59,192 nucleotides of DNA from an uncultured Methanosarcinales archaeon (GCA_964428445.1 CAYRYC010000002.1:1-59192), one strand, 5' to 3'. Positions 1 through 59,192 are shown, counted from the stretch's first letter. Notes: a model not told the origin generated them from the sequence alone. Program-made: numbers and translations.

Positions 1-262
1 TCATATCTACTTTATCCAAATCTTTCTTAAACCAATCTTTAGCCATTCTAGTCAAGAAACTAGCGGCTTGCAAATTGCGAGCATTACCGATTTTTCTTTT
101 CTGACCAATGCGAATAGTCTTACCTAATTTAGAATCTCGAATGTATTTAAGAATCAAATCGCGATTAGAATCACTCAAATCAGGATCGATTTTGATGCTC
201 TCAAGCTTACTAGCTAAACGCGAGGCAAACTTGTTAACATCAACATAATCATTATTTTCCAA
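1..262 (-). CDS. phage-type tyrosine integrase, N-terminal portion only (ORF runs off the window start)
   Basis: Open minus-strand frame from TTG at 262-260 to the window edge; absent from the ORF track because it is edge-truncated. The translation ...SNRDLILKYIRDSKLGKTIRIGQKRKIGNARNLQAASFLTRMAKDWFKKDLDKV resembles the N-terminal SAM-like domain of archaeal site-specific integrases. It lies about 110 bp from direct-repeat copy A. Confidence 0.4.
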   Translation of the reverse strand, partial: MENNDYVDVNKFASRLASKLESIKIDPDLSDSNRDLILKYIRDSKLGKTIRIGQKRKIGNARNLQAASFLTRMAKDWFKKDLDKVDM

Positions 263-370
263 AATATATCACCTGATAATTCAATCCGTCTTGAATGATT
301 TATATAATGAGTCAAGATAATGAGGACATCAGCTATCTCACCAATCACACGTGATTCGTGACTCAAAAAA

Positions 371-657
371 ATCAATTCAAAAAGAAAATAGTCGAAATAA
401 TATAAAGAAAAAACTCGGAGAAGGAGAAATATGAAAAAAGAAATAAAAAATCCAAAAATGTTGGGAAAACACCAAGAGTCCCAAAAAATTACTCGGACAA
501 AATAGCGACACCACAGGCATAAACAAAATCACCAAAAACAAGCAATCCACCCAAACAAAGTGACGAAAACAACAATTCAGAAGATACAAAGAACGTGTGT
601 AAAGAATTAGAAGAAACGAGTCCAACAAAGTTGGGAAAAGGGTAATGGGCCTGCCCG
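371..657 (+). repeat. long direct repeat, copy A (distal; ends in a 12-nt tRNA-Val 3'-end fragment at 646-657)
   Basis: Aligns base for base with 6318-6582, apart from about 10 substitutions in the shared core, a few more in the 5' box, and an extra insertion of about 22 nt (around 434-455). The plus strand is A-rich. No credible coding frame. Confidence 0.85.
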
Positions 658-781
658 ACCTCAGCTAACGCAAGCTACAAAACAAGTTTCATCAAAAAAA
701 CGCCAAAAATAAAGGTTTATTTATAAAGGTTGTGAATGAAACAACAAGGTTTATAAATAACTAAACCTCTCAAACAACAAG

Positions 782-2005
782 ATGATCTCAACAGAAGAAC
801 TCAAAGAAATAATCAAAACAACAAGCATTCTAGAATCAAAAAAACGAACTAAATATCTCAAAAAAATAAAACCTTGGCTAGAAAGAAAAGAAATAATTAT
901 TCTCAAAGGAATACGTCGATGTGGAAAAACACACATCATGCATCAACTCATACAAACACTCCCTAAAAAGAACACATTCTACTTAGATTTTGATGATTTC
1001 AGATTCGATCAACACATCAGCATAGAACTTCTAGAAAAAATAATCTCAATAAGAGACCCAAAAAAACAATCCTACTTCTTCCTTGATGAAATACAACGAA
1101 TCAAAGGTTTTGAAAAATGGCTAAGAACATACTACGATAAAGAAACAAATATTAAATTTATTATCGGAGGATCAAACATATCACTCCTAGCGCCAAAACT
1201 CAGCACAGTCCTCACAGGAAGAAACATAACATTCGAAATATATCCACTAAACTACAAAGAATTCCAAGAATTCTCAAAAGAATCAATTGAAACATATTTA
1301 AAATTCGGAGGTTTTCCTGAAGTTGTTCTTGCAAAAAATGAAACAATAAAAAGAAAACTATTAGAACAATATGTTGACGATATCATAACAAAAGACATTC
1401 TAGAAAAATACGATCTATCAAACGCTACACAAATAAAAGCACTAGTAAAATTCTTCCTCAATAACCCAGGAATAAAAATAAGCGCAAACAAACTAGGAAA
1501 ACAACTAGGAATAGACAAAAACACCGCACAAAAATACATAGAACACATAAAAGACACATTCTTAGTTTTCGAAATACCTTATTTCTCATATTCAGCAAAA
1601 ACAAAATACATAGGAGCATACGCACCAAAATACTACTGCATAGACAACGGACTACACACAATAACAACAACAAGAGAAAACAAAGGAACACTCCTAGAAA
1701 ATGCAATAGCAATAAAATTATTACAAACAAACAAAGAAATATTTTACTGGCAAAATAAAGTAGAAATAGACTTCGTGACAAACGAAAAAGCAATACAAGT
1801 AACAGCAACAACAAAAATACCTCAAAGAGAAACAGAAGCATTCAACGAATTTAAAAAAGAACACAAAAAAATAACAAAACACATCTTAATAAGCCCAGAA
1901 AAAGAAGGCACTGAGAAATTATCAGTAATTTCTGGTGCCGCTAATCGCGGAAAAAAAAATGAAATAACATTTATCAAAATAAATGAATTCTTAGAAAATA
2001 GTTGA
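782..2005 (+). CDS. AAA+ ATPase (AAA_14 / DUF4143-type archaeal ATPase)
   Basis: Walker A GIRRCGKTH and Walker B YFFLDEIQ. The length and C-terminal region are typical of the AAA_14 + DUF4143 family. Confidence 0.75.
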   Translation: MISTEELKEIIKTTSILESKKRTKYLKKIKPWLERKEIIILKGIRRCGKTHIMHQLIQTLPKKNTFYLDFDDFRFDQHISIELLEKIISIRDPKKQSYFFLDEIQRIKGFEKWLRTYYDKETNIKFIIGGSNISLLAPKLSTVLTGRNITFEIYPLNYKEFQEFSKESIETYLKFGGFPEVVLAKNETIKRKLLEQYVDDIITKDILEKYDLSNATQIKALVKFFLNNPGIKISANKLGKQLGIDKNTAQKYIEHIKDTFLVFEIPYFSYSAKTKYIGAYAPKYYCIDNGLHTITTTRENKGTLLENAIAIKLLQTNKEIFYWQNKVEIDFVTNEKAIQVTATTKIPQRETEAFNEFKKEHKKITKHILISPEKEGTEKLSVISGAANRGKKNEITFIKINEFLENS

Positions 2006-2030
2006 AATAATATAAAGAAAAAACTCGGAG
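1981..2030 (+). repeat. third, partial copy (about 50 nt) of the 5' box of the island repeats; overlaps the ATPase stop codon and sits about 35 nt from the DGR TR
   Basis: gaaaatagttgaaataatataaagaaaaaactcggag matches 384-420 and 6331-6367 with 1-3 mismatches. It contains a BRE/TATA-like tcgaaataatataaag on plus and a T-run (gagttttttc) on minus. Confidence 0.7.
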
Positions 2031-2065
2031 GAATAAGATAGGGTGTCTCAGCCAATTTAGCTTGA

Positions 2066-2164
2066 CTATTCCAACGAACCGCCCATTATTGTTATTGACA
2101 TTATTATTGCCATTAGCATTGGAGTCATTATTAAGATTGTTGACATACCACAGGCGCCCAACAG
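2066..2164 (-). repeat. DGR template repeat (TR)
   Basis: Aligns to 2615-2716. On the minus strand it is AAY-codon rich; the pseudo-ORF reads VGRLWYVNNLNNDSNANGNNNVNNNNGRFVG. Mismatches to the VR fall almost only on its adenines. Confidence 0.85.
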
Positions 2165-2468
2165 TAGCCATTTCACCTTCTCAATATTTGTTCACCACCA
2201 CTTCGTTTCTCATGAAAATTATAAATTTTCAGGAGTTCAAAAATTCAAGATTTTTTAAAACCGTTGTGGTTGAATTTTATAACAGACAAAAAGCAGATGC
2301 TTTTTGGAGTCCCAGAAATTATTAATTTCTAAGGACAGTTAGACTGCCATAGTGAAATGACGTGTAGTTCCAAACCAATTCATGTATTCATCAATTATTT
2401 TGAATGATGAATCAGCTGAGACAAAAAGAAGTAAAAAGAAAAAGATATAAAAAAGTATCTAAAAGAAA

Positions 2469-3278
2469 TTACTTGTAGCTATCTTGAATAGCTTTTGTAA
2501 TTCCTTTTTTTGTTGCTCCTTCAACAACATCAGTATTTTTAAGGTAAGCATGCACATTGTTAGTAATTGTGCTGATACTAGGCGTATTACCGCGCGCACC
2601 AAGCGCCTCCGGCGCTACCCCAACGAACCGCCCACCACTCCTGCCATCGACACTATAATTGCCACTAGCACTGGAGCCATACCCAAGACTGCCGACACAC
2701 CACAGGCGCCCAACAGCTTTTTTTTGTGCTGAACCAAAATATACATCCATCATCTTTTCTTTGCTGTATTGTTCTTTTCCTAACCTGAATGTTTCATCAA
2801 CATAATTATTGAGAAGAATTTTATCTCCTCCTGCAAGTGCGATCCACACAGGATGATTTTTAGCTTCTTCAGGACTAAGAACTGATCTTAGTTTTAGATT
2901 TTCTATGTCTTTTTTTGAAAACTCCTCGACAGCATCTAATGATTTATACACTGCAATTGATTCATCAATACTATCTCCTAAAACTATAGCTCCATTTGAA
3001 AGAGGGGAGTTTGGTGTTAAGTCTTTGATTATTTGTGCTCCAAGAACAATTTTTGCACTGCCTTCCGGATGATAGAAAATTCCATCTCCAGTATCAAAAT
3101 AATTATTCCACCAAGCATCTTGAGTTGATGTACCTAATGAGTTTAATCTTTCTTGCATTAAACCAGCTGATAAAAGAGGAACTCTTCCTTCTGCAATAAG
3201 TTTAGGCATTTCTTTATGATTTGCTCCGTAGAAGTCCTTAAATGGGACGATTTGATCGTTTAGTTCTAAATTTGACAT
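2469..3278 (-). CDS. DGR variable (target) protein, VR-bearing C-terminal region (C-type-lectin/FGE-like fold inferred)
   Basis: 269-aa ORF containing the VR. Residues ...AVGRLWCVGSLGYGSSASGNYSVDGRSGGRFVGV... have invariant GRLW and GRFVG flanks, as in DGR CLec-type variable regions. Confidence 0.8.
   Translation of the reverse strand: MSNLELNDQIVPFKDFYGANHKEMPKLIAEGRVPLLSAGLMQERLNSLGTSTQDAWWNNYFDTGDGIFYHPEGSAKIVLGAQIIKDLTPNSPLSNGAIVLGDSIDESIAVYKSLDAVEEFSKKDIENLKLRSVLSPEEAKNHPVWIALAGGDKILLNNYVDETFRLGKEQYSKEKMMDVYFGSAQKKAVGRLWCVGSLGYGSSASGNYSVDGRSGGRFVGVAPEALGARGNTPSISTITNNVHAYLKNTDVVEGATKKGITKAIQDSYK
2591..2616 (-). promoter_or_regulatory. GC-rich IMH-like segment with a 6-bp hairpin immediately 3' of the VR
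   Basis: TR/VR homology stops here. The VR side reads agcgcc-tcc-ggcgct (2602-2616, perfect 6-bp stem) within cgcgcgcaccaagcgcctccggcgct. This is the most GC-rich patch in the region and the TR has no counterpart. Confidence 0.5.
2615..2716 (-). repeat. DGR variable repeat (VR)
   Basis: 102 nt versus the 99-nt TR. There are 20 substitutions at TR adenines, 1 at a non-A position, and one extra codon. Confidence 0.85.
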
Positions 3279-3429
3279 TTTATTTTTTACCTCGAATTAT
3301 ATTATAATACTTAAGAAGATTAGTTACTGTATTTAAACCTTTCGATTTTGTTGTCACTTTTAAGTAGTATTTGTTTGTTATCTCTCCCAACCATAAGAAC
3401 TAATAAAATACCTTGAATCACACCCAATA

Positions 3430-5064
3430 ATGAATATTTATAAAAAACTGTGCAGTTACGAAAATCTAGAAAAAGCATTCCTCAAGGCACGTAAAGGAAA
3501 AACACTAAAACAATACGTCATCGACTTCGAACATAATTTGCATGAAAATCTATTTGAACTTAGAAATGAACTGTTAATGCAAACATACAAACCAAAACCA
3601 TTGAAAACATTTATTCTTAGAGATCCAAAAACAAGAAAAATAAGCAAATCAGCATTCAGAGATAGAGTAATACATCACGCAATTTGCAACATAATAGAAC
3701 CAAGCTTTGAAAAAAACTTCATCCACGATTCATTCGCAAATAGAATCGGAAAAGGAACACTCAACGCAATAAAAAGATTTGATATCTTCAAAAGAAAAGT
3801 ATCAAAAAACAACACAAGAAAATGTTATGTTCTCAAAGCAGACATAAAAAGTTATTTCGAAACCGTAAGCCACAAAATTCTAATAAACATACTAAATAAA
3901 AAAATTCAAGATGAAAACACATTAGAACTCATAAAAATAATTCTCAACAACTATCAAGGAAAAGAAAACAACAAAGGAATGCCTCTAGGCAATCTAACTT
4001 CGCAATTCTTCGCCAACGTATATCTAAACGAACTTGATCAATATGTAAAACACAAACTAAAAGCCAAACACTACATTCGATACGTTGATGACTTCGCAAT
4101 TTTACACCAATCAAAACAAATTCTTGAAGAATATAAAAAACAAATAAATATTTTTCTTAAAAATAAGCTTGACCTCGTATTACATCCTGAAAAAACTCAA
4201 ATAATCAAATTAGAGAAAGGAATAGGATTCTTGGGATTCAGAATATTTTATCATCACAAACTTCTGGTCAAGAAAAATATGCGTAAATTTGAAAAGAAAA
4301 TGGAGCAGATGAAAAAAGATTATTCTAGAGAAAAAATTGACAGAGAAAAAGTTATTGAAAAATACGAGGGATGGATTGCATATGCATCTCATGCAAACAC
4401 CTACAAATATCGTAAAAGAATGACAAGCAAACTTAACATAGCATTTCCAACTCAGCCAGAAGTTAAAATTACCTCAGTAAAAAAGCATGAAAATTTCAAT
4501 AAAAAAATCGACTTCGACAAAATAGAATTTAGTCAACAAAAAACATTACAACTTATTAATAAAGGGCTAAATGTTAAACAAATAGCGGAAAAAAGAAGTA
4601 TTAAAGAAAGCACCGTATGGGATCATATTGCTAATTTAGTTCAGCATCACCAACTACAATTAAAGAGAGTTATGAAAACTCACAAAGTAAGAAAAATTCT
4701 CGATGCAATTACATCTCCAGAAAATAAATTAAAAGAAATTAAAAACAGAATAAAAGATGATTCAATATCATATAATGAAATACAAGTAGTCCTAGCAAAC
4801 GTAAAAGGAAAACACAAAAAGAAAAGCATATCATATTATGTTGAATGGTATCAGCGAACAAATTGCTTCAGAAAATGTTACCACAACAAGAATCAAAGAA
4901 ATGAATGTCGAGTTAAATTTCAACAACTAATTGCAAAAGAACCAAATTTGGAATTTTCTAGACAAGAATTTCTCAATTTTTTCAACAACTATGTGAACAT
5001 TTGCAAACTAGATGAAAAAGATAAAAGAAAATTTATTTCATGGAAACAATTTAAGAGAAAATAA
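3430..5064 (+). CDS. DGR-type reverse transcriptase with a C-terminal extension of about 210 aa (HTH plus Cys-containing tail)
   Basis: RT motifs KTRKISKSAFRDRVIHHAI, YVLKADIKSYF, the DGR-signature GMPLGNLTSQFFANVYL, RYVDDFAIL and GIGFLGFRIF. C-terminal QKTLQLINKGLNVKQIAEKRSIKESTVWDHIANLV looks HTH_40-like. Confidence 0.85.
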   Translation: MNIYKKLCSYENLEKAFLKARKGKTLKQYVIDFEHNLHENLFELRNELLMQTYKPKPLKTFILRDPKTRKISKSAFRDRVIHHAICNIIEPSFEKNFIHDSFANRIGKGTLNAIKRFDIFKRKVSKNNTRKCYVLKADIKSYFETVSHKILINILNKKIQDENTLELIKIILNNYQGKENNKGMPLGNLTSQFFANVYLNELDQYVKHKLKAKHYIRYVDDFAILHQSKQILEEYKKQINIFLKNKLDLVLHPEKTQIIKLEKGIGFLGFRIFYHHKLLVKKNMRKFEKKMEQMKKDYSREKIDREKVIEKYEGWIAYASHANTYKYRKRMTSKLNIAFPTQPEVKITSVKKHENFNKKIDFDKIEFSQQKTLQLINKGLNVKQIAEKRSIKESTVWDHIANLVQHHQLQLKRVMKTHKVRKILDAITSPENKLKEIKNRIKDDSISYNEIQVVLANVKGKHKKKSISYYVEWYQRTNCFRKCYHNKNQRNECRVKFQQLIAKEPNLEFSRQEFLNFFNNYVNICKLDEKDKRKFISWKQFKRK

Positions 5065-5125
5065 ATGTTTTTCAAATAAAAACACAGTCCCAGAGGAACT
5101 CTGGCAACAAATTCGGACAACACAA

Positions 5126-5650
5126 TTATAAATCCAGTATTAAAATTATTTTTTGTACAAATTTTGCTGCGTTACTAATTATTTCATCTACTTTTCTAGT
5201 TGTATAACTTGGTCTTGCTCGGTACCTTGCTGTGTGGCTTTCTGTTCTTGCATCACTAAAATATTTTATATATTCATCTTCGAATATTTTGTGTGCTTGA
5301 TCTAGTAATTCTAAATCTTCTTTTTCTATTTTATCAGGCACTAGCAAATATCCTAATGCTATTTGTGCTGCAAAATGATCGTTTACTTCATATCCTTTTG
5401 AAAGAATGGCTGCTTTAGTTGCATATAACATCGAGTAATAACTTATCGTTATCGCCCAATAATTCCAATGTATTTTTTCAGGTTGATCTTTGTTCGGCAG
5501 TATTTCCTTATGATGCTTTGCAATTAATAAGCTGTTTGTTGCTTTTTCTAAGAATAATTTTATCTTAAATGACTGAGTTGATTCTTTAATTTTAAGTTCT
5601 TCTTTAAATTGATTAAATAGTTCTTCATATTTTTCTTTATTATAATGCAT
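5126..5650 (-). CDS. HEPN domain protein (toxin-like partner of the upstream nucleotidyltransferase)
   Basis: All-helical 174-aa protein with an HEPN-like core (SLLIAKHH...YYSMLYATKAAILSKGYEV...H). It overlaps the NT gene by 11 nt, the canonical MNT-HEPN arrangement. Confidence 0.6.
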   Translation of the reverse strand: MHYNKEKYEELFNQFKEELKIKESTQSFKIKLFLEKATNSLLIAKHHKEILPNKDQPEKIHWNYWAITISYYSMLYATKAAILSKGYEVNDHFAAQIALGYLLVPDKIEKEDLELLDQAHKIFEDEYIKYFSDARTESHTARYRARPSYTTRKVDEIISNAAKFVQKIILILDL

Positions 5651-6233
5651 TTATTGTTACCTCCCAAAATTTTTGAGGGTTATTTAGAATAATATGATTT
5701 TTTAATGCTTGTTTTCCTACATTTTCTTCTTTATCGCTTAACATTAATTTAAATTCTTTTTTAGTTATAAAAATAGGATTTATTTTTTTATTAAATATTA
5801 ACTCATACTTAGAAAAAGATACTGTTCGATCCCCTCTAGTATTAATTATAAGTAAATCAATATCTGAATTTTTTGTTTGAGTTCCCTTCGCGTAACTGCC
5901 AAAAAGTAAAACCACATCATTAGTGTTTATTTCTTTTGAAAGTTGATTAATTTGTACTTGACTTTTTAGAAATTCTTGCTTTTCTTCGTCCGATGCTATC
6001 GTTAAGTGTGCAATTATAGTATCCTTTTCTTTATTTATTGTTATTAACTTAGTTTGACCAACAACTTCGCTCGTTAATAGATCTTTTAATTTACTTACAA
6101 TTCTATGAAATGTAGCATAAGGAATATTTAATAATTTACTTACTTCGTTCATCGAAAAGGCCTTAGAAGTATTTTTTCCCAGGAAAAGTAACAATTTATT
6201 TGAGTTATCCATATTATGGATATAATTATCCAT
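5640..6233 (-). CDS. minimal nucleotidyltransferase (MNT) with an N-terminal wHTH
   Basis: LLFGSYAKGTQTKNSDIDLLII matches the GS...DxD pol-beta NT motif. The N-terminal MNEVSKLLNIPYATFHRIVSKL is HTH-like. Confidence 0.7.
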   Translation of the reverse strand: MDNYIHNMDNSNKLLLFLGKNTSKAFSMNEVSKLLNIPYATFHRIVSKLKDLLTSEVVGQTKLITINKEKDTIIAHLTIASDEEKQEFLKSQVQINQLSKEINTNDVVLLFGSYAKGTQTKNSDIDLLIINTRGDRTVSFSKYELIFNKKINPIFITKKEFKLMLSDKEENVGKQALKNHIILNNPQKFWEVTINAL

Positions 6234-6317
6234 TAAATGATATATAAACTTTTCGGTTTGTAAAAATTACCATCGGAAGACAACATTTTGAGTTAGATAC
6301 AATTTGTAACCAACTGA

Positions 6318-6582
6318 ATCAATTCAAAAAGAAAATAGTTAAGATAATATAAAGAAAAAACTCGGACAGCGAGAATCCAAAAATGTTGGGAAAACACCAA
6401 GAGTCCAAAAAAATCACTCGGACAAAATAGCGACACCACAGGCGTAAACAAAATCACCAAAAACAAGCAATCCACTCATACTGCGTGACGAAAACAACGA
6501 TTCGGAAGATACAAAGAACGTGTGTAAAGAATTAGAAGAAACGAGTCCAACAAAGTTGGGAAAAGGGTAATGGGCCTGCCCG
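6318..6582 (+). repeat. long direct repeat, copy B (tRNA-proximal; overlaps the tRNA-Val 3' end at 6571-6582)
   Basis: See copy A. This copy is continuous with the intact tRNA-Val. Confidence 0.85.
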
Positions 6583-6643
6583 GACTCGAACCGGGGATCA
6601 ATGCCTTGTAAGGGCACTGTCATAGCCACTAGACCACAGGCCC
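6571..6643 (-). tRNA. tRNA-Val (anticodon UAC)
   Basis: Hand-folded cloverleaf: acceptor GGGCCTG/CAGGCCC, anticodon stem GTGCC/GGCAT with loop CTTACAA, T-arm CCCGG-TTCGAGT-CCGGG, discriminator A. CCA is not encoded. Confidence 0.85.
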
Positions 6644-6771
6644 GCAAGAATAATCATGCGAGTGATTGAAGAATATAGATTTTATTTATAAGAGTTTCTA
6701 CAGTTTAGTTCAAAACGAAGGTTTTTTGACAAAAATTTCTCTTTTCACAACTTAGTAAAAAAATCTCTCAT

Positions 6772-8262
6772 CTAATTATTAATATTTTTCACTAAGTTAC
6801 GGCATTCTTGGCCTTCTTTAGTATCTTTCACTTCATAAGCAAGTTTTGTTAACTCGTCTCGAAGTGAATCGCTTGCAGCCCAATCTTTATTTTCTCGAGC
6901 TTCTCGTCGTTTTTCTAAAATATCAACAATTTCTTGAGGAAGATCTTCTTTTTCAAGAATTGATTTTGGAAATAAACCAAAAATAGTATCTGCTTTGAAA
7001 ATAATGTCAAGAATTTCTTCTGCTTGATCTTTACCGACTTTATCTTCTTGAAGTTTTTTATTAATTTCTTTTACACCTTCGAAGAGAGCTGCTAATGCAC
7101 CGCTTATGTTAAGATCATTATCTAATTCTTTTTCTACACCTAAAAGAATCCCATGTGCATATAATGAAAGTCTTTCAGAATATGCTCTTTCTTCTTTTAT
7201 AAAATTTAATTTTCTAAGAGTTTCATCGACTCTAGACAATGCAGTTTCTGCTGCTTTAATTCCATCTTTTGTGAAATTCATCTGCATTCTATAATGAGTT
7301 GCTAAAAGAAGATATCTAATAGCCCGAGGATCGAATCCTTCTTTGACAAGGTCAAAGACATTGTAAACATTTCCAATTGATTTACTCATTTTCTGACCTT
7401 CACTCATCATGAAAGCAGCGTGTAACCAATATTTTGAAAATAATTTTTTTGTAGCGCATTCCGTTTGTGCAATTTCACATTCGTGGTGAGGGAATTTATT
7501 ATCTTCTCCGCCGGTGTGAATGTCAATTGTTTCGAATTTTTCAGGATGGAATTTTCCATCGACGAATGCGTCACTTAGGAATTTTGCACTCATAGCACTA
7601 CATTCCATGTGCCAACCAGGGTAACCTTCTCCCCAAGGAGAATCCCATTTGAGAATATGATTTTCAAATTTCGAATTACTAAACCAAAGAACAAAATCAT
7701 GAGGAGATTTTTTATTTGGATCTGGATCTACTCTTCGTTTAGTTAGTTTGTCTAAAGAATTACCAGAAAGTTTTCCGTATTCAGGAAAAGAAGAAATATC
7801 AAAATAAACATTACCGCCAGCTTCATATGCAAAACCATCTTTGAGCAATTGTTCGACCATCGCTATCATTTCAGGAATTGTTTCCGTAGCTTTAGGTCGG
7901 AACTCAGGCTCCATAAGATTAAGAGTTTTCCAATCTTCTAAAAATTGTTTCGTATAAAATTCTGCAATTTCCAAAGGATGTTTTTTTTCTTTTTTTGCAG
8001 CGGCTTCCATTTTATCTTCGCCATCATCACCATCATCGGTTAAATGACCAACATCAGTAATATTCATAACTTGAATTACATCTAATCCTTTGTGAATTAA
8101 ATAACGTCGAAGAAGATCCCACTGTACAAATGACCGGAAGTTTCCAATATGTTGGTAACTATATACAGTTGGACCGCAGTTATAGATTCGAACTTTTCCA
8201 GTAATAACTGGAACGAAATCTTCAACTTGATTTGTCAACGAATTATATAGTTTTAAAGTCAT
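6772..8262 (-). CDS. cysS: cysteinyl-tRNA synthetase
   Basis: Class I motifs HIGN (YQHIGNFRSF) and KMSKS (QKMSKSIGN). The start is set at MTLKLYNSLT, the second Met of the ORF. Confidence 0.9.
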   Translation of the reverse strand: MTLKLYNSLTNQVEDFVPVITGKVRIYNCGPTVYSYQHIGNFRSFVQWDLLRRYLIHKGLDVIQVMNITDVGHLTDDGDDGEDKMEAAAKKEKKHPLEIAEFYTKQFLEDWKTLNLMEPEFRPKATETIPEMIAMVEQLLKDGFAYEAGGNVYFDISSFPEYGKLSGNSLDKLTKRRVDPDPNKKSPHDFVLWFSNSKFENHILKWDSPWGEGYPGWHMECSAMSAKFLSDAFVDGKFHPEKFETIDIHTGGEDNKFPHHECEIAQTECATKKLFSKYWLHAAFMMSEGQKMSKSIGNVYNVFDLVKEGFDPRAIRYLLLATHYRMQMNFTKDGIKAAETALSRVDETLRKLNFIKEERAYSERLSLYAHGILLGVEKELDNDLNISGALAALFEGVKEINKKLQEDKVGKDQAEEILDIIFKADTIFGLFPKSILEKEDLPQEIVDILEKRREARENKDWAASDSLRDELTKLAYEVKDTKEGQECRNLVKNINN

Positions 8263-8331
8263 GGAATACACCTCGAAAAGTAATTCGCACGCGGACAAGT
8301 GTGGACACGCTCTTCCTCAAAAAAAAGGGAG

Positions 8332-8402
8332 AGCGCACGCCCAGATTTGAACTGGGGATCTCGGGGCTGCAACCCGATGCCTTACCACTTGGCCACGTGC
8401 GC
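8332..8402 (-). tRNA. tRNA-Cys (anticodon GCA)
   Basis: Acceptor GCGCACG/CGTGCGC, anticodon stem TCGGG/CCCGA with loop TTGCAGC, T-arm CCCAG-TTCAAAT-CTGGG, and discriminator U as expected for Cys. Confidence 0.85.
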
Positions 8403-8617
8403 ATACAAGCTTGCGCTGTATAGTGTGAGAGTATTAATAAGATGTTTTTAAAAGTATTGGAAATTTAGTTGTCAGAATTGACAGCTAAAGGAGCGGAAGG
8501 CGAACTTGTCTTAGGCTAATTTAGAGCTTATTTTAGGCGTTTAGAAACAAAAACCATTATAAAACGCATTACAATTAGGTTTTCTAAGAGGTGTTAGCTT
8601 GAAATTCGTGAAATTAT

Positions 8618-10027
8618 ATGGCAAAAAAAACAAGATTAATTAAGTGTCCTGACTTAACTAGAATAGATAAAAGTATAGGAAAAGCCAGAGAAGATTTAGG
8701 AATCGAGGAAACACTGAACGGTTTTAAAAAAAGAATTAAAAATACATACAGGACCAGAGATTTTTATCCTTTAGAAAACACATTTCTCTTACAATTTAAA
8801 GTAGAAGATGCAATATATCGTAGAGATATTCTTGAACAATTTCTTGACAACGAAGCATTTCAAAAAACAATGAAAAAGATATCTCGAAAATTACCAAGAT
8901 ATCAATTTGCACTAATTAGCACAGATTGGTACGATGAAGTTCGAGAAGCAGATAGTCAAATCAGATTAGCAGCCATAAATAATACAAAATATTTGTATAT
9001 GGATGAAGCTTTGGAAACAATATTATCATTACCAAACGATACAAAAGCAACACAAGATATTCTTGCGTTTGCTGAAAAAGCAAAAAAAGCATTAAAACCA
9101 TATTTTCCTATTGCAGAAAAACTTAGAAAAAAACCAATAATAATAAAAAAACCAGACCCTCATAATTCAAAAAAATTAAAATTTGAGTACGATTACGAAT
9201 GGAATTATCATTGTGCTGAAAAACTAGAACCATTCATGGGACAATTAAAAGAAGTAATTCGATTAAAAAAACAATTTTCATATTACAAAGCATTAGCAAT
9301 ACCTTTTGAGGTCACATGCAATGGAAAAAGAATTCCTTCATGCAAACCAAAATTTTTACCGCAAGAAGAAAGAAAAGGCGAATTAAAAAAAGCATATCAT
9401 CCGCATTTTTTCGAAAAAACATGGGATTATTCAGAAATTGAAAAACTCAATATTCCGAACGATGTTCATTGGGGAGATAATGCTAGAAATACATATATTC
9501 TAGGAGCTAACGGTAGAGGAAAATCAGTATATCTCAAAACCATCGGATTAAACACTCATTTAGCAATGGCAGGTCTATACGCATTTGCTAAAGAATTCTC
9601 ACTATCACCAGTAGATCAAATATTTCCTTGCTTCGATATGGGAGATACATTAGGAGCAGGACATTTTCACAACGGAGCTAACCAAGTTACATATATGAAA
9701 GAAAATATAACAATTAACTCGCTAGTCCTTGGAGATGAAATCGGAGGCGGAACAGAACCAGAAGCAGAAACATGGGTGTCCAAAGGAATCTCAGACGCAC
9801 TCATCTATAATAATATAAGCTCGTTTTTTATTACGCATGACAAAGGAACATGGGAAGAACATCAAAATAAAAAAAATGTTATATTTTTGAGAGTTTCAGA
9901 TATTGATGATAATAAAAGAAAATACCGAATATGGGAAGGTATCCCAGAGAGCGGTTACGGAAAGAAAATTGCAAAAAAAGCAGGCATCGATCCACATTCA
10001 ATGAACGAAGCATTGAAAAAAATCTAA
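8618..10027 (+). CDS. MutS-family (domain V) ATPase-like protein
   Basis: Walker A GANGRGKSVYLKTIG and Walker B LVLGDEIGGGTEPEAE, with spacing typical of the MutS ABC-ATPase domain. The N-terminal part is unrecognised. Confidence 0.55.
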   Translation: MAKKTRLIKCPDLTRIDKSIGKAREDLGIEETLNGFKKRIKNTYRTRDFYPLENTFLLQFKVEDAIYRRDILEQFLDNEAFQKTMKKISRKLPRYQFALISTDWYDEVREADSQIRLAAINNTKYLYMDEALETILSLPNDTKATQDILAFAEKAKKALKPYFPIAEKLRKKPIIIKKPDPHNSKKLKFEYDYEWNYHCAEKLEPFMGQLKEVIRLKKQFSYYKALAIPFEVTCNGKRIPSCKPKFLPQEERKGELKKAYHPHFFEKTWDYSEIEKLNIPNDVHWGDNARNTYILGANGRGKSVYLKTIGLNTHLAMAGLYAFAKEFSLSPVDQIFPCFDMGDTLGAGHFHNGANQVTYMKENITINSLVLGDEIGGGTEPEAETWVSKGISDALIYNNISSFFITHDKGTWEEHQNKKNVIFLRVSDIDDNKRKYRIWEGIPESGYGKKIAKKAGIDPHSMNEALKKI

Positions 10028-10365
10028 AGCTTATTCCGCAGAACATAATTCGCCCTAAGAACGTAGGCAGGGACCATGTCTAGAAATCCACCTATCTTTG
10101 TTAAATTCGCAGCAGCTTCCTTAATCCCCAAATAAAGAAGTCCTCTTGTGTCGCCTGTTTTGTATGCGTATTTTGCTAAAAAAGGAAGTTTAACGAATAA
10201 TAATTCAGCAATACTGAGAGCCATTCCGAACTTAAATAAATATTCGCTATCAGAATACATACAGAGAGAAGAAATTGGACCTGTAAAAGCATCCATAATA
10301 TCAATTCTTGCAGCCTGTTTGCTTAATTTTTGCGCTTCTTCATTTGTTATATTTTCCAAACCCAT
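10024..10365 (-). CDS. hypothetical small protein
   Basis: 113-aa ORF that tightly abuts the neighbouring gene. No recognisable motif. Confidence 0.4.
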   Translation of the reverse strand: MGLENITNEEAQKLSKQAARIDIMDAFTGPISSLCMYSDSEYLFKFGMALSIAELLFVKLPFLAKYAYKTGDTRGLLYLGIKEAAANLTKIGGFLDMVPAYVLRANYVLRNKL

Positions 10366-10516
10366 AGAAGTAATATTAATTTAATGTTAATAATAGTCTG
10401 CGATGAGTAATCCGGAAAGTTTCCAATAAACTTATATTAGAGAAAGTTTTTGTTGATTTTAAGTATCCTTAAAGCAAAGCTTTACGGGACCTTTCATAAA
10501 ATCAAAGAATTAGAAA

Positions 10517-11188
10517 ATGGCAATAATAAATGTAAAAAGTATCTTTAGAAAAAAGAGAAGAAAATTACTTGATAATATCCTGATGAAGCAACCCTATTCT
10601 TATTCTTATGAAGATATAAAAATTGAAGTAGGAAAAGATGTTTTTCCTCCAGACATTGGTTTTGCATCGCTAGATTTAATAAAAACATTAAGAAATTATT
10701 CAGCAGATTCAGCATTAGATATGGGTACAGGTACAGGAATTATTGCTATTGCTATGAAAAAATATAAAATAAAAAACGTTCTTGCAATAGATAATCATTT
10801 GCCAGCAATAGAATGTTGTAAAAAAAACTTAAAACTAAATCCGAAATATTCTGACATTGAAGTTATGAAAGGAAATTTATTTGAAAATGTTTCTGATTCC
10901 AGAAAATTTGATTTAATAGTATTCAACCACACCTATTCTCCAGCTCCAAGACCAATATTTGGCAATAACATGGACGGAGGAATAGAACTTTGCAAAAGAT
11001 TCTTACTAGAAGCTAAAAATCATCTGAATAAAAATGGAGTTATACTTCTATCTTTCTCTTCAATGTTTCACGAAGAGAACAATCCTTTGAATGTAATTAA
11101 GGAAACAGGATATGATGCTAAAATTGTATTGCAAAAAGAAAACGAAGGCACTTCAAGTTATATTTATGAATTTAAGTTAATCGCTTAA
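10517..11188 (+). CDS. class I SAM-dependent methyltransferase (HemK/PrmC-Mtq2-like, degenerate NPPY)
   Basis: Motif I ALDMGTGTGIIAI. Motif IV reads VFNHTYSP in place of NPPY. Confidence 0.6.
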   Translation: MAIINVKSIFRKKRRKLLDNILMKQPYSYSYEDIKIEVGKDVFPPDIGFASLDLIKTLRNYSADSALDMGTGTGIIAIAMKKYKIKNVLAIDNHLPAIECCKKNLKLNPKYSDIEVMKGNLFENVSDSRKFDLIVFNHTYSPAPRPIFGNNMDGGIELCKRFLLEAKNHLNKNGVILLSFSSMFHEENNPLNVIKETGYDAKIVLQKENEGTSSYIYEFKLIA

Positions 11189-11993
11189 CTTCAATGCTTA
11201 TCGCATCATCGAGAATTCTAATTTCTCTAGGACAAACAGTATATTCCAACTTACTTGATTTGCAGTAGGAAAGAATTTTTTCTTTCTCTTCTTCATTGGA
11301 AAATCGAACGATAACATTCAAACCTTGACCTTCAGGATGAACCAGTTTACAATCGACCAAATCTTTCTTTATGATTTCTACTCTTTCTCTCAGAAAAGTT
11401 CTTCGCTTTTCTAAATCCATTAGTTTTTGTTCAAGAATTTTAAAATCAATTTCAGATTCTTCATAATCATCATTATTTTTTTTGAAGAATTCAAATAATT
11501 CAGGATCGTTTGTTGCAATAAAACCGCCAGTTCCTAAGTCAACAGGCTTCGCTTTTCCAAAACTTCCAAGAATAATATCTCCTATCTTTGCATTAGGAGT
11601 TCCAATGCTTCCAGCAACATCATTTACTAAAATAATATCATGAGAAAAACATTCACCAGAAATTTCATCCATGTCATGAAGAACAGCATAGCCAGCCATT
11701 GAATTAATTAAAAGAGCACTATCGTGAGGATGATTACATAAATCTCCTAGAATAATAAGACCATCATCGGTTGTTAACATAATAGGATTAAGATTTGCTT
11801 TCTCAATGAATTTTTTGTATGTCAACCAACCGCCTTCTTCTTGATAGAGAACATTTGATCTACCAATATGGGCAAGCGCTTGCATAGCTATACGAATTGC
11901 AGAATTACCTCTCTTTGTTAAGAGGACAAAATCCTTTCCTGAGTGTATTTTAAGGAGAGTCTCGCAGGTTTCTTTTGATTCATCGTTTGACAT
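11172..11993 (-). CDS. short DegT/DnrJ/EryC1-like PLP-dependent enzyme
   Basis: RGNSAIRIAMQAL and GSFGKAKPVDLGTGGFIATND resemble the DegT-family PLP-lysine region (SF..K....GGG...tnd). Confidence 0.45.
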   Translation of the reverse strand: MSNDESKETCETLLKIHSGKDFVLLTKRGNSAIRIAMQALAHIGRSNVLYQEEGGWLTYKKFIEKANLNPIMLTTDDGLIILGDLCNHPHDSALLINSMAGYAVLHDMDEISGECFSHDIILVNDVAGSIGTPNAKIGDIILGSFGKAKPVDLGTGGFIATNDPELFEFFKKNNDDYEESEIDFKILEQKLMDLEKRRTFLRERVEIIKKDLVDCKLVHPEGQGLNVIVRFSNEEEKEKILSYCKSSKLEYTVCPREIRILDDAISIEVKRLT

Positions 11994-12228
11994 AGCACAG
12001 GGAAGGGAATATTCATTAATAAAGCTTTTCTCTTAATAAAGAGAAAAGTTGCGAATAGTAATAAGCTTGCTTTTCCATAAGTCATAATGGAAAAGTTGCG
12101 AACGACACTGATGAGCATCAGAGACATCCGGGTGAGAATGTTAATGAACACAGTAAGCTGAGTTTTCTCTGAAATTCAGAGATAAATATATAAAGAACTA
12201 AGCGTATGAAATATACGGTGGAAGACCC

Positions 12229-13047
12229 ATGAAACAAAACATTTCATACGATAATATGATCAAAAAAGGATTCACAACTTTCTTTAAAGATTGGAAACTT
12301 TTTGTTACTGTTGCACTACTTATGACAATACCAATTATTCTTCTTAATTTCATGCAAGAAAGCGTAGCATGGAGAATAATTCTTCTAGTAACAATCGTCA
12401 TAGTTAGTTTAATTGCTTTCATGATATATACATTAGCAGTACCTTTGGTTTTGAAAGGAAAACGCGATCTGGAAAAAGGAGCTTGGCATCATATAGAAAA
12501 AAGTTTCTTGCCTTTGTTAACAACATACATTCTTATTACATTAATAATGCTACTTACAATAATCATAGTATTGGTTCCTATAAGTCTAATTTATTGGCTT
12601 TTCATACTAATAGCCGCTTCGTCTACAGTAATGCACATAACATTTGCTATAATTGCAATAGTTGCAAGTGTAGTTGCATCTATAATTGTAGGAACATACA
12701 TGTTCTTTGCTCCTTTCATAGTAGTTCTTGAAAAGAAAAAATGTATTTATGCAGTAAAAGAATCATACAAAAGAGTAAAAAAGAAATTTAAAGCGACTCT
12801 TGGAGCATTCATCATAATAAAACTAATAGCAATAGCTCTTTCAATAATACCTGTAATTGCTCTTGCTCCATTTTATATTATTAACAATCTTAATTTATCA
12901 ATTATAATAGAACAACTTGCTCTTGTTGCACAGTACATATTCATTATTCCTGCAACATTAATGGGAATTATTTATTTTTTATACGAAGGATATAAAGTTA
13001 AGAAGAAGCCTGTTAAAAAAGTTGCAAGTAAAAAGAAAAAGAAATAA
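12229..13047 (+). CDS. polytopic membrane protein with a Lys-rich C-terminal tail
   Basis: Multiple hydrophobic spans. Ends in KKKPVKKVASKKKKK. Confidence 0.55.
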   Translation: MKQNISYDNMIKKGFTTFFKDWKLFVTVALLMTIPIILLNFMQESVAWRIILLVTIVIVSLIAFMIYTLAVPLVLKGKRDLEKGAWHHIEKSFLPLLTTYILITLIMLLTIIIVLVPISLIYWLFILIAASSTVMHITFAIIAIVASVVASIIVGTYMFFAPFIVVLEKKKCIYAVKESYKRVKKKFKATLGAFIIIKLIAIALSIIPVIALAPFYIINNLNLSIIIEQLALVAQYIFIIPATLMGIIYFLYEGYKVKKKPVKKVASKKKKK

Positions 13048-13097
13048 TGGCAAAACCATGAAAACTTAATTTTCATTGGTTTGGCATTTTTAATAAA

Positions 13098-13847
13098 ATG
13101 ACAAAACCACAAGAAGCGGATCCTCGAATGCACCTTCGTGCTCTCGAAAAGACTGAAGAAGAAATAATTAAACAACTTCGACCTAAAGAGAAAGAGATCC
13201 GACAATTAATTGAAGAACTAAAGGCACTTCGTGAACTAATTAGAGCTACAGGAAAACAAGTAGAAAATTTTGATTCAGGAACAGAAGAAGAAAAAGATAA
13301 AGAAAGCGAAGAAACAATAGAAGCATTGGAAGATGTTGTTTCTAAAAGTACTGAAGAATCTAAAAAACATCCTTTAGGACAAAACATTTCTGATCAATAC
13401 GCTTCCGTAAGTGCTAAGAACCTAACCGTCGCAGCAAACACACAAACAATTGATGAACTTTACAATCTCGCATACAAAGCAAACTGGTCACAGGATGACG
13501 CGAAGAAATTCTTTGACATGCAATACGCAATAAGTCAAACTAGAAGCTATGAAAGTGAAATCAGCGATCTATTCAAAGAACGGGTTGATAACACATACCA
13601 AGCTCTTCAACAGGTTTGGGAAAAAGCTCAAGATCAAATTAAAGATAATTATAAAGTTGAAGAACAGAGAGTTCAGCAATTTCAAGAGCAACAAACAACA
13701 ACAAGCACCCCTCAAAATAAACAATACCAAGCTTCAAATTTCCAAGCTCCAGCAGCTCCTTCTCCACAACAGACATACATCCCTCCTGCGAAAAACGATG
13801 TTACACCAGTTAAGAAGAAAGGTCCAAGTCTTATGGATCAACTCTAA
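13098..13847 (+). CDS. hypothetical coiled-coil / Gln-rich protein
   Basis: 249-aa ORF with an acidic coiled-coil N-terminus and a Q/P-rich C-terminus. Confidence 0.5.
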   Translation: MTKPQEADPRMHLRALEKTEEEIIKQLRPKEKEIRQLIEELKALRELIRATGKQVENFDSGTEEEKDKESEETIEALEDVVSKSTEESKKHPLGQNISDQYASVSAKNLTVAANTQTIDELYNLAYKANWSQDDAKKFFDMQYAISQTRSYESEISDLFKERVDNTYQALQQVWEKAQDQIKDNYKVEEQRVQQFQEQQTTTSTPQNKQYQASNFQAPAAPSPQQTYIPPAKNDVTPVKKKGPSLMDQL

Positions 13848-14521
13848 TAACTAAAATTTTCTAGTACAAGATTTTTATGCAATCTTTTAAAACCATCATA
13901 GGATTTCTTTAAAGAACTTGAACTAAAAGGTAAATTTACTACAGAAGTTTTTTCAGAATTTTTTAATAGACCAAACTCAACATTGTGGTTCGCGTTATCT
14001 GAAGTTAAAAAACAAATAGCGCCAACACCACTTTCAGGATATTGTTTTTGTAAACTAGCCATAGATCCGTTAAGTTTTCTAGCATGTTCTTTGTATTCGT
14101 TTCTATGACTCCCAATAGGAACACCAGAAACATCCAGAATAAAATAATAATCAGCAACGTCTTTCTCCGCAACAGATTCATTCTTAGACAAAACAACACC
14201 ATCAAATGTTTGATCACATAAAAAATGATAACCATCAATAATTTCGGCAGTATATTTATTATTAAACATATTAAAAGTCGGATCAATTGATTTTTGCTGA
14301 ATAACACTTTCCAAAGCATAAGTATTTGCTACTTCAGAAGCAAACATAAAAAAATCCATACTAGGAAATAACCAATAAAGACATTTAGCCAGAGAAAATC
14401 CTTTCTCAGCCCACCCCTTATAAGACCAATCTGAATAATCAATTTTTATATGGTTTGATTGTAATTTCTTAGCTAAAGTATTAGCAACACTGTGAATTTC
14501 TTTAATCACTTTAGGATTCAT
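13844..14521 (-). CDS. hypothetical protein (ORF trimmed to an internal Met)
   Basis: The track ORF 13844..14953 runs antisense through rpl11. The start was moved to MNPKVIKEIH (ATG at 14521-14519). Confidence 0.45.
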   Translation of the reverse strand: MNPKVIKEIHSVANTLAKKLQSNHIKIDYSDWSYKGWAEKGFSLAKCLYWLFPSMDFFMFASEVANTYALESVIQQKSIDPTFNMFNNKYTAEIIDGYHFLCDQTFDGVVLSKNESVAEKDVADYYFILDVSGVPIGSHRNEYKEHARKLNGSMASLQKQYPESGVGAICFLTSDNANHNVEFGLLKNSEKTSVVNLPFSSSSLKKSYDGFKRLHKNLVLENFSY

Positions 14522-14753
14522 AAAAAAGCAAAATGAAGTTATCTTTTTAAATATTGACAACACATTTATAAACAAATAAGCACTTCTCAGACTTAACCGG
14601 TCGCGGACAGAGTAGATCAAACAATTCTTCACGTTTGATGAAATGAAAGCATCCAACGCGCGAAAGCGCGGGAGATAATATAAAATGGCAATACATGCGA
14701 AATCTATAAAGATTTCTGAGCAATTGCCATAAATATTATACGAGGAATATAAT

Positions 14754-15233
14754 ATGGCAATTGAAAAAGTAGATGTAATGATTAACGGCGGTAAAGCTAC
14801 AGCAGCACCACCTCTAGGACCAGCACTTGGACCACTTAAAATTAATATTGGACAAGTTGTTGCAGAAATTAACAAAAAAACAGCAGACTTCGCAGGAATG
14901 CAAGTTCCAGTAACAGTTAGCGTAAATACAGAAACAAAAGATTTCACAATCAAAGTTGGAACTCCTCCAGCATCAGCTTTAATTAAGCAAGAAGCAGGAG
15001 TAAAAAAAGGTGGAGCTAATCAGTTAACAGATACAGCAGGAAACCTTAGTTTTGATCAAGTTCTAAAAATTGTTCGTATGAAACAAGATGCTCTTTACGG
15101 AAAAAATATGGCAAACATGGCTAAAGAAATCATGGGAACCTGTCGAAGTATGAGTATTACCATTGATGGTAAAAAAGCTCAAGAAGCTATTGAAGCTCTC
15201 AATAAAGGCGAATACAACGCGCAGTTAAAGTAA
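14754..15233 (+). CDS. rpl11: 50S ribosomal protein L11 (uL11)
   Basis: GGKATAAPPLGPALGPLKINIGQVV is the conserved L11 N-terminal motif. Confidence 0.95.
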   Translation: MAIEKVDVMINGGKATAAPPLGPALGPLKINIGQVVAEINKKTADFAGMQVPVTVSVNTETKDFTIKVGTPPASALIKQEAGVKKGGANQLTDTAGNLSFDQVLKIVRMKQDALYGKNMANMAKEIMGTCRSMSITIDGKKAQEAIEALNKGEYNAQLK

Positions 15234-15413
15234 TTTAACTGATTTTTTGAATTTTAATTCAAACCTTGTAAGGGTTTGAGAAATATTATTTGTCAAAAGC
15301 CTAGAGGAAATACACTAGTATTTTCGACCCGGTTTTTTCTTTTTTTATCCTTTTTCTATTTATCTTTTTCTTAGCATAAATTTATAATAAACTTCTACTT
15401 ACAACAATATCCA

Positions 15414-15788
15414 ATGAAATTATACAGAAAAAAACTAGTCACAGAAACAAAAATTTCATACGAACAAGTAATTAGTGAGTTAGAAGAACTCATTGAAAAA
15501 AAAGTTCCCGTAGATACAAAAGGTTTCGCTCAAATGAAAGATATCTCTACAGAATTAGCGATAGGATTTATTAAAAAACGAATTCAAATTTTGCCTGGAG
15601 AATCAGACCTGTACAATTTTTCAGGAATAAAAAGAGAATATAAAATTAAAAAAGAAACTAAAATAGACTTCATTCTTAACAAGATAGCTAAGCCAAAATA
15701 CAAAAATACACTTAAAAAATGTGAATTAGCTTCTATGATCGTTGAGAAGCAATTAATAATCACATACACCAAAGGACAATCTTTATAA
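15414..15788 (+). CDS. hypothetical protein
   Basis: 124-aa ORF with no recognisable motif. Confidence 0.4.
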   Translation: MKLYRKKLVTETKISYEQVISELEELIEKKVPVDTKGFAQMKDISTELAIGFIKKRIQILPGESDLYNFSGIKREYKIKKETKIDFILNKIAKPKYKNTLKKCELASMIVEKQLIITYTKGQSL

Positions 15789-15812
15789 ACAAAATATGAT
15801 TTCTCGCAACCT

Positions 15813-16100
15813 ATGGTAGACAGAGTAGGTGGTTTCAGACGGAACACGCGACACAAATTACGGAAAAACGTTAGACAACATGGAAAAATTAGTCTACGAA
15901 GATTCCTGCAAACCTTTGAAGTAGGCGACAGTGTACGATTAGCAGCAGAGCCAGCATATCAAAAAGGAATGTACTTTCCACGATTCTACGGAAAATTCGG
16001 AATTATAAGTAAAGTAGTAGGAAGATGTTACGAAGTTAAAATCAAAGACGGAAAAGATAAAACCGTTGTTGTACATCCAGTACACTTAAACAAGGCGTAG
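15813..16100 (+). CDS. rpl21e: 50S ribosomal protein L21e
   Basis: GGFRRNTRHKLRK...FEVGDSV...PRFYGKFG is typical L21e, and it sits in the conserved L21e-RpoF-DUF655 neighbourhood. Confidence 0.9.
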   Translation: MVDRVGGFRRNTRHKLRKNVRQHGKISLRRFLQTFEVGDSVRLAAEPAYQKGMYFPRFYGKFGIISKVVGRCYEVKIKDGKDKTVVVHPVHLNKA

Positions 16101-16155
16101 ATAAAATAAAACTATGAACTTGTTCATCAGATTAACATTTTGAAAGGAGTGAAAA

Positions 16156-16512
16156 ATGGTAAAACCAGAAGTTCTTGAACAAAAACCAGTCACAGTATCA
16201 GAAGTAAAAGATATTCTCAAGAAAGTTCAAAAACGTGATGAGGAACTAACATTCCGTGGTGGAAAAACACTAGATCACGTAAACGAAGTACCTTCAGCAA
16301 CTCTTACCAAAACAAAGGAGCTAGCTAAAAAAATTGCAGCTCTAGAGATTCCTCGACTTAAAGACATCCATATCGTTAAAACAATCGATACAATGCCTGA
16401 GAGCGCAGAACATCTTAAAGTTATTCTTAGTGGCTACAACGTCACAATTACTAAAGAAAACATGCAGAAAATCGTCGATACACTCGATGAATATCGCCCA
16501 ATTAAAAAATAA
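16156..16512 (+). CDS. rpoF: DNA-directed RNA polymerase subunit Rpo4 (RpoF)
   Basis: Size, conserved position after rpl21e, and Rpo4-like sequence (VSEVKDILKK...EELTFRGGKTLDHV). Confidence 0.8.
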   Translation: MVKPEVLEQKPVTVSEVKDILKKVQKRDEELTFRGGKTLDHVNEVPSATLTKTKELAKKIAALEIPRLKDIHIVKTIDTMPESAEHLKVILSGYNVTITKENMQKIVDTLDEYRPIKK

Positions 16513-16612
16513 TGAAAATTAAACAGAGGTTATATATGAATAATTGTTTAATTTTCAGTATGCCAAAAAAGATACTTTTTTGAGCATAAAAGGGCGAAAT
16601 AACTGTTTTGTT

Positions 16613-16798
16613 CAATTTTCGATAAATATATTCAATGAATCTTAATTGCAATATATTTTTCAAATTAGAAGCTGAGAATAACAATTTGAAGCAAATCAGC
16701 TTCTAATTTTCGATAAATATGAACAATAAGATTTAGATTGGACATATTTCTCGAATTTGAAGCTTAGAATAACTAAAGCTTCAATTTTCGATAAATAT
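16613..16798 (+). repeat. three spaced copies of aattttcgataaatat (BRE/TATA-like), two of them preceded by hairpins
   Basis: Box copies at 16613-16629, 16705-16720 and 16783-16798. Hairpins are agaagctga/tcagcttct (16667-16675 / 16696-16704) and tgaagctt/aagcttca (16758-16765 / 16776-16783). Confidence 0.7.
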
Positions 16799-16840
16799 AT
16801 AAAACATAGAGCTAGATATAGGAGATATTAGGGAGACATT

Positions 16841-17398
16841 ATGATACCAGAGAAACAAAGAGAAGAAGAGGCTCTAGTTTTAGACTTCTTACAAAATGGT
16901 TATGCTAATGACAGCAGACCTAGTCATCTCAAAACCTCAATAGTTCAGGCTCTCGGTATATACAATATGAACCTCTTAGAACTAGTCCCTAGAAAAGACA
17001 TATTCCTAGAATCACTGGATGAAGTCTACGTAGGAGACGAGAAAAGAGAAAAAATCCATCATGTTATTGGAAAAATCCCTTATGACAAACTAACAGGAAC
17101 AGCAAAAGCTGAACTTGAACACGCAATCAAAGCTATTATGAAAGAAAGAGAGCAAGATTTCATTGAATTCTTTAACAAAAGTCAACCTCTCTCAACTCGA
17201 ATGCACTCTCTAGAGCTATTACCAGGTCTTGGTAAGAAAGCAATGTGGGAAATAGTGGAAGAACGACGAGGAGATCCGTTCCTGAGCTTTGCAGATATGA
17301 AGAAGAGAATAAAGAGCATCGATCCTGAAAAACTTGTTCTAAAAAGAGTAATTAAAGAGCTCTCAGGCGATGAGAAGTACAGTCTTTTTGTGAAGTAA
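16841..17398 (+). CDS. DUF655-family protein (archaeal RNA/nucleotide-binding, HhH-containing)
   Basis: ALVLDFLQNGY...PLSTRMHSLELLPGLGKK and the conserved position after rpoF. Confidence 0.75.
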   Translation: MIPEKQREEEALVLDFLQNGYANDSRPSHLKTSIVQALGIYNMNLLELVPRKDIFLESLDEVYVGDEKREKIHHVIGKIPYDKLTGTAKAELEHAIKAIMKEREQDFIEFFNKSQPLSTRMHSLELLPGLGKKAMWEIVEERRGDPFLSFADMKKRIKSIDPEKLVLKRVIKELSGDEKYSLFVK

Positions 17399-17408
17399 AT
17401 TTCAAGAA

Positions 17409-18035
17409 CTATTTTTTAATTTGTTCCAAATACAAGTTGTATTGTGTTTGAATAAAGTCAACAAAAAGTTCATTTGAAACATATTTATAATAAACATCTA
17501 AAGAATCTAATTTTGTAGAAAAACAAGTACAATTTGAAACTACAAGATCATTCGCTTTATAAGTATTTTGTAAAAGAGAATAAGGAGTTAAATTTTTTAT
17601 AGAAGGTTTAAAATGACAAAGACCTGAAAAAATATCTTTGCAAGTAGATCTTTCAGAAAATGAATAAAGACCTTCTTCAATAGAAGCTCGAGTAGCTGAA
17701 AATTCATAAAAAACAGAATCATCTAAAGTCGAAAGAATAATATTAAGTTCTCTTGGCGAGTTAAGGCTTTTCGGATCAACCAAGACTCCTTGTTGAATAA
17801 TAATTTCATCAAAGAAATCATCAGAATCACGATCAACTAAAGTAAAATAAGTCATAATAGTATCCGGTCGGGAAATAGTGTCTCCAACATCATCAACGAA
17901 TTTGATTGGTTGACCTTTTATTTCAGGGTATTTTGGAGCAGTTTGAGCATAAGATTTCTGAAAGAAACCAAAACCACATGCAATAATTAAACCTGTTAAC
18001 AATAATTTACTTAAATTAGCCATTAATACAGACAA
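17409..18035 (-). CDS. hypothetical secreted/anchored protein
   Basis: The N-terminal hydrophobic segment LLLTGLIIACGFGFF resembles a signal peptide. Confidence 0.5.
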   Translation of the reverse strand: MSVLMANLSKLLLTGLIIACGFGFFQKSYAQTAPKYPEIKGQPIKFVDDVGDTISRPDTIMTYFTLVDRDSDDFFDEIIIQQGVLVDPKSLNSPRELNIILSTLDDSVFYEFSATRASIEEGLYSFSERSTCKDIFSGLCHFKPSIKNLTPYSLLQNTYKANDLVVSNCTCFSTKLDSLDVYYKYVSNELFVDFIQTQYNLYLEQIKK

Positions 18036-18187
18036 ATGGAGCTGAATTTATAAAATCTAGTGCATTATTAGAGTTATATTTATAAATAAAACATTGTTTC
18101 TGACATATCTACATAGCGATCCGAGAATGTGGGCGTAGCTTGCCTGAACGAGGATTAAATAAGCTAACTAAATGGAGGCTACATAAA

Positions 18188-18760
18188 ATGGGAATATACA
18201 AACATATCCGAGAACTTTGGAAACAACCTAAGAAAAACATGGGTGACGATTACAAAGCATTTCTCGTTGAATTAAGACAGGAACCATCTTCGGTTCGACT
18301 ACACAGACCAACACGACTCGACAGAGCTCGAAGTCTTGGTTACAAAGCAAAACCTGGAATTATTATCGTTAGACAACGAACAACTCGAGGAGGTCACCGA
18401 AGACCAGATATTAAAGGTGGACGAAGACCAAAAGCAAACACTCAGAAAAAAGTTGTAGGTAAATCATACCAACAAATGGCTGAGGAAAAAGCATCTCGAA
18501 AATACACAAACTGCGAAGTTCTAAACTCTTACTTAATTGCAAAAGATGGACAGCACAAGTGGTTCGAAATCATTCTAATTGATCGAACAAACCCTTCAAT
18601 TCTAAAAGATCCTAAATACAACTGGATTTCCTTACAAAAAGGAAGAGCATTCAGAGGACTTACTAGTTCAGGTAAGAAAAGCCGTGGATTAAGAAACAAA
18701 GGAATTGGAGCAGAAAAAGTTCGACCAACACAAAAAGCTCACGGAAATAGACTACATTAG
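18188..18760 (+). CDS. rpl15e: 50S ribosomal protein L15e
   Basis: [16 protein letters not shown]...[21 protein letters not shown] is canonical L15e. The start is set at the ATG at 18188. Confidence 0.92.
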
Positions 18761-18791
18761 TTCTTTCCTAAGCTTTTATTTTTTTTATTAT

Positions 18792-18959
18792 TTATTTCTT
18801 CTTATTTTTCTTTTGCAATATTGCTACCACAATAATTAAAAGAATAAAAAATACAACTGTTCCTAAATAATAAATAAAATTAGTTTCGGGTTCTGGAAAG
18901 AAAAACATAACCACAACAAGAAGTCCAATAAGAACAGGAATAATATAATTATGTTTCAT
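18792..18959 (-). CDS. 55-aa two-span membrane peptide, start overlapping the giant ORF stop
   Basis: Below the ORF-track cutoff. Translation: MKHNYIIPVLIGLLVVVMFFFPEPETNFIYYLGTVVFFILLIIVVAILQKKNKKK. Its ATG shares one base with the TGA of the upstream 2730-aa gene (TGATG). Confidence 0.45.
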   Translation of the reverse strand: MKHNYIIPVLIGLLVVVMFFFPEPETNFIYYLGTVVFFILLIIVVAILQKKNKKK

Positions 18960-21900
18960 CAGGATTTCATTTCTCCTAATTTCTCAAGATCTTCATCTTC
19001 AATATCTTTAATAGCTTCAATCTTTTCTTTCATCTCGACATTCTTCTGATGAACAAAGAATAAAAGAATTCCTAAACCAATAAGAAGAGCTAAAGCAGTT
19101 CCTCGTAAATAGACATTAACATGATCTCTAGGAGAAGGCATGAATTTATCAAATTCGGAATTACAAGATAAAGTTTCAACATCACAACCAGCAGAACAAA
19201 CTTTCTGAGTAAGCCATAAGTCTCCTTTATCTGAACATACAAATAATAGTTTGCCATCGCAAGCTAGTTCGCCAGGATAACAAGTAGGTTTTATAGTTAC
19301 ATATGTTGAGGCTTTTGACCTATCAGAACTTGTAGCAGTTTTCCCACACTCAAAATCAACAGTATGAGGGCCTTCAGTTAAACCAATAAGTTTAGTATAA
19401 AATGTATTTCCTTCTTGATATAATTCTTGTTGAGTAGATCCATCAATACTAAACCAACATACAGCGGTTCGAGGAGTTACAATAATTTGTAAAAAAGTTT
19501 CATCAACAGTAATTATTTCTCCAAGAGGAGATATAACAGTTATTTGCGGAGCATTATTATTACTAGAACTTCCACCACTTCCACCACCGTCAAGTTCAGG
19601 AATAAGTCCTTGTAAAATTCCAAATCCTGAGAAAGAAGTAACAACAAGTTCGAAATAATCTCCAGCAGTACTTTGCGAAGCTTGAGAACTTACATCATCC
19701 CAAGTTCCATCACATGTTTGCGTGGTAAAATTATAATTATCACATTTGTATAGTTCAAGATAATTTTCATCAATAATACCGGATGCTCCTTCATAGGAAA
19801 GTTCAACTGTTGCTTGAGTAAAATCATAACTTGTTTCAAGACCATATTTTACAAGGAATTCTCCATTGTCATATTCATCCATACCAAATTCTTCACCGTT
19901 GTGAAGATCAATATCTACTTCTTCAATATATGCTCTTAACATTCCATTATAAGCTATAAATTCAACATCGTGATTTATATCAGCTAGTTCTGTTGAATAT
20001 TCTCCATCTACTCGGGAATCTGCATAAACAATAGCGTTTCGATAGTAAGCTCGAACAGTACTGTTAATTCCATCGCTGGATGAATTAATAACAGTTACAT
20101 TAAATGGAGGGGTTATAGGATTAAACACTTCGAAATAATCAGTAGCGTTTACTTCTTGACCAATTGAATTGTTTGCAAAGAAAATAAGACTATAATTTCC
20201 AAGAAGATCAGTATCTAAATAGCTTATATTTGCTTCATCAACAAGTAAAATAATTTCTGAACTGTTATCAGGCTTTGTTAGATTTACCCAAACATCACTA
20301 AATTCGTGAGCATCAATGTATAATTCAATCGTATCATTAACAAATGTAGCATAAGGAATAGCTTTCGCTTCTATAATAGAGAGACCGAAATCACAGGCGT
20401 CATCAATACCATCACCATCAGTATCTAAACCAGTGTTTACAAGATTCGGACAGCTATCGCATGCAAGATTTACATTTCCTAAAGAATTGTAAAGAGTAGT
20501 GTAAATACCTTCAGTCCAACCATCATTATCAAGATCTGCTTTCGCACAAGTCCAATTTAATCCATCAGCCGTTACTCCGCTGCTTGTTAAACTATTACAA
20601 ATATAAAATACTTTGTAGGAACTGTTAACTTCATCAGAATCACTATCAGTATTGTTTGCATAAATAAAATATATTCCATCAACAGAAACGTTAATATGAG
20701 AGGATATGTCAATTGTTGTTCCACAAGTTACAACATTTGTTCCAACAACACTTGCAGTTTCAGTTCCTTGAAGATCTTTTGAACCATTAAGAATATTAAT
20801 TGTACAATCATTAAACGTATCTCCATTTCCAGTTGTAAATTCGAAATCGCCAGAAACTAAAGAAGTAGTTGTATCATTATAGTATGCTCTAGATAATTCA
20901 TAATCTGAAGTTGTATCAATTGGTAAAACATTTACCATGAATGAAGATGCATTTGTATCTCCAAGATTATCATATCGATCAGTTGCATTAACCCAAATAT
21001 CTGTTGAACCATAATCATCTGTTGGAGTAAATGAATAAACACAATCAGTTTCAAATGAAGAACCTACAGTATCTATTTCCATATCACAACCATAGATATT
21101 ACTATCCTCATCATAAGGTGCCACGTAGAAAGTCACATCATCTCCATAATAAACTTCTGAAGGACCGACAGACATTGATCGAACGACAGGAATATTTGAT
21201 TCTACAACAGTTACGCTTGCAGTTTGACCGCTTCCAATTCCACCATAACCAGTATTTGATGAAACAGGGAATGTTTCTGCTCCTAAACTAACAGTTCCAT
21301 CTACAGGGAAAGTAACTGTTAAAGCTAAAACACCACCATTAGCTGAAAGACCATCAGTACCACTATCAGTTAATGTTAATACACTACTTGACCAATCTTT
21401 ACAACTTGCACCACAAGCAAAGTCACTTGCAGATAATCCGCTTAAAATAATTTCTCCGGTTGTTGCTGGGAAACTAACGCCATTACTCAAAGTTCCTAAT
21501 CCTAAAATAACTTGAGAACTTGAATGATCTGCTCCGCTCTTTGTTCTAAATTGAATAGTAAAATTTTCTTCTGAAGGAATATTTTTGTGAGTTCTAACAT
21601 AATATCTAAACTCAACATCGCCAGCACCAGTGTCAGTCCAAGAAGACCAAGCAGGCGTAGCTGAATGAGAATTTAAAGTATCGTAACTTGGACAAGCTGT
21701 CGATCCTGAACAACCAGAATCAGCACAATCAATATTACCATCTGCATCATTATCAAAACCATCACCACATTGTGTTGTGGTTTCACTTGTTGCACAAGTT
21801 TCTCCATCATCTCTAGTGACAGTATCACAACCAGAATCAGCACAATCAACAGTTCCGTCTCCATCATTATCAAGACCATCACCACAAGCAAGACTTGAAG

Positions 21901-24900
21901 TTTCTGAAGCAACACAAATTCCTCCACCATAGGAACCAAGTTCACCAACACAATCAGCATCAGCACAATCAATTCCAACAGTAGCAGAAGTTAAATAATC
22001 TCCATTCGTTGCTGCATCGTAATCATTGTTAATTCCATCAGCACATGAACCATAAGTATAATTTTCAATACTAGGACAAGGTCCACAGGATTGATAAATT
22101 TCCCAACAATCAGAATATGATAAAACAGAGTTAGCTGTTGCGAATAAACCAGAAGTATTTGTGTTATCAACACAACTGGATGTTAGACCAAACATTATTG
22201 GTCTTGAATCGAAATCATCATCTAAAGTATTTCTACATAAATCATGAGATCCTAATTTGAATTCTGAAGCAATACAAATTTCTGAAGAGTTAGAAGGATT
22301 AATTACATTAAGACAGTCAGGATCATCACAATCAAATCCTGTTGATGCATTTGCAATATAATTTGTTCCAATCCAAACATAAGCATCTAAATCATTATCA
22401 ATCCCATCCCAACAAGTAGCACCATCACCATCATATTCAGTAATATATGAAATGGAAGCACTACAAGTACTTGTCCCATAACAATCATAATCATCGCAGT
22501 CTGCACCGGTTGTTGAAAATAAAGGATCAGGAACTAAAATAGATTTCCAGTTTGCACTTCCACCCATTAAATCGACATCGAAATCGTTATCAATTCCATC
22601 AGTACATTGATCTTCTCGGTATGCACAAATTCCTCCAAGAGACGATAAACTTTCATTACGTCCCCAACAAGAGTACGCATCAAAACAATCAATCGCTCCT
22701 GTTGATCGGCAATCAGCATAGGTGCCATCACATGTAATTCCTACACCATAAGAAGCAATATCTGCGTCGTTATCAAAACTATCATTACAACTACTAGGAG
22801 TTGAAGTGTAATTTATTGTTCCTTCTGCAGTTGAACTATATTCACAATATGCAATTTCAGAAGTAGCGTTATAATATTTTACTGCTTCTCCACTTGCATC
22901 ATAATAAGCTCCTATTCTACTATTACAATCTGAGTCTGCACAATCAACATTACCATCACCATCATTATCAAAACCATCCCAACAAGTAGTTTCAGGACTT
23001 TCACAACTAATAGGATCAGCATTACTAGTTTGACCAATTTGAACACCAACACAATCAGAATCACGACAATCATAATCATCATAATTAAGATCGTTATTTA
23101 CACCATCATTACAAGCATTAGGACTTGTTGCAGTTCCTGAAAGAACAGTTGATGTGTCAGTATTTAATGCAGTATCATTTTCAAAATAATTTTTAGGATT
23201 AGCTGAAGTTAAATCTATAGTTAAATTATCATCACCAAGACCAGTTCCAACATAAACATCAAAGTTAACAGTATAAGTATTATCACTCTCACCTACTAAA
23301 GACATATTAGTAACTTGACTGAGAGATCCACTATAGGTTGCAGAACTTCCAGCATTAGGTCGAGACGAAGCCATAGCTCCACGATAAGGAGCAGAGTCAG
23401 GAACTAAAATTTTATAAGCTAATCCTGTTGAAGGAGTTCCATTATATAACTGTGTTTGAGAATCAGTAACATCAAACGAAGGCGTACCAACACTCTTTGC
23501 AGTCATCGCGACAATTGCTACTGATGAAATAGTTTTTTCATATTGAACTTTGAATGTTCCTGATTGAGAAACATTTTGAGTATAACGAACCGTAGCTCCA
23601 CCAATACCGCCAGTAACAGTACAAATATTTCCTGAACAGGTTTCAGCCTGTGTTGAAAATTCATCACCAATAGAATCAATTTCTCCAAAAGTTCCAAATC
23701 CCGCACCAGGATCTAATACATGAGATGAACAATCAGGGAAAAATAATGTCTGACAATCAGTATCAGAACAATCAGTACCGCCAGCACCATCATTATCAAT
23801 ACTATCATTACAAAGACCTTCATAAGTCGCACTTCCTAAATATTTATAGAAAGCAAAATTAACATCTTGTTGGTTTGCATCATTATGACTAAAATACCAT
23901 CTTAATCCATTCTTCCACGATTGGTATGCATTAGCTGCATCTTTAGCTTGACCGTTGTCAATCCAATCAGTAGTTTTTACATAAACAGGATAATCGTCAT
24001 CATTATAAGAAATAACAGTAAGACTCTGATCAGTAATTGTACAATTATCTACAAACCAAGATTGTGTTGTAGAACCATCAAAATCACCTGGTTGAATAGT
24101 ATATGATAAAGTTATATTACCAGGACTTGAAAGTTCACCAACACCAACAGTATGATTAAGTTCAATTTGATCGGTTTGGTTTTTGTAAACAAAACATCGC
24201 AACACAGAATCATCTTCCGCAGTTACATTTACGAATGTAATATTAAAAGTATCAAGAGTCACAGAACTACCAGGATAAATAGTTGAAAGTTCATAAACAC
24301 CTTGAGGATAATCTAGTTGAGAAGAATTCCAAACAACAGAACATACAAACTCACAAGTACAATCTTCTTCCCAAGTCAAACAAGGATAAACATCCGCACT
24401 ATCATTAATTCCCCAAATACTATTCGGATCAGAACAATTCATAAACCAATTTGCATCAGTATATTGTTGGTGATATTGCATTAGAATAGTTGAACTTCCT
24501 GTAATTCCACTTACATTTCCCAAATTTCCAGTATCAACAGAAACTCCAGCTGTTTCAATATCCCAAAAGTTTTCTGTGTAACCTACTGAACTTCCATAAC
24601 CAACAAAACCTCCAACATTACTTCCGCTTCCATCAACAATTCCCGTTGAATAAGAAGTTAAAATTTTACCTTGATAAACAAAACCTGCCAAACCACCAAC
24701 ATAGCTGTTACCAGCAACATCTCCACTTGCATAGGAATTATTAATAATTCCTCCATAAGATCTTCCAGCAAGACCACCAATAAAATTATCAAAACCAACA
24801 ACATTTCCAATTACATAAGAATCGTTAATAATTCCATAATAATTATAACCAACTAATCCACCTACAGTAGAATGTCCAGACACATTAACACGCGAATAAG

Positions 24901-27151
24901 AATTATGAACTTCTCCATTATTAACATAACCAACTAAGCCACCAACATAATTTAAAAGCCCATTCAAAACTCCAATTACATATGAATTAGAAATATTTCC
25001 TGTACTATAAGCAACTAAAGATCCAACAGTATCTTGTCCAGTTATATTAACATCAACCATCCCAACATCACTAATAGTCCCTAGTTCGAGATAACCAAAC
25101 AAACCAACATAAAATCCAGAAGGACGATTAATATGAAAATTACTAATATTATAATTATCACCATCAAAAGTTCCTGTGAATTTAATTGAATTATTTCCAA
25201 CAGGATCAAATCCAGCTCCACTATTCCAATTTGTCGTGTTGGAACAATCAATATTATTTGTTAAAGTATAATTATAATTTAAATTATTTTCCATGTGCTG
25301 CAATTCACAACAAGAATCAATCTCATAATAAGTATCAGAATTATTATCATCTAAAATAAAACCATTATTTAGATCTTCAGGATTACAAACAGGATAAGCA
25401 AATAAACATTCACAACCATCTTCCCAAGTCAAACAAGGATAAACGCCAGCACTATCATTAATACCCCAAATACTATTCGGATCAGAACAATCCATATCCC
25501 AAGCATTATCAGTGTATAAATAATGATTTTGCATTACTGAAGTTATATTACCATAACCTTTTCCAGTATCTGATTGTCCTGAAGTTTCGTTATCATAAAA
25601 AGAAACAAATGCTGTTCCCGCACTAAATCCCACTAAACCACCAACATCACTATTACCAGTAACATTTCCTGATGAATAAGAATTATTAACATAAGAATCA
25701 CTATTACCAATTCTACCAACAAGACCACCAACATTAATATTTCCAGTAACGTTTCCTAAAGCATATGAATTATGAATAGAACCATTCAAAATAAAACCTA
25801 CAAGACCACCAACATATGACGACGGAGTAGAATAAACTAAAACATCAGAATATGATTGTCTAACAATTCCATGAGCTTTAGGTGTACCTGTAAAACCAAG
25901 ATACCCAACCAAACCACCAGAGGGAGACGCAGAAGAAATAGTTCCTTTTTCTACAGAAACATTTTCAATTAAACCCCTAGAACTACCAACAGCACCAGCA
26001 CCACAAATATCAGAAACGGCAATAGTAATATTATAAACATAAGAATTTGTTAAATTACTACTTGCAAGCATAAAACCAATGAGACCTCCACTATAATACC
26101 CATCTTGTATTTGAGAATTGTAAGAATGAATATTATCAGCAACACCACTATAAATCCCGATAATAACGCCTGCTTGGTATTCAGAGGCATAAATAATTGA
26201 ATAATTAGAAGACACATCATTAATAGAAACATTAGACAAACCACGACCAAGAAGAGATCCAACAGCAGATCGTCCTTTTAAAGAAAAATTTTGTAAATAA
26301 ACATTTGAAATAATACAATTATTAGCATAACCAAACAGCCCCACATTATCTTCAATTGTTCTGTTAATATACAAATTACTAATAGTATAACCATCACCAT
26401 TAAAGGAACCAACAAAATTATTTGTACTATTTCCTACAGGCAAAAATCCATTATACCCAGTTCCATTATTATTCCAAGTTGTAGTATTGATACAATCAAT
26501 ATTATTAGAAAGAATATAATCATTTGCAAGATTTAAATTCATATCTTGAAGTTCTGAACAATTAGTAATGTATACAGTAGCCTGCGTACTAAATACTTCT
26601 TCGACAATAACTCCTCCAGTTGATTCAATGGTAAAATAATTACTCATCGCAACAAATTCTCCATCTGTCGCATAGAATCTGATAGTTTCAGTTCCAACAA
26701 AACTTTTTATTGGAACAATGATTGCTAAATTATCAATAAAAGTAATATCAAAACGCATACTCAAAGAAGGAGAATAAGAAAGAACAGTTGTTTCATCATC
26801 TACAAAGTAAGAAGAAAGATCAAATGCATTTCCAAGAGGATTGTCAATATAAATCGTAGGAACAGTTCCTACAAATCTAGGAGCAGTATTATTTTCAGGA
26901 ATAAGCATGGGACCCGATAAGGGTACAGTTACATTTCCATCAGTAACAGGATCAGTGGCAACAATTTCTTCTTCTAAAATAATATCTTCAGAAACATTTA
27001 CAATATTTGAAATTGTTTCATTTAGTTTAAAAGTAAGTTCATCTAAAGGAGCATCTTGCAAAGTTACAGAGCCAATAACACCTAATGATGAAAATAAAGG
27101 ATTTATATTTGTGCTTAGAAATGAAACTCCTAATAGAAGAAAAGAAGTCAC
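18959..27151 (-). CDS. giant (2730 aa) surface protein with GLUG-like beta-helix repeats and Cys/Asp-rich metal-binding-type repeats; C-terminal TM anchor
   Basis: N-terminal hydrophobic signal. Many VGGLVG[YF] repeats and repeated C.DG.DND.DG..DC.DSDC modules. C-terminal ALALLIGLGILLFFV followed by a charged tail. Confidence 0.85.
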   Translation of the reverse strand: MTSFLLLGVSFLSTNINPLFSSLGVIGSVTLQDAPLDELTFKLNETISNIVNVSEDIILEEEIVATDPVTDGNVTVPLSGPMLIPENNTAPRFVGTVPTIYIDNPLGNAFDLSSYFVDDETTVLSYSPSLSMRFDITFIDNLAIIVPIKSFVGTETIRFYATDGEFVAMSNYFTIESTGGVIVEEVFSTQATVYITNCSELQDMNLNLANDYILSNNIDCINTTTWNNNGTGYNGFLPVGNSTNNFVGSFNGDGYTISNLYINRTIEDNVGLFGYANNCIISNVYLQNFSLKGRSAVGSLLGRGLSNVSINDVSSNYSIIYASEYQAGVIIGIYSGVADNIHSYNSQIQDGYYSGGLIGFMLASSNLTNSYVYNITIAVSDICGAGAVGSSRGLIENVSVEKGTISSASPSGGLVGYLGFTGTPKAHGIVRQSYSDVLVYSTPSSYVGGLVGFILNGSIHNSYALGNVTGNINVGGLVGRIGNSDSYVNNSYSSGNVTGNSDVGGLVGFSAGTAFVSFYDNETSGQSDTGKGYGNITSVMQNHYLYTDNAWDMDCSDPNSIWGINDSAGVYPCLTWEDGCECLFAYPVCNPEDLNNGFILDDNNSDTYYEIDSCCELQHMENNLNYNYTLTNNIDCSNTTNWNSGAGFDPVGNNSIKFTGTFDGDNYNISNFHINRPSGFYVGLFGYLELGTISDVGMVDVNITGQDTVGSLVAYSTGNISNSYVIGVLNGLLNYVGGLVGYVNNGEVHNSYSRVNVSGHSTVGGLVGYNYYGIINDSYVIGNVVGFDNFIGGLAGRSYGGIINNSYASGDVAGNSYVGGLAGFVYQGKILTSYSTGIVDGSGSNVGGFVGYGSSVGYTENFWDIETAGVSVDTGNLGNVSGITGSSTILMQYHQQYTDANWFMNCSDPNSIWGINDSADVYPCLTWEEDCTCEFVCSVVWNSSQLDYPQGVYELSTIYPGSSVTLDTFNITFVNVTAEDDSVLRCFVYKNQTDQIELNHTVGVGELSSPGNITLSYTIQPGDFDGSTTQSWFVDNCTITDQSLTVISYNDDDYPVYVKTTDWIDNGQAKDAANAYQSWKNGLRWYFSHNDANQQDVNFAFYKYLGSATYEGLCNDSIDNDGAGGTDCSDTDCQTLFFPDCSSHVLDPGAGFGTFGEIDSIGDEFSTQAETCSGNICTVTGGIGGATVRYTQNVSQSGTFKVQYEKTISSVAIVAMTAKSVGTPSFDVTDSQTQLYNGTPSTGLAYKILVPDSAPYRGAMASSRPNAGSSATYSGSLSQVTNMSLVGESDNTYTVNFDVYVGTGLGDDNLTIDLTSANPKNYFENDTALNTDTSTVLSGTATSPNACNDGVNNDLNYDDYDCRDSDCVGVQIGQTSNADPISCESPETTCWDGFDNDGDGNVDCADSDCNSRIGAYYDASGEAVKYYNATSEIAYCEYSSTAEGTINYTSTPSSCNDSFDNDADIASYGVGITCDGTYADCRSTGAIDCFDAYSCWGRNESLSSLGGICAYREDQCTDGIDNDFDVDLMGGSANWKSILVPDPLFSTTGADCDDYDCYGTSTCSASISYITEYDGDGATCWDGIDNDLDAYVWIGTNYIANASTGFDCDDPDCLNVINPSNSSEICIASEFKLGSHDLCRNTLDDDFDSRPIMFGLTSSCVDNTNTSGLFATANSVLSYSDCWEIYQSCGPCPSIENYTYGSCADGINNDYDAATNGDYLTSATVGIDCADADCVGELGSYGGGICVASETSSLACGDGLDNDGDGTVDCADSGCDTVTRDDGETCATSETTTQCGDGFDNDADGNIDCADSGCSGSTACPSYDTLNSHSATPAWSSWTDTGAGDVEFRYYVRTHKNIPSEENFTIQFRTKSGADHSSSQVILGLGTLSNGVSFPATTGEIILSGLSASDFACGASCKDWSSSVLTLTDSGTDGLSANGGVLALTVTFPVDGTVSLGAETFPVSSNTGYGGIGSGQTASVTVVESNIPVVRSMSVGPSEVYYGDDVTFYVAPYDEDSNIYGCDMEIDTVGSSFETDCVYSFTPTDDYGSTDIWVNATDRYDNLGDTNASSFMVNVLPIDTTSDYELSRAYYNDTTTSLVSGDFEFTTGNGDTFNDCTINILNGSKDLQGTETASVVGTNVVTCGTTIDISSHINVSVDGIYFIYANNTDSDSDEVNSSYKVFYICNSLTSSGVTADGLNWTCAKADLDNDGWTEGIYTTLYNSLGNVNLACDSCPNLVNTGLDTDGDGIDDACDFGLSIIEAKAIPYATFVNDTIELYIDAHEFSDVWVNLTKPDNSSEIILLVDEANISYLDTDLLGNYSLIFFANNSIGQEVNATDYFEVFNPITPPFNVTVINSSSDGINSTVRAYYRNAIVYADSRVDGEYSTELADINHDVEFIAYNGMLRAYIEEVDIDLHNGEEFGMDEYDNGEFLVKYGLETSYDFTQATVELSYEGASGIIDENYLELYKCDNYNFTTQTCDGTWDDVSSQASQSTAGDYFELVVTSFSGFGILQGLIPELDGGGSGGSSSNNNAPQITVISPLGEIITVDETFLQIIVTPRTAVCWFSIDGSTQQELYQEGNTFYTKLIGLTEGPHTVDFECGKTATSSDRSKASTYVTIKPTCYPGELACDGKLLFVCSDKGDLWLTQKVCSAGCDVETLSCNSEFDKFMPSPRDHVNVYLRGTALALLIGLGILLFFVHQKNVEMKEKIEAIKDIEDEDLEKLGEMKS

Positions 27152-27429
27152 TAGAATTAAAACTAGTACCGCTGAAGCTTTTTTGCTAGTAATTATAAGT
27201 CACCACACCCATCGATCTCCCAAATATCAGTTATAAATCAAATAAATGTCATTTAAAAAGCTTTGCTTTATTTAAATTTAAATTAGACAATTTTTAGTAG
27301 TAAAAAAGCCAAAACCATAATTTAAGAGCATTTATTGTCAAAAATCACAATGTTTAAAAGAAACAGACACCTATAATACATTAGAGACTAGTAATCTCTG
27401 CCAAAACAGAAACAGCAAAAGGCAATAAA

Positions 27430-27732
27430 ATGATTGAATTAGGCGGAAACATCACTTTAATCGGTTTTAAAGAGCTTGATTATGCCGAGATGGTGGTTAT
27501 AAAAAAAATCGTAGGGAATTACGCTCGACGATTCTCAGACAGAGAACAAATTAATAATTTGACACTGAGTTTAAAACAAGTGCATCGTACGAACGAAGAA
27601 AGTTCCAAGTTCGAAATGAAAGGAAAAGTGGATGTAAATGGTACAATCTACAATTCAGATCTTGTAGAGTACAATTTGTTCATTGCTCTCGATAGCATTA
27701 TGAAAAAACTCGAAGTACAAATTAATAAGTAA
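27430..27732 (+). CDS. small protein, possibly HPF/RaiA-like ribosome-associated factor
   Basis: 100 aa. The C-terminal pattern VDVNGTIYNSDLVEYNLFIALDSIMKKLEVQINK resembles the HPF/YfiA C-terminal helix. This is a weak, by-eye call only. Confidence 0.3.
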   Translation: MIELGGNITLIGFKELDYAEMVVIKKIVGNYARRFSDREQINNLTLSLKQVHRTNEESSKFEMKGKVDVNGTIYNSDLVEYNLFIALDSIMKKLEVQINK

Positions 27733-27751
27733 AAATAAAAAAACTGTGTCA

Positions 27752-29014
27752 TCATAACAACAGTTTTATAGACATAGCTCTCGAATTACAGAATTCTTCT
27801 TTAATTATCCAAGATAAGAAATCACTAGCTTCAATAAATTCTCTTTTTAATGTAACATGTAAATAAGCATCTTTCTCGAAAACAGAATCTCCATGTTTCT
27901 CTTTAAATTGTTTAGCTCCTTCGGTGACTTTCGCAGGAGGACCTTTACGAACATACTCTTTTTCTAAAGATTTACTATCTATAAAAAAATAAATATGGGA
28001 AAGATCATTAAAATTCCAAGAAGATCTATTAATAGTAAAACCATACTCGGTCATTTCTCTTTGAATGTATTCAAATATTTTTAGAATTTTTGTTCCAACA
28101 ACATCTTTATGTCCTTCTAAAGGTTTAATTTCTAATGCGAGAAATAATTCATTTTTTTCTTTTGATTCTTTAACTTCATCAATTACAAAAGGTTTGATTG
28201 TGAAAAAATCTTCAGACGCTTGCGCTAAAAATTCATTTGCTGCAAAAACTAATTTATCAAACTTTTCTTCACAAATTGCTGCAGATGCATTTCTCATTTG
28301 GTCAATGGGATCTACCACTATCAAAGGAGATTCTAGTTTTGCTTTATTCATAGATTTGAAAACATCTTCGTGTTTTTTTTCATGATCAATAACAACGGGT
28401 TCTTCCCAACGAGAAACATTTTCTAAAAAAGATTCAAATGAACCATAATGAATTAATAAAATATCAAGAACGTGACCGGAGATTCCATTGATGTAACTTT
28501 CTGCACCATAAACTCCTTGAGCTTTGCAAAATTGTTTAGCAAGTAAAATATCTTTTCTTAGTTCATCGTTTAGATATTTTTCCACCCAAAAAACATGAAG
28601 AGGAGACATGTCCGTAACATTATCTGCTTCAGTGGAAAGAGTTATTAATTTTACAGGAACAAGTTCAAAATGAAGATCTTTGTATACAAAATTAAAATAA
28701 TCTCTTGAACCATGAATTCTTTCAACAGTAATTTTTTCTTCTTTTGCTAAGTCTTTAAGAAAAATTTCTAATTCATTTGAAATATTATTTTTTTCAGTTT
28801 TGAATCTGACAAAAATATCAACATCATGATTTCCTTTAAGGAAAGTTCCTTTCGCAGTTGATCCTCCTGGAACAATATCTACTTCAATATTATTCTTTTT
28901 CGCAGAAGAATAAATAATAGAAACTATTTTATCCGTTGCTTGTTTAATTATTTTAAGTTCTTCACTACTCGGAGTTATTTTGTCAAGGATTTTAGTATAA
29001 TCTATAAGAGTCAT
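27752..29014 (-). CDS. cca: CCA-adding tRNA nucleotidyltransferase (archaeal class I)
   Basis: GGSTAKGTFLKGNHDVDIFVRF is the class I NT motif. 420 aa, typical archaeal length. Confidence 0.85.
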   Translation of the reverse strand: MTLIDYTKILDKITPSSEELKIIKQATDKIVSIIYSSAKKNNIEVDIVPGGSTAKGTFLKGNHDVDIFVRFKTEKNNISNELEIFLKDLAKEEKITVERIHGSRDYFNFVYKDLHFELVPVKLITLSTEADNVTDMSPLHVFWVEKYLNDELRKDILLAKQFCKAQGVYGAESYINGISGHVLDILLIHYGSFESFLENVSRWEEPVVIDHEKKHEDVFKSMNKAKLESPLIVVDPIDQMRNASAAICEEKFDKLVFAANEFLAQASEDFFTIKPFVIDEVKESKEKNELFLALEIKPLEGHKDVVGTKILKIFEYIQREMTEYGFTINRSSWNFNDLSHIYFFIDSKSLEKEYVRKGPPAKVTEGAKQFKEKHGDSVFEKDAYLHVTLKREFIEASDFLSWIIKEEFCNSRAMSIKLLL

Positions 29015-29100
29015 TTTTCAAAAAGATGCTTGGCAAAGAATTTGCCAACACCTATCGTAAACTCAAGGAAAAAAGAAATATAAAAAGCTATGGGTTAAGT

Positions 29101-29784
29101 TTAACCAAAATAACTCATTTGTTTAGCTTGAGACTCTTTAGCAGTACTATTTGCTTGTTCCATAATTCCTTTTATTTTACCTTCAAAGAGTTCTGCTTGT
29201 GCTAATAGAGGAGCAGTATCAAGATCAATACCTAAGTAGGTTCCTAGAAGAGCCATAGTTTTTGCTGCAGCTCTGCTGTCAGGCATAGTTGATTTTGTTT
29301 CTGCAAACAAACAAGAAATATTTTTTTGTCGAACTAACATTGCAGCAGTAACGCCCATAACAACAGACTCACTAACATTTTCTGCACCTAGTTTTTCAAA
29401 CTTTTTGTTTTGGAAAGAATAAATTTTATCTCCTTCGATGCTTCCAGTTACACCTTCAAGGGAAATTGTTTCTTTTACTTCTAAATCAGTACACATTTTT
29501 GCAACAACATCTGCAACTTCCCATTCAAAACCTTTAACATCAAGAATGGTGTGAAGAATTAAAACATTATATTTTTTATTGTAAAATACAGACATAGGAT
29601 AAATTAATTCTCCTTTGTGAATAGCTACTGTTGCTGGCAAATCGTCATAAATAAATTCACCAATTTTTTCACATTTAAGATGATCAATTAAGAATTCAGT
29701 AACAATAGTTCCTACAAGACCAAAACCAGGAAATCCTTCGATAAGTGTAGCCCCTTTAGGTTTCTTTTTTAGTACAATTTTCAT
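29101..29784 (-). CDS. PAC2-family proteasome assembly chaperone-like protein
   Basis: N-terminal LIEGFPGFGLVGTIV motif. Confidence 0.7.
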   Translation of the reverse strand: MKIVLKKKPKGATLIEGFPGFGLVGTIVTEFLIDHLKCEKIGEFIYDDLPATVAIHKGELIYPMSVFYNKKYNVLILHTILDVKGFEWEVADVVAKMCTDLEVKETISLEGVTGSIEGDKIYSFQNKKFEKLGAENVSESVVMGVTAAMLVRQKNISCLFAETKSTMPDSRAAAKTMALLGTYLGIDLDTAPLLAQAELFEGKIKGIMEQANSTAKESQAKQMSYFG

Positions 29785-29849
29785 ATTATTTACCTCACGA
29801 TATGTTTAAAATTTTATGATATTTAAAATCTTTGTTTTATTTTAAAAAA

Positions 29850-31841
29850 TTAAATGAATGAAATTTCTTCATCGTTTGTTTTTATTCCATCAATAACCAA
29901 ATAATTCCAAAATAAACCTTTATACTTATTTATGATAACAGCAAAGCCGGCTTCTCTGAATAATTTTTTAAGAGCTTCCATGTCAGAGAGAATCATTTTA
30001 TTTGGAATTATTTTATACAAATCAACATAATCAAAAAAATGAATTCTTCCGTTTTCAGGAAGAAGGTCTGCAAGTTGTTTAAGGAATACTTCTTCAGATT
30101 GTAAATCGCTCAAAAGACCGAAACTAAAAATTTCATCAACATTCTTCACATCGGGATGAACTCGGGAAATCAAATGTTCATCGACTAAAACAGTGACGTT
30201 GTGTTCTCCTTTTGCTCGTTTTTGAATAATTCTTTTTAGATGTTCAGACTGTTCTATAATAATTTGTTCCTTAGGATGCCTTTTTGCAATGTCTCTGCTG
30301 AGAAGACCACTACTTGCACCTAATTCTAGTACAATATTCCCTTCGATTTTTGCATTCGCAAGAACTTTTTTATGAATTCTTTTTGGAAAGAAAACTCTTT
30401 CGAAGAAAATAGAAACAACTGCTGTTTCGTTTTTGAAACGAATGGTTGCTTGAGGATCGTAATGGAAAAATAATAATAAAAATAAAGGTAGACTAAAAAA
30501 TAAGAATCCAAATAAAATACCTAGTGTCGATATTGCGTGGCTTGCGCTTGATCCCCATAATACAACAAGAGAAAGACCAAATAAAATCAATATTATTGGA
30601 CCTGTCTTTCCTAAAGGAGCTTTGTATGGCCTAGGAGTATCTTTGAATTTCTTTCTCACAACCAATAAACTTAGAACAACACTTGAATAAAGAACAAGAA
30701 CAAGAGGAACAAGTATGTGAAGAAGAGCTTCATAGTTTCCTGCGCCAACAATTACTAAAATACTTGTTAAAATTGCTTGAAAAATAATTGCTTTGTAAGG
30801 AGTTTTTGTTTTTGGATGAATTTTTGAAAGTTGAGGAATAAATAATTTATCTTTTGCCAATGCAATAATAAGATTTGGTGAAGCAACAATCCAACCCGCC
30901 ACACTACCCATAATTGCAAGGTAAACGAGAAGAGCATACCACTTACCTATGACGGCTCCATAGATAACAGTTGCAAGATCAGATAAAGGAGTAAGAGAAT
31001 TTCCCAGAACACTCCAATGAATAAGAGATGATGAAGCAATAACAAACAATAAAACACCAACAGCGATAATAATTGTTGCTCTGATTAATACCTTAGGCAT
31101 AACTTTTCTAGGGTTCTTAACTTTCTCTGCAAGGAATGTTGCAGTTTCCCAACCAAAAAAAGTTTCTGCAATAAGAAATATAGTTACAAAGATAACAGAT
31201 ATACCTCCAATGATTCCCATGAATGAAAATTCTAAATTCGAAAATGCTGAATGGGCAAACCAACCAACAAAATTAGAAGGATCAAAATTGATGAGTCCAG
31301 GGATCATAATTCCACAAACAGAAGTAATAGTAATAATAGCGAACGCAACAAGCATAACTGAACTTGTCTTTAAACCTTTGAATGCCATATAGTTAAATAA
31401 AAAAACAAAAGCAATACTCACAGCAATTAACATCGCATCTGGAAGAAAAGGGCCTATGTATTTTACCGCACCAACAATAAGCATAGCGATAGTAACGTTT
31501 GCTGCGATGAGCGTCATCCAACCGAGAACAAAACTCCAGAAAGGACCGAAGGCCATCTTTGCATATTCATAGACTCCACCTTCTTTGGGAAAGAGACCAA
31601 TAAGTTCTGCGAAAATCATACTGTAATAAATCGCAATAGCGCCCATAATAATCCAAGAAATAATTGCAAAAAGTCCTGCTTCTCTCGCACCGATCGCCGG
31701 GAGAAAGAAAATACCAGTACCTACAATTGAGTTTATAGTGATAAGAAAGATAGTAAAAAAGCCAAGCTTACCTTTATTCTCTTGATCATTTACTTCAAAA
31801 GAAGTGTCAGGGTTCGGAACAAGCTCATCCACCATGAACAC
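29850..31841 (-). CDS. APC-family amino acid permease fused to a C-terminal class I SAM methyltransferase domain
   Basis: A polytopic N-terminal permease (roughly 11-12 spans; FFLPAIGAREAG...), then VLELGASSGLLSRDIA (motif I) and a soluble domain of about 190 aa. Confidence 0.7.
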   Translation of the reverse strand: MFMVDELVPNPDTSFEVNDQENKGKLGFFTIFLITINSIVGTGIFFLPAIGAREAGLFAIISWIIMGAIAIYYSMIFAELIGLFPKEGGVYEYAKMAFGPFWSFVLGWMTLIAANVTIAMLIVGAVKYIGPFLPDAMLIAVSIAFVFLFNYMAFKGLKTSSVMLVAFAIITITSVCGIMIPGLINFDPSNFVGWFAHSAFSNLEFSFMGIIGGISVIFVTIFLIAETFFGWETATFLAEKVKNPRKVMPKVLIRATIIIAVGVLLFVIASSSLIHWSVLGNSLTPLSDLATVIYGAVIGKWYALLVYLAIMGSVAGWIVASPNLIIALAKDKLFIPQLSKIHPKTKTPYKAIIFQAILTSILVIVGAGNYEALLHILVPLVLVLYSSVVLSLLVVRKKFKDTPRPYKAPLGKTGPIILILFGLSLVVLWGSSASHAISTLGILFGFLFFSLPLFLLLFFHYDPQATIRFKNETAVVSIFFERVFFPKRIHKKVLANAKIEGNIVLELGASSGLLSRDIAKRHPKEQIIIEQSEHLKRIIQKRAKGEHNVTVLVDEHLISRVHPDVKNVDEIFSFGLLSDLQSEEVFLKQLADLLPENGRIHFFDYVDLYKIIPNKMILSDMEALKKLFREAGFAVIINKYKGLFWNYLVIDGIKTNDEEISFI

Positions 31842-31913
31842 TTAGCTAAATTAAGAGTATAAAAAGGCTTTGATAAGCAAAATTTATAACAATATGCGTA
31901 TTTAGAGAAAATA

Positions 31914-32324
31914 ATGGCAAGAAATCAAGTAGACCCGGAACATATCAAAGAAGCTCATGTGACTTATCTTGGTAATGTTCATCTAGCAGGAAAATATGGA
32001 CTCCATGCAGTTTCAACATATGACCAAAAATGGAAAGAACTAGATCTCGAAGTAGATCATACTCTGCCAAAAGAGATGAAAAAAATTAAACTTATTCCTT
32101 CAGAACTTGAAGGAGCAGTAAATAGTTGGTACGATATGCATGAAGGAGATGAATTTGAAGCAGCAAAAAAAAATCCTTGGGTTACTCATGGAGCCATTAG
32201 AAAATGCTGGAAAAATAACGAAATAGGAATTTATGCCAAATCTTCTTTTAACAATAAAAGCTCAGCAGTAACAACACATAATAAAATATACAAGAATACA
32301 GGAGCTATGAAAGGAGCTGAATAA
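31914..32324 (+). CDS. hypothetical protein
   Basis: 136-aa ORF with no recognised motif. Confidence 0.4.
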   Translation: MARNQVDPEHIKEAHVTYLGNVHLAGKYGLHAVSTYDQKWKELDLEVDHTLPKEMKKIKLIPSELEGAVNSWYDMHEGDEFEAAKKNPWVTHGAIRKCWKNNEIGIYAKSSFNNKSSAVTTHNKIYKNTGAMKGAE

Positions 32325-32439
32325 TTACTTTTATAAAGAGAAAGAGACTTTCTCACCCTACAACTGAGGGCACAATGTGCTGTGGTTTGGCTTCTAAAGC
32401 CACCAGGTCTTGGCGTGATCCTTCGGAAAGGTAAATACA

Positions 32440-32913
32440 ATGGCAGAAATAAAAATTAATATTGGAGATTCCAAAACAAAGAAAACTTACAACAAGACAA
32501 TTACTCCTGAACAACTTCAGAGTTATATGGGTAAAAAAATCGGAGACAAGGTTTCCGGAGATTTTATCGAACTTCCTGGTTACGAACTTGAAATCAAGGG
32601 CGGTAGCGACAAAACAGGAACTCCTATGCGTAAAGACGTCGAAGGATATGCTCCTAAGAAAGTCTTAATCACAGGCGGAGTTGGACTTCGAAATACCAAG
32701 CGAAAAGGTAAAAGAGTTCGAAGACGAGTTGCAGGAAATACAGTTTATGAAGGTACTTCTCAACTTAATCTAGCGGTTGTAAAATGGGGAAAAGATCCTA
32801 TCGAGCCACTTCCAGAGCCTGAAGCAGCGCCTGAAGCGCCTGCAGAAGCAGCAGCACCAGCTCCTGTAGAGAAAAAAGCTGAAGCTCCAGAAGAAGCTAA
32901 AAAAGAAGAGTAA
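32440..32913 (+). CDS. rps6e: 30S ribosomal protein S6e with an Ala/Pro/Glu-rich C-terminal tail
   Basis: GDFIELPGYELEIKGGSDKTGTPMRKDVEG is canonical S6e. The tail reads PEPEAAPEAPAEAAAPAPVEKKAEAPEEAKKEE. Confidence 0.9.
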   Translation: MAEIKINIGDSKTKKTYNKTITPEQLQSYMGKKIGDKVSGDFIELPGYELEIKGGSDKTGTPMRKDVEGYAPKKVLITGGVGLRNTKRKGKRVRRRVAGNTVYEGTSQLNLAVVKWGKDPIEPLPEPEAAPEAPAEAAAPAPVEKKAEAPEEAKKEE

Positions 32914-33194
32914 ATCTCTTCATTTTTTATTTTTTAATTCTCTTTCTTTATCATTCTACACGTCATTACTTAGAACTTTTAAGCAACCTTCATTTCATGT
33001 GGAAATGTCCAGATTCGGCTATTGTGCAGTATTCATCGTTCGATTTCTGTCCCCAAAACAGCTATTTACCTACCTTGGGTCCCCCTTATTTCTATTGCAG
33101 TATAGCAAATCCTACACCAAGGCCTGAGACTAAGAAATTAGCCCACAAGTAAAGCTTTATAAATCCTAAATAGTAGAACAGATGTAAATAGGGT

Positions 33195-34787
33195 GTGGAC
33201 CACACTCAAAGTAGTGTTGTGACTATGGCGGATATGAAAGAATTTGCATCTCAATCAGAAATGCTCGAGCATTTTGGAAAAGATTTAGGATGGAAAGTTG
33301 AAAGAGGAGAGTTTGTCAACCTAGAGAAAGGAATAGAAGATTATCAAACGGCAGACGATAGTGAAGAAAATGTTTATCCAGAACCAGAAATCTATTACAA
33401 ACTACATATAGAAAAAGAAAACGCAAGTTTAGAAGAAAGTTATTTCTGGACATTACACTTCTTAAGATTTGATTGCGGATTTAGTCAAATCGATAAAATT
33501 TATGATATCTTTAGTGCAGCAGAATCAAGCGCAATGTTTGGTAGCAATGCACAAAGACTTTCTATACAACAAGATAGAGCAAGCCAATACTTAGTTCAAA
33601 TAGGACAATTAGTAAAACAATTATTCCCTCTAGTTCGAGAGTTAAGAATAATAGACGAACGTCTTGAAATGTATAATAGTTGGAAGAAAAATAAAAGTGC
33701 AGACATTTCATTAAAACATTTATACATTCAATTAGTAGAAGGAGGAACTCAAAACCCTGATTCAGTCTATGGATTAGCACAAAGAGTAGGATATACAATC
33801 CTTCCTGATCTTTTCTTAAACACTCATGTTTACACAACAAAAGATATTAACAAAGTAGTTGATGAAGGTAGTGTAAAAGATTTTAACGAATCCGTAAAAA
33901 CAGTTCTTAGAAGAAAATTATACTTATACATCATATGGAAAGAGAAAACACAAAAAGAACTCGATGCAAAAAGAAAATTCCAATTACAATATTTACGACA
34001 ACACTGGGGCGTTATCAAACTTTACATGGCATGGATAAGACCATACATGAAAACAGCTGGAAGACTTGAAAGAGATCAAGGATTAACAGATAGTGCAGAT
34101 ATTATTAGTGCATTCGATAATGCAAGATCGGAAATAGAAATTCTAGCCAAAAAACCTCAAGATATAAAGAAAAAAGATGGACATTATCAATGCATTATTG
34201 CAAATTTCAAATACAAAACAACTCCTAAAATGACCTACAATGCGCAATACGGACAACAAAACGTTGCTCATGCAGGATCAATTGAAATAACATTCAGAGC
34301 ATATGGATGGCACAAAACAGATATTGAAGCATTCAAAAAAATGCGGCAAAAAGAAGACATTGCAATGTTAAAAGGTCTTGATGCACACATAAGCGGAGCT
34401 TTTGATGCATTTGGAAAAGATATAGAAGAATATCTTGAAGAAGCAGAAGAAGAAGAGGCTCTAGAAAAGAAAGTAAAGAAAAAGAAAGAAGCAGAAGAAC
34501 AAGAAGAAAAAGATCTGAAAGCACATAAGAAACAAAATAAGTTTTCAAAATTCGGACCATTAGAACCATTCTTAGAAATAGGTTCAGGATTTAGCGAATT
34601 ATTCACATCAATGTTTAGAGACGAAAAGAAAAAAGATATGAAAAAAGATAAAGGTAAAGAAAAAGAATATGATTTTAAGGATGAAAATAATAAAGAAGCT
34701 AGAGAAGGCGCTGCTAAGGGAGCAGTATTATACTCAGGAATTACCTATCAAGTTTACAAAAAAGCTCATAAACATTTGGCTTGGTGA
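33195..34787 (+). CDS. hypothetical 530-aa protein with a Lys/Glu-rich C-terminal region
   Basis: Long uninterrupted ORF. The start is uncertain (GTG at 33195 or ATG at 33225). No recognised domain. Confidence 0.5.
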   Translation: MDHTQSSVVTMADMKEFASQSEMLEHFGKDLGWKVERGEFVNLEKGIEDYQTADDSEENVYPEPEIYYKLHIEKENASLEESYFWTLHFLRFDCGFSQIDKIYDIFSAAESSAMFGSNAQRLSIQQDRASQYLVQIGQLVKQLFPLVRELRIIDERLEMYNSWKKNKSADISLKHLYIQLVEGGTQNPDSVYGLAQRVGYTILPDLFLNTHVYTTKDINKVVDEGSVKDFNESVKTVLRRKLYLYIIWKEKTQKELDAKRKFQLQYLRQHWGVIKLYMAWIRPYMKTAGRLERDQGLTDSADIISAFDNARSEIEILAKKPQDIKKKDGHYQCIIANFKYKTTPKMTYNAQYGQQNVAHAGSIEITFRAYGWHKTDIEAFKKMRQKEDIAMLKGLDAHISGAFDAFGKDIEEYLEEAEEEEALEKKVKKKKEAEEQEEKDLKAHKKQNKFSKFGPLEPFLEIGSGFSELFTSMFRDEKKKDMKKDKGKEKEYDFKDENNKEAREGAAKGAVLYSGITYQVYKKAHKHLAW

Positions 34788-34793
34788 TTTGCA

Positions 34794-35285
34794 GTGAACT
34801 GGATTAATCACTTCTTATTTTCATTTAATTTATTATACCTATTCTTCCATAATATTGCATCAATTAGTGAAATGATTCTATTCACAATAATTTTCGCTTT
34901 ACTAATAGATCTTGATTTTATAATTCGTATCTTTGTATTGAAACAAAAAAAAGGAGACAGAACCATAGTACAAGAACCATTTGGACTATTATTTATTGGT
35001 TTACCACTAGCAATACTATTAACTTACACTCTTAAGCAATACTATTTCTTTCTCGTATTGATTCCTTATGCATCACATATTTTTTTAGACTATATAACAT
35101 TACACAAAGTTTATGCATTAACTCCATTTTCGAAAAAGAAATTTAAAGTTGGTTTTATTACTCCAATGATTGCTGATGCAAGAAAGGTCAATTTAAAAAC
35201 CATTTTCAAATTAAAAGGATTTCATGAACATTATATTCTGTTAATAAATATCCTTATTTTCATTACTCTCCAAATAATCATTTAA
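34794..35285 (+). CDS. DUF457/YdjM-like membrane-bound metal-dependent hydrolase
   Basis: N-terminal NHFLFS plus SHIFLDYITLHKVYALTPFS, a histidine pattern typical of DUF457. Confidence 0.5.
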   Translation: MNWINHFLFSFNLLYLFFHNIASISEMILFTIIFALLIDLDFIIRIFVLKQKKGDRTIVQEPFGLLFIGLPLAILLTYTLKQYYFFLVLIPYASHIFLDYITLHKVYALTPFSKKKFKVGFITPMIADARKVNLKTIFKLKGFHEHYILLINILIFITLQIII

Positions 35286-35477
35286 GGAATTAAAATGGGC
35301 AGAAAGCTCACCAAAAACGGATTTCTCCACCAATTTTATAAAGAAAGCTAATTCTACAAGACATAATAAGATAAACTATGAAACGCAGTCGAAAGGAAAC
35401 CTTCCTCTGCGGTTTGAACAAAGGTCCAAACAATGGGAAAATCCGAAAGGAGTTTGCCATTTTGAGTGAAACGAAAA

Positions 35478-36581
35478 ATGGGAAAAAACGACGCTAAAAT
35501 CAAGGAGTTAGAAGAACGTATTTCTAGTACTAAATACAACAAGAAAACTCAAGCAGCTATCGGACAGTACAAAGCCCAGATTGCAAAACTCAAAGAAGTT
35601 AATGAAGCTCGACGAAGCGTCGGAAAAGGCGGAGGAGTTGGAGCAGGATGGGAAGTACGTAAAACCGGAGACGGTACTGTAATACTAATAGGTTTCCCAA
35701 GCGCAGGTAAGTCCACACTTCTTAATGCATTAACAGATGCAGATTCAGAAATAGGATCATACGCATTCACAACATTAACATGTATCCCTGGAGTTATGCA
35801 ACACAAACACGCAAAAATTCAAATCCTAGATGTTCCTGGAATTGTAAAAGGAGCAGCAAGTGGAAAAGGACGAGGAAAAGAAGTTCTTGCAAGTATGCGA
35901 AGCGCAGATTTCTGTTTAATTCTTCTCGATGCAACTCGACCAGAAGAACATAAAGTAATTGTAAAAGAAATATACGAGACAAACATCAGAGTTAATCAAA
36001 TACGACCAGATGTTAAAATTGTAAGAACAGGGAAAGATGGAATCAGAATGGGTTCCACGGTTAAACTAACACATCTTAATGAAGAAACAATAAAAGGAAT
36101 TCTAAAAACTTTCAGAATAAATAATGCAGACGTTGTTCTTAGAGAAAACATCACAGATGATCAACTTATCGATTGTATCGAAGATAATAAAAAATATATG
36201 GTAGGAATAACTGTTGTAAACAAATGCGATTTGGTTTCTCCAACAGAACTTAAAAAAGTAATGAAGAAATATAAAGCAGACATCGCAATAAGTGCTGTAG
36301 AAAAAATCAACATAGAAGAACTCAAAGAATTAATTTTCCAAAAGCTCGATCTTATTAGAATATATCTAAAAGAACCTACAAAAGAAGCTGATATGAAAAT
36401 TCCATTAATCGTTTTCAGAAACTGTACAATAAAAGATGTGTGTTTAAAACTGCACAAAGATTTTGTTTCTAAATTTAAGTTTGCTCGGACATGGGGACTA
36501 GGAGCTAAGTTTGATGGTCAAAAAGTTATGCTGAAGCATAAATTAAAAGATCAAGATGTTTTAGAATTACATTTGAGATAA
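35478..36581 (+). CDS. DRG-family (Obg-like) GTPase with a TGS domain
   Basis: G1 GFPSAGKSTLLNALT, G3 DVPG, G4 NKCD, and a C-terminal TGS-like region. Confidence 0.88.
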   Translation: MGKNDAKIKELEERISSTKYNKKTQAAIGQYKAQIAKLKEVNEARRSVGKGGGVGAGWEVRKTGDGTVILIGFPSAGKSTLLNALTDADSEIGSYAFTTLTCIPGVMQHKHAKIQILDVPGIVKGAASGKGRGKEVLASMRSADFCLILLDATRPEEHKVIVKEIYETNIRVNQIRPDVKIVRTGKDGIRMGSTVKLTHLNEETIKGILKTFRINNADVVLRENITDDQLIDCIEDNKKYMVGITVVNKCDLVSPTELKKVMKKYKADIAISAVEKINIEELKELIFQKLDLIRIYLKEPTKEADMKIPLIVFRNCTIKDVCLKLHKDFVSKFKFARTWGLGAKFDGQKVMLKHKLKDQDVLELHLR

Positions 36582-37487
36582 TTAATCATCATCCAATTTT
36601 GTTGTAATAATTGGCTTTCCATCAGTTATTAAGAAAGAATGTTCTGTTTGAGAAACCATACCACTACCTACTTCTCGTAGAGGAGGATGTCCATGAACAA
36701 GACCTGCACGTTCTAATTCCTTAAGACCTAGACGAGTTTTACCAACGCCGAATTCTTTTTCCAGCCATCGGGATGCAAAAGGCAATCCATTGTAGGAATT
36801 AATTTTCTTAAGAAGTTCTCGAGCAATTGGAGATCGAACTCTAGCAGGAGAATCAAGAGGGCTAAATACGGTTGCCGTTCCGCCTTCGGCAATCATTCCT
36901 TTACCATCGGTTGCGAAAGGTTCGCATGCGACAGTCATTCCTTCTTTTAGTTCGATTTTAGTATCTAGTTTAATATTAGGAATGGAAGGATCTGTGTGAA
37001 TTTGATATTGACCAAGACCATGGCCTGAAAGATTTCTTACTGGTTGAAAACCAAGTCCTGAAATTGTTTCTTGGATTGTTGCGCCAATCTCTCCAGTTTT
37101 AGTTCCAACAACCATCATTTCAGATGCTGCATTGAGAGCTGCTCGACTTGCTGCAACTAATTCTTTGTATTTTCCATCTAAATTTACAGTTGTTGCTGTG
37201 TCTCCAATAAAACCATTAATATGTGCACCAACGTCAAGTTTTGCGACATCAGATTCTTTTAGAACTGTTTCATCGCCAAGATCACTGCACGCATGAGCTG
37301 CAACTTTGTTCAAAGAAATTTGTGCGGGAAAAGCAATGCCTGCTCCTTTATCTTGTATGAATTTTTCAATACTATCTAAAACATCTTTAATTTTAGAATC
37401 AGCTTTCATAAGAGAAACACCATACTCTCTAGCTTGACCAGCTATTTTACCAGCTTGCTTGTACTGTTCTATAGATTCCTTATCCAT
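36582..37487 (-). CDS. map: methionine aminopeptidase, type 2 (archaeal)
   Basis: FPAQISLNKVAAHA, DVGAHINGFIGDTA and SGHGLGQYQIH are metal-ligand motifs. Confidence 0.9.
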   Translation of the reverse strand: MDKESIEQYKQAGKIAGQAREYGVSLMKADSKIKDVLDSIEKFIQDKGAGIAFPAQISLNKVAAHACSDLGDETVLKESDVAKLDVGAHINGFIGDTATTVNLDGKYKELVAASRAALNAASEMMVVGTKTGEIGATIQETISGLGFQPVRNLSGHGLGQYQIHTDPSIPNIKLDTKIELKEGMTVACEPFATDGKGMIAEGGTATVFSPLDSPARVRSPIARELLKKINSYNGLPFASRWLEKEFGVGKTRLGLKELERAGLVHGHPPLREVGSGMVSQTEHSFLITDGKPIITTKLDDD

Positions 37488-37574
37488 GTCTAAAGGAAAG
37501 AATCAAGAGTTTTAAAAACCACCGGTTTCCAAACCCTAAAACAAGTTTCAGATATAAAAAAGTATTGTGCTAGA

Positions 37575-37751
37575 TTAATCATGATGGACAAGAACAGCTA
37601 GAACAACAGCGAAGCCAATACTAAGAAAAGCCCATTCTGAGAGATTATTAAGAAGAAGGAATAGAGCTACTAGAAGAAATATACCAGGTATAATATATCC
37701 AGGATACTTGACGTATTTTTTGAGAGTTTTATTCAAACTTTTCTTTGCCAT
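37575..37751 (-). CDS. 58-aa membrane peptide (hypothetical)
   Basis: Below the track cutoff. Translation: MAKKSLNKTLKKYVKYPGYIIPGIFLLVALFLLLNNLSEWAFLSIGFAVVLAVLVHHD. Confidence 0.35.
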   Translation of the reverse strand: MAKKSLNKTLKKYVKYPGYIIPGIFLLVALFLLLNNLSEWAFLSIGFAVVLAVLVHHD

Positions 37752-37810
37752 TTTTTTATTTACATTTCTAGATTATATAAAATTGCCTATTCTTCATAAA
37801 ATATTATTTC

Positions 37811-37920
37811 GCACTGAGAGGACTTACCATCTGCTTCGCAGTATGAACTTGCTTTTGTATTGATCCTATTGCTCATCTGCACTCGCAATTCAATACAAAG
37901 TTAATGCCTCAAGTCAGTGC
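37811..37920 (+). ncRNA. candidate structured RNA, copy 1 (three-helix fold; family unknown; strand tentative)
   Basis: Outer stem gcactga-gagg / cctc-aag-tcagtgc. Hairpin catctgc-ttc-gcag(t)atg. Long stem tttgtattga / tcaatacaaa enclosing tcct plus a hairpin. A TATA-like ttatataa lies about 30 nt upstream and ttttatt follows. Homologous to 41464-41570. Confidence 0.45.
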
Positions 37921-37922
37921 TT

Positions 37923-38591
37923 TTATTCTTCAAAATGAATAGTATCTTCATGGAATACGCCTTTCTTTAACTCAACAGGACGCCAAGTGTCAACAACTAA
38001 CTCTGCATTAAGCCAAGAAGCCAGTTCTTCAGGATTGCCTATTGTCGCAGAAAGTCCAATAATTTGAACATCTTTATTTTGAGAACGAAGAATAGTAAGA
38101 AGAATTTCTAATGTCGGACCTCTGGAAGAATCATTTAGTAAATGAATCTCATCAACAACCAAACATTTCACCATGGAAAGCCAAGGAGCATGATGACGAA
38201 TTAGAGAATCAAGTTTTTCACTTGTGGTAATAATTAAATCATATTCTGCGAGATATCTATCATCGCTATCCATATCACCACTAGTTAAAGTAACTTTAAA
38301 CTGAGGATATTTCTTTGAAAAAGATTTGTACTTTTCGCTAGCAAGAGCTCTTAGAGGAACAACATAGACAGCAATGGTTTTTTCTTTTTTAGAAAGCATG
38401 TTAATCATAGCCATTTCTCCAACAAGAGTTTTCCCTGATGCTGTTGGAGTACAAACAAGAAGATTCTTTTTATCAAATAAACCCGCAGACATGGCTTTTT
38501 CTTGAGCAGGTCGAAGAACAGCAATTCCTTGTTTATCTAATTCAGTATAAACTGGTGTTGGGAGAATTTTTTTAGCCTTTGAAAGATCCAT
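37923..38591 (-). CDS. Ski2/Hel308-like helicase, N-terminal RecA1 domain only (truncated or split gene, possible pseudogene)
   Basis: Walker A CTPTASGKT, DEIH box VVDEIHLL and SAT (GLSATIGN). The ORF stops after 222 aa, whereas Hel308 proteins are about three times longer. No C-terminal half lies nearby. Confidence 0.7.
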   Translation of the reverse strand: MDLSKAKKILPTPVYTELDKQGIAVLRPAQEKAMSAGLFDKKNLLVCTPTASGKTLVGEMAMINMLSKKEKTIAVYVVPLRALASEKYKSFSKKYPQFKVTLTSGDMDSDDRYLAEYDLIITTSEKLDSLIRHHAPWLSMVKCLVVDEIHLLNDSSRGPTLEILLTILRSQNKDVQIIGLSATIGNPEELASWLNAELVVDTWRPVELKKGVFHEDTIHFEE

Positions 38592-38597
38592 TCAAAA

Positions 38598-39119
38598 TCA
38601 GAGATCGTTAATCTTTTTATAGATTGCCTTTAGGTTATAATCATCAGCAATCATTTTATCCATACTCACAGAAATTTGATTAAGCTTATGAGTTAATTGA
38701 TCCAGAAGTTCTTGTTTGAATTCTTCTGCAGAAGGTCTTTGCTGAATTATATTAATAAATTCATCAATCTTTTCTGCAATAATAGAAATCTGATCTTTTT
38801 TATCCTTGAGAAAGGACTGATCTTTAATAGAGAAATAATTAGAATTTTGTAATTCTATGTTTATTATTTTATCTACATCAATCTCAATATCTTTTAGTTT
38901 GTGTCTTGCAGTAATAAGAAGCTGATACATTCTCTCCAAAGAAGATTCTTTTGAGTCAAGAGTTGTTTTACCAAGAGTTATTTTGAAATCCTTGATTTGC
39001 TTTTGCACTTGACCAATTATTCTTGACAACTCTTTATTAATCTCATCATCATTAATCTCAATATAATAAATTCGAGGACGTTTTTTAAAAAGTTTAGAAA
39101 ATAAACCCATTAGTTCCAC
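38598..39119 (-). CDS. hypothetical coiled-coil protein
   Basis: 173-aa ORF overlapping the upstream gene by 10 nt, suggesting an operon. Confidence 0.45.
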   Translation of the reverse strand: MELMGLFSKLFKKRPRIYYIEINDDEINKELSRIIGQVQKQIKDFKITLGKTTLDSKESSLERMYQLLITARHKLKDIEIDVDKIINIELQNSNYFSIKDQSFLKDKKDQISIIAEKIDEFINIIQQRPSAEEFKQELLDQLTHKLNQISVSMDKMIADDYNLKAIYKKINDL

Positions 39120-39766
39120 CCTTGTTCTTTTCTTTCTACATATTCTTCGTAGAGTTTTTCTTTATCTTTAGAACTCATATTTTTAACTCGTTGTCTATAA
39201 TCTCGGATTGATTTTTTATCATCGTGCATTCCTCTCTTTATTCCGCCCATATGCTTACGTCTTTCTAGTTGATGTTTAAAATCCTTATCCATTCTTCTAA
39301 TGCTTTTATCACTGAAACCCCATATCATTATGAGTAATGCGAAGAAGACAAATAAACCTATTGCAAATGCGTTGAGAGAAAGAAGATAATTGTATACTCT
39401 ATGATCGAAGAAACCGTATGCACTTACGACTAGAGCTAGTACTGTTGCAATGTTCTTTTGACCAAACATGTCTTTCAATACCTTTGTAAAAAGGAAATGA
39501 GTTATTGTGAATAACACTATAAATAATGCAATGATGGGAAGACCGTTAACAAGACCCTCGAAGAAACCATTTATGTCTCCATAGAAAATAGATTGAAATC
39601 CATTGATTAAACTTTCAATGTCAGAATTAACTTCATGTTCTGGAAAGTTTGTTGCTCCAGATCCTTTAACGAAGAATATAGCTCCAATAACAAAGATAGC
39701 GATGATTGCATAGAATAACCACTTGCCACCTTTCGGACTTCGTTCAAGTGTATCTTTTAACATCAT
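39110..39766 (-). CDS. membrane protein, paralogous membrane module to 39818..41365
   Basis: FYGDINGFFEGLVNGLPIIALFIVLFTITHFLF parallels FQGDLQGFVVGLLGALPVVAVFMLVFALMSFV in the neighbouring gene. Confidence 0.5.
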   Translation of the reverse strand: MMLKDTLERSPKGGKWLFYAIIAIFVIGAIFFVKGSGATNFPEHEVNSDIESLINGFQSIFYGDINGFFEGLVNGLPIIALFIVLFTITHFLFTKVLKDMFGQKNIATVLALVVSAYGFFDHRVYNYLLSLNAFAIGLFVFFALLIMIWGFSDKSIRRMDKDFKHQLERRKHMGGIKRGMHDDKKSIRDYRQRVKNMSSKDKEKLYEEYVERKEQGWN

Positions 39767-39817
39767 TGTTTAATTCTCCCCTCAAAAATAAAAGTAATAA
39801 CAAAAATGAATAAATTA

Positions 39818-41365
39818 TTAACCAAAAATCTTCTTGTGAAGAGTGGTGCCAGCATCATTAATCGCATCATGCGCCTCACTAGTATTTGCAGCTAACTGCT
39901 TCCAAAGGCCCTTTTCGCCTCCTAGAACTTTTTTATCAAGCTTTGCGAGTTTTTTATTAAAATCTATTTTGTGATTATTAAGATCTTCTATTTGATGCAT
40001 AATAGATTTAAGTTCCATTTCGTCTTTGTTTAAATGATCAAGATGCGCTTCTAGTTCATTAAGATGCCCCGTTGCTTTATCTATAACACCTAAAGTTAAA
40101 TCAGCAGATAATTGTTTTGTTAAAGTTAAAACTTCATTTTCATCCATAATAGTTTCTCTCGCAAGATTCTCTTCCTGCTTAATTAATTCCTGAAACTTAG
40201 CTTGGAATGGACCGATTTCTTCTCTTACGAAATGTTTCATTTCTTCCATGTATCTCCCTAATCTTGCGTCTACATGACCGCCCTCCTGAGCGATTTCTGC
40301 TTTATGAAAATGAATTTCTTTCTGTTTAGATAATTGATCTCTATAGTTCTTTTCCATATCTGCGATAGTTGTAGCTTCATCAGATTCAAACTTAAATCCT
40401 ACATATTCCCATTTCTTGATACTTTGCAATTCGCCCCATAATTTAGCAACATTTTGATGTTCTTTTTTTATAACACCTGCAAAAGGAGCCATTTTAGAAA
40501 CAAGTTGTCTCGTTACATCTGCTGAAGAAGCAAGAGCAGGATTACCTATTTTTGAAAGAGCCTCTCTCATTTGTCTGATCATTCTTCTAGCACTTTTAGT
40601 TTCAGACATTTCTTTATTAATAAGTTTTTCAGATGCTTTAATATCACTCTTTTCATTTTTGAGAGCTTTCTTTCCTAATTGAAGATCGTGTTTTTCTTTA
40701 TTAACATCTTTCTTAACAGCATAAAGATCTCTCTTTGCTTCATGTTTTCCTCTTTGATCTTGCATTGTATGTTTTCGTTGTTGAATCACAAACTGCGAGA
40801 TAAAGAATATAATTGCTAAAAAGAATATAACAGTAATTCCAGTTACACCAAAGAAACTGAATATGAATGTGAATGTTACAGGATAACCAACAGCAATAAG
40901 TGCAAAACCAATTGCTAACATACTTGAATGTTTGCTTCCTTCTTCAGCTCTGAAGATCGTGTGTTTTCCAACAAAACTCATTAATGCAAATACAAGCATG
41001 AATACTGCAACTACAGGAAGAGCGCCTAATAAACCAACAACGAATCCTTGCAAGTCACCTTGGAATAAAGCCCCAATACCAACCGCGAGTGCTCCAAGAG
41101 AACCCCATGCGGTTACTTCTAACGCATCGATATCTCTTTGCAACCAAGAAGAAGATGAACTAGAAGAACTAGAGGAACTACTTAAACTAGAAGCACCACC
41201 TTGAACAGCTCCAGAAAGAATTCCCTGGCCAACAAGATTAACATCATCAATTGGAACTTCATCAACTGCGAGAACACTAGAAAATACAAACATACTAGTA
41301 AGAAGGACAAGTACAAAGATAATGGAAAGTTTCTTCAGATTCATGAATAATAACCTCATACACAC
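39818..41365 (-). CDS. membrane protein with signal peptide, poly-Ser tract and long coiled-coil C-terminal domain
   Basis: MNLKKLSIIFVLVLL signal-like start (the true start may be the Met at about 41344), an S13 run, four hydrophobic spans, then coiled coil. Confidence 0.55.
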   Translation of the reverse strand: MCMRLLFMNLKKLSIIFVLVLLTSMFVFSSVLAVDEVPIDDVNLVGQGILSGAVQGGASSLSSSSSSSSSSSSWLQRDIDALEVTAWGSLGALAVGIGALFQGDLQGFVVGLLGALPVVAVFMLVFALMSFVGKHTIFRAEEGSKHSSMLAIGFALIAVGYPVTFTFIFSFFGVTGITVIFFLAIIFFISQFVIQQRKHTMQDQRGKHEAKRDLYAVKKDVNKEKHDLQLGKKALKNEKSDIKASEKLINKEMSETKSARRMIRQMREALSKIGNPALASSADVTRQLVSKMAPFAGVIKKEHQNVAKLWGELQSIKKWEYVGFKFESDEATTIADMEKNYRDQLSKQKEIHFHKAEIAQEGGHVDARLGRYMEEMKHFVREEIGPFQAKFQELIKQEENLARETIMDENEVLTLTKQLSADLTLGVIDKATGHLNELEAHLDHLNKDEMELKSIMHQIEDLNNHKIDFNKKLAKLDKKVLGGEKGLWKQLAANTSEAHDAINDAGTTLHKKIFG

Positions 41366-41463
41366 AATATAGAAATATCCAGAACGTTTTCACATATAAA
41401 TGTTTCCCTAACAAGAGTCAGAATAAGCCTAAAAAGGTCTCTAGAGACATTTTTATTTTTTAT

Positions 41464-41570
41464 GTCACACAGTTTACTAGCATCATCTGCTCTGCAGAAT
41501 GAATCTTAATATTGTTTTGATCCTCTAAGCTAAAGCTTAGTCAAAACAATTAATTTCACTGTAGAGCGAC
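41464..41570 (+). ncRNA. candidate structured RNA, copy 2 (same fold as 37811-37920)
   Basis: Outer stem gtcac-acagt / actgt-aga-gcgac. Hairpin catctgc-tct-gcag(a)atg. Long stem attgttttga / tcaaaacaat enclosing tcct plus hairpin ctaagct-aa-agcttag. Conserved blocks are catctgc..gcag.atgaa and ttgatcct. Confidence 0.45.
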
Positions 41571-41579
41571 ATCGTATCT

Positions 41580-43661
41580 TTATTTGAATGTTTTAATATG
41601 CTCAAGAATTCTTGTTTTTCCACGCCAATCTAGAATATGTTCAAGGACATCCACAATTGTATCTACAGGAATAATATTAATTTTCTTCAGTTTCTTATCA
41701 TCAATAACAATATCTTGAAGATTGGTTCGTGGAACAATGACGTTCTTAATGCCTGCGCCAATTGCAGCTTCAAGTTTTGCGGAAACTCCACCAACAGGCA
41801 AAGTATCTCCTCGAACACTAACACTACCAGTGATTGCAAAGTTTTGTCTGATAGGAATATTCTTCAGAGCACTTACGATTGCGGTTGCAACTGCAAGACT
41901 TGCACTGTCTCCTTCGACACCTTCATGTGTTTGTAAGAATTGAATGAAAATATCATGATCATCTTTAATGTCATCACCAAAGTATTTCTTAATAATAGCA
42001 CTAACATTGGTAATTGCTTCTTTAGCAATTTCTCCAAGTTTACCGGTTGCAAAAACTTTACCATGCTTAGAACCTTTTGTTACTTCAGATTCAATAGGTA
42101 AAATAATTCCTGAAAGAGAACTAGCATCTCCAAGTACAGCAAGACCATTAACTCTTCCAACACGTTTACCTTTTGTTACAATAACTTCATAATCTTTTTT
42201 ATGTTCAATATATCTATCAGCAATTTGCTGTTCAAGACCACGCGCAACTTGCTTTGCTCGTTCAAGATGAATTGGTTTTACAAGAGGCGCTTTTTCTTCT
42301 ATAGCTAAATCTCCTGCGCTTCGCACAAGACCACCAAGTTCTCTAAGTCGTAATGTTAATCGACCTTTTTTACTTGCTCGTCTTTTTGCTTCGTTAATAA
42401 TAAATTCTATTGAACTTTTTGAGAAATGAGGAATCTTACCGTCTTTAGTAACTTCCTGTGCAACAAATTGAGCTAGTTTAACTCTGTTCTCAGGAGTATC
42501 TTCCATGGTTTCTTTCATATAAATTTCATAACCATATCCTCGAATACGACTTCGAAGAGCAGGATGTAATCCTTTGATACTTTCTAAATTACCCGCAGCA
42601 ACCATAAGGAATCGGCAAGGAACAGGTTCTGTTCGAACCATAGCACCAGCACTTCTTTCAGACTGACCAGTAATTGCAAATTTACCTTCTTGAACTGCAG
42701 TTAGCAATTCCTGTTGGGTTGTAGGATGAAGTGTTGACAATTCGTCAATAAATAAAACACCCATGTGTGCTTTGTGAATCATACCACCAACTACACGTTC
42801 GTGGGCTGGAGTTCCAAGTCCACCGGACTGGAAAGGATCATGAAGAACATCACCAAGTAAAGCACCTGCGTGTGCACCAGTTGCGTCAAAAAAAGGAGCA
42901 AGTTCTTGCTCTGCGTTATCAACAACCATTTTTGGAGATTGAGTTTTTTTTCCACCCATCATTTTTTTACCCATGTTCATCATAAGAACAATAGCAACAA
43001 GGAAGGCCATGCCTCCTAGGAAAGTTGCTGCGAATAAAATGTTTGCAGCTACAGCTCCGTCACTTGCAAGATAATGAGATCTAATCCACCATGGTGAAAG
43101 AACTGCAACAACTGCTAGCACAAGGAAAAAAATATTTTGTCCCTTTGATGCACCAGAAGAACTCATCTTTGCTTTTGCAATTAATTCTCTACCTTGCTTT
43201 GCAGGAACTGTTCGAATGAGAGGTTTGTTCTCATCGTTAGGATTAGCAAATGAAACAATATCAACAAGTTTTTCTTTTGAAAGAAGTTCGGAAAGAGCAA
43301 GACCAATAAGAGATTTCCCAGTTCCAGGTTCTCCCACTAATAATACATGACGTCTTTGCATAGCAGCTTTTCTCATAATATTAACTGCGTGTTCTTGACC
43401 AATAACCTGATCAATAAGTTTTTTTGGAATATGAATATCTTTAGTTGATTTAACATTTCTAAGAGAATGAGGATTTTCTTCAATAACTTTTGGAACTACT
43501 TTTTTACTTACTTTCTTAGCGGACTTTTTAGCAGTTTTCTTTTTTATGGTCTGTTTGGACTTTGTCCGAACCGCGGAGGAAGCTTTTGCTTTCGACTGCG
43601 TCTTACTAGCTCGTTTAACAGATTTTTTGACAGATTTCTTCTTACTAGTCTTTCGCGGCAT
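41580..43661 (-). CDS. lon: archaeal membrane-bound Lon protease (LonB) with a Lys-rich N-terminal extension
   Basis: [11 protein letters not shown] Walker A, a TM insertion within the AAA module, and protease motif [16 protein letters not shown]...[10 protein letters not shown]. Confidence 0.9.
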
Positions 43662-43714
43662 GTTTTAACTGACATTTCAAAAGTTTATAAAGCTTACGTA
43701 GAAACAATTCAAGC

Positions 43715-44659
43715 TTAATTCTTTAAATAATCAAATAAAGAATTGTTCAGAAGAGCATTTTTGAAATCTCTGTGGCTTTTGAAATCAACAACTCCATCCA
43801 CTTTAGCATCGCGAAACCCGCACAAAGCACGACATGCCAGAATAGGCCTCATATCTTCAAAAAAAGTATCTTTTTCAGAAGAAGATAATTTATTGTAGAC
43901 CATATCTAAATAAGAATTTGCTAAACCAGGATTTGCAGCCACAGTCCACAATCTATGATAAAAATAACAAACATCATGATATTTATGATACTTGTTGCTA
44001 GCGTGTTCACCATCAATTAAAATAACTTTATTATTATCACCAATCATATGCCAAGGAACAAAGTCTCCATGATTCAAACCCATTTCATAGTCTAGAGAAA
44101 GTTTTTTTACTTCATCTAAAAGTAGATTTAAAGAATTATCGCCAAATTCATTAAACCAAAGATTCGATTTTAATAAATAATCATAACGAATACTTTTAAT
44201 TTCATTGTCTCGAATGAGAGATACTCCTTTAAGAGATTTAAAAAATATATTTATATCAGTAATTTTATCAAGCCATTTCGATAAGCCCTCAGTCGCAAGA
44301 GGATTTTTAGAAGCCAATAAATCACCTCCATAATATGTTGCGACATAGTAAAATTTATTTTGATATAATCCTGATTTAATAATTCTAGGAACTGAAAAAA
44401 AATTCACCTTGGAAGAACTAAAAACATCATGAAGAGCCTTATTCCAAGAGACTTCATTTTTAGTTCTCGTACCTATTTCTTCAGTTGATGCTAACTTGAA
44501 GAAAAAAACATCATCTCCTTTTTTTAATTTTCCATGAACATGACGCCATAACTGATTTATTTCAAGAACTTCATAATTTTGTTGAGAAAAAAATAGTTTC
44601 ACTTCATCTAGATCTAAAACTTCAGATTCTCGACAATTCTCTTTAGGTAACATAAACAT
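43715..44659 (-). CDS. APH/choline-kinase-fold phosphotransferase-like protein
   Basis: LNHGDFVPWHMI...VILIDGEHA matches the HGD..N / D.E catalytic pattern. Confidence 0.55.
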   Translation of the reverse strand: MFMLPKENCRESEVLDLDEVKLFFSQQNYEVLEINQLWRHVHGKLKKGDDVFFFKLASTEEIGTRTKNEVSWNKALHDVFSSSKVNFFSVPRIIKSGLYQNKFYYVATYYGGDLLASKNPLATEGLSKWLDKITDINIFFKSLKGVSLIRDNEIKSIRYDYLLKSNLWFNEFGDNSLNLLLDEVKKLSLDYEMGLNHGDFVPWHMIGDNNKVILIDGEHASNKYHKYHDVCYFYHRLWTVAANPGLANSYLDMVYNKLSSSEKDTFFEDMRPILACRALCGFRDAKVDGVVDFKSHRDFKNALLNNSLFDYLKN

Positions 44660-44696
44660 AAGAAAAGAAAGAAATCTTTTAAATTAATCGATAAAT

Positions 44697-45806
44697 CTAC
44701 TTGAAACGTTTTTTTAGATAAAGATAGAGAGCTACCCATATCATCCCTTCATCGGCACTATATACGGGACTTACAAAAGGTTTTCCATAGCGATCATAGA
44801 CTTCTAAAAAAGTTCCGTGTTCTTCAATAAGTCTTTTGAACTGATCCAAATGTTTTTTTGCAGCTAGTTCATCAATGTCACCAAGAATATCAATGTAAGG
44901 AAGACCACTCATCGGCCAAATAGCATCGGCTTCCCAATTAGAAACTAATTTTTCTGCAAGAATAGTTTTTCCTTTTTGTTTTTTATGGGAAACATATTTT
45001 ATTGGAAAGGGTTTTTCCAAGTTAGCTTCTTTTATAGAAATTATTGATTCCAATAACATTTTCTCGTTGTCAATTATTCCTAACCAGAAAGGAAATATGT
45101 TTGCATCCGCAGAAAGAATATGAGATGATCTGTCATCACGAAAATAACGATCAAGCCAATAATTTTTTATTAGATGTGTTTCGAAATCATGATGATCAAG
45201 AGGATTATTTAGTTCCAAAAAATTTGCTTCTCGAGAAATTACAGCAGCCATAACCGTATCATAACAAGAACTATCTCTTTTACTGTGGTCACGCATACCA
45301 CCGAAATGAACATGACGTTTTACTTCGCCGGAAATTTTATGAATTGCTTTGTTATAAAATGTATCAAGTTCTGATTGTAAAAAAGATTTATATTTTTCTG
45401 TAAGTTTTTTGTCATCGACAATTCCAATTGCTCTAAACATATATGCAACTGAATCAATAGAATAAACATTTGGAAAATTAATTGCTTTATCGTTTACATT
45501 GATTAATGTTTTAATTCCACCTTGTTTTTCATAAATGCCTAAAGCATAGTCAAGTGTTGAAATAACTTCTTTTCTATAACCTAGTTCAAGAAGAGGAATA
45601 ATCATCATTCCAAAATCTCTTGCATAGAAACCAGGATAATGACCTAGACTAGTTTTGAAATAAGTTCCGTTGAAAAGTTTATCAAGAATTTGTTGGCAAA
45701 TTTGAACATCGTTACCTTTGAAACGTTGAAAGTTTTTCCCTCGAACTTTCATATGTCTAGAAAACATTCGACGTCCTTCTCTAATATGATCCCAAGTATA
45801 TACCAC
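44697..45806 (-). CDS. hypothetical enzyme, possibly (alpha/alpha)6 glycosidase-like
   Basis: FYARDFGMMIIPLLELGYRKEV resembles GDE/GH15-like barrel motifs. This is a weak call. Confidence 0.3.
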   Translation of the reverse strand: MVYTWDHIREGRRMFSRHMKVRGKNFQRFKGNDVQICQQILDKLFNGTYFKTSLGHYPGFYARDFGMMIIPLLELGYRKEVISTLDYALGIYEKQGGIKTLINVNDKAINFPNVYSIDSVAYMFRAIGIVDDKKLTEKYKSFLQSELDTFYNKAIHKISGEVKRHVHFGGMRDHSKRDSSCYDTVMAAVISREANFLELNNPLDHHDFETHLIKNYWLDRYFRDDRSSHILSADANIFPFWLGIIDNEKMLLESIISIKEANLEKPFPIKYVSHKKQKGKTILAEKLVSNWEADAIWPMSGLPYIDILGDIDELAAKKHLDQFKRLIEEHGTFLEVYDRYGKPFVSPVYSADEGMIWVALYLYLKKRFK

Positions 45807-45823
45807 AATCTCACCATGTTTAA

Positions 45824-46603
45824 CTAGCCAATATAATTTGTATCTTTTGTAAGCTTTTGTTTTCGAACTCTTTTCTTAGTTGCAGACATATCAGTTGTTT
45901 CTTGTTCACCAAGTTCTTCTTCAATTAAATCTATTTCATCATCTAATTCTTTAAAGTTAATTTTCAAATTAAATTTTTTATTAAGAACATCAAGCATTAA
46001 TCTAGATTCTTTTATTCCAATATACATAGGATGACCAAAAGTCTCTCCTAATAATGATACTGCAGGAATTTGATGATTTTGTGAAAGTCCTAATAATAAT
46101 CCTGATACTCCAACTATAGGTCCTACAATACCAAAGATTTCATTACTAACACCAAATTGTTTAAATTCTTTTGCGAATTTTTTATCATTACCTGCAATAA
46201 AAATTTGAGGATCTGTTGGTTGTTCAGGAAGACCAATTCCTCCAAGAGCAATAATGTTTTTACAATCAAATCCTTTTGCAATAGAAAGAAGTTCGTTTGT
46301 TAATTCGTAGCTTGCTCTTTCTTGAGAAGGTTGAGCATCACCTGCGAGTAAAAGAAAATCTTGACCGTTTCTATTCATGTGATATAATTCAATTGATGGA
46401 AGTTGAACTGAACCATCTTCAGTTACAAAAACACTGTTAGGTAAATCATAACTAAAAAAAGAACCAACTTTTTGAGCCCCTAAAATATCAATCATATAGT
46501 CGACAACTAACTTACCAACATTACCAATGCCAGGTAAACCTTCGATTAGGACAGGATTCGTACAACTAAATCCTTTTTTAATATTTGACTTCCAAGACCC
46601 CAT
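45824..46603 (-). CDS. PAC2-family proteasome assembly chaperone-like protein (second paralog)
   Basis: LIEGLPGIGNVGKLVVDYMI N-terminal motif, with an acidic/basic tail. Confidence 0.7.
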   Translation of the reverse strand: MGSWKSNIKKGFSCTNPVLIEGLPGIGNVGKLVVDYMIDILGAQKVGSFFSYDLPNSVFVTEDGSVQLPSIELYHMNRNGQDFLLLAGDAQPSQERASYELTNELLSIAKGFDCKNIIALGGIGLPEQPTDPQIFIAGNDKKFAKEFKQFGVSNEIFGIVGPIVGVSGLLLGLSQNHQIPAVSLLGETFGHPMYIGIKESRLMLDVLNKKFNLKINFKELDDEIDLIEEELGEQETTDMSATKKRVRKQKLTKDTNYIG

Positions 46604-46733
46604 AAAATACAGAACGGAAGCTTAGTTAATAAAGATTTCTGTGGTGAAGACGGAAGGACTACGGAAGTGTGAAGACATATGAAGAAAAACACTAAGAAAA
46701 ATTTATCATCAAGCAGAAGTTTCAATCAAAAAA

Positions 46734-47219
46734 TTATTTTTTATGTTTAGCAATAATTTCGCCCAATAATTCTTGTAAATTAGGTGAAGAATAAACTTTG
46801 TTAATATACGCACCATAATGAACATTTTTCTCATAAGAAAATGGTTTTTCATTAAGTTGTTGTTCAATGGAGAGAGAATAAAGTATTACAGGAAATTCTG
46901 AAATTTGTTTAGTAATAAAATTTTTTACTAATTGATGTGTTCCTGAACGACGATAATCTAAAAAAAAAGGATCAACAAGAATGGCTTGATAATTAGATTG
47001 CTTTTCAGAAAATATTTCATCAATATCAAGCACATCATCAATGTTAAATAAATTAGCTAAGTATGGCATTTCTGAAGAAGAGGTCGGATTTACAATAGAC
47101 AAATTAACAGCAGTATCAATATCAATCAGAAAAATATTAATCTCGTTAGATTCCTTTTTATCCGGATTAAAATGTTCTTCGCCTATACTATCAGATCCCA
47201 TAAAAAGAGCAAAATGCAT
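46734..47219 (-). CDS. hypothetical protein
   Basis: 161-aa ORF with no recognised motif. Confidence 0.4.
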   Translation of the reverse strand: MHFALFMGSDSIGEEHFNPDKKESNEINIFLIDIDTAVNLSIVNPTSSSEMPYLANLFNIDDVLDIDEIFSEKQSNYQAILVDPFFLDYRRSGTHQLVKNFITKQISEFPVILYSLSIEQQLNEKPFSYEKNVHYGAYINKVYSSPNLQELLGEIIAKHKK

Positions 47220-47234
47220 TGTAGTTTAAAAAGT

Positions 47235-47396
47235 TTATTCTTCCTGTTTCTTTGCCTTACGTCGATACTCAGCGTATTTATCTTCAGGAGAATACTTAGG
47301 AGGTTTTGGAAAGATAGTTGTCTTGCCACACTTAGGACATTTCTGATCCATTGTGTATTCTTTGCATTCGGAACAAATTAGAATTGATTTTGCCAT
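47235..47396 (-). CDS. nop10: H/ACA RNP protein Nop10
   Basis: Below the track cutoff. Translation: MAKSILICSECKEYTMDQKCPKCGKTTIFPKPPKYSPEDKYAEYRRKAKKQEE. It has a Zn ribbon plus the PP.YSPEDKY..YRR signature, and the conserved position next to aIF2-alpha. Confidence 0.85.
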   Translation of the reverse strand: MAKSILICSECKEYTMDQKCPKCGKTTIFPKPPKYSPEDKYAEYRRKAKKQEE

Positions 47397-47463
47397 TTTC
47401 TCATTTCACTCCAAAATCGCAAACCAGCGAAATAGTATTTCTCAGTTTTACCACTATAATCAC

Positions 47464-48243
47464 CTAGGCTCGAGCGAAAGTATAAGATGTAATATCTCCC
47501 TTGGAATTTTTTTTGAGAATTTTTTCAAAAGCAGAATACATATCTTCAGCTTCTTTATACTCAGGAGCATTAATTGTTATTTTGAATTTTCCCGCACCTA
47601 AGAAATGAATATCGATTTGTTTATCATTAACTTTCATAAGTTCAGACATAATATCTCTAATAACATCAACACCATTTTCATCATAGCTTTCAATTTCAAG
47701 TGCAGCCATAATAACAACTTGTTTTGGTTTGATACGATCTTTAATAATATCTTCAAGCTTTTTAGCTTCTGTTTTATCAAAACCCATGCTTGTAAGAGAA
47801 ACACCATTTTCAACAATATCTTCAAAAGCTAAATATATTGATTCGTAATGTTCAAGAATTTTATCAGCGATTGCTTGATAGACATCTTTAAGTTTTTTCT
47901 TATCAAGAAGAGCGTAGGATTTCAAAATGTTTTCTGAAATTATTTGTTGTTTTCTAGTTTCAACTTTATCTCGTCTTTGACTCTCAGTTACTCTACGTAA
48001 AGAAAGATCAATGTGGCCTCTATCTTTATGGATTCTAAGAACTTTACAAATAATTACTTTTCCTTCTTTTACATAGTCTCGAATGTTTCGAATACGACCA
48101 GGACTAATCTCGGAAATGTGGATCATGCCGCTTTTGTTTTCAAACTCATCAAGTTTTGCAAAAACAGAATTGTATTGCACATTAGTAACTGTACAAAAAA
48201 CAATGTCGCCTTCCGATGGAAATCCTTTTTTTACGTCTAACAT
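47464..48243 (-). CDS. eif2a: translation initiation factor aIF2 alpha subunit
   Basis: An S1 domain (GDIVFCTVTNV...GMIHISEISPGRIRNIRDYVKEGK) followed by the alpha-beta C-terminal domain. Confidence 0.9.
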   Translation of the reverse strand: MLDVKKGFPSEGDIVFCTVTNVQYNSVFAKLDEFENKSGMIHISEISPGRIRNIRDYVKEGKVIICKVLRIHKDRGHIDLSLRRVTESQRRDKVETRKQQIISENILKSYALLDKKKLKDVYQAIADKILEHYESIYLAFEDIVENGVSLTSMGFDKTEAKKLEDIIKDRIKPKQVVIMAALEIESYDENGVDVIRDIMSELMKVNDKQIDIHFLGAGKFKITINAPEYKEAEDMYSAFEKILKKNSKGDITSYTFARA

Positions 48244-48288
48244 AGTATTACCTTAAATTAAGTAAATAAAATTTAAAAAAATTGAAGT

Positions 48289-48468
48289 CTATTCTAGAAC
48301 TTCTAGTACTCGAGCTTTGATTCTAGTTTTTCCGCCAGTAGGTTCAGCAAGAACTTTCTCACATACTAAACACTTCACTTCAGAAGCACTTTTACCGAAT
48401 ACAATTTGTTCGTTTTTACATTTAGGACATCTAACTTTGATGAACTTTGAACTTGGTTCTTTTGTCAT
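48289..48468 (-). CDS. rps27e: 30S ribosomal protein S27e
   Basis: Below the track cutoff. Translation: [59 protein letters not shown]. It contains a C4 zinc ribbon. Confidence 0.88.
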
Positions 48469-48664
48469 TTTTTCACTTTTTTATTTTATTTCTTAATCGT
48501 TGAAGACCGCGCAGCTTTCACCGCAAAGGTTTCGTGTGCCACAACTTGTGGAACGCTAAGATTGAATTTCAAGAAACCCAGAGTTGTTTATAAAGATTTG
48601 CGCCAAATAAAAGGAATAGAGACAGAATAAGAAGAAAAAGAACTAATAAGAAAAAAATTAAAAA

Positions 48665-48976
48665 CTAAATTATTTCTACTTTTTTAGCTCGAAATCCTTT
48701 TGATTGAGCAGATTGCTTCTTACAAACAGAACATTCATATCTAAAATCGGTTTTTTTGGTAAGCTTTTTCCCAACCATTTTTGGCTTAGGAGGTTTAGAA
48801 TATCTTCCAAGATTACCTGCTCCTCGTCGTTCTCCTCTCTTTTGAACTCTGTGTGTAGATCCAAAACTCATAGGTCGAGTAGCATTTCTAGCCCGTCGTT
48901 TAGCCTGTACTACTTTCTGTTCTGTGTGCTTTTTACAGAAAGGACAGTGACGATTTGTAATTTTAGGCCGTTTCAT
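48665..48976 (-). CDS. rpl44e: 50S ribosomal protein L44e (eL42)
   Basis: CPFCKKHTEQKV...GGKKPKP-like core...ECSVCKK. Typical L44e. Confidence 0.9.
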   Translation of the reverse strand: MKRPKITNRHCPFCKKHTEQKVVQAKRRARNATRPMSFGSTHRVQKRGERRGAGNLGRYSKPPKPKMVGKKLTKKTDFRYECSVCKKQSAQSKGFRAKKVEII

Positions 48977-49010
48977 AGTTTTAATGTGGAATTAAAGAGT
49001 CTTTTTAAAG

Positions 49011-49352
49011 CTATCTATCAGATAGTTCAAGTGAAGAAACACTAAAAAAATCACCGGAGAGCTTCCCCGTTACAATTACAACAGATCCTTGAAAATCATC
49101 AGGGATTTCTGACTTGATAAAAGCTGTTTCTATACACTCTCTTTGGAGTTGAAGTGTTGATCCTGAAGGACCTGTATTTATGGATTTCAATATAGCAGAG
49201 AACTGTATTTCTTGATCCTGCGGAATCTTGGCATTTTCAAGTTGTTTTGGACTTGCCAGGAGGAAAATGATAATAAGAAATAAGAAACCAAATATACTTA
49301 TTATTAGAGAAAGTTTATGGAGTAAAGATTCGTTCATAGTAAAATCTTTCAT
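49011..49352 (-). CDS. hypothetical membrane-anchored protein
   Basis: One N-terminal TM span (LSLIISIFGFLFLIIIFLLA) followed by a beta-rich domain. Confidence 0.4.
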   Translation of the reverse strand: MKDFTMNESLLHKLSLIISIFGFLFLIIIFLLASPKQLENAKIPQDQEIQFSAILKSINTGPSGSTLQLQRECIETAFIKSEIPDDFQGSVVIVTGKLSGDFFSVSSLELSDR

Positions 49353-49397
49353 AAGATTATTAAAATAGGCATGCTAAGAATTACTGTAAAATTTACT

Positions 49398-49521
49398 GAT
49401 TTACGACAAATATTTGAAAAAATAAAGAAGATTCACGACAATTATTTGAAGAAATCAAGAATTTCAGCAAATAATCATCTTAAAATCCATTCAAAAAATG
49501 GATTTACGACAATTATTTAAA
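49398..49521 (+). repeat. three copies of gatt[tc]acgacaa[at]tattt[ga]aa (BRE/TATA-like) upstream of tfs; the last is preceded by a perfect 8-bp hairpin
   Basis: Copies at 49398-49418, 49430-49450 and 49501-49521. Hairpin aaatccat-tcaaaaa-atggattt at 49483-49505. Confidence 0.7.
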
Positions 49522-49556
49522 GAGGAAGTACAGGATATTCAATTAGGAGTAAAAAA

Positions 49557-49874
49557 ATGATGTTTTGTCCAAAATGTGGAGCACTTCTTAAAACCCGTAC
49601 TGGGAAAAAAGGAGAACCTGAGAACTATTGTAGTTGTGGCCATAGTTCAGCAGTTAAAGAAGAAAAAACTATCAAAGAATCTGTTGATAAAAAAGACAAG
49701 ATAGAAGTTATTGAAAATCAAGATAGTGTTTATCCATTAACAGATGCTCATTGTTCCAAATGTGGACACGATAAAGCTAGATATTGGATGCGACAGACCA
49801 GATCAGGAGACGAACCTGAAACTAAATTCTTCAAGTGCGAGAAATGTAGACATGTCTGGCGAGAATACGATTAG
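49557..49874 (+). CDS. tfs: transcription factor S (TFS / RpoM)
   Basis: N-terminal Zn ribbon FCPKCGALL and C-terminal CSKCGH...QTRSGDEPETKFFKCEKC with the acidic hairpin motif. Confidence 0.9.
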   Translation: MMFCPKCGALLKTRTGKKGEPENYCSCGHSSAVKEEKTIKESVDKKDKIEVIENQDSVYPLTDAHCSKCGHDKARYWMRQTRSGDEPETKFFKCEKCRHVWREYD

Positions 49875-50088
49875 TTTCTGTACCAAAATACCATCTTACT
49901 CAAAACTTCTTGAGATTCTTTATATGAAGATTTTATGATATTACCATCATAACGAGATTCATAGGTTCCTTCTAAATCAAAAATGGAATTAGCTTCGCTT
50001 GATGTGCTTTCATAAAAAGTTTCCCAATCATTAATTGAATCAAAAAAATCTTTATTTTGAGAATCGAAACAATGATCTCCCATTTTAT

Positions 50089-51672
50089 TTACCTATTCAA
50101 ATCCTTTTTTTTCGGTGCATAGAATTTTGCAGATACTTTAGTATTTTCTGCCAAGTGAGGAACCACATATAATTCTACTTTTTTTTGTTCACTTTGAACA
50201 ACATTCTCTTCAGATACTTTAGGAGATGAAGTGTTTTGAACTTCTTCTTCAAGATCAGAATTTCCTCGGTCATAAACATCTCCAAAAAAACAATAACCTT
50301 GTTTTGGATATACAGTATTAACTACCTCCATACCAAACATTAATTTTGAAGGTTTTGGTCTAGGAGCTCGAGTTAATTCTCTTTCAGCTCTGTCTTCTAA
50401 TTTTTGATCAATTGTATTTTGAATAGAAGGATTTTCATTTTCAAGATTGGTTCTTAATGCTTCTGCCGCACCAAAATACATCTTTCGTAATTCAGGATGA
50501 GGTAAATGTTTAGGATCTTCAATAACTCTATAATCAAACTCACCTTCACCTAAAACATGAACATTTGCATATTCTGGAGGCGCATCAACTCGAAAATTAA
50601 CATTTTCAGTATTATCTTTATCAATACTAACTTTATCAACATCAATATTAGCTAAGTACTCCTCAGAACATTTATCTTTATTAAGACGAAGATTAGCTTC
50701 AATATTTGATAGTCTAGGATAATAAGCTACTGTAAGAACATACGGAACTTCATTTGCTCCAATATTCATTTCTGATGTTAATATAACAGGGCTTTCTTCC
50801 TTTGCAATTTGACGAAGATCATAATCAAGATCGGTCAGTGTTTCAAAAGTTTCATTTCTTTCTAGTTCAGCTTTACGAATACTAGAAATGTCTCTTTGAT
50901 CTCCAATATATTCATCAAACAAATTTGTTAGAACAGAACCTAAAATCATTGTTGAGTTAAGAGGAACTCTTAGACCGGAAGCAGCATAGGTATCTCTTAT
51001 ATCTCCAACCATGTCTCGAAATAAATAAGCAACTTCTTCGTTAGGACGTGCTGAGGATCCTACAATAGGACTTAATTCTTTTACTTCATCTTTATATTCT
51101 TCAAAGAAAGCTTCTGAACGTCTAGCCATGAGATTATTTTTTATAGCTTCTGAATGTTTAATAAAATCGCCAGCGCCCAAATCTGTTTGCGCTTGCAAAA
51201 AATCATCGAGAATGTCAATACCATCTGCACCATTCATACTAATTGCATAATTATATACTTTTTCTGCAGAGTTAAAAAAATCTTTTTCCATTAGAGAAAT
51301 TCCCTCATAATGCTCTTCGAAAAATTCTTTTTCAACTAGAGAAATTCCCTCATAATGATCTTTGGCAAACTCTTTATAACCATTAATATATCTATCTAAT
51401 TGCCAAGGAGTTTCACTTACTAAACTTGATACTCTATTATAAATTTCATTTTGAAATGCTTTTGCTACCTTCTTGAAATTTTCTTTTTCCTCAGCAGAAT
51501 CTTCATCAGTAATTTTAGGAATAGAATAATTACAATTTTTATCAATATAAGATTTTCTAACATCATTTAGAAGATCATCGAATTTTAATTTTGCTGCAGT
51601 TTCTTCAGCTGTTTCTTCTGTTTTATCTTCTTCAAATTTCTCAGTTAGTTCTTGCTTTGGATTTTGTGTCAT
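50089..51672 (-). CDS. hypothetical 527-aa acidic protein
   Basis: Long ORF containing the internal tandem duplication HYEGISLVEKEFFEEHYEGISLMEKDFF. Confidence 0.5.
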   Translation of the reverse strand: MTQNPKQELTEKFEEDKTEETAEETAAKLKFDDLLNDVRKSYIDKNCNYSIPKITDEDSAEEKENFKKVAKAFQNEIYNRVSSLVSETPWQLDRYINGYKEFAKDHYEGISLVEKEFFEEHYEGISLMEKDFFNSAEKVYNYAISMNGADGIDILDDFLQAQTDLGAGDFIKHSEAIKNNLMARRSEAFFEEYKDEVKELSPIVGSSARPNEEVAYLFRDMVGDIRDTYAASGLRVPLNSTMILGSVLTNLFDEYIGDQRDISSIRKAELERNETFETLTDLDYDLRQIAKEESPVILTSEMNIGANEVPYVLTVAYYPRLSNIEANLRLNKDKCSEEYLANIDVDKVSIDKDNTENVNFRVDAPPEYANVHVLGEGEFDYRVIEDPKHLPHPELRKMYFGAAEALRTNLENENPSIQNTIDQKLEDRAERELTRAPRPKPSKLMFGMEVVNTVYPKQGYCFFGDVYDRGNSDLEEEVQNTSSPKVSEENVVQSEQKKVELYVVPHLAENTKVSAKFYAPKKKDLNR

Positions 51673-51828
51673 CTTATACCTCTTTTCCCCGGAGATTCAC
51701 CACTCTCCAGATATATTTTATCTGAATGAGCTACTATATAAACCTTTCGCTTTTTTTACTACTTGTTAGTGATAAACGTATACTGGCTTATAAATGAAAT
51801 ATGGCTACAAGGTAACTTTATAAAGGAA

Positions 51829-52029
51829 ATGGCGTTTCCTGGACCTACGATGACTAACGAAAACATCAAACACGGAACAACAACAGGGACTTCCCTTGCT
51901 AACGACGTAGGATCTACAAGCTTCCCATGCCCAAACTGCGGAAAAGCAACTATCCGAAGAACACGAAAAGCAAGAGAAATCGTAGTAAAATACAAATGTC
52001 CTGAATGTGGCTTTGTAGGCCCAAATTAA
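51829..52029 (+). CDS. small Zn-ribbon protein (DUF1610/HVO_2753-like) upstream of aEF-1-beta
   Basis: FPCPNCGKATIRRTRKAREIVVKYKCPECGF has two CxxC pairs. It occupies the conserved position before ef1b. The start is set at the internal Met at 51829. Confidence 0.65.
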   Translation: MAFPGPTMTNENIKHGTTTGTSLANDVGSTSFPCPNCGKATIRRTRKAREIVVKYKCPECGFVGPN

Positions 52030-52041
52030 TTACAATCTAAA

Positions 52042-52093
52042 GTGCTCCCTAGCAGAGCACGAAATCGCGAACATTCGCGGTTTCTTCTTTTTT
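52042..52093 (+). terminator. two hairpins followed by a T-run after the Zn-ribbon gene
   Basis: gtgctc...gagcac (52042-52060) and gaaatcgcga-acat-tcgcggtttc (52061-52084), followed by ttcttcttttttac. Confidence 0.45.
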
Positions 52094-52174
52094 ACTATAA
52101 ACAAGGTATGTAAAATGGTCATGCGAAAAACAAAAAAGTTTTTCTGAGACCATATTAAAACCAGAGGTATTAAC

Positions 52175-52456
52175 ATGGCAAACGCAATTATAACATTCGA
52201 AATTATGCCGGTATCACCGGATGTAGATCTAGAACCAGTAAAAGAAAAAGCTCTTGAAATAGCTCGAACCCATGGTGCAAAAGGAAACATGGAAAGTAGC
52301 ATTGAACCAGTAGCTTTCGGATTAAAAAAAGTTATTATCATGGGAATGTATGACGTTTCCGACGATAAAGACTTTGATATAATCACTGAAGAAATGTCTA
52401 AGCTCGAAGGAGTTAATGGCGCAGAAATTGCAAAAATGGATCTTGCAATGGGTTAA
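52175..52456 (+). CDS. ef1b: elongation factor aEF-1 beta
   Basis: 93 aa. FEIMPVSPDVDLEPV...IEPVAFGLKKV...AEI is the typical aEF-1-beta pattern. Confidence 0.88.
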   Translation: MANAIITFEIMPVSPDVDLEPVKEKALEIARTHGAKGNMESSIEPVAFGLKKVIIMGMYDVSDDKDFDIITEEMSKLEGVNGAEIAKMDLAMG

Positions 52457-52911
52457 TTCTTAATATCAAGAGGAGCGAATTCAAAAATCGTTTCATATTT
52501 TTTCTCTTTATCTATTTGATTAAAATAAATTTTTAATTCTTTAAACTGTTTAATCGTAAAAGGTTTATAATGAGAAGAAGGAATAGTAAATTCTCCTTCA
52601 TGCTTAAAAACTTTTTTAGAAACCATATCTATAAATTCTTCAGAAATATTTTTTTCTCTAAGAATATACAAATTCAACTCGTTCAATTTCTTGTAAGAAA
52701 CCTTCTGTGCATCGGTAGAATAACTTAAGAAAAACATAAATTTAGATTTCTTTTGAACTTCTTTATGCAACTCTTCCGCAAGAGAATCAAGTCCAGAAAA
52801 CGAAGCACGACAATTCAACATTTTATCAGGAGAATTAAGTTCCAACATAACAATATAATCATTGTTATTTGAAAACTCTTGGCCAACAAAGTAAATTTTA
52901 GGATCAGTCAT
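52453..52911 (-). CDS. hypothetical protein
   Basis: 152-aa ORF, last gene of a three-gene minus-strand cluster. Confidence 0.4.
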   Translation of the reverse strand: MTDPKIYFVGQEFSNNNDYIVMLELNSPDKMLNCRASFSGLDSLAEELHKEVQKKSKFMFFLSYSTDAQKVSYKKLNELNLYILREKNISEEFIDMVSKKVFKHEGEFTIPSSHYKPFTIKQFKELKIYFNQIDKEKKYETIFEFAPLDIKN

Positions 52912-52939
52912 AAAATACCTAAGTAGAACAAAGTATTTA

Positions 52940-53446
52940 TTATTTACTATCTATTGCTGCACTTTTCTGAGAAACAAGCTCTTTCAAGCTCTTTACAATC
53001 CCTTGCAACTCATCCTTCTCTTTTACTTTAATCTCTTTATGTTTAGCAAGATTAGTAATTTGTCTAGAAGTACCTATAAGTTCTTTTCTAATAGCTTCTA
53101 AAATAGCAAGTTGATCAGATTTCTTTTTAACTTTTGTATATTCATGATGTTCTTTTGTAAAAGTTTCAAAACTATCTTTGTATATAGATAAATGAGCTTT
53201 AAGTAATTCAATTTGTCTAGAAGAATTCTTTTTTGTCGTATGATGTTTTACTGATTCGTGAGATAATGCATCTTGAAGATGTTTTGCTTGTTCCCTTTCA
53301 ACTTTTTGTTGACGAAACTTACGAACACGACGAGCATTTTTCAAAGAGACATCTAATTTTACAGAATGAAAATGTTTTTTATGACTCAGTTTTTTTGCGT
53401 TCTCTGCTAAAGAAACAAACAAACGCTCTTTGAGAATTGGGATCAT
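52940..53446 (-). CDS. hypothetical basic coiled-coil protein
   Basis: 168-aa ORF. Its start overlaps the upstream stop (ATGA). Confidence 0.45.
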   Translation of the reverse strand: MIPILKERLFVSLAENAKKLSHKKHFHSVKLDVSLKNARRVRKFRQQKVEREQAKHLQDALSHESVKHHTTKKNSSRQIELLKAHLSIYKDSFETFTKEHHEYTKVKKKSDQLAILEAIRKELIGTSRQITNLAKHKEIKVKEKDELQGIVKSLKELVSQKSAAIDSK

Positions 53447-54000
53447 CTGAATAGTCCTTTTTTCTTAGGCGGAGGAGGAAGGTTAAGATCATTTCCTGCA
53501 GGTCCAGGCGGAGGAGGCATAGATCCAGGTTCTGGCGGAGCCATTTGCGGAGCTAGTTGAGGAGCCATTTGTGGCAATGGTTGTGGAGTAGGAGCTTGTT
53601 GCGGAACAGGCTCAAGCATTGGTGGAGCCATTGGCTGTTCAGAAACAGGAGCAGGTTCTGGTTCAGTTTGAACTGCTACTTGTGCTTGGCTAGGAGCTTG
53701 AATTAATTGTGCAACCGTTAGAATTCCTTCAGCAATCTTCTCATTCTGTCCAGAAATCATTTTAAAATTTTCCTGAATAGAAGAAGTTTTGAATTCCTTA
53801 ACCATCTCATGATTAGTATCAGAAAGTAATTTGATAAATTTATTTATCGCTTCAGTTAGCTTGTCAACAGATCCCTGTAAGTCTTTAGGCTCTGCTCTAT
53901 CCTTAAAAGGATTTTGTCGTAATCGAGAATTTTCATCTCGTAAACGTTCTAATTCCTGGTGCGGAAGTAGTTCATAATCATCTTGATCGTATCCTGCCAT
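53443..54000 (-). CDS. hypothetical protein with a Pro/Gln-rich C-terminal half
   Basis: 185-aa ORF containing PEPAPVSEQPMAPPMLEPVPQQAPTPQPLPQMAPQLAPQMAPPEPGSMPPPPGP. Confidence 0.45.
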   Translation of the reverse strand: MAGYDQDDYELLPHQELERLRDENSRLRQNPFKDRAEPKDLQGSVDKLTEAINKFIKLLSDTNHEMVKEFKTSSIQENFKMISGQNEKIAEGILTVAQLIQAPSQAQVAVQTEPEPAPVSEQPMAPPMLEPVPQQAPTPQPLPQMAPQLAPQMAPPEPGSMPPPPGPAGNDLNLPPPPKKKGLFR

Positions 54001-54162
54001 CTATCTCAAACCTCAAATAATAGTTAAATTGACTCATAAGCATATATAAAGATTTTGTTTAAAACAGAGAAAAATTCATAAATCACTAGTGTATTCTCTC
54101 TATAGTAACACCGGTTCACAAGGTATATAAATACAAATCATATTCGACATTTGGGGAAAAGC

Positions 54163-55761
54163 ATGACAAATCAAAATCCAATTCTTGCAGAAAACACACA
54201 AAGAAATCAAGGGCGAACAGCTCAAAGCATGAACATTCTAGCTGCGAAACTCGTAGGAGAAACAGTTCGAACAACTTTAGGTCCGCAAGGAATGGACAAA
54301 ATGATAGTTGATGCACTCGGAGAAATCGTTATCACAAATGACGGAGCAACAATTCTCAAAGAAATGAACATTGAACATCCAGCAGCAAAGATGATCGTTG
54401 AGATTGCAAAAACTCAAGAAGACGAAGTTGGAGACGGAACAACAACCGCAGCAGTACTTGCTGGCGAACTTCTAAGACAGGCAGAAATTCTTATCGAACA
54501 AAACATTCATCCTACTACAATCATAAAAGGATATAGATTAGCAGCACGCAAATCACAAGTTATTCTTAATAACATGAGTGAAAAACTTACTGCAAACGAT
54601 TCAAGCGTTCTAAAAAAATTATCAATGACTGCAATGACAGGAAAAGTTGCAGACGATGCAAAAGAACAATTATCAGATATCGTTGTCAAAGCTCTAAAGA
54701 AAATTAGCAAAGGCGGTATTGACATTGACAATATTAAAATTGAAAAGAAAGTCGGATCAAGCATTCAAGATACAGAACTAATCAACGGAGTTGTACTTGA
54801 CAAAGAAAAAATTCACAACTCAATGCCTGAATTAGTAAATGATGCAAAGATTGCAGTTATTGACACTCCGCTTGAAATGCGACAAACAGATACAGAATCA
54901 AAAATCTCAATCACAGATCCATCAAAATTCCAAGAATTCTTAGAAATGGAAGAACTGATGCTCAAAAAACTTGTAGACACAATTGCAAAAACAGGAGCGA
55001 ACGTAGTTCTCTGTCAAAAAGGAGTAGATGATATGGTACAATATTTACTTGCACAAAAAGGAATCTACACATGTCGAAGAGTAAAAAAATCAGATCTAGC
55101 ACAGGTTGCAAAAGCAACAGGAGCAACAATCATTTCCAATGTTAACGATCTAACAGCAAAACATCTCGGAAAATCAGGAACCGTAAGCCAAGAAAAGGTT
55201 GGTGACGAAAACATGACATTCATTCGAGAATGTAAAAATCCTCGAGCAGTAACAATCCTTGTTAGAGCAACAAGCGAACACATCGCAGATGAAGTAGTTC
55301 GAGCATTAGAAGATTCAATTGGAAACGTTGCATCAGCATTAAGAGCAGGAAAAATTGTTGGCGGAGCAGGATCAACTGAAATTGAACTTACAAGAAATCT
55401 AAATCATTTTTCACAAAAACTTTCTGGAAAAGAACAACTCGCAGTGCAATCATTTGCAAAAGCGTTTGAAATCATTCCAAAAACATTAGCAGAAAATGCA
55501 GGTATCGATCCAATTGACGTAATTACAGAATTAAAAAGTTTACATGATAAAGGAAAGAAATGGACAGGTGTTAATGTTTGGGGAGGAAAAGCTATTGATA
55601 GTTTCAAAGAAGGAATTATAGAACCTTTACCTGTAAAAACTCAAGCAGTGGTAAGCGCAGCAGACGTTGCAGTTATGATTCTTAGAATTGACGATATTAT
55701 TATCGCAGGCGTTCAAGAACAATCAGGACGACCAAACCCTCACGAAGAATTGGACTACTAG
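54163..55761 (+). CDS. ths: thermosome subunit (group II chaperonin)
   Basis: [39 protein letters not shown] and [10 protein letters not shown]. Confidence 0.95.
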
Positions 55762-55767
55762 GCAAAA

Positions 55768-56130
55768 ATGGAAAACACAGAAGAAGCAAAATATGCATCA
55801 GGACATATAGCAACAGTAAACAGAGAAAAAATTGTACTAGAAAACAGCATTCTTTGCGAATATAAAGAAAAAGAAAAGACCGCATATCTAATGACAAGCT
55901 ACGATAATCTAGTTAAAATACAAAACGAAATTAACAAATCAGAATTAGAAATAACAATATATAATACAAATAACTTAGAAACCATAACAATTCCTGAAGG
56001 CACAAAAATTAAATTGAACTTATCAAAAGAACATTTTCTTTCATTAGATAAGATAGTAACTCAAAACGAAATTCCTGTTTCTGCAACTTTTGGTGTTAAA
56101 GAAGTATCTAACTACTTAATCAAGAAATAA
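55768..56130 (+). CDS. hypothetical protein
   Basis: 120-aa ORF starting 7 nt after the thermosome gene. Confidence 0.4.
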   Translation: MENTEEAKYASGHIATVNREKIVLENSILCEYKEKEKTAYLMTSYDNLVKIQNEINKSELEITIYNTNNLETITIPEGTKIKLNLSKEHFLSLDKIVTQNEIPVSATFGVKEVSNYLIKK

Positions 56131-57377
56131 ATTGGAATCATTAACACAACCAAACCAGTACCAAGTAAAAGCACAATTGGTTTAACATTAACCATCAAAA
56201 ATAAAACAGTTAGAATCCCTAGTAAAGGAACTAATGGAAATTTCCCAATTCTCAAAGGAATCTTAAAAGGTCGTTTAGTTTTTTCTTCTTTGTAACGCAA
56301 TACTATAACAGAAAGATTAACAATTAAGAAAACAATAAAGACTGAGAAGTTTGTCATTTCAGCAACTATTTCTAAACCGCCAATTAATAAAAATAACAAA
56401 GCAAGAATTGTTGTTAGAACAATTGCCAATGTAGGCGTGTCTCTAATTCCAACTTTAGTAAATGCTTTCAATTTCTTAAACTCTTCACCAAGACCATACA
56501 ATCCTCGAGAAGCATAAACCAAAGATAGTAAAATAGTATTTGCCGTAGCAAACAAAGCAACAATACCAACTATCAAAAATGCTTTACTACCTAATATGGT
56601 TGCTGCGACATCGGCCAAAGGAGCGGCGGAAGCAGCAAGGATTTGCCAATCTAAAATACTCACTGCTGCAATGGCAACAGCAATATACAAAACAGTTGTT
56701 ATAAGTATTGAAAGAATAATTGCTCTAGGAATTGTCTTCGTGGGATTTTTTGTTTCTTCGGTTAATTTAATTATACCTTCAAATCCTAAATATGCAAAGA
56801 AGACCAAAGATGCTCCTTTGAAAATACCTGTCCAACCATAGGGCATACTCATTAAATTAACAGCATTACCTTTGAAAAAAGCAAGAGCAATAATGAAAAT
56901 TAAAACAAATATACTTGCAAGTGTAAAAATAAGATTAATAACTGAAATATCTTTAATACCGTGCCAATTAAAAAAAGTAAATAATAGTAATACTGAAGCA
57001 GCAATTAAAACAATAAAAGGAATTCCTGTTAAAGAACTAAAATAACCTGCAAAACCCAGAGCAACAGCAGTAGCTGCAAATATTGTTGCAATAACCATCA
57101 TAACAGCCGCAAAGAATCCAATAAATCTTCCAAGAGCACGTTTACCATACAAACATTCTCCTTCATCCTTAGGCATCATTGATGCTAATTCTGCATAGCT
57201 TAATCCAGTGAATATAGCTGCAAGAGCTGCAAGAATAAAAGATATCCATAATGAATTTCCAGCAGTACTGGCCACTAAACCAATAAGAACAAATATTCCT
57301 GCACCTATAATAGTACCAACTCCAGCAACGGTTGCGGAGAAAAGACCAAGTCTTCGTTCTAATTTATGCTTAGGCAT
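56112..57377 (-). CDS. APC-family amino acid/polyamine permease
   Basis: Polytopic (roughly 12 spans). The N-terminal GLFSATVAGVGTIIGAGIFVL motif is typical of APC transporters. Confidence 0.75.
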   Translation of the reverse strand: MPKHKLERRLGLFSATVAGVGTIIGAGIFVLIGLVASTAGNSLWISFILAALAAIFTGLSYAELASMMPKDEGECLYGKRALGRFIGFFAAVMMVIATIFAATAVALGFAGYFSSLTGIPFIVLIAASVLLLFTFFNWHGIKDISVINLIFTLASIFVLIFIIALAFFKGNAVNLMSMPYGWTGIFKGASLVFFAYLGFEGIIKLTEETKNPTKTIPRAIILSILITTVLYIAVAIAAVSILDWQILAASAAPLADVAATILGSKAFLIVGIVALFATANTILLSLVYASRGLYGLGEEFKKLKAFTKVGIRDTPTLAIVLTTILALLFLLIGGLEIVAEMTNFSVFIVFLIVNLSVIVLRYKEEKTKRPFKIPLRIGKFPLVPLLGILTVLFLMVNVKPIVLLLGTGLVVLMIPIYFLIK

Positions 57378-57477
57378 GACACCACATTAAAAACCAATGT
57401 TTAAAAATGTTCTCATAATTAATATGACATTGAGGAAATAAAAAAGAAATTAAACGAAGCAAGGTTCTTCAAATAAA

Positions 57478-57813
57478 ATGAAAAAAGATTGCTTATATTG
57501 GACTCCGCGAGTTATAGGAATATTTATGGCAGCATTCATAACAATATTCGCATTCGATTCATTATCATTTCTAGAATTTATTATTCATCTTATTCCAACA
57601 ATAATACTTGTAGGAATTCTTCTCGTTGCTTGGAAAAAACCACTCATTGGCGGACCAATCTATATTCTAATTGGAGCGTATTATTTTTTTATGACAAGAT
57701 TTAAAGCTCATTACTTAACATACATTCTTCTCGTCGGACCAATTCTTATCACAGGAGTATTATTCCTAAGAGAAGGAATAAAAAACAAGCAAATTCACTT
57801 AAAAAAAAAGTGA
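57478..57813 (+). CDS. small membrane protein
   Basis: 111 aa with three to four hydrophobic spans. Confidence 0.45.
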   Translation: MKKDCLYWTPRVIGIFMAAFITIFAFDSLSFLEFIIHLIPTIILVGILLVAWKKPLIGGPIYILIGAYYFFMTRFKAHYLTYILLVGPILITGVLFLREGIKNKQIHLKKK

Positions 57814-57877
57814 AAATGAAGTAATGTTTTCTACACAAGAGAAATTATTAAAAGTGAGTTTCTATTTCTGAGAACCT

Positions 57878-58945
57878 ATGGCATATTATCTTGAAGATCA
57901 AATTAAAAATCTTATAGAGGATGGATTTTTCAGTTCAGAACATAATCTAAAAGAATTCATTACAAAAGACGGTTTAGACCTTCCCTATGGAAATAAAGTA
58001 TACCACATTGCAAATGCAACACTTCCATTTAACAGAACAACAAAAGACATACTCAAAGAACAAAAAATAGAAGAATATTCTACCGCAAGCGAGCCAACAC
58101 TCATAAAAGGACAAACATATCTTATTCCAACAATAAAAATAGTTAAAGAATTACCTGCACATCTTCTTGGAGAAACTAGCGGAGTAAGCTCGATGGGAAG
58201 ATTATTTGACCATGTAAAAGCATTTGTTGATTATGCAGGAAGATATGAAAAAATTCTACCAGGAAGTAAAGGAACTATATGGATAGAAGTAACACCAAAA
58301 ACATTCAATACTAAACTTCCAGAAGTACTTGCATTAAACAATCTTAGAATTAACGATACTACATGCACAAAAGAAGTTGAATCATTAAAAGAAGAAAAAG
58401 TTCTTTACGATAAAGACCAAAACCAATTAACTAATCAAAAATATTTCGATAAAAATCAAGTAATCATGGGAATAAACCTACAAGATAACGATGCTAACGG
58501 AAACATAGGTTTTGAAGCAAGAAATACCGATAAAGTCGTATATCTCAAACCAGAACACAATAATTGGGAATATTTCTTTAAACCAATAAAACCTACTGAA
58601 AAATTCGAATTCGAAAAAGGCAAAGATTATATTTTTGCAACAAGCGAATTTATTAGAATTGCAGAAGGATATCTTGGAGAAATGGCGCATAGCTCAGACG
58701 AGTTTGGAAATTTCAGAGCACACTACGCAGCATTCTTTGGACCATTATTTGGAGATAATAAAGGAAACAGAGCCGTCATGGAAATAACAGCAATGGAAAA
58801 TCACACATTTGTACATGGCCAACCAATCTGCAAAGTAAGATTTCATAAAACAATAGCAAATCTTGCAAATGGCTATGCTGGAAAATATAACCGACAAGAA
58901 ATCGCAACACCAGGTAAATTTTTTGATTACAAAGCCGATAAGTAA
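57878..58945 (+). CDS. dCTP deaminase-like protein (long DCD type)
   Basis: The C-terminal GQPICKVRFHKT...GYAGKYNRQEIATPGKF resembles the dCTP deaminase/dUTPase-fold terminal motif. Confidence 0.45.
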   Translation: MAYYLEDQIKNLIEDGFFSSEHNLKEFITKDGLDLPYGNKVYHIANATLPFNRTTKDILKEQKIEEYSTASEPTLIKGQTYLIPTIKIVKELPAHLLGETSGVSSMGRLFDHVKAFVDYAGRYEKILPGSKGTIWIEVTPKTFNTKLPEVLALNNLRINDTTCTKEVESLKEEKVLYDKDQNQLTNQKYFDKNQVIMGINLQDNDANGNIGFEARNTDKVVYLKPEHNNWEYFFKPIKPTEKFEFEKGKDYIFATSEFIRIAEGYLGEMAHSSDEFGNFRAHYAAFFGPLFGDNKGNRAVMEITAMENHTFVHGQPICKVRFHKTIANLANGYAGKYNRQEIATPGKFFDYKADK

Positions 58946-58992
58946 AAACGCATCATTTAAAAATAAAGCAAGTTCTCTCTAGCGTATATAAC

Positions 58993-59077
58993 GCTGCGGT
59001 CGCATAACCCGGTATTGCGCCGGCCTTGAGAGCCGGTTCCTTTGGAATTCCCGGTTCAAATCCGGGCCGCAGCGCCA
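58993..59077 (+). tRNA. tRNA-Ser (anticodon UGA), CCA encoded
   Basis: Acceptor GCTGCGG/CCGCAGC, anticodon stem CCGGC/GCCGG with loop CTTGAGA, a long variable arm (ttcctttggaatt), T-arm CCCGG-TTCAAAT-CCGGG, discriminator G, then CCA. Confidence 0.85.
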
Positions 59078-59192
59078 CTTTCTCTTCAATTTAATACCTT
59101 AGAATCTAGAACGTATTTGAACCTCCGGTTCATGCTCGCCAACAAAGTTGTCGGCACAACTCTCACTTTGCTCGGTTGAATCCAGACTCCTG

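Follow-up and report, generated by a model that had tools for sequence, protein, structure and literature searches.

A diversity-generating retroelement on an archaeal tRNA-Val island with its template repeat in a predicted RT-16 RNA unit

Genes and repeats of the cassette

We analyzed a 59,192-nt stretch of DNA (the window) in which a reverse transcriptase (RT) gene, a target gene and a pair of related repeats, the template repeat (TR) and the variable repeat (VR), lie between the two copies of a longer direct repeat. The protein-coding cassette and its surroundings comprise the following features.

370..662, strand not assigned: direct repeat flanking the island, left copy, which contains the 3′ 17 nt of tRNA-Val; 90–94% identical to 6317-6587
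2066..2164, minus: TR, 99 nt, mostly AAY codons
2469..3278, minus: target gene, 269 aa, predicted AvpA-like variable protein with a C-type-lectin fold (AF2 and Foldseek)
2602..2616, minus: GC-rich hairpin AGCGCC-GGA-GGCGCT directly 3′ of the VR, candidate target-recognition element
2615..2716, minus: VR, 102 nt
3430..5064, plus: diversity-generating retroelement (DGR) reverse transcriptase, 544 aa, with the RT core at residues 1 to about 326 (Pfam RVT_1, E 1e-25)
4531..4794, plus: HTH_40 helix-turn-helix in the RT C-terminal extension, residues 368-455 (Pfam PF14493, E 9e-20)
4864..5004, plus: conserved Cys-containing, alpha-helical RT tail (family alignment; AF2 model all-helical)
6317..6643, minus: tRNA-Val (6571-6643) and right copy of the direct repeat

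The first-pass annotation had called this locus a complete DGR, and the components of one are all present: an RT, an A-biased TR/VR pair, a C-type-lectin target and a 3′ hairpin. Alignment confirmed the TR/VR pair on the minus strand, and inspection agreed that the TR is made largely of AAY codons. The repeats had also been said to align end to end, which is not strictly so, as the VR is one codon longer than the TR; the extra codon lies within the stretch of AAY codons that directly precedes GGGCGG, where its exact placement is ambiguous. Using the best gap placement, we reproduced the reported 20 of 21 substitutions at TR adenines, the single exception being a T>G change within AAT>GGG. A Fisher test, which included two additional flanking bases, found changes at 21/32 adenines and at 2/69 other positions (p = 9.5e-12). 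In the window's VR allele 19 of 21 changes are A>G, which is not random substitution, and the flanks GTTGGGCGCCTGTGGT and GGGCGGTTCGTTGG are unchanged between the TR and VR, as had been claimed. Within the 59-kb window no further VR matching this TR was found. A k-mer repeat finder overlooks the pair because of the one-codon indel; in relatives, TR/VR pairs were sought by an adenine-wildcard scan.

The 3′ end of the VR carries the GC-rich IMH or hairpin expected of a DGR, including the cis element GGGCGGTTCGTTGG that is common to both repeats. The hairpin GCGCC-GGA-GGCGC follows the VR only, and not the TR, with GCGCCGGAGGCGC occurring as an exact copy once in the window (2603-2615; expected 0.06). 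Most related loci keep the same hairpin after their VR.

DGR reverse transcriptases are distinguished by a motif-4 of the form [I/L]GxxxSQ together with a YxDD catalytic motif. The RT carries LGNLTSQ (residues 186-192) and YVDD (218-221), as annotated, and both are invariant in an alignment of 29 homologues. Its best PDB sequence match is the Bordetella phage DGR RT, bRT (8ub7_A, E 1e-43, 153 bits), while the best group II intron RT in the same search scores 89 bits. The top Foldseek matches to its AF2 model are 8ubd_A and 8ub7_A (TM 0.78, 29% identity), and retron RTs rank 45th or lower. The motifs, sequence matches and modelled fold together place the RT in the DGR clade. The 328-aa bRT aligns to residues 2-326 only, beyond which the RT continues for about 220 aa in a C-terminal extension that the first-pass annotation had overlooked. 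In the tail of this extension C479, C483 and C493 are invariant and C525 is nearly so; a PDB sequence search with the tail gave no relative.

The target protein has no Pfam match and no useful PDB sequence match. Its AF2 model (pLDDT 91.8) has a single significant Foldseek match, which is to the Nanoarchaeota protein AvpA (5ioo_A, E 3e-8, TM 0.76). An alignment of 80 target homologues contains a hypervariable block between GRLW.V and GRL/FVGVAPEA, and the VR, about 55 aa ahead of the target C-terminus, coincides with this block. On the modelled fold, the target is an AvpA-like C-type-lectin variable protein whose VR lies in the variable loop (binding) region.

The cassette sits, as noted before, on a tRNA-linked island: the 3′ 17 nt of tRNA-Val plus about 270 nt recur in the left repeat copy. 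The RT gene is divergent from the target gene and TR, in agreement with the original description. The judgment that this architecture is atypical could not be maintained. DGRs without an accessory gene (Architecture A) make up 29% of a curated set, and cases in which TR and RT occupy opposite strands are likewise documented (Wu et al. 2018, PMC5758913). Moreover, related archaeal loci have four layouts: among about 41 TR/VR loci, about 29 are same-strand (VR>TR>RT), 7 are convergent, 3 are divergent like the window and 1 is RT>VR>TR, with similar VR-to-TR spacing in all of them. These loci were collected with an alignment query on metagenome contigs; a single-RT query of genome contigs yielded 5 loci only. 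As a whole, the element is typical of an archaeal DGR group that is already known.

The RT-16 RNA and the template-bearing unit

The minus strand around the TR contains a second set of features, which belong to a structured RNA.

2018..2023, minus: U6 run, candidate archaeal terminator of the TR RNA, 20 nt past the 3′ arm (read from sequence)
2044..2057, minus: P0a 3′ arm AAUUGGCUGAGACA, pairs with the 5′ arm
2057..2067, minus: P0b 3′ strand, the TR-terminal AG plus UCAAGCUAA
2159..2421, minus: RT-16 RNA (Rfam RF03019) with two lineage-specific hairpin insertions (53.0 bits, E 4e-7)
2167..2177, minus: P2 3′ strand, ending 2 nt before the TR/VR homology; candidate polymerisation stop
2351..2361, minus: P2 5′ strand, Rfam consensus helix, pairs with 2177..2167
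2366..2378, minus: P0b 5′ strand UUGGUUUGGAACU, including the CU of the conserved CUACACG junction (2367..2361)
2410..2423, minus: P0a 5′ arm UGUCUCAGCUGAUU, pairs with 2057..2044
2445..2454, minus: TATA-like box TTTTTTATAT, candidate archaeal promoter of the TR RNA; position kept in relatives

The TR had been placed about 300 nt downstream of the target stop codon. The distance is correct (304 nt between the stop codon at 2469-2471 and the TR start at 2164), but the interval is not an empty spacer, as it is filled by the structured RT-16 RNA. The match covers the full model (1-158) and is barely over the gathering score of 50 because of the two insertions. At 30 of 34 related TR-bearing loci, RT-16 is found above the gathering score on the TR strand, ending at the TR 5′ edge, and in 30 of 31 loci the TR/VR homology begins between −8 and +3 nt from the end of the RT-16 model. 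The window's RT-16 is about 1 kb from the RT gene; its steady neighbour is the TR, and not the RT gene.

The two ends of the TR-bearing region are predicted to pair with each other. The P0a helix is present in both the minimum free energy (MFE) and centroid folds of the window, and in 22 loci 89.8% of its cells are paired, compared to 29–42% when the strands are slid, with 36 double-change cells against 10.5 after shuffling. Permuting cognate and non-cognate partners of the 5′ arm and the post-TR arm gave p ≤ 5e-5; a clean test was obtained once the 5′ arm was confined to the start coordinate given by Rfam. Broader searches were less informative: RNAduplex on 330-nt flanks produced long spurious duplexes that did not separate cognate from non-cognate pairs, and a longest-helix score over the whole upstream region gave a weak signal in AT-rich DNA.

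The second long-range helix, P0b, is 83.8% paired, compared to 29–47% when slid, across the 16 loci that have no extra A before CUACACG; the set is limited to these because automatic strand registration failed for about a third of loci. The window's own P0b is weak (−8.1 kcal/mol), forms only with two single-nucleotide bulges and does not appear in the window MFE, while P2 is found in both the MFE and centroid folds. Registration of the covariation alignments relied on sequence anchors of our own choosing, with manual correction of two rows. The window RNA folds at −102.4 kcal/mol (z = −5.2), and unconstrained MFE structures contain at least 6 long-range pairs in 32 of 37 loci. The Rfam P1 hairpin joins the 5′ arm to the strand that also forms P0b, and it covaries too (78.5% paired; 27 double-change cells against 12.9). 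Because P1 and P0 both covary while sharing strands, they would be mutually exclusive alternatives, either of which could be the working state.

Upstream of the 5′ arm, 18 of 28 loci carry a TATA-like hexamer within a cluster at −29 to −25, and the window's box is about 27 nt upstream. Downstream, a T-run begins at most 14 nt beyond the 3′ arm in 10 of 28 loci; same-strand layouts have the RT start codon there instead. We describe the TR as the 3′ part of a predicted RNA unit of about 380 nt (about 2423..2044, minus strand), whose 5′ two thirds are RT-16. With RT-16 abutting the TR, its ends joined by covarying pairs and a TATA box ahead of it, the combined TR and RT-16 looks like a self-contained RNA gene.

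These features suggest a sequence of steps. The RNA unit would be transcribed independently, which could explain why the relative orientation of the RNA and the RT gene varies between relatives and, with it, the free variation of cassette layouts in the clade. The RT would then bind the RT-16 scaffold, and P0b may serve as the template:primer duplex. As P0b sets the CUACACG junction beside the last TR bases, cDNA synthesis would be cis-primed at this position and then halted by P2, 2 nt before the TR. The adenine-mutagenised cDNA would replace the VR, guided by the shared GGGCGGTTCGTTGG element and the hairpin. A scaffold located 5′ of its template would be a circular permutation of the Bordetella phage RNA with a retron-like topology, and it plausibly takes the role that the accessory protein Avd has in Bordetella.

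Accessory functions, recent variation and alternative readings

Avd accompanies about 70% of DGRs and is not universal. The earlier statement that no Avd-sized ORF lies in or beside the cassette agrees with both our ORF survey and a search for Avd families across the 59-kb window. The only ORFs of at least 85 aa in or beside the cassette are the RT, the target, an 87-aa antisense ORF and neighbouring genes. A 65-aa ORF over the TR has no Pfam match, Avd families matched neither the cassette nor any of 20 small ORFs across the window, and no small-ORF family recurs near the cassette among 42 related loci. A MutS_V ORF (8618-10027) was considered as an MSL-type accessory gene and rejected; it is 469 aa long, lies outside the island and does not recur near related cassettes.

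Avd's job could instead be done by protein, either in cis by the HTH_40 domain and Cys-rich extension of the RT or by an unlinked host protein. In favour of this, the extension runs about 220 aa past the bRT-equivalent core and contains a nucleic-acid-binding HTH and conserved cysteines. However, HTH_40 is found in only some of the RT-16-linked RTs, of which there are three length classes. RTs of the shortest class (345-405 aa, at 12 of 31 loci) have no extension, yet at their loci RT-16 is present together with an A-biased TR/VR pair, and an accessory ORF is absent, which weakens the case for the extension, and we consider a protein substitute rather unlikely. A more far-reaching possibility, which we rate as less likely than not, is that Avd-less DPANN DGRs are two-component systems consisting of an RT and one RNA gene. 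This RNA would be permuted relative to that of Bordetella, with the protein-binding RT-16 scaffold and the primer strand 5′ of the template, and would be clamped at its ends by a covarying helix; cDNA synthesis would be cis-primed from the invariant CU-A-CACG junction and stopped by P2, with P1 as an off-state.

Comparison of three assemblies shows how the locus varies. A second assembly of the same strain (L006) has 11 unique-sequence differences from the window over about 8.8 kb, of which 10 are located within 2638-2658, inside the VR. The TR sequence is the same in all three assemblies, among which there are two VR alleles, and the protein P0202 differs from the window's target protein at 5 residues, every one of them in the VR. 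The VR has therefore diversified at the population level, as observed from assemblies. With 10 differences in the VR and 1 elsewhere in unique sequence, the diversification appears to be very recent relative to the strain's divergence.

The cassette might nevertheless be a fossil whose RT, TR and VR are intact and whose mutagenic homing has stopped, the VR differences predating a recent one-codon deletion in the TR. The TR is indeed one codon shorter, both known VR alleles retain the extra codon that simple homing from the present TR would erase, and the alleles seen number only two. But the RT reading frame is unbroken and its catalytic core invariant, the RNA unit, hairpin and promoter-like box are intact as well, and the excess of VR differences implies very recent diversification. 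Whole-codon length differences between TR and VR also recur at related loci and so need not signal decay. Overall, we regard a fossil cassette as improbable.

The structure of the RNA raises the possibility that RT-16 and the inverted repeats are the msr/msd RNA of a retron or defence RT, with the likeness of TR to VR incidental. The RNA resembles a retron in its terminal inverted repeats, with structure on the 5′ side and the template on the 3′ side; some homologues are labelled 'retron-type reverse transcriptase' in their sources, and Weinberg et al. raised the speculation that retrons account for many RT motifs (PMC5737381). This reading is very unlikely, since the RT is nearest to the DGR bRT, with retron RTs far down the fold ranking, in 30 of 34 loci the template belongs, as the TR, to an A-biased TR/VR pair, and the variation is confined to the VR. 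Least credible, to the point of being negligible, is the reading that a gene fragment was simply duplicated or converted, or that a group II intron RT lies beside a chance repeat. The RT's best NCBIfam match is a group II intron RT model (TIGR04416), but its 171 bits are far under the cut-off of 300, no group II intron RNA family was found in the window, and the substitution bias has a p of about 1e-11. It is highly probable that the 5.65-kb tRNA-Val island carries a DPANN-archaeal DGR that is complete and has been active recently, with its TR within an RT-16-led RNA unit.

Comparison with known systems

The closest described systems are the Nanoarchaeota (DUSEL4) DGRs and AvpA (Paul et al. 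2015, PMC4372165; Handa et al. 2016, PDB 5ioo), which likewise have a DPANN archaeal host. They share an orphan target with a C-type-lectin fold (TM 0.76 to 5ioo, at a sequence identity of only 20%), a GC element resembling an IMH and, 3′ of the VR, a hairpin with a trinucleotide loop as reported there (PMC4372165). In contrast, the Nanoarchaeota DGRs are drawn with Avd-sized ORFs between the RT and target, which the window does not have, and the same paper mentions neither the RT-16 leader nor the HTH_40 RT extension, both of which the window has.

The Bordetella phage BPP-1 DGR, with its bRT-Avd complex and avd-TR-Sp RNA (8ub7; bioRxiv 10.1101/2023.10.23.563531), has a homologous RT (29% identity) and the same adenine-specific transfer from TR to VR. 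In both systems the TR is looped out between a 5′-boundary duplex and a 3′-end duplex on one continuous partner strand, which in the window is predicted to consist of the P0b strand, ACACG and the P2 strand and in BPP-1 consists of Sp47-56, 2 nt and Sp59-70. The phage RNA is ordered as an upstream segment, the TR and then the structured spacer (bioRxiv 10.1101/2023.10.23.563531). Unlike BPP-1, the window has no Avd, its structured RNA is 5′ of the TR rather than 3′, the P0a clamp helix is added to join both RNA ends, and the RNA has its own candidate promoter and can sit on the strand opposite to the RT gene.

The retron msr-msd RNA is similar in that terminal inverted repeats close it, its structured part is 5′ and its template 3′, and the putative priming region adjoins the closing duplex. 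It differs in that the RT belongs to another clade and that here, as read from sequence, the template copy is a protein-coding repeat homed into a gene.

RT-16 itself had been described only as located 'near RT genes', and its part in retrons or DGRs was a matter of speculation (Weinberg et al. 2017, PMC5737381). The window shares with RF03019 the CUACACG, GUCAUAAAAUxCA and GGUG elements and the helix P2. The Rfam model ends at the TR edge and is therefore without the post-TR partner strands, and its P1 competes with the long-range helices. Our literature search for RT-16/RF03019, or for HTH_40 with reverse transcriptase, returned no functional assignment; Paul et al. 2017 and the supplements to Weinberg 2017 and Wu 2018 were outside its scope. 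The orphan family would gain a function as the leader of a DGR template RNA, and for annotation RT-16 matches can locate TRs directly, including those with a VR of differing length that ungapped finders miss.

Finally, the window resembles the Architecture A DGRs and the avd-less Lineage 3, which likewise consist of RT, TR and target only (Wu et al. 2018, PMC5758913). RNA structure is not presented in that study, nor is any motif for the RT C-terminal extensions, which reach about 150 aa there, and it states that 90% of its CPR/DPANN set has TR-(avd)-RT, an arrangement that is not seen in the window's clade. It also noted that many DGRs have no Avd and proposed an Avd-independent, unknown mechanism, for which the window locus and its relatives now offer a concrete, testable RNA model. 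If an RT and one RNA of 250-380 nt are enough, no DGR chassis for targeted protein diversification would be more compact.

The cassette and its probable recent activity

The locus is almost certainly a diversity-generating retroelement (DGR), and the first-pass annotation had classified it correctly. Its components in the window are the following.

Components of the DGR cassette
2164..2066, minus strand: template repeat (TR), 99 nt, in a genuine repeat pair with the VR
2716..2615, minus strand: variable repeat (VR), 102 nt, in a genuine repeat pair with the TR
Directly 3′ of the VR, minus strand: hairpin AGCGCC-GGA-GGCGCT
2469-3278, minus strand: target gene, 269 aa
3430-5064, plus strand: reverse transcriptase (RT), 544 aa, with an RVT_1 domain and a C-terminal HTH_40 domain

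The TR and VR are real minus-strand repeats (2164..2066 and 2716..2615), as had been claimed. However, they do not align end to end, because the VR is longer by one codon, which sits among AAY-derived codons directly 5′ of GGGCGG. The earlier substitution count agrees with ours: using the best gap placement, 20 substitutions fall at TR adenines and a single one (T>G) at another base. When two flanking bases are added to the TR/VR comparison, 21 of 32 adenines are changed, compared to 2 of 69 other bases (Fisher p = 9.5e-12), and 19 of the adenine changes are A>G. Each of the three non-adenine changes in the window and in a second assembly of the same strain (L006) turns the third-position T of an AAT codon into G (T>G); the resulting codons are GGG and AGG in the window and AAG in L006 at 2658, within the region 2640-2682. 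Eight of 31 related loci (L014, L045, L055, L065, L068, L071, L077 and the window) have a TR and a VR of unequal length; several of these mismatches amount to whole codons (+3, +6), suggestive of slippage on AAY repeats. Finders that align TR and VR without gaps would cut such pairs short or overlook them. The hairpin beside the VR has a 13-nt core that occurs once in the window (0.06 expected), is kept 3′ of the VR in most relatives and matches the trinucleotide-loop hairpin described for Nanoarchaeota DGRs (PMC4372165).

Both claimed RT motifs, LGNLTSQ and YVDD, are present. The best solved relative of the RT is the Bordetella phage DGR RT (PDB 8ub7_A; E 1e-43, 153 bits, compared to 89 bits for the best group II intron RT), which is also the top fold match of its AlphaFold model (29 homologues; TM 0.78, 29% identity). 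NCBIfam holds no DGR model, and the RT matches its group II intron RT model only below threshold. The RT family has 5,919 matches at E ≤ 1e-10, named Woesearchaeota, Nanoarchaeota and similar. The alignment to the Bordetella phage RT spans residues 2-326 only, so that about 220 residues form an extension: an unexpected HTH_40 domain (E 9e-20), followed by a helical tail with three invariant cysteines and one nearly invariant cysteine, for which a search for a solved relative found none.

Pfam and PDB sequence searches with the target protein gave no match, and its 80 homologues, none of them named, come from Woesearchaeota, Nanoarchaeota or Pacearchaeota bins. When aligned, they share a conserved scaffold with a single hypervariable block exactly at the VR position. 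The target model (pLDDT 91.8) has one significant PDB fold match, AvpA (5ioo_A; E 3e-8, TM 0.76), which is the C-type-lectin variable protein from a Nanoarchaeota DGR. As a DGR, the element is unexceptional: it belongs to a large DPANN clade, and its target fold is known. Among the relatives, one target (L051:1431-3104) has a Ser/Thr protein kinase domain at its N-terminus, upstream of its VR, and four loci (L015, L039, L057 and L072) have two VRs per TR and hence two target genes per cassette.

The target falls in a cluster of three members at 90% identity, one of which differs from it by five residues, all within the VR (NYSVDGRS in the window protein, KYYVSGYY in the variant). The contig encoding the variant, from another ENA assembly (L006), aligns to the window over about 8.8 kb. 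With the left flanking repeat excluded, there are 11 differences, 10 of them within 2638-2658, and the TRs are identical. Nine of the 10 VR differences lie at TR-adenine-templated positions or in the extra codon, and one is T>G. None lies in the 5′ half of the VR, the pattern expected of conversion tracts that begin at the 3′ end. In a third assembly, the VR is that of the window. This is a small-scale version, with three assemblies, of the population test that the first-pass annotation called for, and it supports a recently active element. Recent activity is likely, with the caveat that both VR alleles retain an extra codon absent from the present TR.

A probable RNA leader and its closing helices

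The first-pass annotation placed the TR about 300 nt downstream of the target stop codon; the distance is 304 nt, and this former gap contains an RNA motif.

RNA features around the TR
2421..2159, minus strand (TR strand): RT-16 motif (Rfam RF03019), 53.0 bits against a gathering score of 50
2454..2445, minus strand: TATA-like box TTTTTTATAT
2423..2410, minus strand: 5′ arm of helix P0a, UGUCUCAGCUGAUU, consensus GUCCyrGC
2057..2044, minus strand: 3′ arm of helix P0a, consensus GCyrGGAC, in the segment 10-25 nt 3′ of the TR

The score in the window is lowered by two inserted hairpins. RT-16 exceeds its gathering score in 30 of 34 related TR-bearing loci and always lies on the TR strand, wherever the RT gene sits. 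In 30 of 31 loci, the TR/VR homology starts between -8 and +3 nt from the last position of the RT-16 model. RT-1 to RT-19 were described only as motifs near RT genes, and only RT-10, the Bordetella TR-RT spacer, was tied to a DGR, the others being left to speculation (Weinberg et al. 2017, PMC5737381). Our literature search found no functional assignment of RT-16 after that study. We are highly confident that RT-16 is the leader of the TR RNA. It is this link, together with covarying helices that close the RNA, that lifts the locus above routine annotation.

The 5′ arm of P0a is the very beginning of RT-16 and extends 2-3 nt upstream of the Rfam model start. We tested P0a by permutation, setting the 5′ arm by the Rfam start coordinate only and the 3′ region by the TR end only. 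Cognate arms form helices of 8.5 nt, compared to 6.35 nt for non-cognate arms (0 of 20,000 permutations as high). After 22 loci were aligned with MAFFT, 89.8% of the P0a cells are paired, compared to 29-42% in slid registers; nine of the 10 pairs show compensatory changes, and double-change cells number 36, compared to 10.5 in shuffles (0 of 500 as high). P0a is very likely a real helix.

A second helix, P0b, pairs the strand directly before an invariant CUACACG junction, CU included, with the last two TR bases and the next 6-10 nt. In the 16 loci where no additional A precedes CUACACG, 83.8% of its cells are paired (29-47% when slid) and 37 are double-change cells (14 in shuffles), including a U-A to C-G change at the pair linking the junction with the TR end. 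The third helix, P2 of the Rfam model, terminates 2 nt short of the TR. When whole units were folded without constraints, 32 of 37 loci gave at least six long-range pairs. For the window unit, the folding energy is -102.4 kcal/mol (z = -5.2), and the MFE and centroid structures both contain P0a and P2; its P0b is weak, needing two bulges (-8.1 kcal/mol), and is not in the MFE.

P0a and P0b compete with the Rfam hairpin P1, in which the 5′ arm of P0a is joined to the P0b strand. P1 covaries as well (78.5% paired; 27 double-change cells, compared to 12.9 in shuffles). The three strands are thus pairwise complementary, and P1 and P0 are mutually exclusive. P0a is more stable than P1 in 19 of 22 loci, and the mean energy is -29.5 kcal/mol for P0a and P0b together, compared to -10.9 kcal/mol for P1. 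From these alignments and energies, we read P1 and P0 as two conserved conformations, either of which could be the working one.

In 18 of 28 loci, TATA-like hexamers cluster at positions -29 to -25, counted from the base where pairing of the 5′ arm begins. The 3′ arm is followed by a T-run or, in same-strand layouts, by the RT start codon within a few bases. We infer from these sequence signals that the TR RNA starts near the 5′ arm and ends just past the 3′ arm. Such an independent start and end would explain the unit's free orientation relative to the RT gene.

Accessory genes, layout and the genomic island

The claim that no Avd-sized ORF lies in or beside the cassette held, and the families of this DGR accessory protein gave no match to the window's small ORFs. 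We clustered all ORFs of at least 70 aa within 2 kb of the cassette in 42 loci and recovered only target families, a tyrosine integrase (7 loci), an AAA_14/DUF4143 ATPase (5), HEPN (3) and MNT (3). RTs linked to RT-16 fall into three size classes: 345-405 aa (no HTH_40), 465-490 aa (HTH_40) and 540-570 aa (HTH_40 and the cysteine tail). Accessory genes are absent beside all three, including the shortest class without HTH_40, and we therefore rejected the RT extension as a general substitute for Avd. The RNA scaffold is the sole feature that all of them share.

The cassette's architecture had been called atypical, which does not stand. Scanning 5 genome and 80 metagenome loci with an adenine-wildcard repeat finder identified an A-biased TR/VR pair in 46. 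Their layouts are VR>TR>RT on one strand (about 29), convergent (7), divergent like the window (3; L002, L047 and L050) and RT>VR>TR (1). DGRs that lack an accessory gene (29%) and cassettes whose TR and RT lie on opposite strands were already catalogued (Wu et al. 2018, PMC5758913). The window's layout is therefore one ordinary option in this clade.

The claimed tRNA linkage is borne out by a nearby tRNA-Val. The DGR lies within a 5.65-kb island between 290-nt direct repeats (370-662 and 6317-6587, 90-94% identical) that include the 3′ 17 nt of tRNA-Val (window 1-662 and 6317-6643). Left of the left repeat, a minus-strand ORF that starts at about 262 continues past the window edge; it groups with the tyrosine integrases that occur at most 2 kb from the cassette in 7 of 42 related loci. 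The sequence looks like tandem integrated elements at tRNA-Val. Relative to the window, the left repeat of L006 (444-628) lacks 15 nt and differs by about 24 substitutions, and elsewhere the island differs only in the VR; this copy of the repeat either evolves fast, or is recombining or mis-assembled. A third copy of the repeat tail, 69% identical, lies at 1980-2038 (CCGAGTTTTTTCTTTATATTAT...), just 3′ of the TR RNA unit, and is possibly a shared terminator module. The AAA_14 and DUF4143 ATPase gene (782-2005) is convergent with the TR RNA, and its family adjoins the cassette in 5 of 42 related loci. Overlapping HEPN (174 aa) and MNT nucleotidyltransferase (197 aa) genes adjoin the RT (5126-6233) and form a type VII toxin-antitoxin-like module, found near the cassette in three related loci. 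Beyond CysRS and tRNA-Cys lies a 469-aa protein with a MutS domain V ATPase (8618-10027); it does not recur near related DGRs and thus probably has no connection with the MSL accessory genes that some DGRs carry. The window also holds a 2,730-aa minus-strand ORF (18959-27151). Ribosomal proteins L11, L21e, S6e and L44e, Rpb4 and a TFIIS-type zinc ribbon (14754-16512, 32440-32913 and 48665-49874) identify the window as chromosomal archaeal DNA, and a 783,848-bp contig is on record with exactly this RT sequence.

A possible priming mechanism and known systems

In the Bordetella phage RNA, one continuous spacer strand forms a template:primer duplex with the TR 3′ end (Sp47-56) and, 2 nt later, a stop duplex with a segment upstream of the TR (Sp59-70), while the remaining spacer wraps the RT and touches Avd (bioRxiv 10.1101/2023.10.23.563531). 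By analogy, one continuous strand of the window RNA would form P0b with the TR 3′ end and, after 5 nt (ACACG), P2, whose partner strand lies directly upstream of the TR. Two adenines of GGAAUAG, just 5′ of P0b, are altered in the VRs of most loci; copying thus starts at or beyond them, consistent with priming at the junction, where the predicted priming nucleotide is the U/A of CU-A-CACG (2366-2365). We offer this permuted cis-priming mechanism tentatively, as possible rather than probable. Taken together, the association of RT-16 with the TR and the covarying helices that close the RNA provide a specific model for Avd-independent DGRs.

The local geometry would be the same as in the Bordetella phage RNA, with the chain order permuted: in the window RNA, the primer strand, stop strand and scaffold would instead come before the template, and P0a would clamp the ends. 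This topology, with the scaffold before the template and the ends clamped, is shared with retron RNA.
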